Notes: generated by a model from the letters alone, not told the origin. Positions 1 to 64,000 are shown, counted from the first letter of the stretch. The stretch is DNA of 64,000 nucleotides from Macrostomum lignano (GCA_002269645.1 NIVC01000112.1:454520-518519); one strand, 5' to 3'. Made by a program: numbers and translations.

Positions 1-75
1 CCCACACTGCATCCCACACTGTTCCCCACACTGCATCCCACACTGTTCCCCACACTGCATCCCACACTGTTCCCA
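1..75. repeat. End of a 24-bp tandem repeat (cccacactgcatcccacactgttc), probably intronic
   Basis: About 3 direct copies at the window start, upstream of the acceptor at 134. Confidence 0.85.
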
Positions 76-134
76 GTCAACAATGCCTATATAAATAACA
101 ACTATGATGCAACCCACCGCTCCCCGATAAGCAG

Positions 135-1365
135 AGGTGGCGTCTCGGACGACCGGGCGGCGCCTGACTCGAACGAGCAACTTCGCATCCGCCAGGTGTT
201 TCTGGTGCGCAACGCTCTGCAGTGGATTCGCCTGGCCAAGGCATGCAGGCAGGACTCCGCCAACGGTGAGGCCGAGATGCCAGCCTCTGCCGAGTTGCCA
301 GCCTCTTCCGAGTTGCCAGCCTCTGCCGACCCTTCAGAGTCAGTACGGCAAAGGGTTCAATGGCAGCGAGATATTTGGAGTCTGCTCAGGGCTACGTTTG
401 GTTTCCAGGTATGCCGAAGCTTTTCTTGGTATCCCTAACTGTGAATCGCATAATTAAAATTTAATACAGAACTTCCCAACCCCTACTGACAAAAATCCTC
501 ATACTCGAATCACTAGGGTACCAATTCGTTAAGTATAAAAGCATTCAAATCTGTAATTACAGAGATCGCCATTCCCTAGTTGTAAAAATTCTTTGCCCCA
601 AATCATTAACCCGAATCCCAAATCAAATTACTTCAACATTCCAATTCATACACTCAAATCCGAAATAGAGAATCCTCAAATCCCAAATGAAACTATTTTA
701 AAAACCCCATATACGTCGTAATAAAATCCTCAAATCCCAAATAGAAAATCCCCAAATCCCAAAATCAAATTACTCCCAAATCCCATAGAAATCCTCATAT
801 CCCAAATAGAAAATCCCCAAATCCCCAAATCAAATTACTCCCAAATCCCATAGAAATCCTCATATCCCAAATAAAAATCCCCAAATCCCAAATCAAATTA
901 TTCCCATATAAACTGCTCGAATCCCAGGTCATAAAACCCGCTAACCTCCCCAACCAGGCCCGAACAAGCGAGCTATTCCAAGGCGTTACCTACTGGGATC
1001 AGATGGAGATTCGCGGAGTCAGCAAGCGCGCCTGCGTCCTCATGTACGCCACCGGCTGCGAGAGCGTCTTCTACAGGTCCGGCCAGCTGGCCTGCGCCAA
1101 AGCCACCCACCGGGCCGTCACCCAGGCTAAGCGGGCCCGGCTCGCTGATTGGCTGGCCCGGCCAACCAATCGGGAGCGGCTGGCTGGGGACGCGGCCTGC
1201 CGGGCGTGGCTGCTGGGCCAGGCGGCTGAGGACAATCGGCCCGGCCTGCGGACCAGCCGCATCATGCTGAGCCCGGGCTCCACCGGACCGCCATACCACT
1301 CCTATAACCGCTACAGGACCGTGGTAGAGCACCCGCCCCGCCGCCGGCCCCGCCGGAATCGCTGA
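135..1365 (+). CDS. 3' part of an unidentified protein-coding gene (exons ~135-408 and 958-1365; the C-terminus may extend to 1550)
   Basis: Acceptor aagcAG at 133-134. The frame (..LRIRQVFLVRNALQWIRLAK..RDIWSLLRATFGFQ) ends at CAG|gtatgc (408/409). A phase-0 acceptor accAG|GCC (957/958) continues in frame into ARTSELFQGVTYWDQMEIRGVSKRACVLMYATGCESVFYR. Exons are GC-rich. Family not recognised. Confidence 0.55.
660..925. repeat. Degenerate AAATCCC-rich tandem repeat in an intron
   Basis: Recurring aaatcccaaatagaaaatccccaaatcccaaaatcaaattactccc blocks between donor 409 and acceptor 957. Confidence 0.75.
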
Positions 1366-1639
1366 CAACTGAGGTCAAGACGGAGACGGAGCCGCATTCC
1401 GAGCCTGCAGCTGGCCAACCTGGCCAGTTCGAACCCGAGACCCCCGCCGCCGATACTGTTGCCAGCAGAGAGGAGGTTGATGAGGACAATAAGAATGGCG
1501 AGACTGCGAAAGTGGAGGCTGAGGAATCTGCGGCTGATAATGATAGCTAGTGATTTTTGTTAATTTATGCCAATGTTTTCTTAAGTGCTGTCCGTTGCTA
1601 TCAGTGCAGCTGGGGCTTTTTAGAACTTGCTACCCACCA

Positions 1640-2150
1640 CTTCAGGCCCTTCATTTGTAGCTGACATCACTTTCAGGCCCTTCATCGTAGCCGACACCAC
1701 CTTCAGGCCCTTCATTTGTAGCTGACACCTCCTTCAGGCCCTTCATTTGTAGCTGATACCACCTTCAGGCCCTTCATTCGTAGCTGACACCACCTTCAGG
1801 CCCTTCATTTGTAGCTGACACCACCTTCAGACCCTTCATTTGTAGCTGACACCACCTTCAGGCCCTTCATTCGTAGCTGACACCACCTTCAGGCCCTTCA
1901 TTCGTAGCTGACACCACCTTCAGGCCCTTCATTCGTAGCTGACACCACCTTCAGGCCCTTCATTTATAGGTGACACTACCTTCAGGCCCTTCATTCGTAG
2001 CTGACACCACCTTCAGACCCTTCATTTGTAGCTGACACCACCTTCAGGCCCTTCATTTATAGCTGACACCACCTTCAGACCCTTCATTTGTAGCTGACAC
2101 CACCTTCAGGCCCTTCATTTGTAGCTGACACCACCTTCAGACCCTTCATT
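1640..2150. repeat. 31-bp minisatellite (tagctgacaccaccttcaggcccttcatttg)
   Basis: About 16 near-identical direct copies. Confidence 0.95.
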
Positions 2151-3112
2151 CAGACAGCGGGTAGATGCGTTCTACTTTAGTCAGGCCCTGCAGTTGTTGT
2201 CTCTCCGCACTTCGATTTAAAACGTTTACTATAAGTAGTCTGTTTTGCGTGTTTCAATGTGTATTTGTTTTTATCGTTGACTTTGATATTTCAATTTTTG
2301 TACAATAAAAGGCATTTGACTGTCTTAAATATTGATTCTGTTTTGCTTGTTCATTTTCGTTGAATTCCTTCTTTAATCTGATACCTGTGAGATCCTACGG
2401 TCGCACTACTGCCAATAGGCAGTGTTCGCATGCGCTTGTTTTATTCTGTCATATCCTGAACTTTATTGTAAAACGCATTGGTTGTTGACCATTGCCCTTC
2501 GGATGTTAAAATTATCTTTGTCAAAATAGTCAATTCAATATTTATTTAGTGTTAAATTTGTTTGTATTAACCTTGGCCACCCTTACAGCTAATGCATGCA
2601 AATATCTGCCTCCTCCATGTAGCTCTGAACATTTATTGCTTTTGGCGTTTGAGCAATAGCCATTGCTTTTCAATTTTGTCCCATCTTACTTGCACCGCAT
2701 ATTGTAATTGAAAAGTTGTTTTTAATTACTGACAGTAGAACGCGCGGGTTTGTGTGCTCTTTTTTGTGCTGGAGACTGTAAATAGTTGCGGAAAAATCTA
2801 GCGCTGAAGAGTCCTTTGTCCTTGTGCTGTAAATAATAAACATTAAATTTGTATATTTGTTTATAGTAGAATTGCCATGGAAATGAACTTGAAGAGCGAG
2901 ACTTCTGTCATGGTGTTAGTTATTAATTTTGTTTGGATGCATTCACAACAAATAACAGCTGTGTGCTCTTAAGTGTAGACAAATAAATAGAATAAAAATT
3001 GACAACTTTCACCACAATGAATTTGGTGTTTCAACAAAAATTATATCAGTTAATGTAATAGACTAGATGATATGATAGATAAAATTTAAGCGGGTATCTG
3101 GGTAGTTGGGCT

Positions 3113-3235
3113 GTTCTGACACCAGTTTTTACGCCATCTCTGACACCAGTTTAAGCGCCATCTCTGACACCAGTTTAAGCGCCATCTCTGACACCAGTTT
3201 AAGTGCCATCTCTGACACCAGTTTAGGCGCCATCT
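3113..3235. repeat. 24-bp tandem repeat (ctgacaccagtttaagcgccatct)
   Basis: About 5 copies; gives the SDTSLSAI pseudo-ORF. Confidence 0.9.
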
Positions 3236-3341
3236 TGTTTTCAAACTCCGAGCCCAACATCGCGCCCAGACCGCAGCTGACTAGATTAGCAACCCCGGAA
3301 GCGACTAGGAGTTCTGTACCACCCTGCACCTGTCAATTTAA

Positions 3342-5860
<2,519 letters not shown>

Positions 5861-6288
5861 TGCCCCGCCTGCCAGGTTAATGACGGGTTCCGCTTCGCCA
5901 GTTATATGGGCTTGCGGGGGGGGGGATAAAGCTGCTCCCCAAACAACAAAGACCTCCCGGGACGGGCATTGCGAGCCACTTAGTTGGGGCGAATGAGGTC
6001 TGCGGAGAGAGCGAGAGAGGAACAGTTGGGGCGGGAATGGGGCGGGAATGGGGAGGGGATGGGATGGGATGGGGGCTCCTGCGACCAGATGTCGCTCGAC
6101 ACGTGCAGGGGTGACTGGGGAGCCAAGGAGCCTTTAAATGTAAAACCTGGAGCTCTTCTATAGAGACTCTTTGTCGGTTTTTTAGACAACTATAGGCTGG
6201 CTGGCGGGAAATAGTAAACAATCAATGTCTTTAGAAACAGCAGCACCAACAAACTCACAAAATTCGGGTCATACAGTTAGAAGTCATA

Positions 6289-9200
6289 CACAGTGTATTT
6301 CTATGGTGACATTTTTTGAAAAAAATGGCCACCCCAGATTTTTACTATCATCAATAGATCATGTATGTCCAGAGAGAATGCTACAAGACTTTAAAAAATC
6401 CATCAAGCAGTTGCTAAGAAACTACTGTTTTTCTGTTTTTAATGCTGTTTTATGCTGTTTCGTGCTATTTGTTTTTGTTTTTCTAGTTCAAACAGAAAAT
6501 CACTTATAAGCTTAAGGTCCATTTGTTTAGCCAACAAATAGGCTGTTTTTTACACACATTTCATATGCTAATCAAAATGAATGTTCCAAAAATACAGGGT
6601 ACAATTGTGTGATTGAATGTAACAAATAGGTTTTGTACTAACTGTACTACTTCTCTATTGAGGGGAGACTGTGTGTGCATGATTTGGAGTTGAAGAACGC
6701 AGTCACTCATCTATTACTCAATCAAATAGTGTGCTATACATTGCGCAATGCACACAAGTTTGCTGAGCTAAAAACTTTTCTGCTCAGCAATCAATGAATA
6801 TATATAAGTCGCTCTTATCGATTGATTTCACTTTAATCTAACTAGAGAAGTTTTTATATTCATTGCACAATCTCTGCGTCTCATTACATATCAGATTTGT
6901 TGTGTAGCACCTTTCTTAATCGACACCAAGCACGCTCAGTGTTAGGCATTATGAGTAAAAGCAGCAGTGCCAGAACGCACGAAGATGCTCGTCTCATCGT
7001 CTGCCTCATCTGCATGCATAAGGGCAAGGAAATGCGCCGGATAAATGAGCACATGCAGTCACTCATCTCAGAGTTCAAGATGCATGGCTACGATACGCAG
7101 GACAATCGGCTACCAAGTGCTCTGTGCACAAAATGCAGGATAACGCTGCTAGAGTACGAGAAAGGAAACTTTTCGTCCTCGCTGCCCGACTTCGACCACT
7201 CTAAGATTGGAGCCCAGCCTCCTCGAACACGAAGCCGAGCAGCTACTCGATGCAACTGTATTGTGTGTCAGGCTGCCAGAGAAAGCTCCGCAAACTTTGG
7301 ACATCCAGCAGCAGTTAATCGGCGACCACGAGGAAGGCCAAGCGCTGACAGTCAAAGTAGGATTGTTTGCGAGCCCACTGCCAGCACTGTGTCAAAAACT
7401 CGACGCCCAGTCAGCATGAAGCTCTGTGTGAAGTGCCTCTCGCAGCTAAATCGAGGCAAGTCACATGTCTGTACTCCTGCTACAAGGGCACATAATGCAG
7501 AAGGCTTTTACATGGAAGTGGAGCCACCATCTCAGAGTACGCCGAAGCAACCACAGCAGCTGAGCGTCAGCAGCATGGTGAGCATTCAGCAGGATATGGG
7601 CCTCAGCACGCGCTCTATGCTGAAGCTGGCTCACCATATTAGAGCAGCGTCGGGTTCAAAAACAGCTGTAGAGTCGTACCTCCAACAAAAGCTGTCTGAC
7701 ATTCACCACCAGCTCGACAGCTTTTTTGAACTACAACAGTTGGACTTCGTCAACATGGAGCGAGGAGTTGTGACAGAAGTAACATCACGTCCAGCTGTTA
7801 TTTGTGTGCGCATTCAGCAGCTTCTCAAGCGAATTATTCAAGAAAGACAACTGAACCCATCGACCTGTATGATTAAGGTTGGCATTGATGGAGGTGGTGG
7901 GTTCTTCAAGATCTGCCTGTCTGTGTTTGATTCCAGTTGGTGTGTTGACTCCACTGAGCCTTCACAGGCAGCCTGTAGCAGCAACTCTCGCAGCAGTCGG
8001 CTAAAGCACTCCGGTGTTAAACGAATTCTTATTGTAGCCATCGCACCAGCCATTCAAGAAAATTACCAGAACCTGGAGTTGCTGTGGAGGGCAGCTGGAC
8101 TGAGCAGTCTTCAAGGCAAATTTACCATCGCTAGCGACTTAAAGCTGTGCAACATGCTGCTTGGGCTTATGGCTCACAGTGCTGCTCATCCCTGCTGCTG
8201 GTGCGATGCCCACAAGAATAAGCTATTGCAGAAGGGCACAGATCGCACACTGAAGCTTCTCGAAGACAGCCATGCAAACTTCCAGGCTTCTGGCTCCAAG
8301 CTTGCAGCTGCCAAGAATTTTGGAAATGTGGTACGTCCCTGTCTTCTAGAAAATTTCCCAGCCTCAACAATGGTCCTAGAAATTGTACCACCGCCCGAAC
8401 TGCACCTGCTAACTGGAGTAGTAAATACCATTTACTGTAGTATGCAGTCAGTGTGGCCAGAGTGTGACAGATGGCTGCATCACTGCCACGTCGCCAGGGA
8501 GGCAATTCACGGAGGCAGTTTTACCGGCAACAGCTGCAAAGTGCTCCTGCAGAATGTTGATGCTCTGGCATCGATGTGCCCGCTACAGTGCTTGCCGTAC
8601 GTTGCTGCACTGCGCTGCTTCAGGCTTGTTGTGTCCAGCTGCTTTGGCAATGAACTGGCCTCCAATTTCCAGCAGACGATCGCTGATTTTCAAGTGACGT
8701 TCATGGACCTCGGGATCTCAGTGACACCGAAAGTTCACACAGTGCTGCATCATGTGCCACAGTTCTGTTTGATGCAACAGCGAGGACTTGGTCCCTGGAG
8801 TGAACAGGCTTCTGAAGCAGTGCACCACGACTTTCAGCAGCTATGGGCGAACTTCAAGGTCAAGGATGTAGAAAATCCCAGCTTTGGAAGTCGTTTGCTT
8901 CAGGCTGTGCGTCATTATAATAGCCGACATGTGTAGGACATGTAGTCAGTGTGGACTTTGACATTGTTTTCACTCCTAATGTGTAATTTATATTGACATT
9001 GTACAACTACGTTTCAAGCTGAAAGTTTTTATATTGTACAAGCATTCTTTAAATTTATACTAATAATATAATTTATTAATGTTGAAAGAAAAACATTGAA
9101 TAACGTTTTTGATACCAATTTGCCTATTATAACCTGTATCAAAGCAAAAAAATGAAAACAGCATGAAACAGCATGAAAAACAGAAAAACAGTAGTTACTC

Positions 9201-9327
9201 AGCAACCGCTCGACAGATTTTTTTAATATTGTGGCTTCCTCTCTAGAAAAATGTGATCTATTAATGATAGTAAAAATCTTGAGTGGCCATTTTTTTTCAA
9301 AAAATCTTACCAAAGAAATACACTGTG
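6289..9327 (+). mobile_element. Full-length Chapaev-type DNA transposon, element 1
   Basis: Ends CACAGTGTATTTCT (6289) and AGAAATACACTGTG (9327). Imperfect TIRs of ~170-180 bp. 4-bp TSD CATA at 6285-6288 and 9328-9331. Contains one long transposase ORF. Confidence 0.88.
6951..8936 (+). CDS. Chapaev-type DDE transposase (Transib/RAG1-related group), ~661 aa, intact
   Basis: N-terminal H-x7-CxxC...LPxxLCxxC zinc motif resembling the Chapa/RAG1 N-terminal motif. Second motif CVKC-x8-HVC. Core motifs GIDGGGG, SDLKLCNMLLGL..HPCCWCD, PPPELHLLTG, GSFTGN, TPKVH..HHVP, GLGPWSEQASEAVHHDF. First ATG at 6951. Confidence 0.88.
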   Translation: MSKSSSARTHEDARLIVCLICMHKGKEMRRINEHMQSLISEFKMHGYDTQDNRLPSALCTKCRITLLEYEKGNFSSSLPDFDHSKIGAQPPRTRSRAATRCNCIVCQAARESSANFGHPAAVNRRPRGRPSADSQSRIVCEPTASTVSKTRRPVSMKLCVKCLSQLNRGKSHVCTPATRAHNAEGFYMEVEPPSQSTPKQPQQLSVSSMVSIQQDMGLSTRSMLKLAHHIRAASGSKTAVESYLQQKLSDIHHQLDSFFELQQLDFVNMERGVVTEVTSRPAVICVRIQQLLKRIIQERQLNPSTCMIKVGIDGGGGFFKICLSVFDSSWCVDSTEPSQAACSSNSRSSRLKHSGVKRILIVAIAPAIQENYQNLELLWRAAGLSSLQGKFTIASDLKLCNMLLGLMAHSAAHPCCWCDAHKNKLLQKGTDRTLKLLEDSHANFQASGSKLAAAKNFGNVVRPCLLENFPASTMVLEIVPPPELHLLTGVVNTIYCSMQSVWPECDRWLHHCHVAREAIHGGSFTGNSCKVLLQNVDALASMCPLQCLPYVAALRCFRLVVSSCFGNELASNFQQTIADFQVTFMDLGISVTPKVHTVLHHVPQFCLMQQRGLGPWSEQASEAVHHDFQQLWANFKVKDVENPSFGSRLLQAVRHYNSRHV

Positions 9328-9713
9328 CATAGTTGTCTGTAAATGGGGAGGTCTGGGGAAGGAGTCGTTTCTCCAGGCTCTGGCTCTGGGTCTCCATGAG
9401 GAAGCCGCAGCCCCCCCCCCCCTGTTGGGTCGCGTGTGGGTGGGGTTTAACAAAGACCTCGCTTGATTTCCCCGAGGCCCCGGAGGGCGATGTGGATGAG
9501 TCAGCCCCCCCCCCCACGGGAGGCCCGTATCACGGAGCCCCGCTTCGCTGCAGCTGGAGGATGAACGGGTTAAAGTTGGGGAATAAAGTTGGGTCCTTCC
9601 CCCAGCCCCTATCTCTCTCTGTGTGGCCTGCCTGGACTGCTGCAAACGCCACAAACTTGAAATTTTTTTGCTGGATGACTCAGCTTCTCTGCAGTAAGAG
9701 AGAGAGATAAACA

Positions 9714-11160
9714 CAGTTCCCTCTGTAGCTCAGTTCCCTCTGTAGCTCAGTTCCCTCTGTAGCTCATTTCCCTCTGTAGCTCAGTTCCCCTGTAGCTCAG
9801 TTCCCTCTGTAGCTCAGTTCCCTCTGTAGCTCAGTTCCCTCTGTAGCTCAGTTCCCTCTGTAGCTCATTTCCCTCTGTAGCTCAGTTCCCTCTGTAGCTC
9901 ATTTCCCTCTGTAGCTCAGTTCCCCTGTAGCTCAGTTCCCTCTGTAGCTCAGTTCCCTCTGTAGCTCAGTTCCCTCTGTAGCTCAGTTCCCTCTGTAGCT
10001 CAGTTCCCTCTGTAGCTCATTTCCCTCTGTAGCTCAGTTCCCTCTGTAGCTCATTTCCCTCTGTAGCTCAGTTCCCTCTGTAGCTCAGTTCCCTCTGTAG
10101 CTCAGTTCCCTCTGTAGCTCATTTCCCTCTGTAGCTCAGTTCCCTCTGTAGCTCATTTCCCTCTGTAGCTCAGTTCCCCTGTAGCTCAGTTCCCTCTGTA
10201 GCTCAGTTCCCTCTGTAGCTCAGTTCCCTCTGTAGCTCAGTTCCCTCTGTAGCTCAGTTCCCTCTGTAGCTCAGTTCCCTCTGTAGCTCATTTCCCTCTG
10301 TAGCTCAGTTCCCTCTGTAGCTCATTTCCCTCTGTAGCTCAGTTCCCCTGTAGCTCAGTTCCCTCTGTAGCTCAGTTCCCTCTGTAGCTCAGTTCCCTCT
10401 GTAGCTCAGTTCCCTCTGTAGCTCAGTTCCCTCTGTAGCTCATTTCCCTCTGTAGCTCAGTTCCCTCTGTAGCTCATTTCCCTCTGTAGCTCAGTTCCCC
10501 TGTAGCTCAGTTCCCTCTGTAGCTCAGTTCCCTCTGTAGCTCAGTTCCCTCTGTAGCTCAGTTCCCTCTGTAGCTCATTTCCCTCTGTAGCTCAGTTCCC
10601 TCTGTAGCTCATTTCCCTCTGTAGCTCAGTTCCCCTGTAGCTCAGTTCCCTCTGTAGCTCAGTTCCCTCTGTAGCTCAGTTCCCTCTGTAGCTCAGTTCC
10701 CTCTGTAGCTCAGTTCCCTCTGTAGCTAGCTCAGTTCCCTCTGTAGCTCAGTTCCCTCTGTAGCTCAGTTCCCTCTGTAGCTCAGTTCCCTCTGTAGCTC
10801 ATTTCCCTCTGTAGCTCATTTCCCTCTGTAGCTCAGTTCCCTCTGTAGCTCAGTTCCCTCTGTAGCTCAGTTCCCCTGTAGCTCATTTCCCTCTGTAGCT
10901 CAGTTTCCTCTGTAGCTCAGTTCCCCTGTAGCTCAGTTCCCTCTGTAGCTCAGTTCCCCTGTAGCTCAGTTCCCTCTGTAGCTCAGTTCCCTCTGTAGCT
11001 CAGTTCCCTCTGTAGCTCATTTCCTTCTGTAGCTCAGTTCCCTCTGTAGCTCAGTTCCCCTGTAGCTCAGTTCCCTCTGTAGCTCAGTTCCCCTGTAGCT
11101 CAGTTCCCTCTGTAGCTCAGTTCCCTCTGTAGCTCAGTTCCCCTGTAGCTCAGTTCCCCC
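9714..11160. repeat. 17-bp minisatellite (ctgtagctcagttccct)
   Basis: About 85 direct copies with recurring cattt and ttcccc variants. Confidence 0.97.
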
Positions 11161-11761
11161 CAGCTACACAAGTTAAACAGAATCCGTTGCAAAAACGAAA
11201 AGCCCCCAAAGTCACTCACCGAATTATAGCTTCGATTTTTCCGTGAAAGCAAAACGACTACTGACTGAATCAATTGCCTGTCTAAGCATAAAAAATCTTT
11301 AAATATCAGAAAATTTCTTATCACAATTGCAAATCTCTGTGATATTACTTCGACCCGAGTGCGTGTAAGGCCAGTTCCTGAATCGTTGGCTCCCTAGCAC
11401 GGGCCCAAATAGCGGGAATTAAAGGCTTTAATCCCACCGTACTTGGCCGTTGGATTGGCGGGGGCTGGCCCGGGGTACTTGGGGAGCTGGGGTGGCGGCG
11501 CAGAAAGGGGAAGAGAGGAGGAGAAATGCGGCACTGGGGGGAGCTTTCCAGTCAGTGCGGTGGGAATGCCAAGCAGAACCTGCCAGTCCCCCACAGCTCG
11601 GCTGCGTGTGGAGGACGCAAGGGAGAGAGAGGAGAAGGGAGAGCAGAGGAGAGGGTCTCATGCCGACCCGCCGCTGCTGCTGTGTGACTGAGTCAGTCTG
11701 CTCAGCTCTGCTCAGCCAAGGAGGCCCAGAACCACAGCCTGGAGTAGCAAAACTGCACAGG

Positions 11762-12135
11762 GTTTAGCGCCCACAGACAAGAGTTTAGCGCCACGGACAA
11801 GAGTTTAGCACCCACAGACAAGAGTTTAGCGCCCACAGACAAGAGTTTAGCGCCCACAGACAAGAGTTTAGCGCCCACAGACAAGAGTTTAGCGCCCACA
11901 GACAAGAGTTTAGCGCCACGGACAAGAGTTTAGCACCCACAGACAAGAGTTTAGCGCCACAGACAAGAGTTTAGCGCCACAGACGAGAGTTTAGCACCCA
12001 CAGACAAGAGTTAAGCGCCACAGACAAGAGTTTATCGCCACAGACAAGAGTTTAGCGCCACAGACAAGAGTTTAGCACCACAGACAAGAGTTTAGCGCCA
12101 CAGACAAGAGTTTAGCGCCACAGACAAGAGTTTAG
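11762..12135. repeat. 20-21-bp minisatellite (gtttagcgcccacagacaaga)
   Basis: About 18 direct copies. Confidence 0.95.
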
Positions 12136-12687
12136 CCGTATTCCGCTTCATCTTCAAGAGGCATTCGAGGCTAGACAACTCCAGTTTCTAGAATTTGATG
12201 GCCTTGGCCCAAGCGTGTGGAAATTCCGAGAACTGCAGAGAGGCCGAGGGGACACAGATAATCCCACATTGCCGACCACTCCCGCGAACCGACCTTCCCG
12301 TCCGCATCTGCGCAGCAGACACTTCCCCTGCCCGTCCGCTCGCGGCCCTGTGTACATGTACGCGACCCTCACAAATTCCACTCCCACCACACGTCCTTCG
12401 TATATTCGCGTCAGTTTATAAACTTGTCCACGGCAGTTAACTTCAATCCAGTTTAGCTTTTTAATATTGGCATTTCTAATTAGTCAGTCATAATGCAGAT
12501 ATAGTTTGATCCCTGATTGATCACCTTTGTAACCTGCATTACCCGAGGAACAGTGTGCACTATCGATCTGGTGTACACCCCAAGACTGTACAGAAAAATG
12601 TACAGCACTGTACAAGCATGTAGCCCAGCTGTTGTTATATCGATTCTGAACTGGCGCATACACATGCTCAGCCTGTGTGGCACGCAA

Positions 12688-13110
12688 TATCTACCTTTCT
12701 ATCTGCCTTTCTATCTGCCTTTCTATCTAAATTTTTATCTGCCTTTCTATCTACCTTTCTATCTACCTTTCTATTTACCTTTCTATCTAACTTTCTATCT
12801 ACCTTTACAGCTATCTTTCTATCTACTTTTCTTTCTGCCTTTCCATCTGCCTTGCTATCTACCTTTCCATCACACTGTCTCATCTATCTACCTTTCTATC
12901 TACCTTTCTATCTAAATTTCTATCCACCTTTCTATCTACCTTTCTATCTAAATTTCTATCCACCTTTCTATCTACCTTTCTATCTACCTTTCTATCTACC
13001 TTTCTGTCTACCTTTCTATCTAACTTTGTATCTACCTTTCTATCTAAATTTCTATCTGCCTTTCTATTTACCTTTACATCACACTGTCTCCTCTATCTAC
13101 CTTACCATCA
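12688..13110. repeat. 12-bp tandem repeat (ctatctaccttt)
   Basis: Degenerate direct copies; gives the LPFY pseudo-ORFs. Confidence 0.9.
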
Positions 13111-13597
13111 ACTCACTTTCTTTCCGATCAACTTTTCTATTCTACAAATTAGTTGTACACTTACGCAAAATCATATAACTATATTTGATGAGGTCAAAAG
13201 CGCTTCGAATATTTGAAATTATTGCATAGTTTTTTTTCACGACCGAATTTGATTAACATCTCCGGTTCAGGACAGCTGGTTGCTGACGCCTTCAAGTGGT
13301 CAGGTTTTGGCGGAATGGGGGACCCAACCGAGCCCTTCAGAGGTCGACAAATGCCAGGCATATGCAGAGATAAAAGAAACAGTCTACCGTGAGGATGGCA
13401 ACTATAATGGGAAAAAGAGCTGAGTCGGAATTGAAGCATTGACTCACAATAAATATCAAATCCTCTTATGTTGCTAGCTTTCATTCATTCACCAGTTTTT
13501 TGTTACTCACAGTTAGATATGTTTCTAAAACAAAATTGATCACGAAGAAACCATGACAGAAAGAAGTCTTTGTTACACAACATACATGCTATTTTTC

Positions 13598-15862
13598 TGA
13601 TTCCACTGACTCTAACTGTCCTGACTCTAATTCCCCTGACTCTAATTCCCCTGACTCTAACTGTCCTGACTCTAATTCCCCTGACTCTAACTGTCCTGAC
13701 TCTAATTCCCATGATTCTAATTTCCCTGACTCTAATTCCCCTGACTCTAATTCCCCTGACTCTAATTCCCCTGACTCTAATTCCCCTGACTCTAACTCCC
13801 CTGACTCTAATTCCCCTGACTCTAATTCCCCTGACTCTAATTCCCCTGACTCTAATTCCCCTGACTCTAAATCCCCTGACTCTAACTCCCCTGACTCTAA
13901 TTCCCCTGACTCTAATTCCCCTGACTCTAACTGTCCTGACTCTAATTCCCCTGACTCTAATTCCCCTGACTCTAATTCCCCTGACTCTAATTCCCCTGAC
14001 TCTAAATCCCCTGACTCTAATTCCCCTGACTCTAATTCCCCTGACTCTAATTCCTTTGACTTTAACTCCCTTGACTGTAATTTCCCTGACTCTAATTCCC
14101 CTAGCTCTAATTTCCCTGACTTTAATTTACCTGACTCTAATTTCCCTGACTCTAATTCCCCTGACTCTAATTCCCCTGACTCTAATTCCCCTGACTCTAA
14201 TTCCCCTGACTCTAATTCCCCTGACTCTAATTCCCCTGACTCTAATTCCTCTGACTCTAACTCCCCTGACTCTAATTCCCCTGACTCTAATTCCCCTGAC
14301 TGTAATTCCCCTGACTCTAATTCCCCTGACTCTAATTCCCCTGACTCTAATTCCCCTGACTCTAATTCCCCTGACTCTAATTCCCCTGACTCTAATTCCC
14401 CTGACTCTAATTCCCCTGACTCTAATTCCTCTGACTCTAACTCCCCTGACTCTAATTCCCCTGACTCTAATTCCCCTGACTGTAATTCCCCTGACTTTAA
14501 TTCCCCTGACTCTAATTCCCCTGACTCTAATTCCCCTGACTCTAACTGTCCTGACTCTAATTTCCCTGACTCTAACTCCCCTGACTCTAACTGTCCTGAC
14601 TCTAATTCCCCTGACTCTAAATCCCCTGACTCTAATTCCCCTGACTCTAAATCCCCTGACTCTAATTCCCCTGACTCTAACTCCCCTGACTCTAATTCCC
14701 CTGACTCTAATTCCCCTGACTCTAATTTCCCTGACTCTAAATCCCCTGACTCTAATTCCCCTGACTCTAATTCCCCTGACTCTAATTCCTTTGACTTTAA
14801 CTCCCTTGACTGTAATTTCCCTGACTCTAATTCCCCTAGCTCTAATTTCCCTGACTTTAATTTACCTGACTCTAATTTCCCTGACTCTAATTCCCCTGAC
14901 TCTAATTCCCCTGACTCTAATTCCCCTGACTCTAATTCCCCTGACTCTAATTCCCCTGACTCTAATTCCCCTGACTCTAATTCCTCTGACTCTAACTCCC
15001 CTGACTGTAATTCCCCTGACTTTAATTCCCCTGACTCTAATTCCCCTGACTCTAATTCCCCTGACTCTAATTCCCCTGACTCTAATTCCCCTGACTCTAA
15101 TTCCCCTGACTCTAATTCCCCTGACTCTAACTGTCCTGACTCTAATTCCCCTGACTCTAATTCCCCTGATTCTAATTCCCCTGACTCTAATTCCCCTGAC
15201 TCTAACTGTCCTGACTCTAATTCCCCTGACTCTAATTCCCCTGACTCTAATTCCCCTGACTCTAATTCCCCTGACTCTAAATCCCCTGACTTTAACTCCC
15301 CTGACTCTAACTGTCCTGACTCTAATTCCCCTGACTCTAATTCCCCTGACTCTAATTCCCCTGACTCTAATTCCCCTGACTCTAATTCCCCTGACTCTAA
15401 TTCCCCTGACTCTAACTGTCCTGACTCTAATTCCCCTGACTCTAACTGTCCTGACTCTAAATCCCCTGACTCTAATTCCCCTGACTCTAAATCCCCTGAC
15501 TCTAATTCCCCTGACTCTAACTCCCCTGACTCTAATTCCCCTGACTCTAACTCCCCTGACTCTAATTCCCCTGACTCTAATTCCCCTGACTCTAATTCCC
15601 CTGACTCTAATTCCCTTGACTCTAAATCCCCTGACTCTAATTCCCCTGACTCTAATTCCCCTGACTCTAATTCCTTTGACTTTAACTCCCTTGACTGTAA
15701 TTTTCCTGACTCTAATTCCCCTAGCTCTAATTTCCCTGACTTTAATTTACCTGACTCTAATTTCCCTGACTCTAATTCCCCTGACTCTAATTCCCCTGAC
15801 TCTAATTCCCCTGACTCTAATTCCCCTGACTCTAATTCCTCTGACTCTAACTCCCCTGACTG
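13598..15862. repeat. 15-bp minisatellite (ctgactctaattccc) with higher-order blocks
   Basis: About 150 copies; a distinctive variant block recurs near 14050, 14790 and 15670. Confidence 0.97.
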
Positions 15863-16342
15863 TACTTCATTTCCCTGACTTGCTTTTGATTCTCCTCACT
15901 AAAACTGACTCTGAAGCCAAGCAAGCCGAAGAGCCATAAAAACTCTTTTGATTCCATTCGAAGGTTCAGATTCGATCTTAGGTAGTAAAATGAGCAAATG
16001 CATATGGCACTTATTTCGTAATACAACACCCATAGGAAGCAGTTGAAGTCATGTCTGCAACAGCTGGATAAATTCTCACAAGCATGATAGCGTGAGATTA
16101 CAGTGAATTGTGTGAGTCGTGACACAACCGAGCTGAGCTGAGAAAGGCAGCTGAACCAGCAAAAACGTGGGGTATAAAATAAAAAAAGCTTGGCTTTGTG
16201 TGCCCCTCTCACACACTGAGGCTTTGTTTGGGAAGACTCACGACTGCCGTTCAAATAGGAAGAATCTTGCTCTTAGTATTGATAAGTCTTGATAATTAAT
16301 GAGTGACGAGACGGGTAAAGGATTGCAGTGACCCTTGAGCAG

Positions 16343-19300
16343 TGACATCTTAGCAATTCCCCTCAACAGCCTTGACATCTTAGCAATTCCCCTCAACAGC
16401 CTTGACATCTTAGCAATTCCCCTCAACAGCCTTGACATCTTAGCAATTCCCTCAACAGCCTTGACATCTTAGCAATTCCCCTCAACAGCCTTGACATCTT
16501 AGCAATTCCCCCATCAGCCTTGACATCTTAGCAATTCCCCTCAACAGCCTTGACATCTTAGCAATTCCCCCATCAGCCTTGACATCTTAGCAATTCCCCT
16601 CAACAGCCTTGACATCTTAGCAATTCCCCTCAACAGCCTTGACATCTTAGCAATTCCCCCATCAGCCTTGACATCTTAGCAATTCCCCTCAACAGCCTTG
16701 ACATCTTAGCGATTCCCCTCAACAGCCTTGACATCTTAGCAATTCCCCTCAACAGCCTTGACATCTTAGCAATTCCCCTCAACAGCCTTGACATCTTAGC
16801 AATTCCCCTCAACAGCCTTGACATCTTAGCAATTCCCCTCAACAGCCTTGACATCTTAGCAATTCCCCTCAACAGCCTTGACATCTTAGCGATTCCCCTC
16901 AACAGCCTTGACATCTAAGCAATTCCCCTCAACAGCCTTGACATCTTAGCGATTCCCCTCAACAGCCTTGACATCTTAGCAATTCCCCCCATCAGCCTTG
17001 ACATCTTAGCAATTCCCCTCAACAGCCTTGACATCTTAGCAATTCCCCTCAACAGCCTTGACATCTTAGCAATTCCCCCCATCAGCCTTGACATCTTAGC
17101 AATTCCCCTCAACAGCCTTGACATCTTAGCGATTCCCCTCAACAGCCTTGACATCTTAGCAATTCCCCCCATCAGCCTTGACATCTTAGCAATTCCCCTC
17201 AACAGCCTTGACATCTTAGCAATTCCCCTCAACAGCCTTGACATCTTAGCAATTCCCCTCAACAGCCTTGACATCTTAGCGATTCCCCTCAACAGCCTTG
17301 ACATCTTAGCAATTCCCCTCAACAGCCTTGACATCTTAGCAATTCCCCTCAACAGCCTTGACATCTTAGCGATTCCCCTCAACAGCCTTGACATATTAGC
17401 GATTCCCCTCAACAGCCTTGACATCTTAGCAATTCCCCTCAACAGCCTTGACATCTTAGCAATTCCCCTCAACAGCCTTGACATCTTAGCAATTCCCCCC
17501 ATCAGCCTTGACATCTTAGCAATTCCCCTCAACAGCCTTGACATCTTAGCAATTCCCCTCAACAGCCTTGACATCTTAGCAATTCCCCCATCAGCCTTGA
17601 CATCTTAGCAATTCCCCTCAACAGCCTTGACATCTTAGCGATTCCCCTCAACAGCCTTGACATCTTAGCAATTCCCCCCATCAGCCTTGACATCTTAGCA
17701 ATTCCCCTCAACAGCCTTGACATCTTAGCAATTCCCCTCAACAGCCTTGCCATCTTAGCAATTCCCCTCACCAGCCTTGACATCTTAGCGATTCCCCTCA
17801 ACAGCCTTGACATCTAAGCAATTCCCCTCAACAGCCTTGACATCTTAGCAATTCCCCTCAACAGCCTTGACATCTTAGCAATTCCCCTCAACAGCCTTGA
17901 CATCTTAGCAATTCCCTCAACAGCCTTGACATCTTAGCAATTCCCCTCAACAGCCTTGACATCTTAGCGATTCCCCTCAACAGCCTTGACATCTAAGCAA
18001 TTCCCCTCAACAGCCTTGACATCTTAGCAATTCCCCTCAACAGCCTTGACATCTTAGCAATTCCCCTCAACAGCCTTGACATCTTAGCAATTCCCCTCAA
18101 CAGCCTTGACATCTTAGCAATTCCCCTCAACAGCCTTGACATCTTAGCGATTCCCCCCATCAGCCTTGACATCTAAGCAATTCCCCTCAACAGCCTTGAC
18201 ATCCTAGCAATTCCCCTCAACAGCCTTGACATCTTAGCAATTCCCCTCAACAGCCTTGACATCTTAGCAATTCCCCTCAACAGCCTTGACATCTTAGCAA
18301 TTCCCCTCAACAGCCTTGACATCTTAGCAATTCCCCTCAACAGCCTTGACATCTTAGCAATTCCCCTCAACAGCCTTGACATCTTAGCAATTCCCCTCAA
18401 CAGCCTTGACATCTTAGCAATTCCCCTCAACAGCCTTGACATCTTAGCGATTCCCCTCAACAGCCTTGACATCTTAGCGATTCCCCTCAACAGCCTTGAC
18501 ATCTTAGCAATTCCCCTCAACAGCCTTGACATCTAAGCAATTCCCCTCAACAGCCTTGACATCTTAGCAATTCCCCTCAACAGCCTTGACATCTTAGCAA
18601 TTCCCCTCAACAGCCTTGACATCTTAGCGATTCCCCTCAACAGCCTTGACATCTTAGCGATTCCCCTCAACAGCCTTGACATCTTAGCGATTCCCCTCAA
18701 CAGCCTTGACATCTTAGCGATTCCCCTCAACAGCCTTGACATCTAAGCAATTCCCCTCAACAGCCTTGACATCTTAGCAATTCCCCTCAACAGCCTTGAC
18801 ATCTTAGCAATTCCCCTCAACAGCCTTGACATCTTAGCAATTCCCCTCAACAGCCTTGACATCTTAGCAATTCCCTCAACAGCCTTGACATCTTAGCAAT
18901 TCCCCTCAACAGCCTTGACATCTTAGCGATTCCCCTCAACAGCCTTGACATCTTAGCAATTCCACTCAACAGCCTTGACATCTTAGCGATTCCCCTCAAC
19001 AGCCTTGACATCTTAGCGATTCCCCTCAACAGCCTTGACATCTTAGCAATTCCCCTCAACAGCCTTGACATCTTAGCAATTCCCCTCAACAGCCTTGACA
19101 TCTTAGCAATTCCCCTCAACAGCCTTGACATCTTAGCAATTCCCCTCAACAGCCTTGACATCTTAGCGATTCCCCTCAACAGCCTTGACATCTTAGCAAT
19201 TCCCCTCAACAGCCTTGACATCTTAGCAATTCCCCTCAACAGCCTTGACATCTTAGCGATTCCCCTCAACAGCCTTGACATCTAAGCAATTCCCCTCAAC

Positions 19301-19833
19301 AGCCTTGACATCTTAGCAATTCCCCTCAACAGCCTTGACATCTTAGCAATTCCCCTCAACAGCCTTGACATCTTAGCAATTCCCCTCAACAGCCTTGACA
19401 TCTTAGCAATTCCCCTCAACAGCCTTGACATCTTAGCAATTCCCCTCAACAGCCTTGACATCTTAGCAATTCCCCTCAACAGCCTTGACATCTTAGCAAT
19501 TCCCCTCAACAGCCTTGACATCTTAGCGATTCCCCTCAACAGCCTTGACATCTTAGCGATTCCCCTCAACAGCCTTGACATCTTAGCGATTCCCCTCAAC
19601 AGCCTTGACATCTTAGCAATTCCCCTCAACAGCCTTGAAATCTTAGCAATTCCCCTCAACAGCCTTGACATCTTAGCGATTCCCCTCAACAGCCTTGACA
19701 TCTTAGCAATTCCCCTCAACAGCCTTGACATCTTAGCGATTCCCCTCAACAGCCTTGACATCTTAGCGATTCCCCTCAACAGCCTTGACATCTTAGCGAT
19801 TCCCCTCAACAGCCTTGACATCCTAGCAATTCC
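16343..19833. repeat. 30-bp minisatellite (gacatcttagcaattcccctcaacagcctt)
   Basis: About 115 highly homogeneous copies; degenerate units trail to ~19985. Confidence 0.97.
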
Positions 19834-20765
19834 CCAATGAATTTTTTACGTTTGACAGGGAATTATTTTATGGTTTAACCCTAATCTTGCTAAAAGTCAC
19901 AGCATATCAGCCATTTCCCCATGAGCCACAATATTTCAGCAATCTCCCCCTAAGTCAATTGGCATCTCAGCAATTCCCCATGAGCCTTGTTTACAACCCA
20001 GAAATTCTCCTGCGAGTCTTTTATGATTGACATGACGCTTCTTTATAATTGAAGGTGTGATTACTTTTCTTTCTTGCGTTGAGTTTATAGTAAAAAACTT
20101 AGTAAAAAAACTTTTAACTATCAAGATTCAAACCCAGGTTGCTGCATTAGCAGTTCAGGATGAATTGTAGCATTTATATGAATAGTTCAACATTCACATC
20201 AAGTCTGTTAGAGTAAAAGTCACACGAAGAAGCAATTATATAACCTAATCAATTTCTCATGCAGTCAGTATCAGTCTATTAAAGTTAAAGATATGGTTAC
20301 GCAATCTAAAATCAAGTCTTGGGCTATGCTTCCATTAACCATGCAATTTCTTAGCCACGACACATGTACCGTCACGGGAAAATTTCTTATCTAACGACTA
20401 ACGGTGCAAGTTTCGATCGGTTGAGCCGTTTTTTATCTGAAATCAATCAAATACGGACTAATTTTTAGTACGTATAGTGGATGGAAGATGGAGAATTATT
20501 AGTATTAGTATATAGGACTGTAAAGAATCAAGGCTAACATTGAAAGAAAGTACAACGGTTGGAGACTTGGAGGAAAGAAAAGAATGGAGTGCTAGTCTTG
20601 ATTGAGTTATTTTTGTTTTGCGAATGTTTTCGACTTTTGACATCCTGGTACCCCCCGTTCCATTCTATTTGGCTGTTGAATGCCATAGACAGCAGTTCCT
20701 TCCCTATTTCGTCAGATTGACATCAGGTGCCTCGACAGGATGACGCGATTTTCATTCCATTCCAT

Positions 20766-21102
20766 CCCTGTAAAAAATGAGCTGGCGTTTTGCCAGCTAA
20801 ATAGTAGCGACATTTTGCTGGCGAAATGGTAGCAGAATGTCACTAATATTCGCCAGCGAAATGCCAGCGAGTTTATCCTAGCAATCGATCCGCCACTATT
20901 TTGCCAGGATTTAGCTGCCCTTTAATTTCTTTATGGATTCAATTTTATCAATTGATTTGCATGAAAAGCAATTTTAAATAATCAATATTACTGTTTATAT
21001 CGTATTTCCCTTTTCACGTGAGTATAAAAACCCCTTTTAGCCTTTAATTCCTCAGCCGAAAATGAGAGGTTGCGTCGTCGCGCCAGCTCATTTTTCACAG
21101 GG
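20766..21102. mobile_element. Non-autonomous TIR element (MITE), 337 bp
   Basis: 22-bp TIR CCCTGTAAAAAATGAGCTGGCG / CGCCAGCTCATTTTTCACAGGG with 1 mismatch; no clear TSD. Confidence 0.7.
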
Positions 21103-22261
21103 TATAGTAGTGGCCGCGCCGCTACCTCCGCAACCGGTCCAGCAAGCTAGCTGGCCAGCTGAGTCCGCCACCGCTGCCTGTTGAAGCTGGGTATTGGATC
21201 CATCCACCCCTTGTCAAAACGAACAATTAAAAGCGGCTAGCATTAATCCTTAGAAAAAATCGACTCAATTTTTAAGTTCCTTCAGTAAAACAAAATAAGT
21301 TACAGACGAGATATTATTAAATTCCTAGAATAGTACTTAGAAAATCAAAAGAATATAATAGCTTTAGTTCAAAAAATTAGTCATTTACCTTCAAAAAATT
21401 CACACAAGAAATTTGGTAAGCTCTATTAATAACTCAAACAATCCAAATCAATTCTCATTTTTGCACAAATTCTAATCCGAACCGAAAATAAGTAATTATA
21501 TTTTTATTATCATTGAAGTCTTTATTGATATTTGCTTTTTTCAATTTTTCTCATTGGCTTACTGTCTATTCCACTAAGCTTCCTATATGTGCCATATATT
21601 GCATATGCCATGTGCCATATTCGGAAAAGGAAGATGTATTGTTTTTGTGCCCTAACTCATGTCCCATACCTGCATACCATAGGCCTAGGTTGATTTGTAA
21701 CGAATTTGCCAAAAAATGTGTGCTGTGACCACCACCATATACCTCCATATGTGCCACAATTTTGCAGGGCCTAGGCCTACCAAATGCCTTTGGCCTTGTC
21801 TTTAGAAGTTGAGACCCCTTGTGTAGGCTGGAATTTTACAAGGAATAGGCCTAGGCTAGGCTAGGCCCTACATTCCTGAATCCTGACTTGACTATGGTCC
21901 ATGCATGATGGTGACTGTGCAGGCCTAATTAGAAATTGGTATTTCTATGCTAACATACTAAAAAATAGCAAGTACCCTTATTATACACTAGTCATTAGGT
22001 CCTAGTAATTCCTGGCATAGGCCTACATACATGTTGATGTTGCCTTCTAAACTAAGATAAAGAAATATTATTAAATATAAAATTAATAGTTGATATTTAA
22101 TGGACATTGTTCTAGGCCTATTCAAATATTGTTTTTAATTTAATATAGGCCTTAATTAATCTAACACTTCCAAAATATTTGGTAAATTTTTATAATAGGC
22201 CTATGACTAAGCTAAGGATTTTTTCAAGTTTTTAATATAATAATTTTATGCCTATCTATAA

Positions 22262-25200
22262 CACAGGTAGGAGGAATTCAAGTTAAATGCAAAAATATTG
22301 CCCATAATCGGTTTTTTGCTCATGGGATAGAATTTGTACTCCTGATTCTAAAATGACCTCCCATGAAATCCTAACTGATTGGGTTTGCAAGATATGCTCA
22401 TAATTAAGTTTTTACCATAGATATGAGGCAGTCCAACAAGCAAAACTCGCCATTCAAGGATAAGTTGAATGTATTTTGTCCAAAACAGTTCTCACCACTG
22501 TGAATTCAATTTGTAGTGTGCAATAGTTCAGGCACTATTTCAAAATATATATTTTAATTTAAACAGTGAATCAGCAAATTAATAATTATTATCATTATTT
22601 ACCTATAGAATTTTTAAGATAATGGCTAATCTTTCTAAGTCTAAACCAAAACAGAAAACTGTAATGCAATAGATATTGAGCTGTAAATTCAAATAGATTG
22701 TCATTGAGCATTTTTAGTTTTACAAGCAATTACAAATGACAGCTATTATATTGTACCGTAGCCTGTAGAAGCTGTTGTCCCATCGCTGGGTCACCACTCC
22801 GGTGCTTAAAGTTTTGCCATACTTTACTGAAATCATGGTGAGCACTTTCACCAGCCTGCTCAGAAAATGTGCCCAGGCCTTTGCCATGCAGTCTGCAAAA
22901 CTCGACCACATGGACGAACACGCAGTGAACTTTTGGTGTCACTCTAATAGGTAGCTTGCAGTAGGACTCTCGAAACTGCTGAATCAGCTGTTCATATTCA
23001 GGCTGTAGCTTCTCCCCAAAGCAAGCGTGTACCACTTCACGGAAGCATCGAAGGGCTTCACCAAACTGCTTCAGCTGCTCAGGCAGGATGCTTGTCAGTT
23101 CATCAGCTAGTTGCAGGATTGCGTGGCACTGGTTGCCCTCGAATGATCCTCCGCGATAGTCAGCGTGCCCGATGTTATGGCTTGCAGCCCAGCTGAGTAC
23201 ATGACCTTCGTCAGCTTCAAGCGAGTCGACGATCTTGTTAACAACTCCAATGAGAAGATGCAGTTCAGGTGGGGGCAGCTTGTTGAGTATCGGCTCATCT
23301 TCTCCACCAGACAAAAGGGGTTTGTTAACACAGCTTTTAAAAAGCTTGGCCGATCGCAACTCATTGCCTGCTTCGGAAAAGGCAGCTGCATTCTTTGTTA
23401 CACTGCCAAATGTGCGCGTCAGACCATCCGCAGCGAATGGAGCCTTTGCCTCGCACCATGTACATGGGTACATTGCCGCGTGATTCTGCAAGCCAATCAC
23501 TATGTTGGCAAGCTTGAGATCACAAGCAACAGTAAACAAAATCGCCTGTAGATTCAGAGAGTCCAGTAGTAGTTTTACGTTGAGATAAGTCTCACTAACA
23601 TCAGGAGCAATAGCGATGATCATTAATTTTTTAACACCAGAGTTGAGAAACTGGCGGCTGCAGGCTAACTTCTTTACTGGCGATGCTGCAGGCTCAGACT
23701 CACCGGTCACAGTCAGCACAACTTTCAGAGAGCCTCCTCCACCATCAATTCCAATCTTGACAAAGCTGTTCTCGATGCCACGCTCGGTGCAAATATGATT
23801 TAGCAAACCTTGAAGATCGGAGCAGATCACGGCTGGCCTTGGTCCCAAAACCTCCTGAGTCTGTCCAGATGAACGTATGAATGGCAGCTGAACTAACGTG
23901 AAGAAGCTTGTTAGGCAGCGGCCTCTCTTCTGCAGCTCTTCACGAAGGTTAGGCTCGATCACATGCCGGCCTGCACCTAACCTAAGAATGCTGGCCAGCT
24001 TTAGAGTCTGCTTGCTGCTTAAACTAAGGCCGACTTTCAAAGCCGAAATTGTTTCGTGGCTTATATATCCTTTCCTAGAAACACTTGTTATAGGTTCAGC
24101 GACTGAGCTAGAAGCTACCTTGACTCGAAGAGGTTTACCAGCAGTTTGACTTAGTACAATACCGCCTGCTGCAGCCTCATTACATTCCTTGATGACTGAG
24201 CTAGCCAGCTGGTGCTTGGTAAGAGGAGATATTTTGTCTCGCAAATTCTTTAATTTGGTTGTTTTATTGCAGCGATGCTCCAGGCCGGGTCCGATCCATG
24301 ACATGCAATGCGAGCAGAGTTTTTGAATCGCAGTAGCCTCTGCCACAGCAGGACAACCTCGGCCTGCTGGTGGACCTGTGGCCAAGTATTTGGTGTCTGG
24401 CACTGCACTGCTGCTCCTGTGTGAGCTGGCCAAGCTACACAGCTCATAGTTGCAGTCAGGGTTGCCACGAGTTGAAGGCGGCAGAGACTGAAGGTCGGTA
24501 ACTATTTGGTCATACGCCAGTAAGACTGGAATAGGTCGCGAATCTGGGCAGGACAAAGACGAAAGCTTCCTTCTGCAGCCGTCACATATGCCAGATGGAA
24601 GATATTGTCTTTCTACCTTGAAGCCTTCGTACACTGTAGATTGAATTAGTTCAATCTGATGCTCCGTCAAAGGGCGATGCGCTCTTCGAAGACACATGGC
24701 ACACAGTGCCTGGAGATTTTCTTCGTGGTTTCTTTTCTTTGGCATTGTAGATGATGATGAGTAAAAACAAGAAAATTGTTTGGACAGTTGATCAATTGAA
24801 ACAAAATATTCTAAAATGCTCTAAATACTCATTTACATCACCATAAATTGAGCAACTGCTCATGATTTAGGTATAAAGGGATCGATAAAAAATAATGTGC
24901 AAATTGTGTGAGTGATCACAAGCAAAATTTTGCCTTTTGCCGTTTAATGGTGGCGGGTTGAATGTACATATTTTTATCGATTATACGTCAGGTGATTTTA
25001 TTGCATATTTCATGATCGTGATGGTAAATAGACTTAGAAGACTGTACAATACTTGTTATCTTCTCTAATTTAGAGAATCAAACTTATTTATATAGAAGAG
25101 GCCAATTCTTTACGCTAAGAATGTACAGCATAGCATCAGTTGTAACATCGCACACTTAACAAAGTTGCCTTGAGTTTTTTGTTTTGTTTTACCCTACAAA

Positions 25201-25482
25201 AAGGATGATTAAACATACATGCACTCAATACAAATTGAATTCACAGTGGTGAGAACTGTTTTGGACAAAATACATTTAACTTATCCTTGAATGGCGAGTT
25301 TTGCTTGTTGGACTGCCTTATATCTATGGTAAAAACTTAATTATGAGCATATCTTGCGAACACAATCAGTTAGGATTTTATGGGAGGTCATTTTAGAATC
25401 AGGAGTACAAATTCTATCCCATGAGCAAAAAACCAATTATGGGCATTTTTTTTGCATTTAACTTGAATTCCTCCTACCTGTG
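22262..25482 (-). mobile_element. Full-length Chapaev-type DNA transposon, element 2
   Basis: Ends CACAGGTAGGAGGAATTC (22262) and GAATTCCTCCTACCTGTG (25482). Nearly identical TIRs of ~270 bp. 4-bp TSD ATAA at 22258-22261 and 25483-25486. Confidence 0.92.
22730..24745 (-). CDS. Chapaev-type DDE transposase, 671 aa, intact
   Basis: H-x7-CAMC...LPSGICDGC, CSHC-x8-HRC, GIDGGGG, ACDLKLANIVIGL..YPCTWCE, PPPELHLLIG, GSFEGN, TPKVH..VHV, GLGTFSEQAGESAHHDF; colinear with the element 1 transposase. Confidence 0.9.
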   Translation of the reverse strand: MPKKRNHEENLQALCAMCLRRAHRPLTEHQIELIQSTVYEGFKVERQYLPSGICDGCRRKLSSLSCPDSRPIPVLLAYDQIVTDLQSLPPSTRGNPDCNYELCSLASSHRSSSAVPDTKYLATGPPAGRGCPAVAEATAIQKLCSHCMSWIGPGLEHRCNKTTKLKNLRDKISPLTKHQLASSVIKECNEAAAGGIVLSQTAGKPLRVKVASSSVAEPITSVSRKGYISHETISALKVGLSLSSKQTLKLASILRLGAGRHVIEPNLREELQKRGRCLTSFFTLVQLPFIRSSGQTQEVLGPRPAVICSDLQGLLNHICTERGIENSFVKIGIDGGGGSLKVVLTVTGESEPAASPVKKLACSRQFLNSGVKKLMIIAIAPDVSETYLNVKLLLDSLNLQAILFTVACDLKLANIVIGLQNHAAMYPCTWCEAKAPFAADGLTRTFGSVTKNAAAFSEAGNELRSAKLFKSCVNKPLLSGGEDEPILNKLPPPELHLLIGVVNKIVDSLEADEGHVLSWAASHNIGHADYRGGSFEGNQCHAILQLADELTSILPEQLKQFGEALRCFREVVHACFGEKLQPEYEQLIQQFRESYCKLPIRVTPKVHCVFVHVVEFCRLHGKGLGTFSEQAGESAHHDFSKVWQNFKHRSGDPAMGQQLLQATVQYNSCHL

Positions 25483-25587
25483 ATAACTATTAAAACTCCT
25501 AATATATCTTTTAAAATATTTGGTATTTATATTATAGAAAATATATATAGTTTTTATTATTATCTCTATCTCTCAATATCTCAACGT

Positions 25588-28163
25588 ATAAATAATAAAA
25601 ATCAAAACTGTCTGTATGTCTATGGACAATTTTGTTCACTATGGACTCCCAAACTGCTCAACCAAATGACACCAAATTTTACACACACCCTAAACTCACT
25701 ACAAAGAATGTCTTAGGCTACCTTTAAATTTCCTAAATTTGAGTCTTCCTACCTAAAAGTGCAAAAAACTGCTCAAAATGCGCGATTTTTTTCACTAAAT
25801 CCTCCATAGTGCCGCTCCACTTCTACCTACTGATTCTCTTCAAATTTGACACACATGATCTTCAACTATTTTGGCACAATCATGTAAAATTTCAAGTCTC
25901 AAAGTTAATCCTGAGCGGTGCTGTGCACTTTTAAAGTTAGGCTGTTTTTCTCAGCGTAGCAACCACCCCAACCTCCACCCAGCTGCCCGATCTGGGCCCA
26001 GATGTGTACCGGTAAAAGGGGTTTCAAAATTGACTAACTTTCAGCTGCCATAAGTTTTTTTCCACGTAAAGCGATTGACTTCAAACTTGACACAATTCTT
26101 CATTGACTCATTCTCTGTCTAAATGTTAAGTCTCAACTCTGTACATACATGCGCAACAGTCGGCCAAGTCAGCCAATCTGGCTGACCGATTTGGCGGCCA
26201 ACCAAAGAAGTTGCAAAAATGCCCACCCAAAAAAACCAAAGTATAGTAGTACTAAGTAACTGATGAGGCATTTTGGCTTGATAAGACAGTCATAGTTACT
26301 CTTGCCATTTACCCAAAGTTGCATTAATTTTGTTCTAGGGTTTTTTTACATGTAAGTTGCATTTTTGGCCAAAAAGTACGTTGCATTTTTGTTAAAACTA
26401 AGTCGCACAGCCGACCAAAATTTGGGGGTTGCGCATGTATGACTCTGTAACTCAATCAGAATAGAAACTGTAAGCATGGGAAGTTTGTCTGCTTTTTCTG
26501 TTGTTTGTGGCGCTCAACTCACTCATTCCCCCAGTCCAGATGAAGGGTCAGGCGATAGGGCTCAATGTACATAGCAAATTTACAGTGTTTTGAAATAACT
26601 TTTTAATAGCCTTCTTTGTACCCCCGCGAGTAGAAAGGCGTGGAGAGGAAAGAGTTTAGTAAGAGATTCAATTTCAAACCACTGTCCTCTGAATAGACAA
26701 GTCTATAGCAGTTAAACAAGGATGGCAAATCAAGGCAATGTGGGATGGTTTGTAAAAATATCAAAAAATTAATGAATAACTGATTACAATGCAATCCTAC
26801 TAAATTAGTTACACCATGAAAATTTTAACATTAAGATTCGTATAAGGTACTTTAAAATTTAAATGGCCTTCGAAGAAATGCGTATTTCCATGGTTGTTAG
26901 ACTGCTGCAGACTATGGTGGTGGAGCTGGACAAATTTCTCTCAGGGCTGCTAATTGACCAGAAAGATGACATGATTAAAGCATGAGAAATGATAACAACC
27001 ATGATAGTACTATGTCCCACAAACTGGCTTTCAAAGCAGGGATTGGCAGATTTTTATCTCAAAGGCCAGATAAAGAATCCAGCTCATAGCTATAGGCCAG
27101 ATGAGAGTGAAAAGGAAAAGGAATAGACTATTAAAAAGGGAAGAGGGGCGAGAGGGGATAAAAGAAAAGATAGAAGATAACAGGAAAGATGTACGAGGAG
27201 GTTAAGGAGAGAGCAAAGAATATGGGACAAAGAAGCGAGAGGAGGGGAGAGAGAAGAGAGAGGAAATAGTAGAGGTGAGAAGATGGAGAGAGAAGGGAGA
27301 GGAAATAGTAGAGGTGAGAAGATGGAGAGAGAAGAAGGGAAAGATGAGACAGAGGATCGATGAGAAAGGAGAGTAGAGAAGAGTGAGGTGAGAGAACAAA
27401 GAAGAGATGAGAGTATTGAGAGGGGGGATTAGAAAGGATAGAGGAGAGGAGATAAGAAGGGGGAGATGGGTAAGAAGAGAGAAGATAGAGAAGAGAGATA
27501 GGATAGGAGAGAGCAGATAGATAAAAGGAGAGAGTGGACAGAGGAGAGGAAAGAGTTGAGAGAAGAGAGGAAAAAGGAGAGAGTAGAGATAAGGAAAGTG
27601 TTGAGAGAGGGTGGAGTAAAGAGTGAGAAGAGAGGTGAGGGAAGAGAGAGCAGAGAGCAGAGGGAAGAGAGAGTAGAGAGCAGAGAGAAATGAGAAAAGA
27701 TAAAACAGGAGAAAGGAGATATGAGAGACCAGAGACTAGAGCAAAGAGAGGAGAAGAGAGAGAAAAGAATAGAGGGGAGAGGGAAGAGACGAGAGAGGAG
27801 ACAAGAGAGGAGAGAAGAAAGAAAAGATAAGAGGGGAGAGAGAGAAGAGACAAGAGAGAAGATAGGAAACAGAAAAGAAGATGGAAGTTTCAAAGGATAC
27901 AAAGGACATAGGGAGAGGCAGAGGTACGTAGAGACCAGAGTTTGCCTGACATTCTGCGCAGCACCCCAGCCAACAATATCAATGTTTGCCTCAAATCCAA
28001 ATTTTACATGAATGTACACTATTTTATGTTTAACTCTATCCTAACTATTAACAAGGGAACAAGTTTTTGTTTGAGTTTTACCTCAGATTTTAGAATACAT
28101 GCAAAAATAATTCCAGGGAATGGAGTTCCCCGGGTTCAAAATCTGCAGGTTTCAACAGCTTGT
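25588..28163 (+). mobile_element. Non-autonomous Helitron-like unit, copy A of a head-to-tail pair
   Basis: Colinear homology with 28164-31042. Starts ATAA..AAAATCAAAACTGTCTGTATGTC and ends ..CTGCAGGTTTCAACAGCTTGT, a CTAGT-like end with a short gggaa..ttccc hairpin upstream. Internal GA-rich tract at 27130-27880. The duplication is clear; the Helitron classification is inferred. Confidence 0.6.
26144..26441. mobile_element. hAT-type MITE nested in Helitron-like copy A
   Basis: Perfect 14-bp TIR CATACATGCGCAAC / GTTGCGCATGTATG. 8-bp TSD ACTCTGTA at 26136-26143 and 26442-26449. Empty site present in copy B at 28731-28738. Confidence 0.92.
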
Positions 28164-30414
28164 ATAATATAAAAATCAAAACTCTATGTGTCTATGTCTG
28201 TCTATGGACAATTTTGTTTGCTATGGACTCCCAAACTGCTCAACCAAATGACATCAAACTTTACACCCACCCTAAACTTACTACGGAGAATGTTTTAGGC
28301 TATCTTTAAATTTCCTAGACTCAAGTCTTTCTACTTAAAAGTACAAAAAACTGCTCAAAATGCGTAATTTTTCAATAAATCCTCTATAGTGCCGCTCCAC
28401 TTCTACCAATTCTTTTCAAATTTGACATAGACAATCTTCACTATTTTGGCACAATCATGTAAAATTTCAAGTCTCAAAGTTAATCCTAAACAGCACTGTG
28501 CACTTTTAAAGTTAGGCTGTTTTTTTCTGGGTTTTTTTCAGCAAAGCAGCCACCCCAACCTCAGCCTGCCTGCCTCTCTTGATCTGGGCCCAGATGTGTA
28601 AAAGGGGTTTCAAAATTGACTAACTTTCAGCTGTCATAAGTTTGCTCCATGTGAAGCAATTGACTTTAAACTTGACACAATTCTTCATTGACTCATTCTC
28701 TGTCTTATTTTCTTAAAATGTAAAGTTTCAACTCTGTAACCCAATTAGAACAGAAACTGTAAGCATGTGAACTTTGTCTGCTTTTTCTGTTGTTTGTGCC
28801 AAGCTCACTCACTTATCCCCTAGAGCCAGACCAAGGGTCACATACATGTGCAACCTCTGAAATTATGCTGGCCGTGCGACTTAGTTTTGACCAAAAATGC
28901 GACTTAGTTTTGCGACTTAGTTTGCTTTTTATGCAACTTACCTGATCCTTTTTGCAACTTAGTTGCTCCTATTGCGACTTACCTGATCCTTTTTGCGACT
29001 TAGTTGCTCCTGTTGCAACTTACCTGATCCTTTTTGCAACTTAGTTTGCTTCTTATGCGACTTGTTTTTCTTTTGCTTCATCATTTTTCCTTGAACTGCT
29101 CTTTTTTTGCTTTCCTGTTGCCTTTCTTTCTTGGTTCTTGTGTTTTTCTGTTTTTGGTCGACTCAATTTTGTGACTTACCCCTGGTCAGCCACGATTTAC
29201 AGTAGCCGGATCGGCCAGCTCGGCCAGCAGTTGCGCATGTATGAAGGGTCAGGTGATAAGGCTGAATGTACATGGCAATGTACAGTGTTTAGGAATAACT
29301 TTTTTAAAGCCTTCTCTGCACCCCAAGAGTAGAAAGGCTATGTTTAGCCATAATAGTTTAGTGAGAAATTCTAACCACTGCCCTTTGTATAGGCAAACTC
29401 TGCAGCATTTTAATGGTAGATGGCAATTGGCAAATCAAGACAATCCAGCATCATTTGTAAAAGCAGAAGATTTATAAGAAAGCAATGCAATGCAATACAA
29501 CCCTACTAAATTAAGCACACCATGGAAATTTAAGGTTTCTCTTAAAGGTACTTTAAAATTTAAATGGCCTTTTAAGAAATGCATATTTCCTTGGTTGTTA
29601 GACTGGTGCAAACTGCAATGAAGCTGAAGATACACAAATTCCTTTCAGGGCTATAAATTGGGAAGAAAAAAAGATGACATGATCTAAGCCTGAGAACAGC
29701 CATAGGAGTAGTACATCCTAAAAACTGGCTTTCCAAGCAGAGATGGGCAGACTTTTACCTCAAAGGCCAGATAAAGAATCTAGCTCATGGCTAAAGGGCA
29801 GATGAGAGTGGAAAGAAAGAATAGATGATTATAAAGAAAGCAAAGGTGAGAATGGGGATAAGATAAAATATAGAATATAATAGGAGAGATGGGGAAAAAG
29901 AGGGGAGAGAGGTGAGAGAAAGAAAAGAGGGGCAAGAAAAGCAAGAGGAGAGAGTAGAGGTGAGAAGAAAATAGAGAAGAGGGGAGAGAGGAGAAGCAAG
30001 ATGAGAGAGATGAGATAGGAGAGCAGACAGTAGAGAGGAGCAAGTAGAGAGGAGAGAGAAAAGAGTAGAAATGAGAGAGCAGAGAGCTGCAAATGAGAGG
30101 AGAGGAGAGAGGTGAAATGAGAGATGAGAGAGTAAAGGGAAGAGGAAAGAGAGAAGGTTGTAGATATAAGAGAGGTATAAGTAGAGATGAGAAATGAGAG
30201 ATGAGAGATAAAGGAAGAGATAGGAAAGTAGAGAGAGAAGACATGAGACAAGAGAGGTAGAGAGTACAGAAGAAGGAAGAGAAGAGAAGAGAAGAAAGGA
30301 AAAAGAAAAGTGAGGAGTCAAAAGAGGGGAAAGAAAGAAAAAGAGAAGAATGGAGAGAGTAGAGATGAGAAGAGAGATAGAAGAGGAGAGATGCATGCAA
30401 GAGAGAGAGAAAGG

Positions 30415-30464
<50 letters not shown>

Positions 30465-31042
30465 GAGAGATAATGGAGAAAAATGAGAACAGGTAAAAGA
30501 TAAAAGAAGAGAAATGAGAAATGAGAGAGCAAAGACAAGAAGAGAGGTGAGGGAATAGAGAAGAGAGGAGAGAAGAGAGAAGAAAGGAGAGAAGAGGGGA
30601 GAGTAAGGAGTGAGAAGAAAATAAAAAGAAGAGGATAGATGCGAGAGAAGAGAGGAGAAGAGAGAGAAAGGAGTAGAAAGTAGAGAGGAAAAAAGAGAAA
30701 AGATGAGAGGAGAGACAAGAGATAAGAGAGAAGAAAAAAAAGAAAATATAAGTTTCAAAGGATCCAAGGGATGTAGGTAGAGGCAGAGGCCAGTGTCTGC
30801 CAATACATGTTTAAGAGTCAGACAGACATTGCCTGACATTCTGCACAGCACCCCAACCAGCAAGATAAATACTTGCTTCAAATCTTAATTTTACACGAAT
30901 TTACTCCATTTTATGTTCACCTCTATGCTAACTATTAACAAGTTTTTGTTTGAGTGTGACTTCAGATGGTAGAATAAATGCAAAAATAGTTCTGGGGATA
31001 GGAATTCCACAGGTTCAAAATCTGCAGGTTTCAACAGCTTGT
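28164..31042 (+). mobile_element. Non-autonomous Helitron-like unit, copy B
   Basis: Begins immediately after the CAGCTTGT end of copy A and has the same 3' end CTGCAGGTTTCAACAGCTTGT at 31022-31042. Internal GA-rich tract at ~29800-30750. Confidence 0.6.
28841..29243. mobile_element. hAT-type MITE of the same family as 26144-26441, opposite orientation, nested in copy B
   Basis: TIR CATACATGTGCAAC / GTTGCGCATGTATG. 8-bp TSD AAGGGTCA at 28833-28840 and 29244-29251. Empty site present in copy A at 26543-26550. Confidence 0.92.
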
Positions 31043-31775
31043 ATTTATTATAATTTATTATTATAGTATTTCAACCCATTGACTCAAAATCTTTGATTCT
31101 TTAAAGCAAAAAAATCAATTTAATAATTTGCTGGTCTCTTATTTTTATTTGATGGTTAGCCTTAAAAGTTGGAAAAGGTGACAAGTTAATATATATGGTA
31201 ATCCAATATCAACAAACTAGCCTATTTTTTTAATTTTAAGTATTATAATGAGATTTATGCAATCTAAAACTAATTTTCTTAACTAGTTCTTTCATAAACT
31301 TTTTCAGACAAAATTGACAATAAATTGAAATACATTATTTTGCTTTTTTTGTCTTTTGCAAAACTAAGTTGCATTTTCAGTGGTTGCAAATGTATAATAC
31401 AATATTTACATAAAAATGTACCCTAAAATCGAATCTTTTTAGCCTATCATCTCATCTTATCTCAGTCTAAACAAAAATATTTACTGTTGTACTGACTTTT
31501 TGCTCAATTCAATGTCATTTCTAACTAAACTCAGCTAACTACTAAATACACTTTTCACTGCAGCCAATAAGGCAACACAACTTTATTGATTTTGTGCAAC
31601 CATGACAATACCAACCAACTAATTGGCTCTCCTGCGAGAGTGAGAGGCTGAGAAAAAGCACAGTCCCCACAAGAAGGAGAGCTAACCACCACAAAACGCC
31701 AAAGGAAAAATCTCAATTTACTTATAATTGGTCCTTGCCTAACAAGAGCAACTGCATAGCAACTGCATCGTCGCA

Positions 31776-33751
31776 ATGAAGCTGCTGGACACGCCAAAAT
31801 TCGATCCATTTCTGGGCGCCATTCGCCAGGCTGCTTGCGACTACGAGTTGGACTTTCGATTGGAGAATTATTCCTGCAAAATGATCTCCACAGATAAGCG
31901 CCAGTTTAAAAAGTTCACCGCCGAGAGGCAGAGCGCCAGTCCGGGTGGGCGACTGCCGCAGTTGCAATTGCTGTCGCCGCCCCAGTCTGAGCAGGGTGGT
32001 AGCTACTTTCAGGTGAGTCAGGCCTCGGCTAGAGAGGTTAACTGAGGTAGGGAGAGTAGCGCCTCATTAAACACGAGAGTATCGCCTCACTGAATGGGAG
32101 AGTAGCGCCTCACTGAATGGGAGAGTAGCGCCTCACTGAATGGGAGAGTAGCGCCTCACTGAATGGGAGAGTGGCGCCTCACTGAATGGGAGAGTAGCGC
32201 CTCACTGAATGGGAGAGTAGCGCCTCACTGAATGGGAGAGTAGCGCCTCACTGAATGGGAGAGTGGCGCCTCACTGAATGAGAGAGTGGCGCCTCACTGA
32301 TTGGGAGACTGGCGCCTCATTGAATGGGAGGTGGCGCCTCACTGAAAATCTGTTTAGCGGGTTTGTCTGGCTGGGTCAGCGCACTAATTAGCCAATCCAT
32401 GTCACCCGCACTGACAGCAGCAGACGTCCTGGCATTCGTCCCAGTCAGAGGAGGACGGCGAGACCTCAGGCTGCGGCGGCCCAGCGGCTGGGATCTCGCA
32501 CAAGACTCTGTTCTACCTCATCTCCACGCTGAACTCCAGCTTCTTTGATTACGATTTCACCTGCTGCGACAGCGAGGAGTTTTCGCGCGAAAGCCTTTTG
32601 GAGAGGGTGCAGGTGAGCTTTTTCCGTTGCTAGGGGGGATTTTGTCTTCCCAATTCCTAAAAATATCTTTGAATTGCAATTTTCCCAGTTTCTTAGAATC
32701 CCTTCGGATTGCAGTTTTCCCAGTTTCTTAGAATCCCTTTGGATTGCAGTTTTCCCAGTTTCTTAGAATCCCTTCGAATTGCAGTTTTCCCAGTTTCTTA
32801 GAATCCCTTCGAATTGCAGTTTTCCCAGTTTCTTAGAATCCCTTCGGATTGCAGTTTTCCCAGTTTCTTAGAATCCCTTCGGATTGCAGTTTTCTCAGTT
32901 TCTTAGAATCCCTTCGGATTGCAATTTTCCCAGTTTCTTAGAATCCCTTCGGATTGCAGTTTTTCCAGTTTCTTAGAATCCCTTCGGATTGCAGTTTTCC
33001 CAGTTTCTTAGAATCCCTTCGAATTGCAGTTTTCCCAGTTTCTTAGAATCCCTTCGGATTGCAGTTTTCCCAGTTTCTTAGAATCCCTTCGAATTGCAGT
33101 TTTCCCAGTTTCTTAGAATCCCTTCGGATTGCAGTTTTCCCAGTTTCTTAGAATCCCTTCGGATTGCAGTTTTCCCAGTTTCTTAGAATCCCTTCGGATT
33201 GCAGCTTTTCCAATTTGTGTGAAAATCCCATTAATTTCTTGATGTTGTTGTTAAATTCATGTTAAATCCCATTACCATTGCGTCTGTCGCCCCAGATCCT
33301 CAACCTGCCGCTGCCCCTTCCCCACCGCCCCAAGGCCGACGTGGACGACCGCCTGGGCCGCTGCGTGCCCAGCTATGCCGGCTTCCGGGCCGCCTTCTGG
33401 CACACCTTGGACGACGAAATCAGCCTTTCCGACTGCGACATCTACAGCTACAACCCGGACAATGTCTCGGACCCCTACTGCTCCGGCGGGGTGCTGTGGT
33501 CCTTCAACTACATGTTCTTCAACAAGAAGCTGAAACGAATCGTGTTCCTGTCCTGCTGCGCCAGGGCCATCATGAACGGTGGCGGCGGCGGCCGGCCGGG
33601 CGCCTTCGACGAGGCCTACTTCGACTACGACGACGATGGCGACTTTAGCGGCCTGCCGGCGGCAGTGTGCGTTCCGCCGCGCGACGACTTGCAAGATTTC
33701 GGCGGCGACTTCGTGTCGACCGCTGCCGCCGCTGCCGCATTCAGGGGCTGA
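31776..33751 (+). CDS. MAF1: Repressor of RNA polymerase III transcription MAF1, ~295 aa; join(31776..32012,32418..32612,33296..33751)
   Basis: Hallmark motifs [48 protein letters not shown] and [42 protein letters not shown]. Both introns are phase 0 with GTGAG donors. Confidence 0.97.
32068..32345. repeat. 23-bp minisatellite (gggagagtagcgcctcactgaat) in MAF1 intron 1
   Basis: About 12 direct copies. Confidence 0.95.
32680..33208. repeat. 35-bp minisatellite (cagtttcttagaatcccttcggattgcagttttcc) in MAF1 intron 2
   Basis: About 15 direct copies. Confidence 0.95.
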
Positions 33752-34184
33752 AAAATGAGATTTCTAGCATAAAAGAGCCCGTGTATGAATTTCTTAGAAA
33801 AACAAGCAATTTTTGCCCGCGTAAATTTTGTTCTTGTGTGTTTTAAGTTCAGGCATGAATTATGAATTCAAACTATACAAAAATAGTTGGGTTTCTTGTC
33901 TCATTTTCTATTGTTGTATTCGTTCTCTGTACAGGCAAATTCGATTTATTTTTGTTACCGTTTCTACGAGTGTGTACGATTACTATTTGTGTAATTTTTG
34001 CACCTTATGTTGTAAAAATATTTGCTTTTGGCTAATTTGACTACTTACCAGCTACACGTATCAGTAGCACTGTAAGGAAATGCTTTTCTGAAATTTTATT
34101 TTTGTTTAATTTAACTGTCGTAACTAGAAGTTCTGATCACATTGGCCCCTGTACGATCGAGTATCTTTGATCCTAATCGCACGT

Positions 34185-37100
34185 CTGCATCCCTGATCCC
34201 CAGCATCACAGGTCTGCATCCCTGATTCCCATCATCACAAATCTGCATCCCTGATCCCCAGCATCACAGATCTGCATCCCTGATTCCCATCATCACAAAT
34301 CTGCATCCCTGATTCCCATCATCACAAATCTGCATCCCTGATCCCCAGCATCACAGATCTGCATCCCTGATTCCCATCATCACAAATCTGCATCCCTGAT
34401 CCCCAGCATCACAGATCTGCATCCCTGATTCCCATCATCACACATCTGCATCCCTGATCCCCAGCATCACAGATCTGCATCCCTGATTCCCATCATCACA
34501 AATCTGCATCCCTGATTCTCATCATCACAAATCTGCATCCCTGATCCCCATCATCACACATCTGCATCCCTGATCCCCAGCATCACAGATCTGCATCCCT
34601 GATTCCCATCATCACAAATCTGCATCCCTTATCCCCATCATCACACATCTGCATCCCTGATCCCCAGCATCACAGATCTGCATCCCTGATCCCAGCATCA
34701 CACATCTGCATCCCTGATCCCCATCATCACAGATCTGCATCCCTGATCCCCATCATCACACATCTGCGTCCCTGATCCCCATCATCACAGATCTGCATCC
34801 CTGATCCCCATCATCACAGATCTGCATCCCTGATCCCCATCATCACACATCTGCATCCCTGATTCCCATCATCACACATCTGCATCCCTGATCCCCATCA
34901 TCACAGATCTGCATCCCTGATCCCCATCATCACACATCTGCATCCCTGATCCCCATCATCACACATCTGCATCCCTGATCCCCAGCATCACACATCTGCA
35001 TCCCTGATCCCCAGCATCACAAATCTGCATCCCTGATCCCCATCATCACACATCTGCATCCCTGATCCCCATCATAACACATCTGCATCCCTGATCCCCA
35101 TCATCACAGATCTGCATCCCTGATCCCCATCATAACACATCTGCATCCCTGATTCCCATCATCACACATCTGCATCCCTGATCCCAGCATCACAGATCTG
35201 CATCCCTGATTCCCATCATCACACATCTGCATCCCTGATCCCCATCATCACAGATTTGCATCCCTGATCCCCATCATCACAGATTTGCATCCCTGATTCC
35301 CATCATCACAGATCTGCATCCCTGATTCCCATCATAACACATCTGCATCCCTGATCCCATCATCACACATCTGCATCCCTGATTCCCATCATCACAAATC
35401 TGCATCCCTGATCCCCATCATCACAGGTTTGCATCCCTGATTCCCATCATCACACATCTGCATCCCTGATTCCCATCATAACACATCTGCATCCCTGATC
35501 CCCAGCATCACAGGTCTGCATCCCTGATCCCCATCATAACACATCTGCATCCCTGATTCCCATCATCACACATCTGCATCCCTGATCCCAGCATCACAGA
35601 TCTGCATCCCTGATTCCCATCATCACACATCTGCATCCCTGATCCCCATCATCACAGATTTGCATCCCTGATCCCCATCATCACAGATTTGCATCCCTGA
35701 TTCCCATCATCACAGATCTGCATCCCTGATTCCCATCATAACACATCTGCATCCCTGATCCCCATCATCACAGATCTGCATCCCTGATTCCCATCATAAC
35801 ACATCTGCATCCCTGATCCCCATCATCACAGATCTGCATCCCTGATCCCCATCATCACACATCTGCATCCCTGATCCCCATCATAACACATCTGCATCCC
35901 TGATCCCCATCATAACACATCTGCATCCCTGATCCCCATCATCACAGATCTGCATCCCTGATCCCATCATCACACATCTGCATCCCTGATCCCCATCATA
36001 ACACATCTGCATCCCTGATCCCCAGCATCACAGGTCTGCATCCCTGATCCCCATCATCACAGATCTGCATCCCTGATCCCATCATCACACATCTGCATCC
36101 CTGATTCCCATCATAACACATCTGCATCCCTGATCCCCATCATCACAGATCTGCATCCCTGATTCCCATCATAACACATCTGCATCCCTGATCCCCATCA
36201 TAACACATCTGCATCCCTGATCCCCATCATAACACATCTGCATCCCTGATCCCCATCATCACAAATCTGCATCCCTGATCCCCATCATAACACATCTGCA
36301 TCCCTGATCCCCATCATCACAAATCTGCATCCCTGATCCCCATCATAACACATCTGCATCCCTGATCCCCATCATCACAAATCTGCATCCCTGATCCCCA
36401 TCATCACAGATTTGCATCCCTGATCCCCATCATCACAGATTTGCATCCCTGATCCCCATCATCACAAATCTGCATCCCTGATCCCCATCATCACAAATCT
36501 GCATCCCTGATCCCCATCATCACACATCTGCATCCCTGATCCCCATCATCACAAATCTGCATCCCTGATCCCCATCATCACACATCTGCATCCCTGATCC
36601 CCATCATAACACATCTGCATCCCTGATCCCCAGCATCACAGGTCTGCATCCCTGATTCCCATCATCACAGATCTGCATCCCTGATCCCATCATCACACAT
36701 CTGCATCCCTGATTCCCATCATAACACATCTGCATCCCTGATCCCCATCATCACAGATCTGCATCCCTGATTCCCATCATAACACATCTGCATCCCTGAT
36801 CCCCATCATAACACATCTGCATCCCTGATCCCCATCATAACACATCTGCATCCCTGATCCCCATCATCACAAATCTGCATCCCTGATCCCCATCATAACA
36901 CATCTGCATCCCTGATCCCCATCATCACAAATCTGCATCCCTGATCCCCATCATAACACATCTGCATCCCTGATCCCCATCATCACAAATCTGCATCCCT
37001 GATCCCCATCATCACAGATTTGCATCCCTGATCCCCATCATCACAGATTTGCATCCCTGATCCCCATCATCACAAATCTGCATCCCTGATCCCCATCATC

Positions 37101-37283
37101 ACAAATCTGCATCCCTGATCCCCATCATCACAAATCTGCATCCCTGATCCCCATCATCACAAATCTGCATCCCTGATCCCCATCATCACACATCTGCATC
37201 CCTGATCCCCATCATCACAAATCTGCATCCCTGATCCCCATCATCACACATCTGCATCCCTGATCCCCAGCATCACAGGTCTG
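34185..37283. repeat. 29-bp minisatellite (ctgcatccctgatccccatcatcacacat)
   Basis: About 105 direct copies. Confidence 0.97.
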
Positions 37284-37964
37284 AGTCTCATAATATCATG
37301 AGTTATCTGGCAATTTTTCTTTATGTTTTCTTTTTGTCTTTTTGCTTCTCATTACCTGTTCGCTAAACTCCTAGTAATGAAAGCTGAATTTTTTTGGCAT
37401 AGTTTGCAATGTAATATCTCGGTTTTACTATTAATTACCAAAAGCTCATCATGCAATAAGTTTGCTGCCGTTATTTCCCCTTAATCACTTAATCAAGTTT
37501 CAGCCTAGACTCACTCTGTTTGTAGTTTGTTGTGATTGATAAATATACAACGTAATCGATTTTGCTGGAAACAGAACGATCCGTTCTCAAATTTGTCTAA
37601 AGCAGCTATATTTAGAAATGATAGAAATGCTTCGTCTTTGCATTATTAAGCTGTCAATTAATTCACTTACTGAGCTCATTCGATGTCGTCTCAGCGTTAA
37701 AGATAAGCACGTGTTTTTTAATCCTCTATTTATTTTGTTATTAGCTAGCTATCGCCCTTATTGTGTTTATGAAAAGCTATGCATCAATGAAGTTTGTGTA
37801 GATATTGCTCCGAAATTTTTACTTTGCGTACTAAACAACAATATAAACCCGAAGAAATAGTTACAGACAAAGAGAGTTGTCATCGAATGTTTTTTTCTCT
37901 GTCATGTTTCATTTGAAATGTGTTCTTGTGCTCTTGTGCTCTTGTTGTTCTTTTACGAGTAAGA

Positions 37965-38030
37965 CAGGGGTCAGCGAACTCCGGCCCACGAACATGCGGT
38001 CCACGAAGCCTCTCTATCCGATCCTCGAGT
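37965..38030 (+). mobile_element. Probable solitary hAT-type terminal sequence
   Basis: CAGGGGTCAGCGAACTCCGGCCCACG..ATGCGGTCC resembles CAGGGGT..AAACT.CGGCCC hAT/Charlie ends; no partner end found. Confidence 0.35.
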
Positions 38031-38079
38031 CCTTTGATACTTTGCAATAGCAATTCGGCCCGCTCAATGTTCATGTTTT

Positions 38080-39365
38080 TCAGCTCTCTCCTCTCTCCTC
38101 TCCCCCCTCCCTCTCTTCTCCCCCTCTCTCCTCTCCTCTCCCCCTCCCTCTCTTCTCCCCCTCTCTCCTCTCCTCTCCCCCCTCCCTCTCTCCCCCTCTC
38201 TCCTCTCCTCTCCCCCCTCCCTCTCTCCCCCCTCTCTCCTCTCCTCTCCCCCTCCCTCTCTTCTCCCCCTCTCTCCTCTCCTCTCTCCCCCCTCCCTCTC
38301 TTCTCCCCCTCTCTCCTCTCCTCTCTCCCCCTCCCTCTCTTCTCCCCCTCTCTCCTCTCCTCTCCCCCCCTCCCTCTCTTCTCCCCCTCTCTCCTCTCCT
38401 CTCTCCCCCTCCCTCTCTCCCCCCTCTCTCCTCTCCTCTCCCCCTCCCTCTCTCCCCCCTCTCTCCTCTCCTCTCCCCCCTCCCTCTCTCCCCCCTCTCT
38501 CCTCTCCTCTCCCCCTCCCTCTCTTCTCCCCCTCTCTCCTCTCCTCTCTCCCCCTCCCTCTCTTCTCCCCCTCTCTCCTCTCCTCTCTCCCCCTCCCTCT
38601 CTTCTCCCCCTCTCTCCTCTCCTCTCCCCCCTCCCTCTCTTCTCCCCCTCTCTCCTCTCCTCTCTCCCCCCTCCCTCTCTCCCCCCTCTCTCCTCTCCTC
38701 TCCCCCTCCCTCTCTCCCCCCCTCTCTCCTCTCCTCTCCCCCTCCCTCTCTCCCCCTCTCTCCTCTCCTCTCCCCCTCCCTCTCTTCTCCCCCTCTCTCC
38801 TCTCCTCTCTCCCCCTCCCTCTCTCCCCCTCTCTCCTCTCCTCTCCCCCTCCCTCTCTTCTCCCCCTCTCTCCTCTCCTCTCCCCCTCCCTCTCTCCCCC
38901 CTCTCTCCTCTCCTCTCCCCTCCCTCTCTTCTCCCCCTCTCTCCTCTCCTCTCTCCCCCCCCTCTCTCCCCCCTCTCTCTCCTCTCCTCTCCTCCCTCCC
39001 TCTCTCCCCCCTCTCTCCTCTCCTCTCCCCCCTCCCTCTCTCCCCCCTCTCTCCTCTCCTCTCCCCCTCCCTCTCTTCTCCCCCTCTCTCCTCTCTCCTC
39101 TCCTCTCTCCCCTCCCCTCTCTTCTCCCCCTCTCTCCTCTCTCCTCTCCTCTCCCCCTCCCCTCTCTTCTCACCCTCTCTCCTCTCTCCTCTCCTTTCTC
39201 ACCCTCTCTTCTCCCCCTCTCCCCTCTCTTCTGCGCCTTCTTCTCTACTCTTATCTTCTGCCCTTTCTCTCATACCATCTCTTGCCTCTGCTCTCGTCTT
39301 CTCTCCTTTCCTCTCTCGTATAGCTCGCAGCTATGAGCTGGTTTCCTTATCTGGCCCTTGGGGTG
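38080..39365 (-). repeat. CT-rich low-complexity tract, probably an inverted relative of the interior of the Helitron-like unit
   Basis: Polypyrimidine array followed at ~39330-39365 by ctatgagctggtttccttatctggcccttg, the reverse complement of the sequence just before the GA tract in copies A and B (~27060-27095). Confidence 0.6.
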
Positions 39366-39929
39366 AATAAGATAGGCCGTACCGGGAGAGTGAATTGAGC
39401 CATTCAAGATTGTACGAGCGTATGGACTCTATCTAAGTGTATCCTTTTAGGACCATTCAGACATTAACACGGGAAACGGTCATGAATTGGCTTTTAAGGG
39501 ATCGTTTTCTGTGCTTCTGGACGAGAAGGTGAAGCCAGAGAACACCACATATTATGATATAGATTGGGTCACTTTGCAAAGGCTTGGTATTATAACCTAG
39601 CATTTTAGTTAGGATTGGTTATATAGAAGAAATGCTTTTAATTGTAAATTCTGTATAGAAGATAAATTGCTTTTTGATAAGGGAAAGTCAAGAGTTAGAA
39701 CATCAAAATCATTATCGGGTATTATGGCCTTATAAATTCCTATTCTATCGGAAGGTCTGCTAATGAGATGCGAGTCCACCTGAAGTTCTAAGAATGAAAC
39801 CCACTCAATTCAGGTCCACAAAAATCGACATCTCATTGACTTTGATAATAACATGCTTTTATTGTTTTCTTCCAAGTCAATTATTCTTTTTTTCCGGCAA
39901 GTTTATCGGCTAGGGATACACGGATATAG

Positions 39930-41782
39930 TGTTTAGCGTCAACTGGACCATAGACAATAATTTTCATGACAAACAAAACTTTAGCGTCAACTGGACCATA
40001 GACAATAATTTTCATGACAAACAAAACTTTAGCGTCAACTGGACCATAGACAATAATTTTCATGACAAACAAAACTTTAGCGTCAACTGGACCATAGACA
40101 ATAATTTTCATGACAAACAAAACTTTAGCGTCAACTGGACCATAGACAATAATTTTCATGACAAACAAAACTTTAGCGTCAACTGGACCATAGACAATAA
40201 TTTTCATGACAAACGAAACTTTAGCGTCAACTGGACCATAGACAATAATTTTCATGACAAACAAAACTTTAGCGTCAACTGGACCATAGACAATAATTTT
40301 CATGACAAACGAAACTTCAGCGTCAACTGGACCATAGACAATAATTTTCATGACAAACAAAACTTTAGCGTCAACTGGACCATAGACAATAATTTTCATG
40401 ACAAACAAAACTTTAGCGTCAACTGGACCATAGACAATAATTTTCATGACAAACAAAACTTCAGCGACAACTGGACCATAGACAATAATTTTCATGACAA
40501 ACAAAACTTTAGCGACAACTGGACCATAGACAATAATTTTCATGACAAACGAAACTTTAGCGACAACTGGACCATAGACAATAATTTTCATGACAAACAA
40601 AACTTTAGCGACAACTGGACCATAGACAATAATTTTCATGACAAACGAAACTTCAGCGTCAACTGGACCATAGACAATAATTTTCATGACAAACAAAACT
40701 TTAGCGTCAACTGGACCATAGACAATAATTTTCATGACAAACAAAACTTTAGCGTCAACTGGACCATAGACAATAATTTTCATGACAAACAAAACTTTAG
40801 CGACAACTGGACCATAGACAATAATTTTCATGACAAACGAAACTTTAGCGACAACTGGACCATAGACAATAATTTTCATGACAAACAAAACTTTAGCGTC
40901 AACTGGACCATAGACAATAATTTTCATGACAAACAAAACTTTAGCGACAACTGGACCATAGACAATAATTTTCATGACAAACAAAACTTTAGCGTCAACT
41001 GGACCATAGACAATAATTTTCATGACAAACAAAACTTTAGCGTCAACTGGACCATAGACAATAATTTTCATGACAAACAAAACTTTAGCGTCAACTGGAC
41101 CATAGACAATAATTTTCATGACAAACGAAACTTTAGCGTCAACTGGACCATAGACAATAATTTTCATGACAAACAAAACTTTAGCGTCAACTGGACCATA
41201 GACAATAATTTTCATGACAAACGAAACTTCAGCGTCAACTGGACCATAGACAATAATTTTCATGACAAACAAAACTTTAGCGACAACTGGACCATAGACA
41301 ATAATTTTCATGACAAACAAAACTTTAGCGTCAACTGGACCATAGACAATAATTTTCATGACAAACAAAACTTTAGCGACAACTGGACCATAGACAATAA
41401 TTTTCATGACAAACGAAACTTTAGCGTCAACTGGACCATAGACAATAATTTTCATGACAAACGAAACTTCAGCGTCAACTGGACCATAGACAATAATTTT
41501 CATGACAAACGAAACTTCAGCGTCAACTGGACCATAGACAATAATTTTCATGACAAACAAAACTTTAGCGACAACTGGACCATAGACAATAATTTTCATG
41601 ACAAACAAAACTTTAGCGTCAACTGGACCATAGACAATAATTTTCATGACAAACAAAACTTCAGCGTAAACTGGACCATAGACAATAATTTTCATGACAA
41701 ACAAAACTTTAGCGTCAACTGGACCATAGACAATAATTTTTATCACAAACGAAACTTTAGCGTCAACTGGACCATAGACAAT
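39930..41782. repeat. 48-bp minisatellite (tttagcgtcaactggaccatagacaataattttcatgacaaacaaaac)
   Basis: About 38 highly homogeneous copies. Confidence 0.97.
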
Positions 41783-43431
41783 CCAAATTGCGTTTAGCTT
41801 TTTGGAAATTTTGGAGAAATCCCTCGGGCTAGAATTGCTATATAGCGACTAGCAATTATAAATGAATTAGCTAGGCCAAGGGGTTTTAAGACCTGTGATT
41901 CGCACAAATCAGATTTTATGCTCATACTGATTAGACTAACTTGGTCACCCATCTATCATCTGTAGGACAGTTAATAAATTTGCATGCTAATGAATATTTA
42001 TCTAAAATGCTATAATTGTTGGCTAATAATAATTAATAATTAACGGTTATTGATTCAAGCTCGGGTTAATCCCAGTTGTCCTGTTTTAATCCCATGGTAA
42101 AGTCACTTCTGCAATGCCACTCTGCATTATTTTGACGAGTATTCTTCTCGTCATACATTTAGTGGATATTGTACTTTAAAATAAGAAACTACTAGTTCCA
42201 CAATCGTTTTTTTTTCATTTTTGCATCGTAAGGACAGGTGCAAAGTCGAATGAGGTGAAAATTCTTCGACGCCCTAATTATATCACCTCTAATAATCATA
42301 TTCAATAGATTGAAGACCTCGTTAGCTCAATACAGAAACTGAGGCTTGTGAAATCATAATTATTTATGAGGTTTAATTGAGTGCGGCAGTTTTGATGCAA
42401 ACGAGGGGGGGTCGCAATTATAATTACAGAACTGCGAGGCATCTTTGGCGCATTCAACCTTCGTTATATTGAATCTATTCAGGTAAAAATACTCGACGAA
42501 TAACAGGGCTCAACTTTTGCTAACTCTTTGACGTGGCATCCTTCGGCCTTCGGTAAAGCTTAGTGGTCCAGGATGCTGCTCTGATGTGCCAGCTGCCCAG
42601 GCACAATTCCAAGAGTAGCCACATTATAATTTGGGATCTAAATTAGAATCTCGGCTTGGCTCTGCTCGTGCAATTTACACCCTTGAGGGCCACCCACCTC
42701 CCCCAAGGTACAGCGCTGTGTGTGTATGTGTGTGTATGACTGCGTACGTATCCGCGCGCTTGCGTGCCTGCTCAGGGGAATCGGCGGAACGGGCAGTAAT
42801 GCAGTAATGGGCAGTAAAGGACCTACGCATACAACATGTACATAAATGCATACAGGCACGTTCTAGTGCGACTTTATCAGCCATGCCACCCGCGCTGTAA
42901 GTGCAAGTCTGACTGCACAGTCTGGAAGAGTGGTATACTGTCCTGCTCCTGCCACTGTCCTCTTGGCTTCATGACATCCCCGTTTGTTATGAATTTTCAG
43001 AACGCATTAACTTGTGCAATGGCCTGACTAAACAGTTAATACATGAGCAGCTTTGTAATACACTTGAATGCATTTTGTGGCAACTGTCTCAGGGAATACA
43101 TGTGCAAACTCGATTTTTGATAGCTTTTTCCCAGCCAAATCTGGCTCGACATAAAAGGATGAGAAATATTAGTTGAGCTAGAAACTTTTCTTGGTCAAGC
43201 GTCTAATGATGCATTTCTTGAGCAAATCTTCAAGCGCGGTTGCAGAGTCACGAGTCCGCTTGACTGATCAAGCCATGGTTTGTTGATTAGCGATCTGACT
43301 GGATGGGCACTGATCAGCCACTGGGATTGGCTAGTCTATTATATAATGTAGATGGGACTTCGCATTTTTTAGACGGCACACTGACTGATTAACAGGCCCG
43401 GTTCTGGCAAGGCAACTGACGGCTGCATGCC

Positions 43432-44442
43432 ATGAGCAACTCAAGTAACAGCACTTCTTTACCACTGGACGGTCTCGAGGACGCGGACAGAGACCCCACT
43501 CCCCTGGCCCTGGACGTGTTTTTTCTAGTGCTTGTAATCACAGTTGGCGTCTGCGGAAACTTGCTCACAATCCTGTCTGTCACGCGCTTCAAACAGCTGA
43601 AGTCGGCCACCAACTTCCTGGTGGTGAACATCGGCCTGGCCGATCTCCTTGTGTGCTCCTATTTTGTGCCAACCATTCTGGCCAATCGAATCGGAGAGAC
43701 AAACATCTTTCACAAAAGTGTTTGCCAGCTGAATGCTTTCTTGCTGTTCTCAGCCAGTGGCGTCTCCAACTTCAGCTTCACGTTGATTGCCGTTGCTCGG
43801 AACCTGTGCGTTCTGCACAAAGTCGTGTACCAGAGGTACTTCACCAACGCTAGGGTGATTGGCTACTGCTTGGCCTGCTGGCTGGTCTGGCTTTCTGTTA
43901 GCGGACTCTTCTGGGGTTTAAAAGGCTTTGGCTACATCCGGGAAGTGTACATCTGTTTCTATTACGACGACGAGTCGTTCTTCGCGTTGAGCTTCTTGTT
44001 GACCTTGCTGGGCGTAGCGTTTCCGTCGCTTCTTGCTGCTGGCTGCTACATCAGTCTGTTTTTCAAACTGTTCCGTATTCGCAAAGAAGCCGAGGCTTCG
44101 CTGCAAACTGATGCAACCAGTTTCAGCAAGGAGTGGAAGGCTCTGGTCCCAGTGCTGACCGCCTTCATTGTGTTTAACCTGTGCTGGGGTCCCTACAGCA
44201 TCCACGTGTACATTGACAGGTTTGTAGCTCCCGTGGGCAGAATTCCGCACAAGCTGATCATCTGGCTTGCCGTGTTCAACTCAACCCTGAACCCGATCAT
44301 CTACGGCCTGTTGAATCCGCAGTTCCGTCGCAGCTACTCCAAAATCGCTCGGCGCGCCCTGTGCGTCTTTAAGTCGTCGGCGGTGCATCCGTCATTGGAT
44401 GAACCCAACAGCAGATCGAATGCTGCCGCCGCTCAGCCGTGA
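43432..44442 (+). CDS. Class A (rhodopsin-like) GPCR, melatonin-receptor-like orphan, 336 aa, intronless
   Basis: Seven hydrophobic segments with GN (TM1), LAD (TM2), Cys at the start of TM3, W (TM4), CWGP (TM6) and NPIIYGLLNPQFRRSY (TM7/H8). N-terminal NSS and NST sequons. The YGLLN..FR..Y tail resembles melatonin receptors. Confidence 0.9.
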   Translation: MSNSSNSTSLPLDGLEDADRDPTPLALDVFFLVLVITVGVCGNLLTILSVTRFKQLKSATNFLVVNIGLADLLVCSYFVPTILANRIGETNIFHKSVCQLNAFLLFSASGVSNFSFTLIAVARNLCVLHKVVYQRYFTNARVIGYCLACWLVWLSVSGLFWGLKGFGYIREVYICFYYDDESFFALSFLLTLLGVAFPSLLAAGCYISLFFKLFRIRKEAEASLQTDATSFSKEWKALVPVLTAFIVFNLCWGPYSIHVYIDRFVAPVGRIPHKLIIWLAVFNSTLNPIIYGLLNPQFRRSYSKIARRALCVFKSSAVHPSLDEPNSRSNAAAAQP

Positions 44443-45119
44443 GAGATGCTTGCTGGGCCTGATGGCTTCACCTGAAGCTTAATAATGGAAAGAAAACGAT
44501 TTTACCTGATTTTTTAAAGAAACGTTCTCGTTGACTAAAATATACTCCACCAGACTGTTGTCCGTGTTAGCACTTGATGCAATAATCTTTTAGTGTTCCC
44601 GAATAGTCTCTCTATGAAGAGAGAGAATGCCCTTCTGTTTTCTTAAAATCTGATCCTAAAATATACTTCGCATGATCAGGCAGTTAACTCAACTTTTCGT
44701 TCGGTTTTTTGTTGTTTGCAGATCACTGAAAGGTGAATTTGAAAGAGCTTCAGCATAGCTTTGTTCCTGGCTAATTGATCTAGAAGGCTCTTGCAGCTTT
44801 GCTCAATGTCTGATTACACGCTGCCCTGCATCGTGGCCAAGATCAAGTTTCTTCTGCAGCCAAGTTGCGAGTGTCCCTAATCCCTTGTACCTGTCTAAAC
44901 CCTTTGTGCTCTATTAGCACGATGTGTCTTCAAGTTTCTCTGATTGATTCGCTCAGAGACAAACTATAAAAGATCGTTTATAACTAAGATGTCGAACCGT
45001 GACTAAACAACTTTATTTCGCCGTAAAAGTTGCACACACTCACACAGGGTGTACAGTGGCCTTGGAATTATCGCAATCGAAACGGGTGATAGAAACTGTG
45101 CCTACCACAACTGGACGCG

Positions 45120-45395
45120 GTGCACTCCAGCCGGCGCTGCCTTAAACATCCACCGTCACACCGAACACGTCACCAATCAGGCCCCCTATCACAGCGACGC
45201 CTGAAGCTGGCGGGTCACGTCATTCCCGCCAATTCATACTGCCCAGAGCCACGCTGCAGGAGGTCCTACTGTGGACACAGCGGGTCCCTCTCCGGCGGGG
45301 GCAGGCGCGGACCCGGAGGTTCGTCGACTGTTTGACAGAAGACGCCAAGTCGCCTGACCAAGCCGACGGTGTTGATTTTATCAGAGACTGCGACT
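45120..45395 (+). mobile_element. Degenerate 3' fragment of an RTE-like non-LTR retrotransposon
   Basis: Frameshifted RRCL-NIH..HVTN..-RRLKLAGHVI..-LQEVLLWTQRVPLRRGQARTRRFVDCLTED, typical of the C-terminal post-RT region. Confidence 0.6.
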
Positions 45396-46956
45396 AAGCC
45401 GTGGTCACAGCGTGCGCTGCCGTTGAATCTGGCACAAAACAGAATGAGGTGGAAAGAGAATTAAAGAACGATCGAATGCATTTGCATGTAGGCTAGGCTA
45501 AGCAGGATTAAGGCAGGACAGACTGACTGTAGGACATCCCCATTGCTAATGCTTTCAAATCATTCCTGCCTTCTAATATTCGTCAGCAAAATGTTTTCAG
45601 AAAATCAGTTTACAATCCTTAAATCGCTTGAGTCCCCGGATGAATTAAAATCCATTTAAATTGATTAGACTGTGAGAAATGCAATAGATAAAAGCAGTGT
45701 TGACGAAAGCACGTCTGCAAATATTCTGCTGGAACAGCTGCTCCGCTGTCATTTAAGTCTGACGCGTAGGCCTGCAAATGCTCGACCCGTATTTTTTAAT
45801 TTCAACTCCCGTTCGTTTAGGTGCCTGGGATAAACAAATTTAAACAGAGACTTGGTCAGTAGTAGTCGGGCCAGTCGTCCAAAACAAATCGTGGACAACT
45901 GACGTGGAAAAAAGCTGCAGACATTGAATCATGCGATATTCGCTGCCATTAAAAAAACTTTTTCAATGTTTTGCACCAAATAGCGTTGAATATCTCTCTT
46001 TTTGAACTCAAATATTCATTTTAACAGTCTTTTGTCAGAGATCTAAGAGGTTAATTCCCAAGTTTATCAAGCTATTTTCTGAGAAATGCTTCCGAAGACT
46101 ACGGAATCATTTTTTCAGTTATTATAATCTACATGTATTTTTTCAGAAAAATAGCGAAATTCTTTTTGAAAACACTAATAGGCCTAGGTATTGTATTTCG
46201 CGTCTTACCAATCCACTGTACTCGCAGCATAATTTCAAATTTCATTTCTAGAAACTTGCGATCAGCCTTGTACAAGCACAATACGCTCGTAGTGATAGTT
46301 GCTCCATTTTGAAATTTTGAGTAGTGAAATATTGTCAAGTTAGTGCTAAAATGGAAGACATCCCAGCTATCTACAGCCATAATTCGAACTATTGTCGAAG
46401 AGAGTCGAGGAATCGGCTACATGTAGAGACATGATGTTGGAATGTCTCGACCTTTCTAGTCCAAAAGGTCAGACTAGTTAAGGTCCGGAGATCTGCTTTG
46501 GGCTCTTTGGACAATCCAAGCCTTCATGCAAATTCTTGGCGATTAACTTGGGCGCAGATTGCAGTCTGCTTGTTTGCCGAAAGCAGAAAACGTGGCACGC
46601 ATCATTAAAAACCGCACCCGTTGTGCGTGACCGACCTTATTATTTTAGCCCAGAGTTCGGGTTGGAGCTTGTGCAAACAAGCGCTGACATTTTCGGTTGA
46701 TGCTAAAATAAATTTAGCATCCAGCAAGCTCACTGCGGCTCGGTGCATTCAATGAGCCAGATGATTAGCTCCATCTATCCGAGCAGAAATCCGCCCGACG
46801 GTGCGAAAAAGTCTATTGGTAAAATTCGTTTGCATTTTTATGCAAACACACGCAGGTCAGACCGCACACAGACTCTCAGAGACAGAGGCGTTCCATTGAA
46901 TTCTTCACTCGCTGATGGGTCTCAAGCTCGCAAGCAAATGAGCCGCCGTGTTTGCG

Positions 46957-47014
46957 CACGTGGCGCTGCTGATCAACCAGAAAACGTGAATTGACCGAAC
47001 CGGTTTTCTATAAG
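46957..47014 (+). promoter_or_regulatory. Promoter module of precursor gene A: CACGTG, GAAAACGTGA and TATA-like TCTATAAGTAAG
   Basis: Motifs at 46957, 46980 and 47009; same order upstream of gene B. Confidence 0.55.
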
Positions 47015-47105
47015 TAAGCGATGAATTTCTCCGCGAATAGGGCAGCAATCTTTTTGATACCTGGTATCTTTTTTGAAAGCAAATTTTCGCAGCATCTGCA
47101 ACACG

Positions 47106-47552
47106 ATGAAGCTGCAGCTGCTGTGCCTGAGCCTTCTGGTGCTCGGCCTGGCGGTCTTCTGCGTGGCTGCCGAGGAGCAGCCGGCGAAGCCTGCGGATGT
47201 CGAGGCCGAGTCCGACGAGCCCGAAGCCCTCGAAAACGCCCTGATGGAGCTGGAGTCGCCCAGCAGCGACGCTCTCGAGTCTGAATCAAGTGAGGTGAGC
47301 CCTGTCGAGCAGAAGTACCGATTCCGGAGACGGCGCTACTACAGGCGCTACAGGCGAGCTCTCAGGCGCTACTACAGGCGCTACTACAGGCGCAGATACT
47401 ACAGGGCCAGGCGCTACTATAGGCGCCACTACAGGCGCTACAGGCGCTACTACAGGCGCAGATACTACAGGTCCAGGCGCTACTACAGGCGGAGGTACTA
47501 CAGGCGTAGGTACTACAGGCGCAGGTACTACAGGCGCAGGTACTATGGCTAA
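47106..47552 (+). CDS. Secreted Arg/Tyr-rich prepropeptide A (putative antimicrobial-peptide-like precursor), 148 aa
   Basis: Signal peptide MKLQLLCLSLLVLGLAVFCVAA; 48-aa acidic propiece ending PVEQK; 78-aa tail with 43 Arg and 28 Tyr ending RRRYYG*. Confidence 0.88.
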   Translation: MKLQLLCLSLLVLGLAVFCVAAEEQPAKPADVEAESDEPEALENALMELESPSSDALESESSEVSPVEQKYRFRRRRYYRRYRRALRRYYRRYYRRRYYRARRYYRRHYRRYRRYYRRRYYRSRRYYRRRYYRRRYYRRRYYRRRYYG

Positions 47553-48329
47553 AAATTGGATTAACGGCCCGAAGAAATCAACACAGAAAGAAACTCTACT
47601 TAACATCTTGATGAACTCTGACTAATTACTTAGCATATTGATTTTGTTATCAGCTTTACCCACCACAAATTTTCCATTGAACTGTCTATCTTTCTAACTA
47701 GACAACTATATTGACCGCTTAACACGTGTAATTCTCTTTCTTTCAACCAGCTCCAATTGCTCAATCCATTTTTACTCACGGATCTCAGATTTCAAGTTAA
47801 GCAAGACGCTCAAGGCGATCTTTACCAGTTTACAAGTACTAACAAATATTTCAAATATTTCTGTCTTTTAACATCTGAAATAAATAGACTGCGTATCGAA
47901 ACTGTAAGTTTACAGTTCAATATTAAAGAGCTCCCTGCTTATCTACAAATTTCCAAAAAACTCGTCGTTTGAAGTTGAGTTCGTTCTAAGCCAAGATGCG
48001 ATTAACTGCATGTTAAGGCTCACTGTGAACTCGGTGGACTACTTAAAAGTAGTCTAAATGCGTGCAAATCGCTGCAAAATGTAGCGTTTTATCCGAGTTG
48101 CACACACAAGTTTATCAAGTCTAGTATTGCATGAAATTCTCCCAGAGACCGGCAAGAAAGCAATCGAAGTTCCTGTAAAATTTTGGCTGTTCCTGTCCCT
48201 GTAGTGTCTTTCCTCGGCCGAATTCTGTATCGAATATGTCCATGCTGAAATCCCTTTTAACGCACTATGAACAAAAAGCAAATCTGTGTAGTGAACACAA
48301 CTGTATTCTAAGGCGGTGGACCCGCTAGG

Positions 48330-48560
48330 TGGTCGCAGTCCTGCGCGCTTGTAGAGGGCTGCGTTGGAGACGGCTCCGGGTAGCTGATGCTGAAAACTGC
48401 TCACTGCAGGGCCGAGTGTGCTGCGTCCACCTTTCGGCGTTGTCGGTCAAAAAGGTTTCGACTATACTGCCTCAGCTGGGACGCCACCGGCTGTTGCCAC
48501 CTTCTCAGAGAGCTCGCGCTGAAAAAACTGATATCTGACACCGCCCTCTTGAGAACTTTA
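48330..48560 (-). mobile_element. Degenerate RTE-like non-LTR retrotransposon fragment
   Basis: Frameshifted RRKVDAAHSAL..AVFSISY-..VSNAALYKRAGLRPPS on the minus strand. Confidence 0.5.
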
Positions 48561-48854
48561 CTCCGTTTCCCCGGCGGTGTGCCCTGTTGTTGTTGTTGTT
48601 GTCCTTGACAAACTTACGAGTGCACCTCAGTAAAACATGTACTTGACTTCGTTTGGAATTCGTGAGACCTAGCTGCACAACAATATCGAGCCGAATTGAA
48701 ATTAAGAGCGCTTATTTTGGCGACAGCAATCCTAGGAGTGATTTCCTGGAACAAGCGTCAATTAAAAATGGCGATTTTGTGACGTCCAGTGGTTATAACC
48801 CAGCTATGGGTGTTTTGAGTGTTGGTAACTAGATTTACTTGATGTCATAGATCT

Positions 48855-49110
48855 GTACACCAAATATCTGTAAATCACGGATCTGTACGTCCCGGATCTG
48901 TAAATCACGGATCTGTACGTCACGGATCTGTAAATCATGGATCTGTACGTCAGAAATCTGCGCGTCACGGATCTGTACGTCACGGATCTGTAAATCATGG
49001 ATCTGTACGTCACGGATCTGTAAATCATGGATCTGTACGTCACGGATCTGTAAATCATGGATCTGTACGTCACGGATCTGTAAATCATGGATCTGTACGT
49101 CAGGAATCTG
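48855..49110. repeat. 30-bp tandem repeat built from two 15-bp subunits (ggatctgtacgtcacggatctgtaaatcat)
   Basis: About 8 copies. Confidence 0.9.
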
Positions 49111-50109
49111 AATGATATGCTCGGATCTATACGGATCTCTATAAAATTTCCAAGCGGGATCACTGCTCCCTATTCTCATTTACCGCAAAATGGATTATGT
49201 GATTAAAACTTCAAATTTAAAGGTAAAGCGCCTAGTCATTCGCTAGTTCAAGTTTTCAAGCATTCAAGGATTCAAATGGCGTCAGGATATTCAACGGCAT
49301 TCCGGTCAGAATTATTTGTTTTAATTTCATTCCAGCAACTCTCTGTCATGCAAAGCATGCACATCCAATTTCTTTAATTTCTACTTGCTATTGCTACGAG
49401 CTAATTTTAGCATTTGCGAAAAACACCAGTAAAGTGTCGGTCTTGTCAGGGGGCAGACAGAACTGCAAAAAAGTTTGATTTAGTGCGTTGAAACTTTTAA
49501 TACGTTCTCACAGCTTCTATATATAGTACCATTCAAGACGCCTGAACTAGAATTAAATTAAATTGTAGCTCTTATTACGAATGCAGGGCTAATATTTTTA
49601 AATAGTATCAGGACAACAGGTGTGATCAGAAAACGGATGTACCGCACATAGTAGCACTGTCATTACAAAGCGGATTCAATCGAGCTTCAAGGATATCTTC
49701 AAGGAGTTTAGAGATTTTTTTATCTGTCCAATTAGGTATGCAAAAAAACTTGCGATTACAGGATTTTTAAATGTAGCAATGTGGCAGTTTCGGTAATTTA
49801 TTTTGTAGCTTCGGCCAGATCGTCCTTCCGTGATCGAACGCGAACCTAATTATATTACTTTTACTTGACTTGATCTAAGTAGAACGAGGGACAGCGCGCA
49901 TATAACTTCAAGCGTCAATGGCTGATACAATTTACAGTGTACTTCATCCTAGAAGTTATTCTTAAGTTATCGGTGTATCGCTTTCAAAATTCATTTTTTG
50001 TTTCATTTATAATTACGAGCGTATGTATAATTTAGTCTTTAGGTCAGGGCTTAGGTAATGATTGGCTGTGATACTTATCAATGGGTAGGATTAGGAAACC
50101 CGAAAAATA

Positions 50110-50455
50110 GGGGTGGAGCAGACATGGGCAGCCAATCAGGCTTGGGTGTGATAAATGGGGCAGAAAGCATGGGCGGTTGGAGGCAGCTAGGCGGAGGGGT
50201 GGAGCAGACATGGGCAGCCAATCAGGCTTGGGTGTGATAAATGGGGCAGAAAGAATGGGGGCGGTTGGAGGCAGCTAGGCGGAGGGGTGGAGCAGACATG
50301 GGCAGCCAATCAGGCTTGGGTGTGATAAATAGGGCAGAAAGAATGGGGCGGTTGGAGGCAGCTAGGCGGAGGGGTGGAGCAGACATGGGCAACCAATCAG
50401 GCTTGGGTGTGATAAATGGGGCAGAAAGAATGGGGGCGGTTGAAGGCAGCTAGGC
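50110..50455. repeat. ~87-bp tandem repeat, each unit carrying CCAAT and GGGCGG motifs
   Basis: About 4 copies starting at 50110, 50196, 50284 and 50371. Confidence 0.92.
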
Positions 50456-51062
50456 GATGGGGGTTGATGCAGACGGTTTGCGGAAGGTGGTTGGCCCAAA
50501 AACATGGGCCCAGGGGGGGGGGGAATGCACTGCCGCGCCCTATCTGACCGAGAGCTAGGGAACTGCTCAAGTTAATAAGGGTTTCTAATCAAGACTTCGA
50601 TCAAGGACTGTGTGATTCTGGATCTTGGACACGAGTCAGCAGGGTGCAGAGATTCGTCAGTCTCGCTACTGCAGGCATCACTGATGCTGGTGTGGCGTGA
50701 GTGACGTGGACTGCGAAATTCATTGCATACAAAAATTCATCCGCACTACTTATCCGCCTGATGAGTCCTTGGTTTTATTCATTAAAACTTTTTAAATATA
50801 TATTTTTTTAAGTCCCAAACTCAAGGAGGTAAGAAATTGCTTTTAATGCTTATTTAACGAAATATCTTCAACGTACAACGCACAATAGCTTGGAGCAGAG
50901 GTTTCAATGTGTTGAGGTGGAGATGAGTAAGAAGGTGAAAATACAGACACGAGTACAAGTATAAATAGAGAGCCAATTTTGCCACTCGGGTGACTATAAC
51001 TAACAATAGAATTGGCCTGTGCAAGCCTGCAACACTCAAAACACCGCACACAGCAGTTATTC

Positions 51063-52391
51063 ATGGGTCAGCTGTACAGCAGTTCAAATATTCGCGCCAG
51101 CGATCCCGTTGAAGTTCTTCTTTTGACAGCCGGAGTCGGGGCGGAATCCGCTGCAGCCTCAGCCTCCTCGGTGCTGCATCGGGTGGTGAAAAAGTTGAAA
51201 TGCGACTACGGTGTGACCAAGAGCTGGTATCGAGTTCGAGCCAAGTCAATCGATCAGCTGACAGCTGATGAGTCCTGTCACTGCCTGTTCCTGCAGACAG
51301 ATCGGCCGGTTTCAGCCGGGGAGCAGTCGGTGCTGGCCGAGCTCCTGGAGAATCGGCCCTCCTGTCAGCTGGTGTGGCTGGCATTTGAAGCGGAGCAGCA
51401 GAGACAGCAGCACCGGCAGATGCCCGCATGGCTGCGAACCCAGGCCAGATGGTTCAGGCTGGGCGACCTGGGCGGCATTGTTGAGTGCATCAGTCACGTG
51501 GTCCGCACTAGAGTCCTGTGTGAGTCATCAGTTCATTACAATGTGGTCCTGGTAGCCAGGAGTGCTAGTGGGTTATGCCACCTGTTAGAATAGGATTATG
51601 TCACCTGTTAGACTAGGATTATGTCACATGTTAGACTGGGGTTATGCCACCTGTTAGACTGGGATTATGTCACCTGTTAGACTAGGATTATGTCACATGT
51701 TAGACTGGGGTTATGCCACCTGTTAGACTGGGATTATGTCACCTGTTAGACTAGGATTATGTCACATGTTAGACTAGGATTATGTCACATGTTAGACTAG
51801 AATTATGTCACCTGTTAGACTAGGATTGTCACCTGTTAGACTAGGATTATGTCACCTGTTAGACTAGAATTATGTCACCTGTTAGACTAGAATTGTGTCA
51901 CCTGTTAGACTAGGATTGTGTCACCTGTTAGACTAGAATTGTGTCACCTGTTAGACTAGGATTGTGTCACCTGTTAGACTAGGATTGTGTCACCTGTTAG
52001 ACTAGAATTGTGTCACCTGTTAGACTAGGATTGTGTCACCTGTTAGACTAGAATTGTGTCACCTGTTAGACTAGGATTATGTCACCTGTTAGACTAGGAT
52101 TATGTCACCTGTTAGACTAGGATTATGTCACCTGTTAGACTAGAATTATGTCACCTGTTAGACTAGAATTATGTCACCTGTTAGACTAGGATTGTCACCT
52201 GTTAGACTAGAATTATGTCACCTGTTAGACTGAAGAAGTGCCACCAATTTTACAGTGAATGCAATTAAAGCGGCTTTCGAGATAACAACACCGTACTCAA
52301 ACACCTCCACATTTCAGACGAATACGAGCTGGTGAAATGGACTCAGTCGTTCCGATCGAAGCGAAATTTTTGCAAGGAATTAGATTTCTAA
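51063..52391 (+). CDS. Uncharacterised ~177-aa protein with a predicted N-myristoylation site and possible TIR-like beta/alpha fold; join(51063..51519,52318..52391), second exon tentative
   Basis: GC-rich ORF starting MGQLYSS. Donor T|GTGAGT at 51520. Acceptor atttcAG at 52316-52317 gives an in-frame YEYELVKW..ELDF*. Upstream noncoding exon donor GTGAGT near 50697. Confidence 0.65.
51580..52232. repeat. 23-bp minisatellite (gttagactaggattatgtcacct), intronic
   Basis: About 28 direct copies. Confidence 0.95.
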
Positions 52392-52731
52392 GTCCTATAA
52401 AATTGTTTCAGCCATTACACTAGTTTTCATATTTTTCGCGCGTATTTCAAATGCGTATCTGAGAGGCTAATGTAATTTCGAGACAAGAGTTAATACTATT
52501 AAAGCCAGAGGTTTTCTTAATTTCCTAATAAATGAACTTTCAAACTCAGTCATTCTAATATGTGCAAAGCCCTGTTATATCGCAAAGAATAAAAAAAAGA
52601 AAACGTGCCGTAGCATCAATATTACTGATGCTCAAAATAAAGTAATATAAATGCATTGAAAGATTTCTTCTCCAGGAGAAACAGATGCAGGAACATGCAG
52701 GACTGACAGACAGACAGACAGACATATGAAA

Positions 52732-53657
52732 CTTAGACACCCCTCCTATCTATGCATCTGTTCAATTGATTTTTATAAAAATTTACACAAACATGGACCT
52801 ATATGTAATGAATTCAGTGCTTAAGTTTCAGCTTAATCGGGTTGACAGAGCAAAAGCAATCGATCTTTTACTGACGAACCTACGAAATTAGCAATACGAT
52901 TTTAAACTCAATAAAATGTAAAAGTTACCGAGCAAACAGTTCAAACAAAAAACAGATCACCAATCGTGAAATTCTTCAGAAGAATCTTCATTCTGTCGAA
53001 TGCACTTGTCATATCGCATCGGCAACTCCTCAGTCCTCAATCCACGCCGACCACATATCCCTAGGTGTCGCTCTGATCAGCCCCTCAGCAGCCGTTTGCA
53101 GCTCAGTTTGCAGCTTGACGAACCGCTGGCCTCTTGGACTCATCCTGCGTGCTGAATCAGCTCTTGAACTCGTCTCCCAGACCTGAAACTGCCGCCCTTT
53201 GTTGCAAGCAGACTTCGTATTGGCGATTCTTTTGCTCTTAAACCACCTGAGGCTGGTTCCGCGTCTCAGCATCTGAATCTCTGCGCACTCTGGCTATGTT
53301 GCTATGCTGCTTACTGCTTTGTTTTTTTGCTCTTTAATCTATGGCTTAACCTTCACAGCTTGTATTAGTATTCAATTAATTAAGGTATTTTTCAATACCC
53401 AGCGAAAGCAGTGATATTTTTCTGAATAATTTTTATAAAAATGAGCTGCAATGTCACCACTGGAGTCCAGTTTCGATTCTCTTCAAAAATCGTATTGCTA
53501 ATTTCGTAGGTTCGTCAGTAAATGATCGATTGCTTTTGTTCTGTCAACCTGATTAAGCTGAAACTTTAGCACTGAATTCATTACATATTGGTCTATGTTT
53601 CTGCATTTTTTCATCAAACTCAATCAAACAGATGCAGAGATATGAGGGGTGTCTAAG
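52732..53657. mobile_element. Non-autonomous TIR element, ~925 bp, with long TIRs
   Basis: CTTAGACACCCCTC.. and ..GAGGGGTGTCTAAG ends; ~170-200 bp of inverted homology; consistent with a TA duplication inside a CTTAAG target. Confidence 0.8.
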
Positions 53658-53730
53658 AACTTTTTGGACGCACCAAGGTACTTGAAGCTGCAGGTTTAGA
53701 AAATGATTGAAAAAGTACAATTAAGACAAG

Positions 53731-54232
53731 GAATGCAGTACAATTCTGGGCCTTCAGCAGCAAAGCGTTGCAGGACTGGATGATCGGGACATTCGTACGT
53801 CTCAATCTTTTTCTACTCTTACCAGGAGCTTGCATGGCCTCCCAGTGCCAAAGTAGGAAAGTCTTCGTTCTTGAAATGGAGCTCACACTGGTACTTGATT
53901 CATGTCGGTGTGAATACTCGATCTGTTTTAACGATGTCAAGACAAATAGTCAGCCTTTGTTCATTCTTGACAGGATATGCAAATAATGACACGCCATCTC
54001 AATGGTTTAAAGTTCAGCTTCTTTTACTCGTATTACTTGTAGTCAGTCGTCTTGTCTTTTAAGTATGAATCAGAACTGCAACTTGCACCGAATTTACAGC
54101 AATGGAATCTACAGTAGCCAATCGGTGCGAACGAGGGCCTCGAGAAATCCATGGTTTTATTCATCCATGGACCGAACCCACTGGCAATGGCACGAGCTAC
54201 ATGCAGATCGAGCCTATGGTTTTGAAGGTAGC
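53731..54232 (+). other. Possible spliced or decayed F5/8 type C (discoidin)-like coding remnants
   Basis: Discontinuous frames give CSTILGL..LDDRDIRTSQS, GYANNDTPSQWFKVQL and YSSMDRTHWQW..YGFEG, in the expected order; no continuous ORF. Confidence 0.25.
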
Positions 54233-55836
54233 CAATGGAGAGAGTTCACGGCTTGCAAGTGTAACAATGCCTAGACCACGAGTGCGCGTTAGCGCGTGTA
54301 TTTTGTCGTTTAGACTTTTATTTTTAAAAAAAATTCTCAAAGAAGTTAACCCAATTGTTGTCATGTTTTTATTCGTACTTTAAGTAGTGTTTTAAGCGTC
54401 ACTTTTTATTTTCTAATTGGACCCTAAAATAATCTTCAACATATTTTGTCTCAGTAAACAGTGAATATATCGCGATGCTGTAAACTCTTCACTCAAGTTA
54501 ATGGAGTGGGTTGATTATCTGAATTGCTCAGGAGGCTTAATTCAAAGCGTCCGTGTTATCAAATGCTTGAGCAACCGAACGAATACGGTGTCTCACTATT
54601 TGATTTCTACATTGTAGAGGTACAGAATATCTGGTGAACTCAAAGATTATAAACCGAAGATGTGTCACTCTTCGATCGCAGATAGAGAGTTTGCGAGATT
54701 GATTAAAAGATTCGCGACCATAGGTAAAAAAAGCTATACCAGATAAGAAATTTAATCTAGAGAGTCTGACATAAGCGCAAGTCTACGGTATGGCGGAGAG
54801 CCATGGCAGATGAGCGACCAATTCAATCATTCGAATAGCAGATTAGTTACAAGACTAAACTGATTCTCAAAGCGTTTGCAACGAATCATTTAAGGAGCAT
54901 GGGTATCGGAGCTCTTAGTTAGCACCTATGGTCACATCCGGAATTCAACAAGAGTGCAATGCCCCATCTCTGCTAATCACTCTCTGTCAATGGCAGATTG
55001 TGCAATACAATGATCGACTTGAACACACAATGATCGAATTCCGACTGCGAAGTCTGACTGACTTATCGACAAATGAATGCGAACTGCAGTACATGTAAAA
55101 AGAAGAGCTTAAAAATGGATTCAAGGAATAACTGACTCGTTAGCTGCTCTTTATCAGTAAGTGTTGCTTTCAGTATCAGCAGATAAAGGGTGCGTTCGAA
55201 TAGCTTAGACTGGCTTCGACTGCTGAGAAGAGTTGTCAGGTCTTGTTTGAAGTGCAGTGCAATACACCGAAAGGTTCTCAATCAAGCATTTTGTCACAAA
55301 GACACAAATTCTTGGAGCAGCACTCATCTTAGTCTGGCAGTCCTTGTTGAGTTCTTCACTGACTCGTCAATAACATGCTAAATCTTTACTGGGCCCATCT
55401 GTAAGTTACCAGGGTAAACCGTAAGAAACTGGCAGCATCAAAATTCATTGGAGCAGGTGTCCTAGCTTGCGCAAACTCACCAAGTGCGGTGTGAACAGAA
55501 AATGAGAAATGAGTGGAGAGAGACAGGAAAATGATGCAGTAGCAAAACGTTTTTTGCTGTCTTACCCAAACAGAGAAAAATAGAAGTGAGGGCAAGGCTT
55601 GATTGCAATCTCCATTATTCTCAGCATTGTGTGCCTTTCTTATTTTTTTATCAAGAGAATTAAGATACTGAGATGGAGCAGAAAAGCTTCAAGCAATTGC
55701 TGCGTGCTGGAGTACTGTTCGATGCTGCCACTGCTTTTCCAGAAATTTCTGTCAGCTCGCTGCACGGGTGTGTCTGCGCCCATAGGGCGTGTCAGCTGCA
55801 GACGCGTGTGCTCAAAAAAACTAAATCTTCACGTTT

Positions 55837-55910
55837 CACGTGTTAAGGGGTCCAGCTGGCAATAATAAAGCGAAAACGTGACCGTCCCCATCAAAGTGGG
55901 TCTATAAATA
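55837..55910 (+). promoter_or_regulatory. Promoter module of precursor gene B: CACGTG, GAAAACGTGA and TATAAATA
   Basis: Motifs at 55837, 55872 and 55903; ATG at 56005. Confidence 0.65.
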
Positions 55911-56004
55911 AGGCTTGTGTGAAGCGCCCAGGAGCTCCCAAGTCGGGTAGCATCTTTGCGAACCGAGTTTGTTGTCTTTGATTTCTAAAGCAGCAGCAGC
56001 AGCA

Positions 56005-56307
56005 ATGAAGTGGCAGTTCGCCCTTGGTCTCCTCCTGTGCGTGGCGCTGGCGGTCTACGCCAGCCCAGCTGAGCAAGTCGACGACGACAACCTGGACGAG
56101 GCTTCCAACGACGCCCTGGCCGACATGGCTGAGCCGGAGTTGGCCGAATCGGACAGCGACCTGGCTCCCGAGGAGAAGTTGTTCTTACGTCGTCGTAGGC
56201 GTCACCACTATTTTGTGTACCACAGCCGCAGGCGCTATTACCGCAGGCGCTTTTACCGGCGCTATTACCGTCGCCACCACGTCCACTTCGTCGCTTACCA
56301 CGGTTAA
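56005..56307 (+). CDS. Secreted Arg/His/Tyr-rich prepropeptide B (putative antimicrobial-peptide-like precursor), 100 aa
   Basis: Signal peptide MKWQFALGLLLCVALAVYA; 39-aa acidic propiece ending PEEK; 42-aa tail LFLRRRRRHHYFVYHSRRRYYRRRFYRRYYRRHHVHFVAYHG*. Confidence 0.88.
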   Translation: MKWQFALGLLLCVALAVYASPAEQVDDDNLDEASNDALADMAEPELAESDSDLAPEEKLFLRRRRRHHYFVYHSRRRYYRRRFYRRYYRRHHVHFVAYHG

Positions 56308-57297
56308 TCGAAAACCCGTGCGAGAAAAACATTTTGGACATAAATTAAACCACTTTTAATACACCAGTAGTTCGGAAATTCGCTCTGTAATAAGAACTTC
56401 AGTAGAACATACAATTTTTTTCTCTTCTCTCGTTACTTGCTTGATGAATACTTTAGTTTAGTGTTTTCCTCGTTTCAAATCTTACTTGCTTGTTAGAAAA
56501 GAACCTGATTGAATGAATTATATCTTCGAAAGATGAGAAAGAACGCGCGAAATAAACAATACCCGACTAGGCAAAGCTTTAGCTCGCTTTGAACCATCAA
56601 AATGGTTGCCATCTATGCCTAAATTTCACGCTACATGTGGGGAAAAAATACTCGATTCTTTAAGACGAACAAATGCGACTGTAATAGAAAAGACCTAGAT
56701 CTAGGTACGAAGAAAATGAAGCTATTGTCATACGAGCAATATTTAAACTGAGTAAGCGGAGGAATACATCTCTGCTAGTTTTTTTCGTCTGCGCTCGTCC
56801 TTCTGAGTTCGACGTCTAAGTGGAGCCGGACCAGTCTGCCAAGTGCAGAGATTCATTGTTAAAATTGCTACCCAGATTCATTGCATGAGTTTGAGAGACT
56901 GCTTTACATTCTCACGCGCAAATTGAGCACAATTGGCAGCCGAGGTCTCCAACACGAGTTGGGTGGGTCCAAGCAGTGCTTGAGTCGTAAAGTATTCTAA
57001 TAAGCAGCTCATCTTTCTACAACTTCTACTAAGTATTATTACGAATATTTGCTTAGCACCTATTTATGAGTCACGAGTCTGTCTCAGATTAACAAACTTT
57101 AGTGCCTACTTTTTTCATTCCATTCTCGCACTAGTAACAGCAGTAAATTAAATGAAAAGGAATCTAAAAATAAATCTAAGCACCGTGATTTTTTCATCAG
57201 TCTGAATTTTATGTTTCTACACAGAGCGCTTAACGCGCATCGGAGTCTGCATGCTCGCAACTTGAGTTTGTTAACCTTGTACCCTTCCACAATTCCG

Positions 57298-59320
<2,023 letters not shown>

Positions 59321-59632
59321 TTACTCAATGAATTCAACAAAGTTTTAATTAACTTTTTTCTTTATATTATAGAAGCATTTGAAAGCGCATTTTAAATCAT
59401 TTGCACTCCGACAGCAGCTGCAAACGGTCGTGCGCCCTGCATACAAAATATGCCCCGATCAATTTGACTACGAAGTAGAAAAAAGGACACGTTCTATTAA
59501 ACTGAAGTTAGACACCGTGCCGCAGTACAGCGAGTCAAACCATTACCATATTCCTCTACTTGGCCCTAAGCCCCTCAGATGTTAACATAGCATGAATAAA
59601 GCCCCGAATTCATTTATTATAACGCTGCAGGA

Positions 59633-59813
59633 CACGTGCATCGGTCCAGATGACAGCAATACAACGAAAACGTGACCGTCACCATGACCGGCCGAGAGCG
59701 CCCAGCAGGCCGGGGCCCCAAGTTGAGCAAAATCTGCGAACCGATTTTGCTGTCGTCTTTGATTTTAAAAGCAACCGCAGCAGCAGCAGCTATGAAGTGG
59801 CAGTTCGCCCTGG
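59633..59813 (+). pseudogene. 5' remnant of a gene B paralog (promoter, leader and first 7 codons MKWQFAL)
   Basis: Aligns with 55837-56025 (CACGTG, GAAAACGTGACCGTC, leader, (GCA)n, ATGAAGTGGCAGTTCGCCCT); lacks the TATA box; homology stops after codon 7. Confidence 0.8.
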
Positions 59814-60879
59814 AAGTTTGAATCCAAGTATCGTTGGATTTTTTAAAGTAGAGCCTACCTTATTAGTTTCTATGACCCACTTGATTAATTTTTTTCGGAA
59901 TAAAAGCAGGTCATCGAGTGTCACTAAGGTGTTATTTAATGAAAGCTGACTCACTTTTCAATTTGTTTTCGGACTTACTGATATACAAACTCCATGTTAA
60001 AAAATGTATGTTAAAGTCAAGTGCGCCATACGAGCTCCTATTCACCTAACATTTACCTACAAAATAATCAATTACTATATTTTAAGTGACCAAATTACTG
60101 AATTCAAGCCTAAACACTACTATTAAATACGAACGTACGATTATCTTGCTGTTCTGTTATAAGACTGATAAAAACTTTTCTTTCAAAGACACTCTTAAAG
60201 AGTTTAAGTCAATTGCTGGCATGCTCTACTCCTACTTTGAGTAGTGTGTTACGAGTAAGCGTTAGTTTTTAGTTTCTAAAATGAGTTCTAAAAAGACTCT
60301 GCGTCATCTTTTTGCCTAAGTAAGCAGTAAATATTTATAGGAAAAACGCTTTTCTGTAAAATCTAAATTCAAGTTAATGAAGTGGGGCGATCATCTGTTG
60401 CTCGGGCTTTATTTAAAGCGTCTGCGTTATCAAATACTATATTTGAGTAATCGAACGAAGACGCGTTAGGTGGATGCACATTACACCAAAGGCTACCATT
60501 AACCGTATGAATTGAATGAGAGTTTTCAATATTTACTGCACACTTACCAAAATACTCGTAAATTGAAAAAGGTGTAGAGGCTTTCACTTTGATTAGGACA
60601 TTTTGAGTTTGAGATTCGAAAAAAAGGAAAGAGTGAACTGCTGCTTAAAGCATTTGCGATGAATCATTTATTGAGCAAGTCTCGGAGCTCTTAACAGCTA
60701 AGACAGTTAGTTGGTCACATCCGAAATTCAACAACAGTTCAATTCTCCACCTCTGGTACGTAATCACGCTCTACATGCCAATGGCACATTCGAATACGAA
60801 AGGCACAAGGCGCAATTAGAATATGCGTAGAAGTGTATGCCAGATGCAATCTAAACTTGAGTTGCAGTCGGCAGGGTCT

Positions 60880-61330
60880 TTTTTGGCATGAAGCTTAAAA
60901 AAATAAAAAGCAACGAAAACAATAAAAAGACTCCAGTAATTTTTAGACAAGTCGATCGTAAATTATCGATTAAAATTATCGATCGTAACCGCCAGAGTAT
61001 GAAGTTGTCTACTCTTGAGGCATTGTACATTAAACAAGCTAAAGCCCACCATGAACATCCAACTTGGTGGTAGAGGGGCGAGTGTCCATCTAAGGGTGTT
61101 CTGACCCCATGCGCTTGCCTCTTATTTAGGGCCATCTAACTCTGTTACCCATACTTGCATCATTTTGGCTTATAGACTTAAGAATTTACCATCTCTCTGC
61201 ATCTATATTTTGCCTGAAGATGCCGATTATTCGGCGAAACATGTCGCACGAAGATTAATAAATTGTAATTTTGTATTATTAAAGAAAAAATGTGAATGTT
61301 CGTGTTTGCTTTCGTTTTCTTGGCTTTCCT
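60880..61330 (+). mobile_element. 3' fragment of a Penelope-like element (GIY-YIG C-terminus plus terminal repeat region)
   Basis: KIIDRNRQSMKLSTLEALYIKQAK-(frameshift)-KPTMNIQLG, followed by a hammerhead motif and AATAAA. Confidence 0.7.
61211..61248 (+). ncRNA. Minimal type I hammerhead ribozyme of the Penelope type
   Basis: tgc-CTGAAGA-t-GCCGA(ttat)TCGGC-GAAAC-at-GTC-gca: conserved core, 5-bp stem II, palindromic short stem III (ACATGT), GUC cleavage triplet, 3-bp stem I. Confidence 0.8.
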
Positions 61331-61447
61331 CAAACGATGTACCTTACCTTGACTCTAATTGTAAATCCATTAAGTTGAGAAACCGGTTTTTCATTAACCC
61401 GAAATTCCCGAAACTAGGTCGAGGGCACGTCTTTTGGGGCTCTGTCT

Positions 61448-61627
61448 GAAGACCTCGAAAAGTTGTCCAACACCCTGGCCGACCTGGCCGAGCCGGACGC
61501 GGCCGAGCCCGACCTGGCCGAGTCCGAGTTGGCCGAGTCCGACGAGAACACGGATCTGCAAGAGAAGTTCCGGATTCGGTTCCGGTTCCGCAAGCATCGC
61601 TACTTCCGCCGGCGCTCGCAGTTCTAG
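61448..61627 (+). pseudogene. 3' remnant of another precursor paralog (acidic propiece plus cationic peptide FRIRFRFRKHRYFRRRSQF), no signal peptide
   Basis: EDLEKLSNTLADLAEPDAAEPDLAESELAESDENTDLQEK aligns with the B propiece (ALADMAEPELAESD); in-frame stop upstream at 61415-61417. Confidence 0.75.
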
Positions 61628-61792
61628 TTGAATATTAGCTACCGAAAGTGTCTGGCAGTCGTTCTTGCTTTTGTCGTTTGTGGGTTTAAAATCGAACAAA
61701 TAACCATCCAAATTGTTTGAAGCAGAGCAAGCTAAGTAAGTCTGAAATGGAGGAGACTAATCTTTTGGTGACGGGCGGGCAAGCCTCGTTGT

Positions 61793-62040
61793 TCCATAGA
61801 TTGATTCGATAGATTCCATGATTGTTCCATAGATTGATTCGATAGATTCCATGATTGTTCCATAGATTGATTCGATAGATTCCATGATTGTTCCATAGAT
61901 TGATTCGATAGATTCCATGATTGTTCTATAGATTGATTCAATAGATTCCATGATTGTTCTATAGATTGATTCGATAGATTCCATGATTGTTCCATAGATT
62001 GATTCGATAGATTCCATGATTGTTCCATAGATTGATTTAC
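61793..62040. repeat. 33-bp tandem repeat (ccatagattgattcgatagattccatgattgtt)
   Basis: About 7.5 direct copies. Confidence 0.95.
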
Positions 62041-63157
62041 ATGCCTATTTTGCATTAAAAACATTAAGACTTTAGTAAATATACATACATAAACATCAAA
62101 TTTTTGGTATAGAGATTTAGTATATAGTGATTTTTAGATTGTAAGAATCATAGTTCTAGCATGCGAGCATACTTTGGTAGCTCATAAAACATACCGGATA
62201 TTTATCGGTCGCTTTGATTGATTATGACTATGACTTATAAAGTGGGTAAAACACAAGATCGTAGTAAGTTAAAAAACTGTAAAATTTAATAACTTGAAAG
62301 CAAGTTCGTCTACATATCTCAAGTTCGGACCATCAGTCCAATGCCACGAAATATTCATATCAAACAATATAACAAGCCAGTCACCCAACCCCTCTCCGCT
62401 CTATAACCTGCATGGCAGGAAAGGAAAAAACCAGTGTTTTTCCACGAACCGCTCTGAGCCACATTGAAACAGTGAATAGAAACGCTTCATCACTAAAATT
62501 CTGCAGTGAGGCTTGAGTTGCATTGCCAAACGATTTCGTTGTTTTTTTTACAAAAAAGCGTGCAGCAACGAAATGGGGCGTTGCCGCAAGCAAAACGGTG
62601 CCGCACGCTTCTGTGGCAAAAACAAATTTACCAACGAAATCGTTAGTCAGTTAGGTAATTTTTGCTACGTCAACGCAACCGCAAATTGACGTCAAAATTG
62701 GGGGTAGGCGTCTTTCAAATTGTAGGCTTCATAGCTTCAGTTTGTGTTGCCTGACGACGTCCGAGGTTATAGCCTCTGATCTCAATGCGTCGATCCAAAA
62801 CTGAGAGGCGGTATCAAACTTTGGAAAATGGTGCAGAATGACATTTTCATCCAGTTTTGGAGAAAATATATGCCAGTTGCAACTCTCGGGATTTAATCTC
62901 ATACCGACCTCAAACCGATAGAATATCTTATACATATCTACTCTTTCGCTCGTGTTTTGAAATAAAGGGGAAGACCTACAAGCACGATTCGAGAGTCGAT
63001 TCGTCTACAATAAAAAGGAAAGAAAGGGGCGAAGGCCGAAAATTGTCTATGGCAATCATCAACCAATGAAAAGGCACGGGGGGGAACCGGATGCAAAAGA
63101 GTCAAAAACGAAAATAGCCAGAGCCAGAATAGCAATCCATTCTATTCATTCATCCAT

Positions 63158-63304
63158 GAGTCTTTTGCACAAAGTTACGAACTCGTAAAGTTGCGATCAA
63201 TCTTACGCATAGCTAACTTGCGAGCCCTTCGAGCAACCCGTAAGTGTAGCTTACCCAACTTACGTCTATGGTCGATCGTAAGTTGCTTTCGAGAAAGACC
63301 CCCC
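63158..63304. mobile_element. Possible small Harbinger-like MITE remnant
   Basis: Right end TAAGTTGCTTTCGAGAAAGACCCCC with a degenerate inverted left end. Confidence 0.3.
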
Positions 63305-63758
63305 AGTGCTCAGCATCTCTCAAGGTCTTCCTTTTTCGGCCATGTTTAATTATTTGCGTCGTCCATGCAGACTCTCAGATGGCTGGTGAATATTGATCAG
63401 ATCTATAAAAGAGTGTTTATGCATTGTTTGAATTCATTAACTGATAATAGAAACCACCTCCTCATACCAACTAAAATAAATTCAACAAAACTACAGCCAA
63501 GTAAAGTTTCGTGTTCGTGCATAACCAACCCACTTAATTTAACGCAGGGGTATCCCTATAATAACTCAGGAGATTATAAGACGAATACAAGTTGTATTAT
63601 AAATCAACTACTTTAGGACCGACTGAAACGACTAACAATGCTTTTTGAAATAAAAAACAACGTATATTACCAGTACAGACGTAACTATATGCATAACAAT
63701 GCTAAAATGTCATCTGTTGGGTTGAGTATGAATCTTTTGACGTGTATCTCAATAGCAA

Positions 63759-64000
63759 GGGAGTTGTAACCTAGTACTTAGAGCGTCGGAATCACGACTT
63801 GAAGGTCAGGGGTTCGATTCCTGATCTAGCTGGAACAATTAGTGTCCAAAAACCACTAGGAAAACTTCCTTGTTAGTGTCCTTGAGCAAGACACTTAACT
63901 CTCCATTGCTTCAGTTCACCCAGCTGTAAAATGGGTGCCAGTATTAGTAATTAATCCCAGTCCTTGGACTGAACAGCCGTACGCAGCCTTCAGATGCGCC
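63759..64000 (+). mobile_element. tRNA-derived SINE with a CORE-like central domain, running to the window end
   Basis: A-box-like CTAGTACTTAGAGCG; B box GGTTCGATTCC at 63811-63821; GTGTCCTTGAGCAAGACACTTAACTCTCC..CTTCAGTT..CTGTAAAATGGG at ~63876-63935 closely resembles the MIR/CORE consensus. Confidence 0.8.

Follow-up and report, generated by a model that had tools for sequence, protein, structure and literature searches.

A cluster of short open reading frames (ORFs) in Macrostomum lignano, lying within a 64,000-nt stretch of DNA (GCA_002269645.1 NIVC01000112.1:454520-518519) that we call the window, raises the question of what kind of product such genes make, whether they belong to one family, and what the products do. 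The reading that we favor, with moderate confidence, is that these are genes for secreted prepropeptides restricted to this taxon and of a host-defense (antimicrobial or toxin-like) kind, a function that is predicted.

A preliminary description of this DNA had reported two intact intronless genes and broken 5' and 3' remnants, and we found all of the listed features. Gene A (BOX15_Mlig006956g2; 47106-47552, + strand) is an intact single-exon ORF of 148 amino acids (aa) located 9 kb upstream of gene B. Its precursor consists, in order, of MKLQLLCLSLLVLGLAVFCVAA, a propiece, and an (RRYY)n tail with a YYG end. The signal peptide (47106-47171, +) is scored "Y" by SignalP in file S5 of PMC10414684, the 48-aa acidic propiece (47172-47315, +; net charge, -14) ends in PVEQK, and the 78-aa tail (47316-47549, +) contains 43 Arg and 28 Tyr residues (55% Arg, 36% Tyr), carries a net charge of +43, and has a C-terminal Gly. 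The stop codon (47550-47552, +) is followed by an AATAAA (47879-47884, +) that, judging from its sequence, may serve in poly(A) addition. The tail, which is predicted to be amphipathic if helical, is encoded by tandem units of 12, 15, 33, and 45 nt, and the propiece charge of -14 is too small to neutralize it. Only four AMPs in APD3 have net charges above +20 (PMC10414684); with 78 aa, +43, and 55% Arg, the gene A tail is far outside the range of normal AMPs.

Gene B (56005-56307, +), an intact single-exon ORF of 100 aa, encodes a 19-aa signal peptide (56005-56061, +), a 39-aa propiece (56062-56178, +; net charge, -14) ending in PEEK, and a 42-aa Arg/Tyr/His/Phe tail (56179-56304, +; net charge, +15) ending in YHG. 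Its stop codon (56305-56307, +) is likewise followed by an AATAAA (56551-56556, +), a putative signal. An AlphaFold model shows the tail as a single helix (pLDDT, 72 to 82) and the propiece as disordered. The Arg/Tyr tails of both genes probably grew through slippage of short codon repeats. The sequence bears out the earlier view that the encoded prepropeptides are secreted and that an anionic propiece precedes a cationic peptide at the C terminus.

The remnants are both B-type copies. The 5' remnant (59643-59821, +) has kept promoter elements and the 5' untranslated region (UTR), with CACGTG at 59633-59638 (+) and GAAAACGTG at 59666-59674 (+), while its TATA box is deleted. Its coding stub (59792-59821, +; ATG at 59792) reads MKWQFALEV, of which seven codons are those of the family, and stops after nine. 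The 3' remnant (61448-61627, +; ORF, 61418-61627, +) has neither an ATG nor a signal and consists of part of a propiece (61448-61567, +; ...LADLAEPD...LQEK), a 19-aa cationic peptide, FRIRFRFRKHRYFRRRSQF (61568-61624, +), and a stop (61625-61627, +); its similarity to the gene B propiece (z = 3.9 in a shuffle test) indicates homology. We considered whether the remnants were one gene split by an insertion and rejected this, since sequence from upstream of gene B stands between them: 60181-60790 (+) is a copy of 54323-54999 (+), which is part of a duplicated unit and lies 1.0 to 1.7 kb upstream of gene B (70 to 74% identity; blastn). Because the intervening DNA resembles the B-upstream sequence, each remnant is the stub of a truncated duplicate unit of its own and, on this sequence evidence, the 3' remnant is assigned to a separate unit from which the promoter and the signal region are gone. 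The earlier proposal that B-type copies duplicated locally and decayed is supported.

The intact genes share a promoter element. The gene A promoter (46957-47016, +) contains CACGTG (46957-46962), GAAAACGTG (46980-46988), and TATAAGTA (47009-47016), and the gene B promoter (55837-55910, +) contains CACGTG (55837-55842), GAAAACGTG (55872-55880), and TATAAATA (55903-55910). The 9-mer GAAAACGTG occurs five times in the window, compared to 0.2 times expected, and lies 126 to 133 nt upstream of the ATG in A, B, and the 5' stub. Defining the family promoter as GAAAACGTG upstream of a TATA box and ~100 to 130 nt before the ATG, we found it for A, B, and the 5' stub and also at the P0038, P0041, and P0071 loci; it was inverted at the P0002 locus and absent at the P0039 locus. 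A further GAAAACGTG site (52599-52607, +), with TATAAATG ~45 nt downstream, has no family ORF downstream of it and is possibly a relic promoter or a chance occurrence. The second extra site is at 46586-46594.

Judged by their sequences, gene B and the two stubs are members of a Macrostomum-restricted family, here named MKWQ, which includes at least eight peptide types. Members have a signal peptide with the consensus MKWQ[FL]ALGLLLC.ALA, an acidic propiece in which EALEAL is frequent, and a short C-terminal peptide that is strongly cationic and hypervariable in sequence. The residue before the junction (-1) is Lys in all 11 members and is followed by W, F, Y, L, or A; the charges of propiece and mature peptide add up to a net value of -7 to +5 in 10 of 11 cases. 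When the family prepro profile was run against the 615 ORFs of the window, the top three matches were gene B (E = 2e-28), the 5' stub (E = 0.053), and the 3' stub (E = 0.062), the stubs matching weakly. A signal-plus-propiece profile gave three matches among 1.84 billion representative proteins, all from Macrostomum lignano, and additional members came from other searches and from file S5 of Irvine et al. 2023. The mature peptides of these relatives include WRRRRRFRWRKAIRVAGKVAKAVL, WRIKSACKIFRRLLHLARKCYAKKG (helical hydrophobic moment, 0.77), FLRVRLPRVRMPRVRLPRVRLPRLRVRFRWSKK, and WRIRFRRIRIRWRRVYRVVRTAYRIYRHLPFPGK. The C-terminal ends of members other than A and B are amphipathic-helix or Pro/Arg-repeat peptides, classic AMP-like ends that agree with the AMP-like kind first proposed; by analogy, this is the pattern of host-defense or toxin precursors.

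Whether gene A belongs to this family is another matter. The similarity of A and B across signal and propiece was not above that expected from composition (z = 1.7; 132 of 2,000 shuffles scored as high), and the family profile missed gene A (score, -0.1 bits; equaled by 376 of 1,000 segment shuffles). A and B have in common their architecture, position, Lys junction, C-terminal Gly, and promoter element; homology is not demonstrable by sequence, and gene A could be a paralogue that has diverged very far or a neighbor that has converged. The proposal of a single family holds for B and the stubs (by profile, and by z = 3.9 for B and the 3' stub) and is not demonstrable for A (z = 1.7; -0.1 bits).

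Gene A could also be a functionless transcribed ORF produced by codon-repeat expansion beside a real family gene. Its tail is a 12- to 45-nt tandem array in a minisatellite-rich genome, dead copies are present at the same locus, and a protein database search found no homologue of A beyond near-identical copies. Against this, the signal peptide of A is a proper one, the gene is equipped with a TATA box and an AATAAA, and its family promoter element is as far from the ATG as that of B. Moreover, the identical protein is present on two further Mlig_3_7 contigs, and the copy at L001 differs at 4 of 447 nt, with one amino acid change and flanks that are 93 to 98% identical. The ORF was intact in four of four copies examined, with 1 change in 148 aa and a flank divergence of 2 to 7%. 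We regard a functionless ORF as very unlikely.

For gene B, the copies allow the parts of the precursor to be compared. The window is 94 to 100% identical to Mlig_3_7 contigs, both genes remain intact wherever else the locus is found in that assembly, and copies of gene B elsewhere in Mlig_3_7 encode 105 aa (P0037), 96 aa (P0001), and 75 aa (P0036). Among the B copies compared, the prepro part showed 0 nonsynonymous and 3 synonymous changes, while the mature part showed 5 nonsynonymous changes, no synonymous ones, and indels, one of them of 15 nt (Fisher P = 0.018). Across the eight types, identity fell from 74% in the signal to 36% in the propiece and 19% in the mature peptide. Both results agree with the earlier claim that the mature part evolves fast relative to the prepro part. 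They also bear on the idea that the products are neuropeptide, hormone, or pheromone precursors. Such precursors could have the same build of signal, propiece, and a single C-terminal peptide with Gly for amidation, and an enrichment of Gly or Gly-Lys at the C terminus (P = 5e-4) is seen, with 5 of 11 members ending in this way. Receptor ligands are conserved, however, whereas here the mature parts show 19% identity and indels between near-identical genome copies; peptides as long as 42 to 78 aa and as charged as +15 to +43 are ill suited to a signaling role, and flanking dibasic sites are lacking. We regard such a role as highly improbable.

The gene models of Mlig_3_7 derive from RNA-seq assemblies (PMC5730564), and the A and B genes are real and probably transcribed. 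An in situ probe scored "gonads" maps to a gene id that shares the number of one family member in another id version and, if the two ids are equivalent, would point to a reproductive context. The expectation that annotation would miss these genes was not supported, as A, B (copies BOX15_Mlig008283g1/BOX15_Mlig025063g1), and relatives are annotated Mlig_3_7 genes. Nor are they fully undescribed: all are AMP-like entries in file S5 of Irvine et al. 2023, PLoS Pathog 19:e1011508 (PMC10414684), a paper whose main text does not mention Macrostomum. Its fAMP-LP list takes precursors of <150 aa that are SignalP positive and are called AMPs by at least half of 11 predictors, and A, the B copies, and relatives have these properties (S5, SP = Y). 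Gene A appears there as entry 518/519 and Mlig001477g4 as entry 544, while group 116 holds the B copies and group 142 the P0038 type; fragments of these, A, B, and the P0038 type included, were called AMPs by 72.7 to 100% of the predictors, and the precursors were positive by SignalP 4.1 (PMC10414684 S5). The entries sit in separate groups unlinked to each other, were removed by the filters "Ungrouped" or "Same genome" for want of cross-species relatives, and were not among the prioritized or tested peptides (PMC10414684). Precursors were cut there at ProP furin-type sites, which fall within Arg runs, and not at the conserved Lys (PMC10414684). As far as the literature searched goes, this is the first account of the shared prepro family, of its promoter element, and of the clustering of the genes in the genome. 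AMP predictors favor nearly any cationic peptide. Taken as a whole, the earlier interpretation is partly supported.

Known precursors offer several parallels. Spider linear peptides (latarcins, cupiennins, and oxyopinins; PMC8290080) are like MKWQ in having a signal and an acidic propeptide that mirrors the charge of the peptide, in the frequent use of Gly as amide donor, and in diversification through indels. In the spider precursors, a quadruplet with Glu at -2 to -4 and Arg at -1 precedes one cationic peptide (PMC8290080). Glu is found at -2 to -4 in 8 of 11 MKWQ members (the exceptions being P0039, P0040, and P0041), but -1 is Lys throughout instead of Arg, and the processing quadruplet motif is not present. 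This simple venom-like build, together with a propiece in one member that resembles the Pfam family "Latarcin precursor" (PF10279), could suggest cytolytic or cell-penetrating toxins aimed at prey, predators, or mating partners rather than at microbes. The match is far under the Pfam cutoff, though (best score, 14.1 bits compared to 25; E = 0.059), and the basic junction residue again differs. M. lignano feeds by grazing diatoms, is not known to have a venom apparatus or venom gland, and belongs to another phylum than spiders. We consider a toxin role improbable; the resemblance is convergence and not membership.

Hydra arminins reportedly have a combined anionic and cationic build, according to the work of Augustin and colleagues in 2009. 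Arminins and periculins have a signal, an anionic N-terminal part, and a cationic C-terminal part and form taxon-restricted multigene families (PMC12466427), the same build and taxon restriction as in MKWQ. Periculin, unlike MKWQ, is Cys rich, and the C-terminal peptides of arminins are Lys/Arg helices, not Arg/Tyr repeats. No sequence homology to arminins was found: the profile search of 1.84 billion proteins returned Macrostomum only, and no cnidarian protein was among the matches of the profile and word-based searches (1.84 and 5.8 billion proteins). The amphibian dermaseptin superfamily and tunicate clavanins and styelins resemble MKWQ in that signal and acidic spacer are conserved whereas the cationic mature peptide is hypervariable. 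Frog precursors, however, are cleaved at Lys-Arg and not at a single Lys, and the frog signal-propeptide Pfam family gave no match at E <= 1. Clavanins are preceded by an acidic piece with an ...EEEK end, use Gly for amidation, and bear an extra anionic C-terminal extension. Protamines share the extreme Arg content of A; true protamines, though, are proteins of the sperm nucleus that lack a signal peptide. We rejected a protamine identity, as A and B have N-terminal signal peptides (SP = Y) and a Pfam protamine match is absent. Bacterial proteins of the "protamine-2 (modular protein)" type, with a Tat/Sec signal, a spacer, and an (RRYY)n C-terminal tail, resemble gene A; they are weak search matches in which the composition is common and the prepro region is unrelated.

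Under the host-defense reading, a TATA promoter with its upstream CACGTG and GAAAACGTG pair would start transcription, and the signal peptide, supported by the published SignalP table and a hydrophobic core, would direct the precursor to the endoplasmic reticulum. The matching charges suggest that the acidic propiece offsets the cationic tail in transit and storage, and the conservation of the junction Lys suggests cleavage behind it. To our knowledge, a single Lys is no classical convertase site. In about half of the members, the C-terminal Gly could then be converted to an amide, and the freed Arg/aromatic polycation may damage microbes or other cells by binding to their anionic surfaces.

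The extreme composition of the A and B tails (43 Arg and 28 Tyr of 78 aa in A, with His and Phe added in B) also raises a material or structural role, in which the tails would be secreted "sticker" polycations that act by polyanion condensation or DOPA cross-linking. Arg and Tyr pairing drives coacervation, and mussel foot protein 3 is a small Arg/Tyr-rich DOPA protein. Partners could be sulfated mucins, polyphosphate, or nucleic acids. The tails might serve in the shell or coat of the egg, in cement or adhesive secretions, in the packaging of rhabdites or mucus, or in the ejaculate, and other family members might still be antimicrobial. The "gonads" probe, possibly a family member by its gene-id number, and the reliance of M. 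lignano adhesion on charge interactions (PMC6410801) would fit this. On the other hand, Tyr is scarce or absent in the rest of the family, whose peptides resemble membrane-active helices; A and B are almost without the Gly, Lys, Asn, and Ser typical of DOPA adhesives and Gly/Tyr eggshell proteins; known M. lignano adhesives are giant proteins; and a separate Gly/Tyr/His-rich M. lignano protein is already in S5 (PMC10414684). We think a material role rather unlikely. It is quite unlikely, specifically, that gene A, and to a smaller extent gene B, encodes a new type of secreted Arg/Tyr "sticker" polycation and not an antimicrobial peptide. If it did, A would form condensates or separate phases with polyanions outside cells or in granules, in settings such as the coats of eggs or sperm, the secretion of rhabdites or mucus, or the packaging of granules, and bacteria would have arrived independently at Tat- or Sec-exported (RRYY)n proteins.

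Gene A (BOX15_Mlig006956g2; 47106-47552, + strand) is an uninterrupted open reading frame (ORF) of 148 codons, and gene B (56005-56307, + strand) is one of 100 codons. Both have a TATA box ~100 nt 5' of the ATG and an AATAAA sequence 250 to 330 nt 3' of the stop codon. Reading of the ORFs bore out the preliminary description of secreted precursors with an acidic propiece and a cationic tail. In A, a 22-aa signal peptide is followed by a 48-aa propiece (net charge, -14) that ends in PVEQK and by a 78-aa C-terminal tail containing 43 Arg and 28 Tyr residues (net charge, +43). In B, the signal (19 aa) and propiece (39 aa; net charge, -14; end, PEEK) precede a 42-aa tail of Arg, Tyr, His, and Phe (net charge, +15), and the last residue of both tails is Gly. 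Few known secreted peptides would be as cationic as the Arg/Tyr tail of A. It consists mostly of (R)RRYY blocks written with AGG or CGC plus TAC codons, and its DNA is a tandem array with units of 12, 15, 33, and 45 nt; these tandem codon units point to growth by replication slippage. An AlphaFold model of B had moderate confidence (pLDDT 66) and was taken for secondary structure only.

Macrostomum lignano, a marine flatworm, is free-living. Positions 46381-64000 of the window are 94 to 99% identical to NIVC01000866.1 of M. lignano assembly Mlig_3_7, the surroundings of A match NIVC01000112.1 at 100% identity, and most loci in the M. lignano assembly are present as several near-identical copies (PMC5730564). 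The expectation that homology-based annotation would miss these genes was not supported: both are included in the Mlig_3_7 annotation, with copies of B annotated as BOX15_Mlig008283g1 (105 aa), Mlig025063g1 (96 aa), and Mlig022283g1 (75 aa). Since Mlig_3_7 gene models derive from RNA-seq assemblies from which novel transcripts of <0.5 RPKM were dropped (PMC5730564), A and B are likely to be transcribed. Some models contain artifacts. At locus L001 (10001-10318), the 96-aa model of a B copy (P0001) drops 27 nt from a continuous 105-codon ORF, and the 127-aa model P0038 is a fusion across an inverted gene pair, in which antisense sequence from one copy is attached to the second copy; the true ORF is 80 aa.

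B shares 92% identity with P0001 and 68% with P0002. A signal-plus-propiece profile matched three of 1.84 billion representative proteins, all three from M. lignano; further members came from a wider word-based search and a published table, and neither search found homologues outside Macrostomum. On sequence grounds, this one profile gathers at least eight very different predicted cationic peptides in a single species, and we refer to them as the MKWQ family. Besides B, the distinct types and the mature peptides predicted for them are P0002 (WFSRWFRITYRRRGGERRYLRSYFRLG), P0038/Mlig024774 (WRRRRRFRWRKAIRVAGKVAKAVL), P0039 (WRIKSACKIFRRLLHLARKCYAKKG), P0040 (WLRVRARTDVIWLALTTQLI), P0041 (on a genomic contig from run SRR31628392; FLRVRLPRVRMPRVRLPRVRLPRLRVRFRWSKK), P0071 (AILIKKAVYKPNYYKD), and Mlig001477g4 (WRIRFRRIRIRWRRVYRVVRTAYRIYRHLPFPGK). 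Members are spread over several loci and are in some cases duplicated locally: the P0038 type forms an inverted gene pair in locus L007 (5033-5206, - strand, and 9312-9485, + strand), and Mlig001477g4 is a fused tandem.

As had been proposed, the mature part diverges while the junction is kept. Averaged over pairs, identity falls from 74% in the signal to 36% in the propiece and 19% in the mature peptide. The junction Lys is found in 11/11 sequences, with W, F, Y, L, or A as the next residue. A C-terminal Gly or Gly-Lys occurs in five of the 11 (p = 5e-4 against a 7% background). The summed charge of propiece and mature peptide lies between -7 and +5, i.e., near cancellation, with gene A as the sole exception. 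The predicted products are varied; among them are a helix (hydrophobic moment, 0.77), a strand-like FRIRFRFR alternation, and a repeat of Pro and Arg. When the four copies of B are compared, all three changes in the 174-nt prepro part are synonymous, and all five substitutions in the tail are nonsynonymous (Fisher p = 0.018; the numbers are small). The tail also has a 15-nt indel, and in one copy it is rearranged and has an early stop. No Pfam family was found at threshold for any member. The best sub-threshold match, of one propiece to "Latarcin precursor," scored 14 bits against a cutoff of 25.

A, B, and family genes at several other loci also share an upstream element. The window contains five copies of the 9-mer GAAAACGTG, all on the + strand, against an expectation of 0.2. 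It lies 126 nt (A), 133 nt (B), and 126 nt (5' remnant of a broken B-type copy) upstream of the ATG, with CACGTG 23 to 35 nt upstream of it at all three sites and the TATA box ~30 nt downstream of it at A and B. It is also found upstream of the family genes at the P0038, P0041, and P0071 loci and, inverted, at P0002, and it is absent at the P0039 locus; the chance of its occurrence in a given 300-nt upstream stretch is ~5e-4. Its other two occurrences in the window are at 46586-46594 and 52599-52607 (in the stretch 52599-52660). The copy at 52599 is followed ~45 nt downstream by TATAAATG and then by no family-like ORF; it may be the relic promoter of a lost copy. An intronless rhodopsin-type GPCR gene (43432-44442, + strand; Pfam 7tm_1, E = 1e-33) lies 2.7 kb upstream of the A promoter.

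Both broken remnants that had been described were confirmed as B-type stubs. The 5' remnant (59792-59821; ATG at 59792) keeps a B-type 5' untranslated region and seven codons, no longer has a TATA box, and is closed by a stop codon that follows codon nine (MKWQFALEV). The 3' remnant (61448-61627) encodes 40 propiece residues, an LQEK junction, and a 19-aa peptide (FRIRFRFRKHRYFRRRSQF), with neither a start codon nor a signal. We considered a single gene carrying an intron or a transposon insertion and rejected it: the frames cannot be joined, the signal and early propiece are absent, and B-upstream DNA lies between the two parts. Specifically, ~0.45 kb of the 1.6 kb between the remnants is 70 to 74% identical to the region 1.0 to 1.7 kb upstream of B, and the stubs therefore derive from two distinct duplicate units, each truncated.

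A 2-kb (CTA)n array (57298-59319) lies between B and the 5' remnant. Long mini- and microsatellites fill the window (e.g., 9714-11158, 13596-15861, 16343-19835, 34176-37277, and 39932-41782), and these arrays give rise to long spurious ORFs on both strands. Two intronless ORFs of ~675 aa (6897-8936, + strand, and 22730-24745, - strand) are 33% identical to each other (E = 3e-106), have Cys-rich N termini, match no Pfam family, and probably represent an expanded or transposon-derived gene family. Among three further ORFs (33278-33751, + strand; 5393-5860, - strand; and 4136-4672, - strand), one matches the C-terminal part of Maf1 (E = 2e-24) and two encode C2H2 zinc fingers, probably as exons of a single gene.

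The preliminary description had placed A and B in a single tandemly duplicating family. This is half supported: B and the stubs belong to the MKWQ family, and A does not group with them by sequence. The signal plus propiece of A compared with that of B gave z = 1.7 against segment-preserving shuffles, A scored -0.1 bits against the eight-member profile (a score matched by 376 of 1,000 shuffles), and blastn revealed no DNA similarity between the two loci beyond the Arg/Tyr codon repeats. With no signal above composition, clear paralogy of A and B is unproven. What links them is location (same strand, 9 kb apart), a like precursor architecture, a Lys-aromatic junction, a terminal Gly, and the promoter; A is either a paralogue too diverged to be recognized or a gene that is unrelated to B and regulated in the same way. 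A search with A as the query returned no eukaryotic relative. Bacterial proteins built of a signal (twin-arginine or Sec), a spacer, and an (RRYY)n-type tail at the C terminus (P0003-P0015, P0020, P0021, P0024, and P0042-P0057, all outside the window) were rejected as homologues of A since the likeness is compositional only and looks like convergence. They come from Alphaproteobacteria (e.g., Mesorhizobium and Methylopila) and cyanobacteria (e.g., Nostoc), and some of the alphaproteobacterial ones are named "protamine-2 (modular protein)."

Gene-encoded host-defense or venom peptides typically show what is seen in this family: a conserved signal and propiece, charge-matched halves, a junction that is kept, a Gly that in many members could donate an amide, and amphipathic cationic products that are hypervariable. 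By analogy and with modest confidence, we take host-defense or venom peptides to be the most probable role of the family and hence of B. The same precursor features are found in frog dermaseptins, Hydra arminins, and tunicate clavanins. Spider linear peptides share them as well; their processing motif carries Arg at -1 and Glu at -2 to -4 (PMC8290080). The design principle of the MKWQ family is that of frogs, spiders, and Hydra. The cleavage site of MKWQ precursors is a predicted one, and furin-type convertases might cleave within the Arg runs. The A and B tails do not resemble ordinary antimicrobial peptides (AMPs), and the A propiece is unable to neutralize the A tail. These points leave room, at lower probability, for a material role for A and B, in which they would coacervate or be cross-linked through DOPA in egg, cement, mucus, or ejaculate. 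The adhesion literature (PMC6410801 and PMC8621496) provided no link to these genes. Toxin, signaling-peptide, and junk-ORF readings are less likely still. The locus is best filed as a taxon-restricted member of the class of anionic-propiece/cationic-peptide precursors, with an unusual Arg/Tyr repeat variant.

One in situ lead was found for a possible family member. Probe RNA815_1838.3 (501 nt), scored "gonads" by Ramm et al. 2019, was mapped to Maclig_37v3@Mlig001477.g4 (PMC7336406, Additional file 16, Table S10); the number is that of BOX15_Mlig001477g4, and the two identifiers, of different versions, may name the same gene. Its primers (GCTACACAACTCAACCAAGAAAGC and ATCAAGGCGACTGAGTGATGG) had no match among the loci examined, all of them other than that of Mlig001477g4. 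A search for expression data by gene identifier and sequence gave no match in the supplements of PMC5816591, PMC5730564, PMC5977470, and PMC5946080. If the probe does represent Mlig001477g4, a germline-deposited, egg-protecting peptide would fit, comparable to Hydra periculin, which is deposited by the germline and protects eggs (PMC12466427).

A literature search found no paper discussing these genes. They are included, however, in file S5 of Irvine et al. 2023 (PMC10414684), who screened helminth proteomes computationally for AMPs; there, A (entries 518/519) and Mlig001477g4 (entry 544) are at step "Ungrouped" and the B copies (group 116) and the P0038 type (group 142) are at step "Same genome." All are SignalP 4.1 positive in that file, and their ProP-derived fragments were positive by 72.7 to 100% of 11 AMP predictors. 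Having no relatives in other species, the entries were removed ahead of prioritization; they went unrecognized as a single family, and Macrostomum is unmentioned in the main text. The term "undescribed" therefore holds only in part. The genes have been recorded, with an AMP-like label, and the family, processing junction, promoter element, and cluster have not.

Free-living flatworms have almost no characterized antimicrobial peptides (reviewed in PMC12466427), and homology searches find none of the canonical AMP families in them. Filters that demand cross-species relatives throw out precisely such fast-evolving, taxon-restricted families. Transgenesis, RNAi, and in situ methods are available in M. 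lignano, so the promoter element, processing site, and function are directly testable, and the locus offers an entry point to the antimicrobial-type peptides of free-living flatworms.
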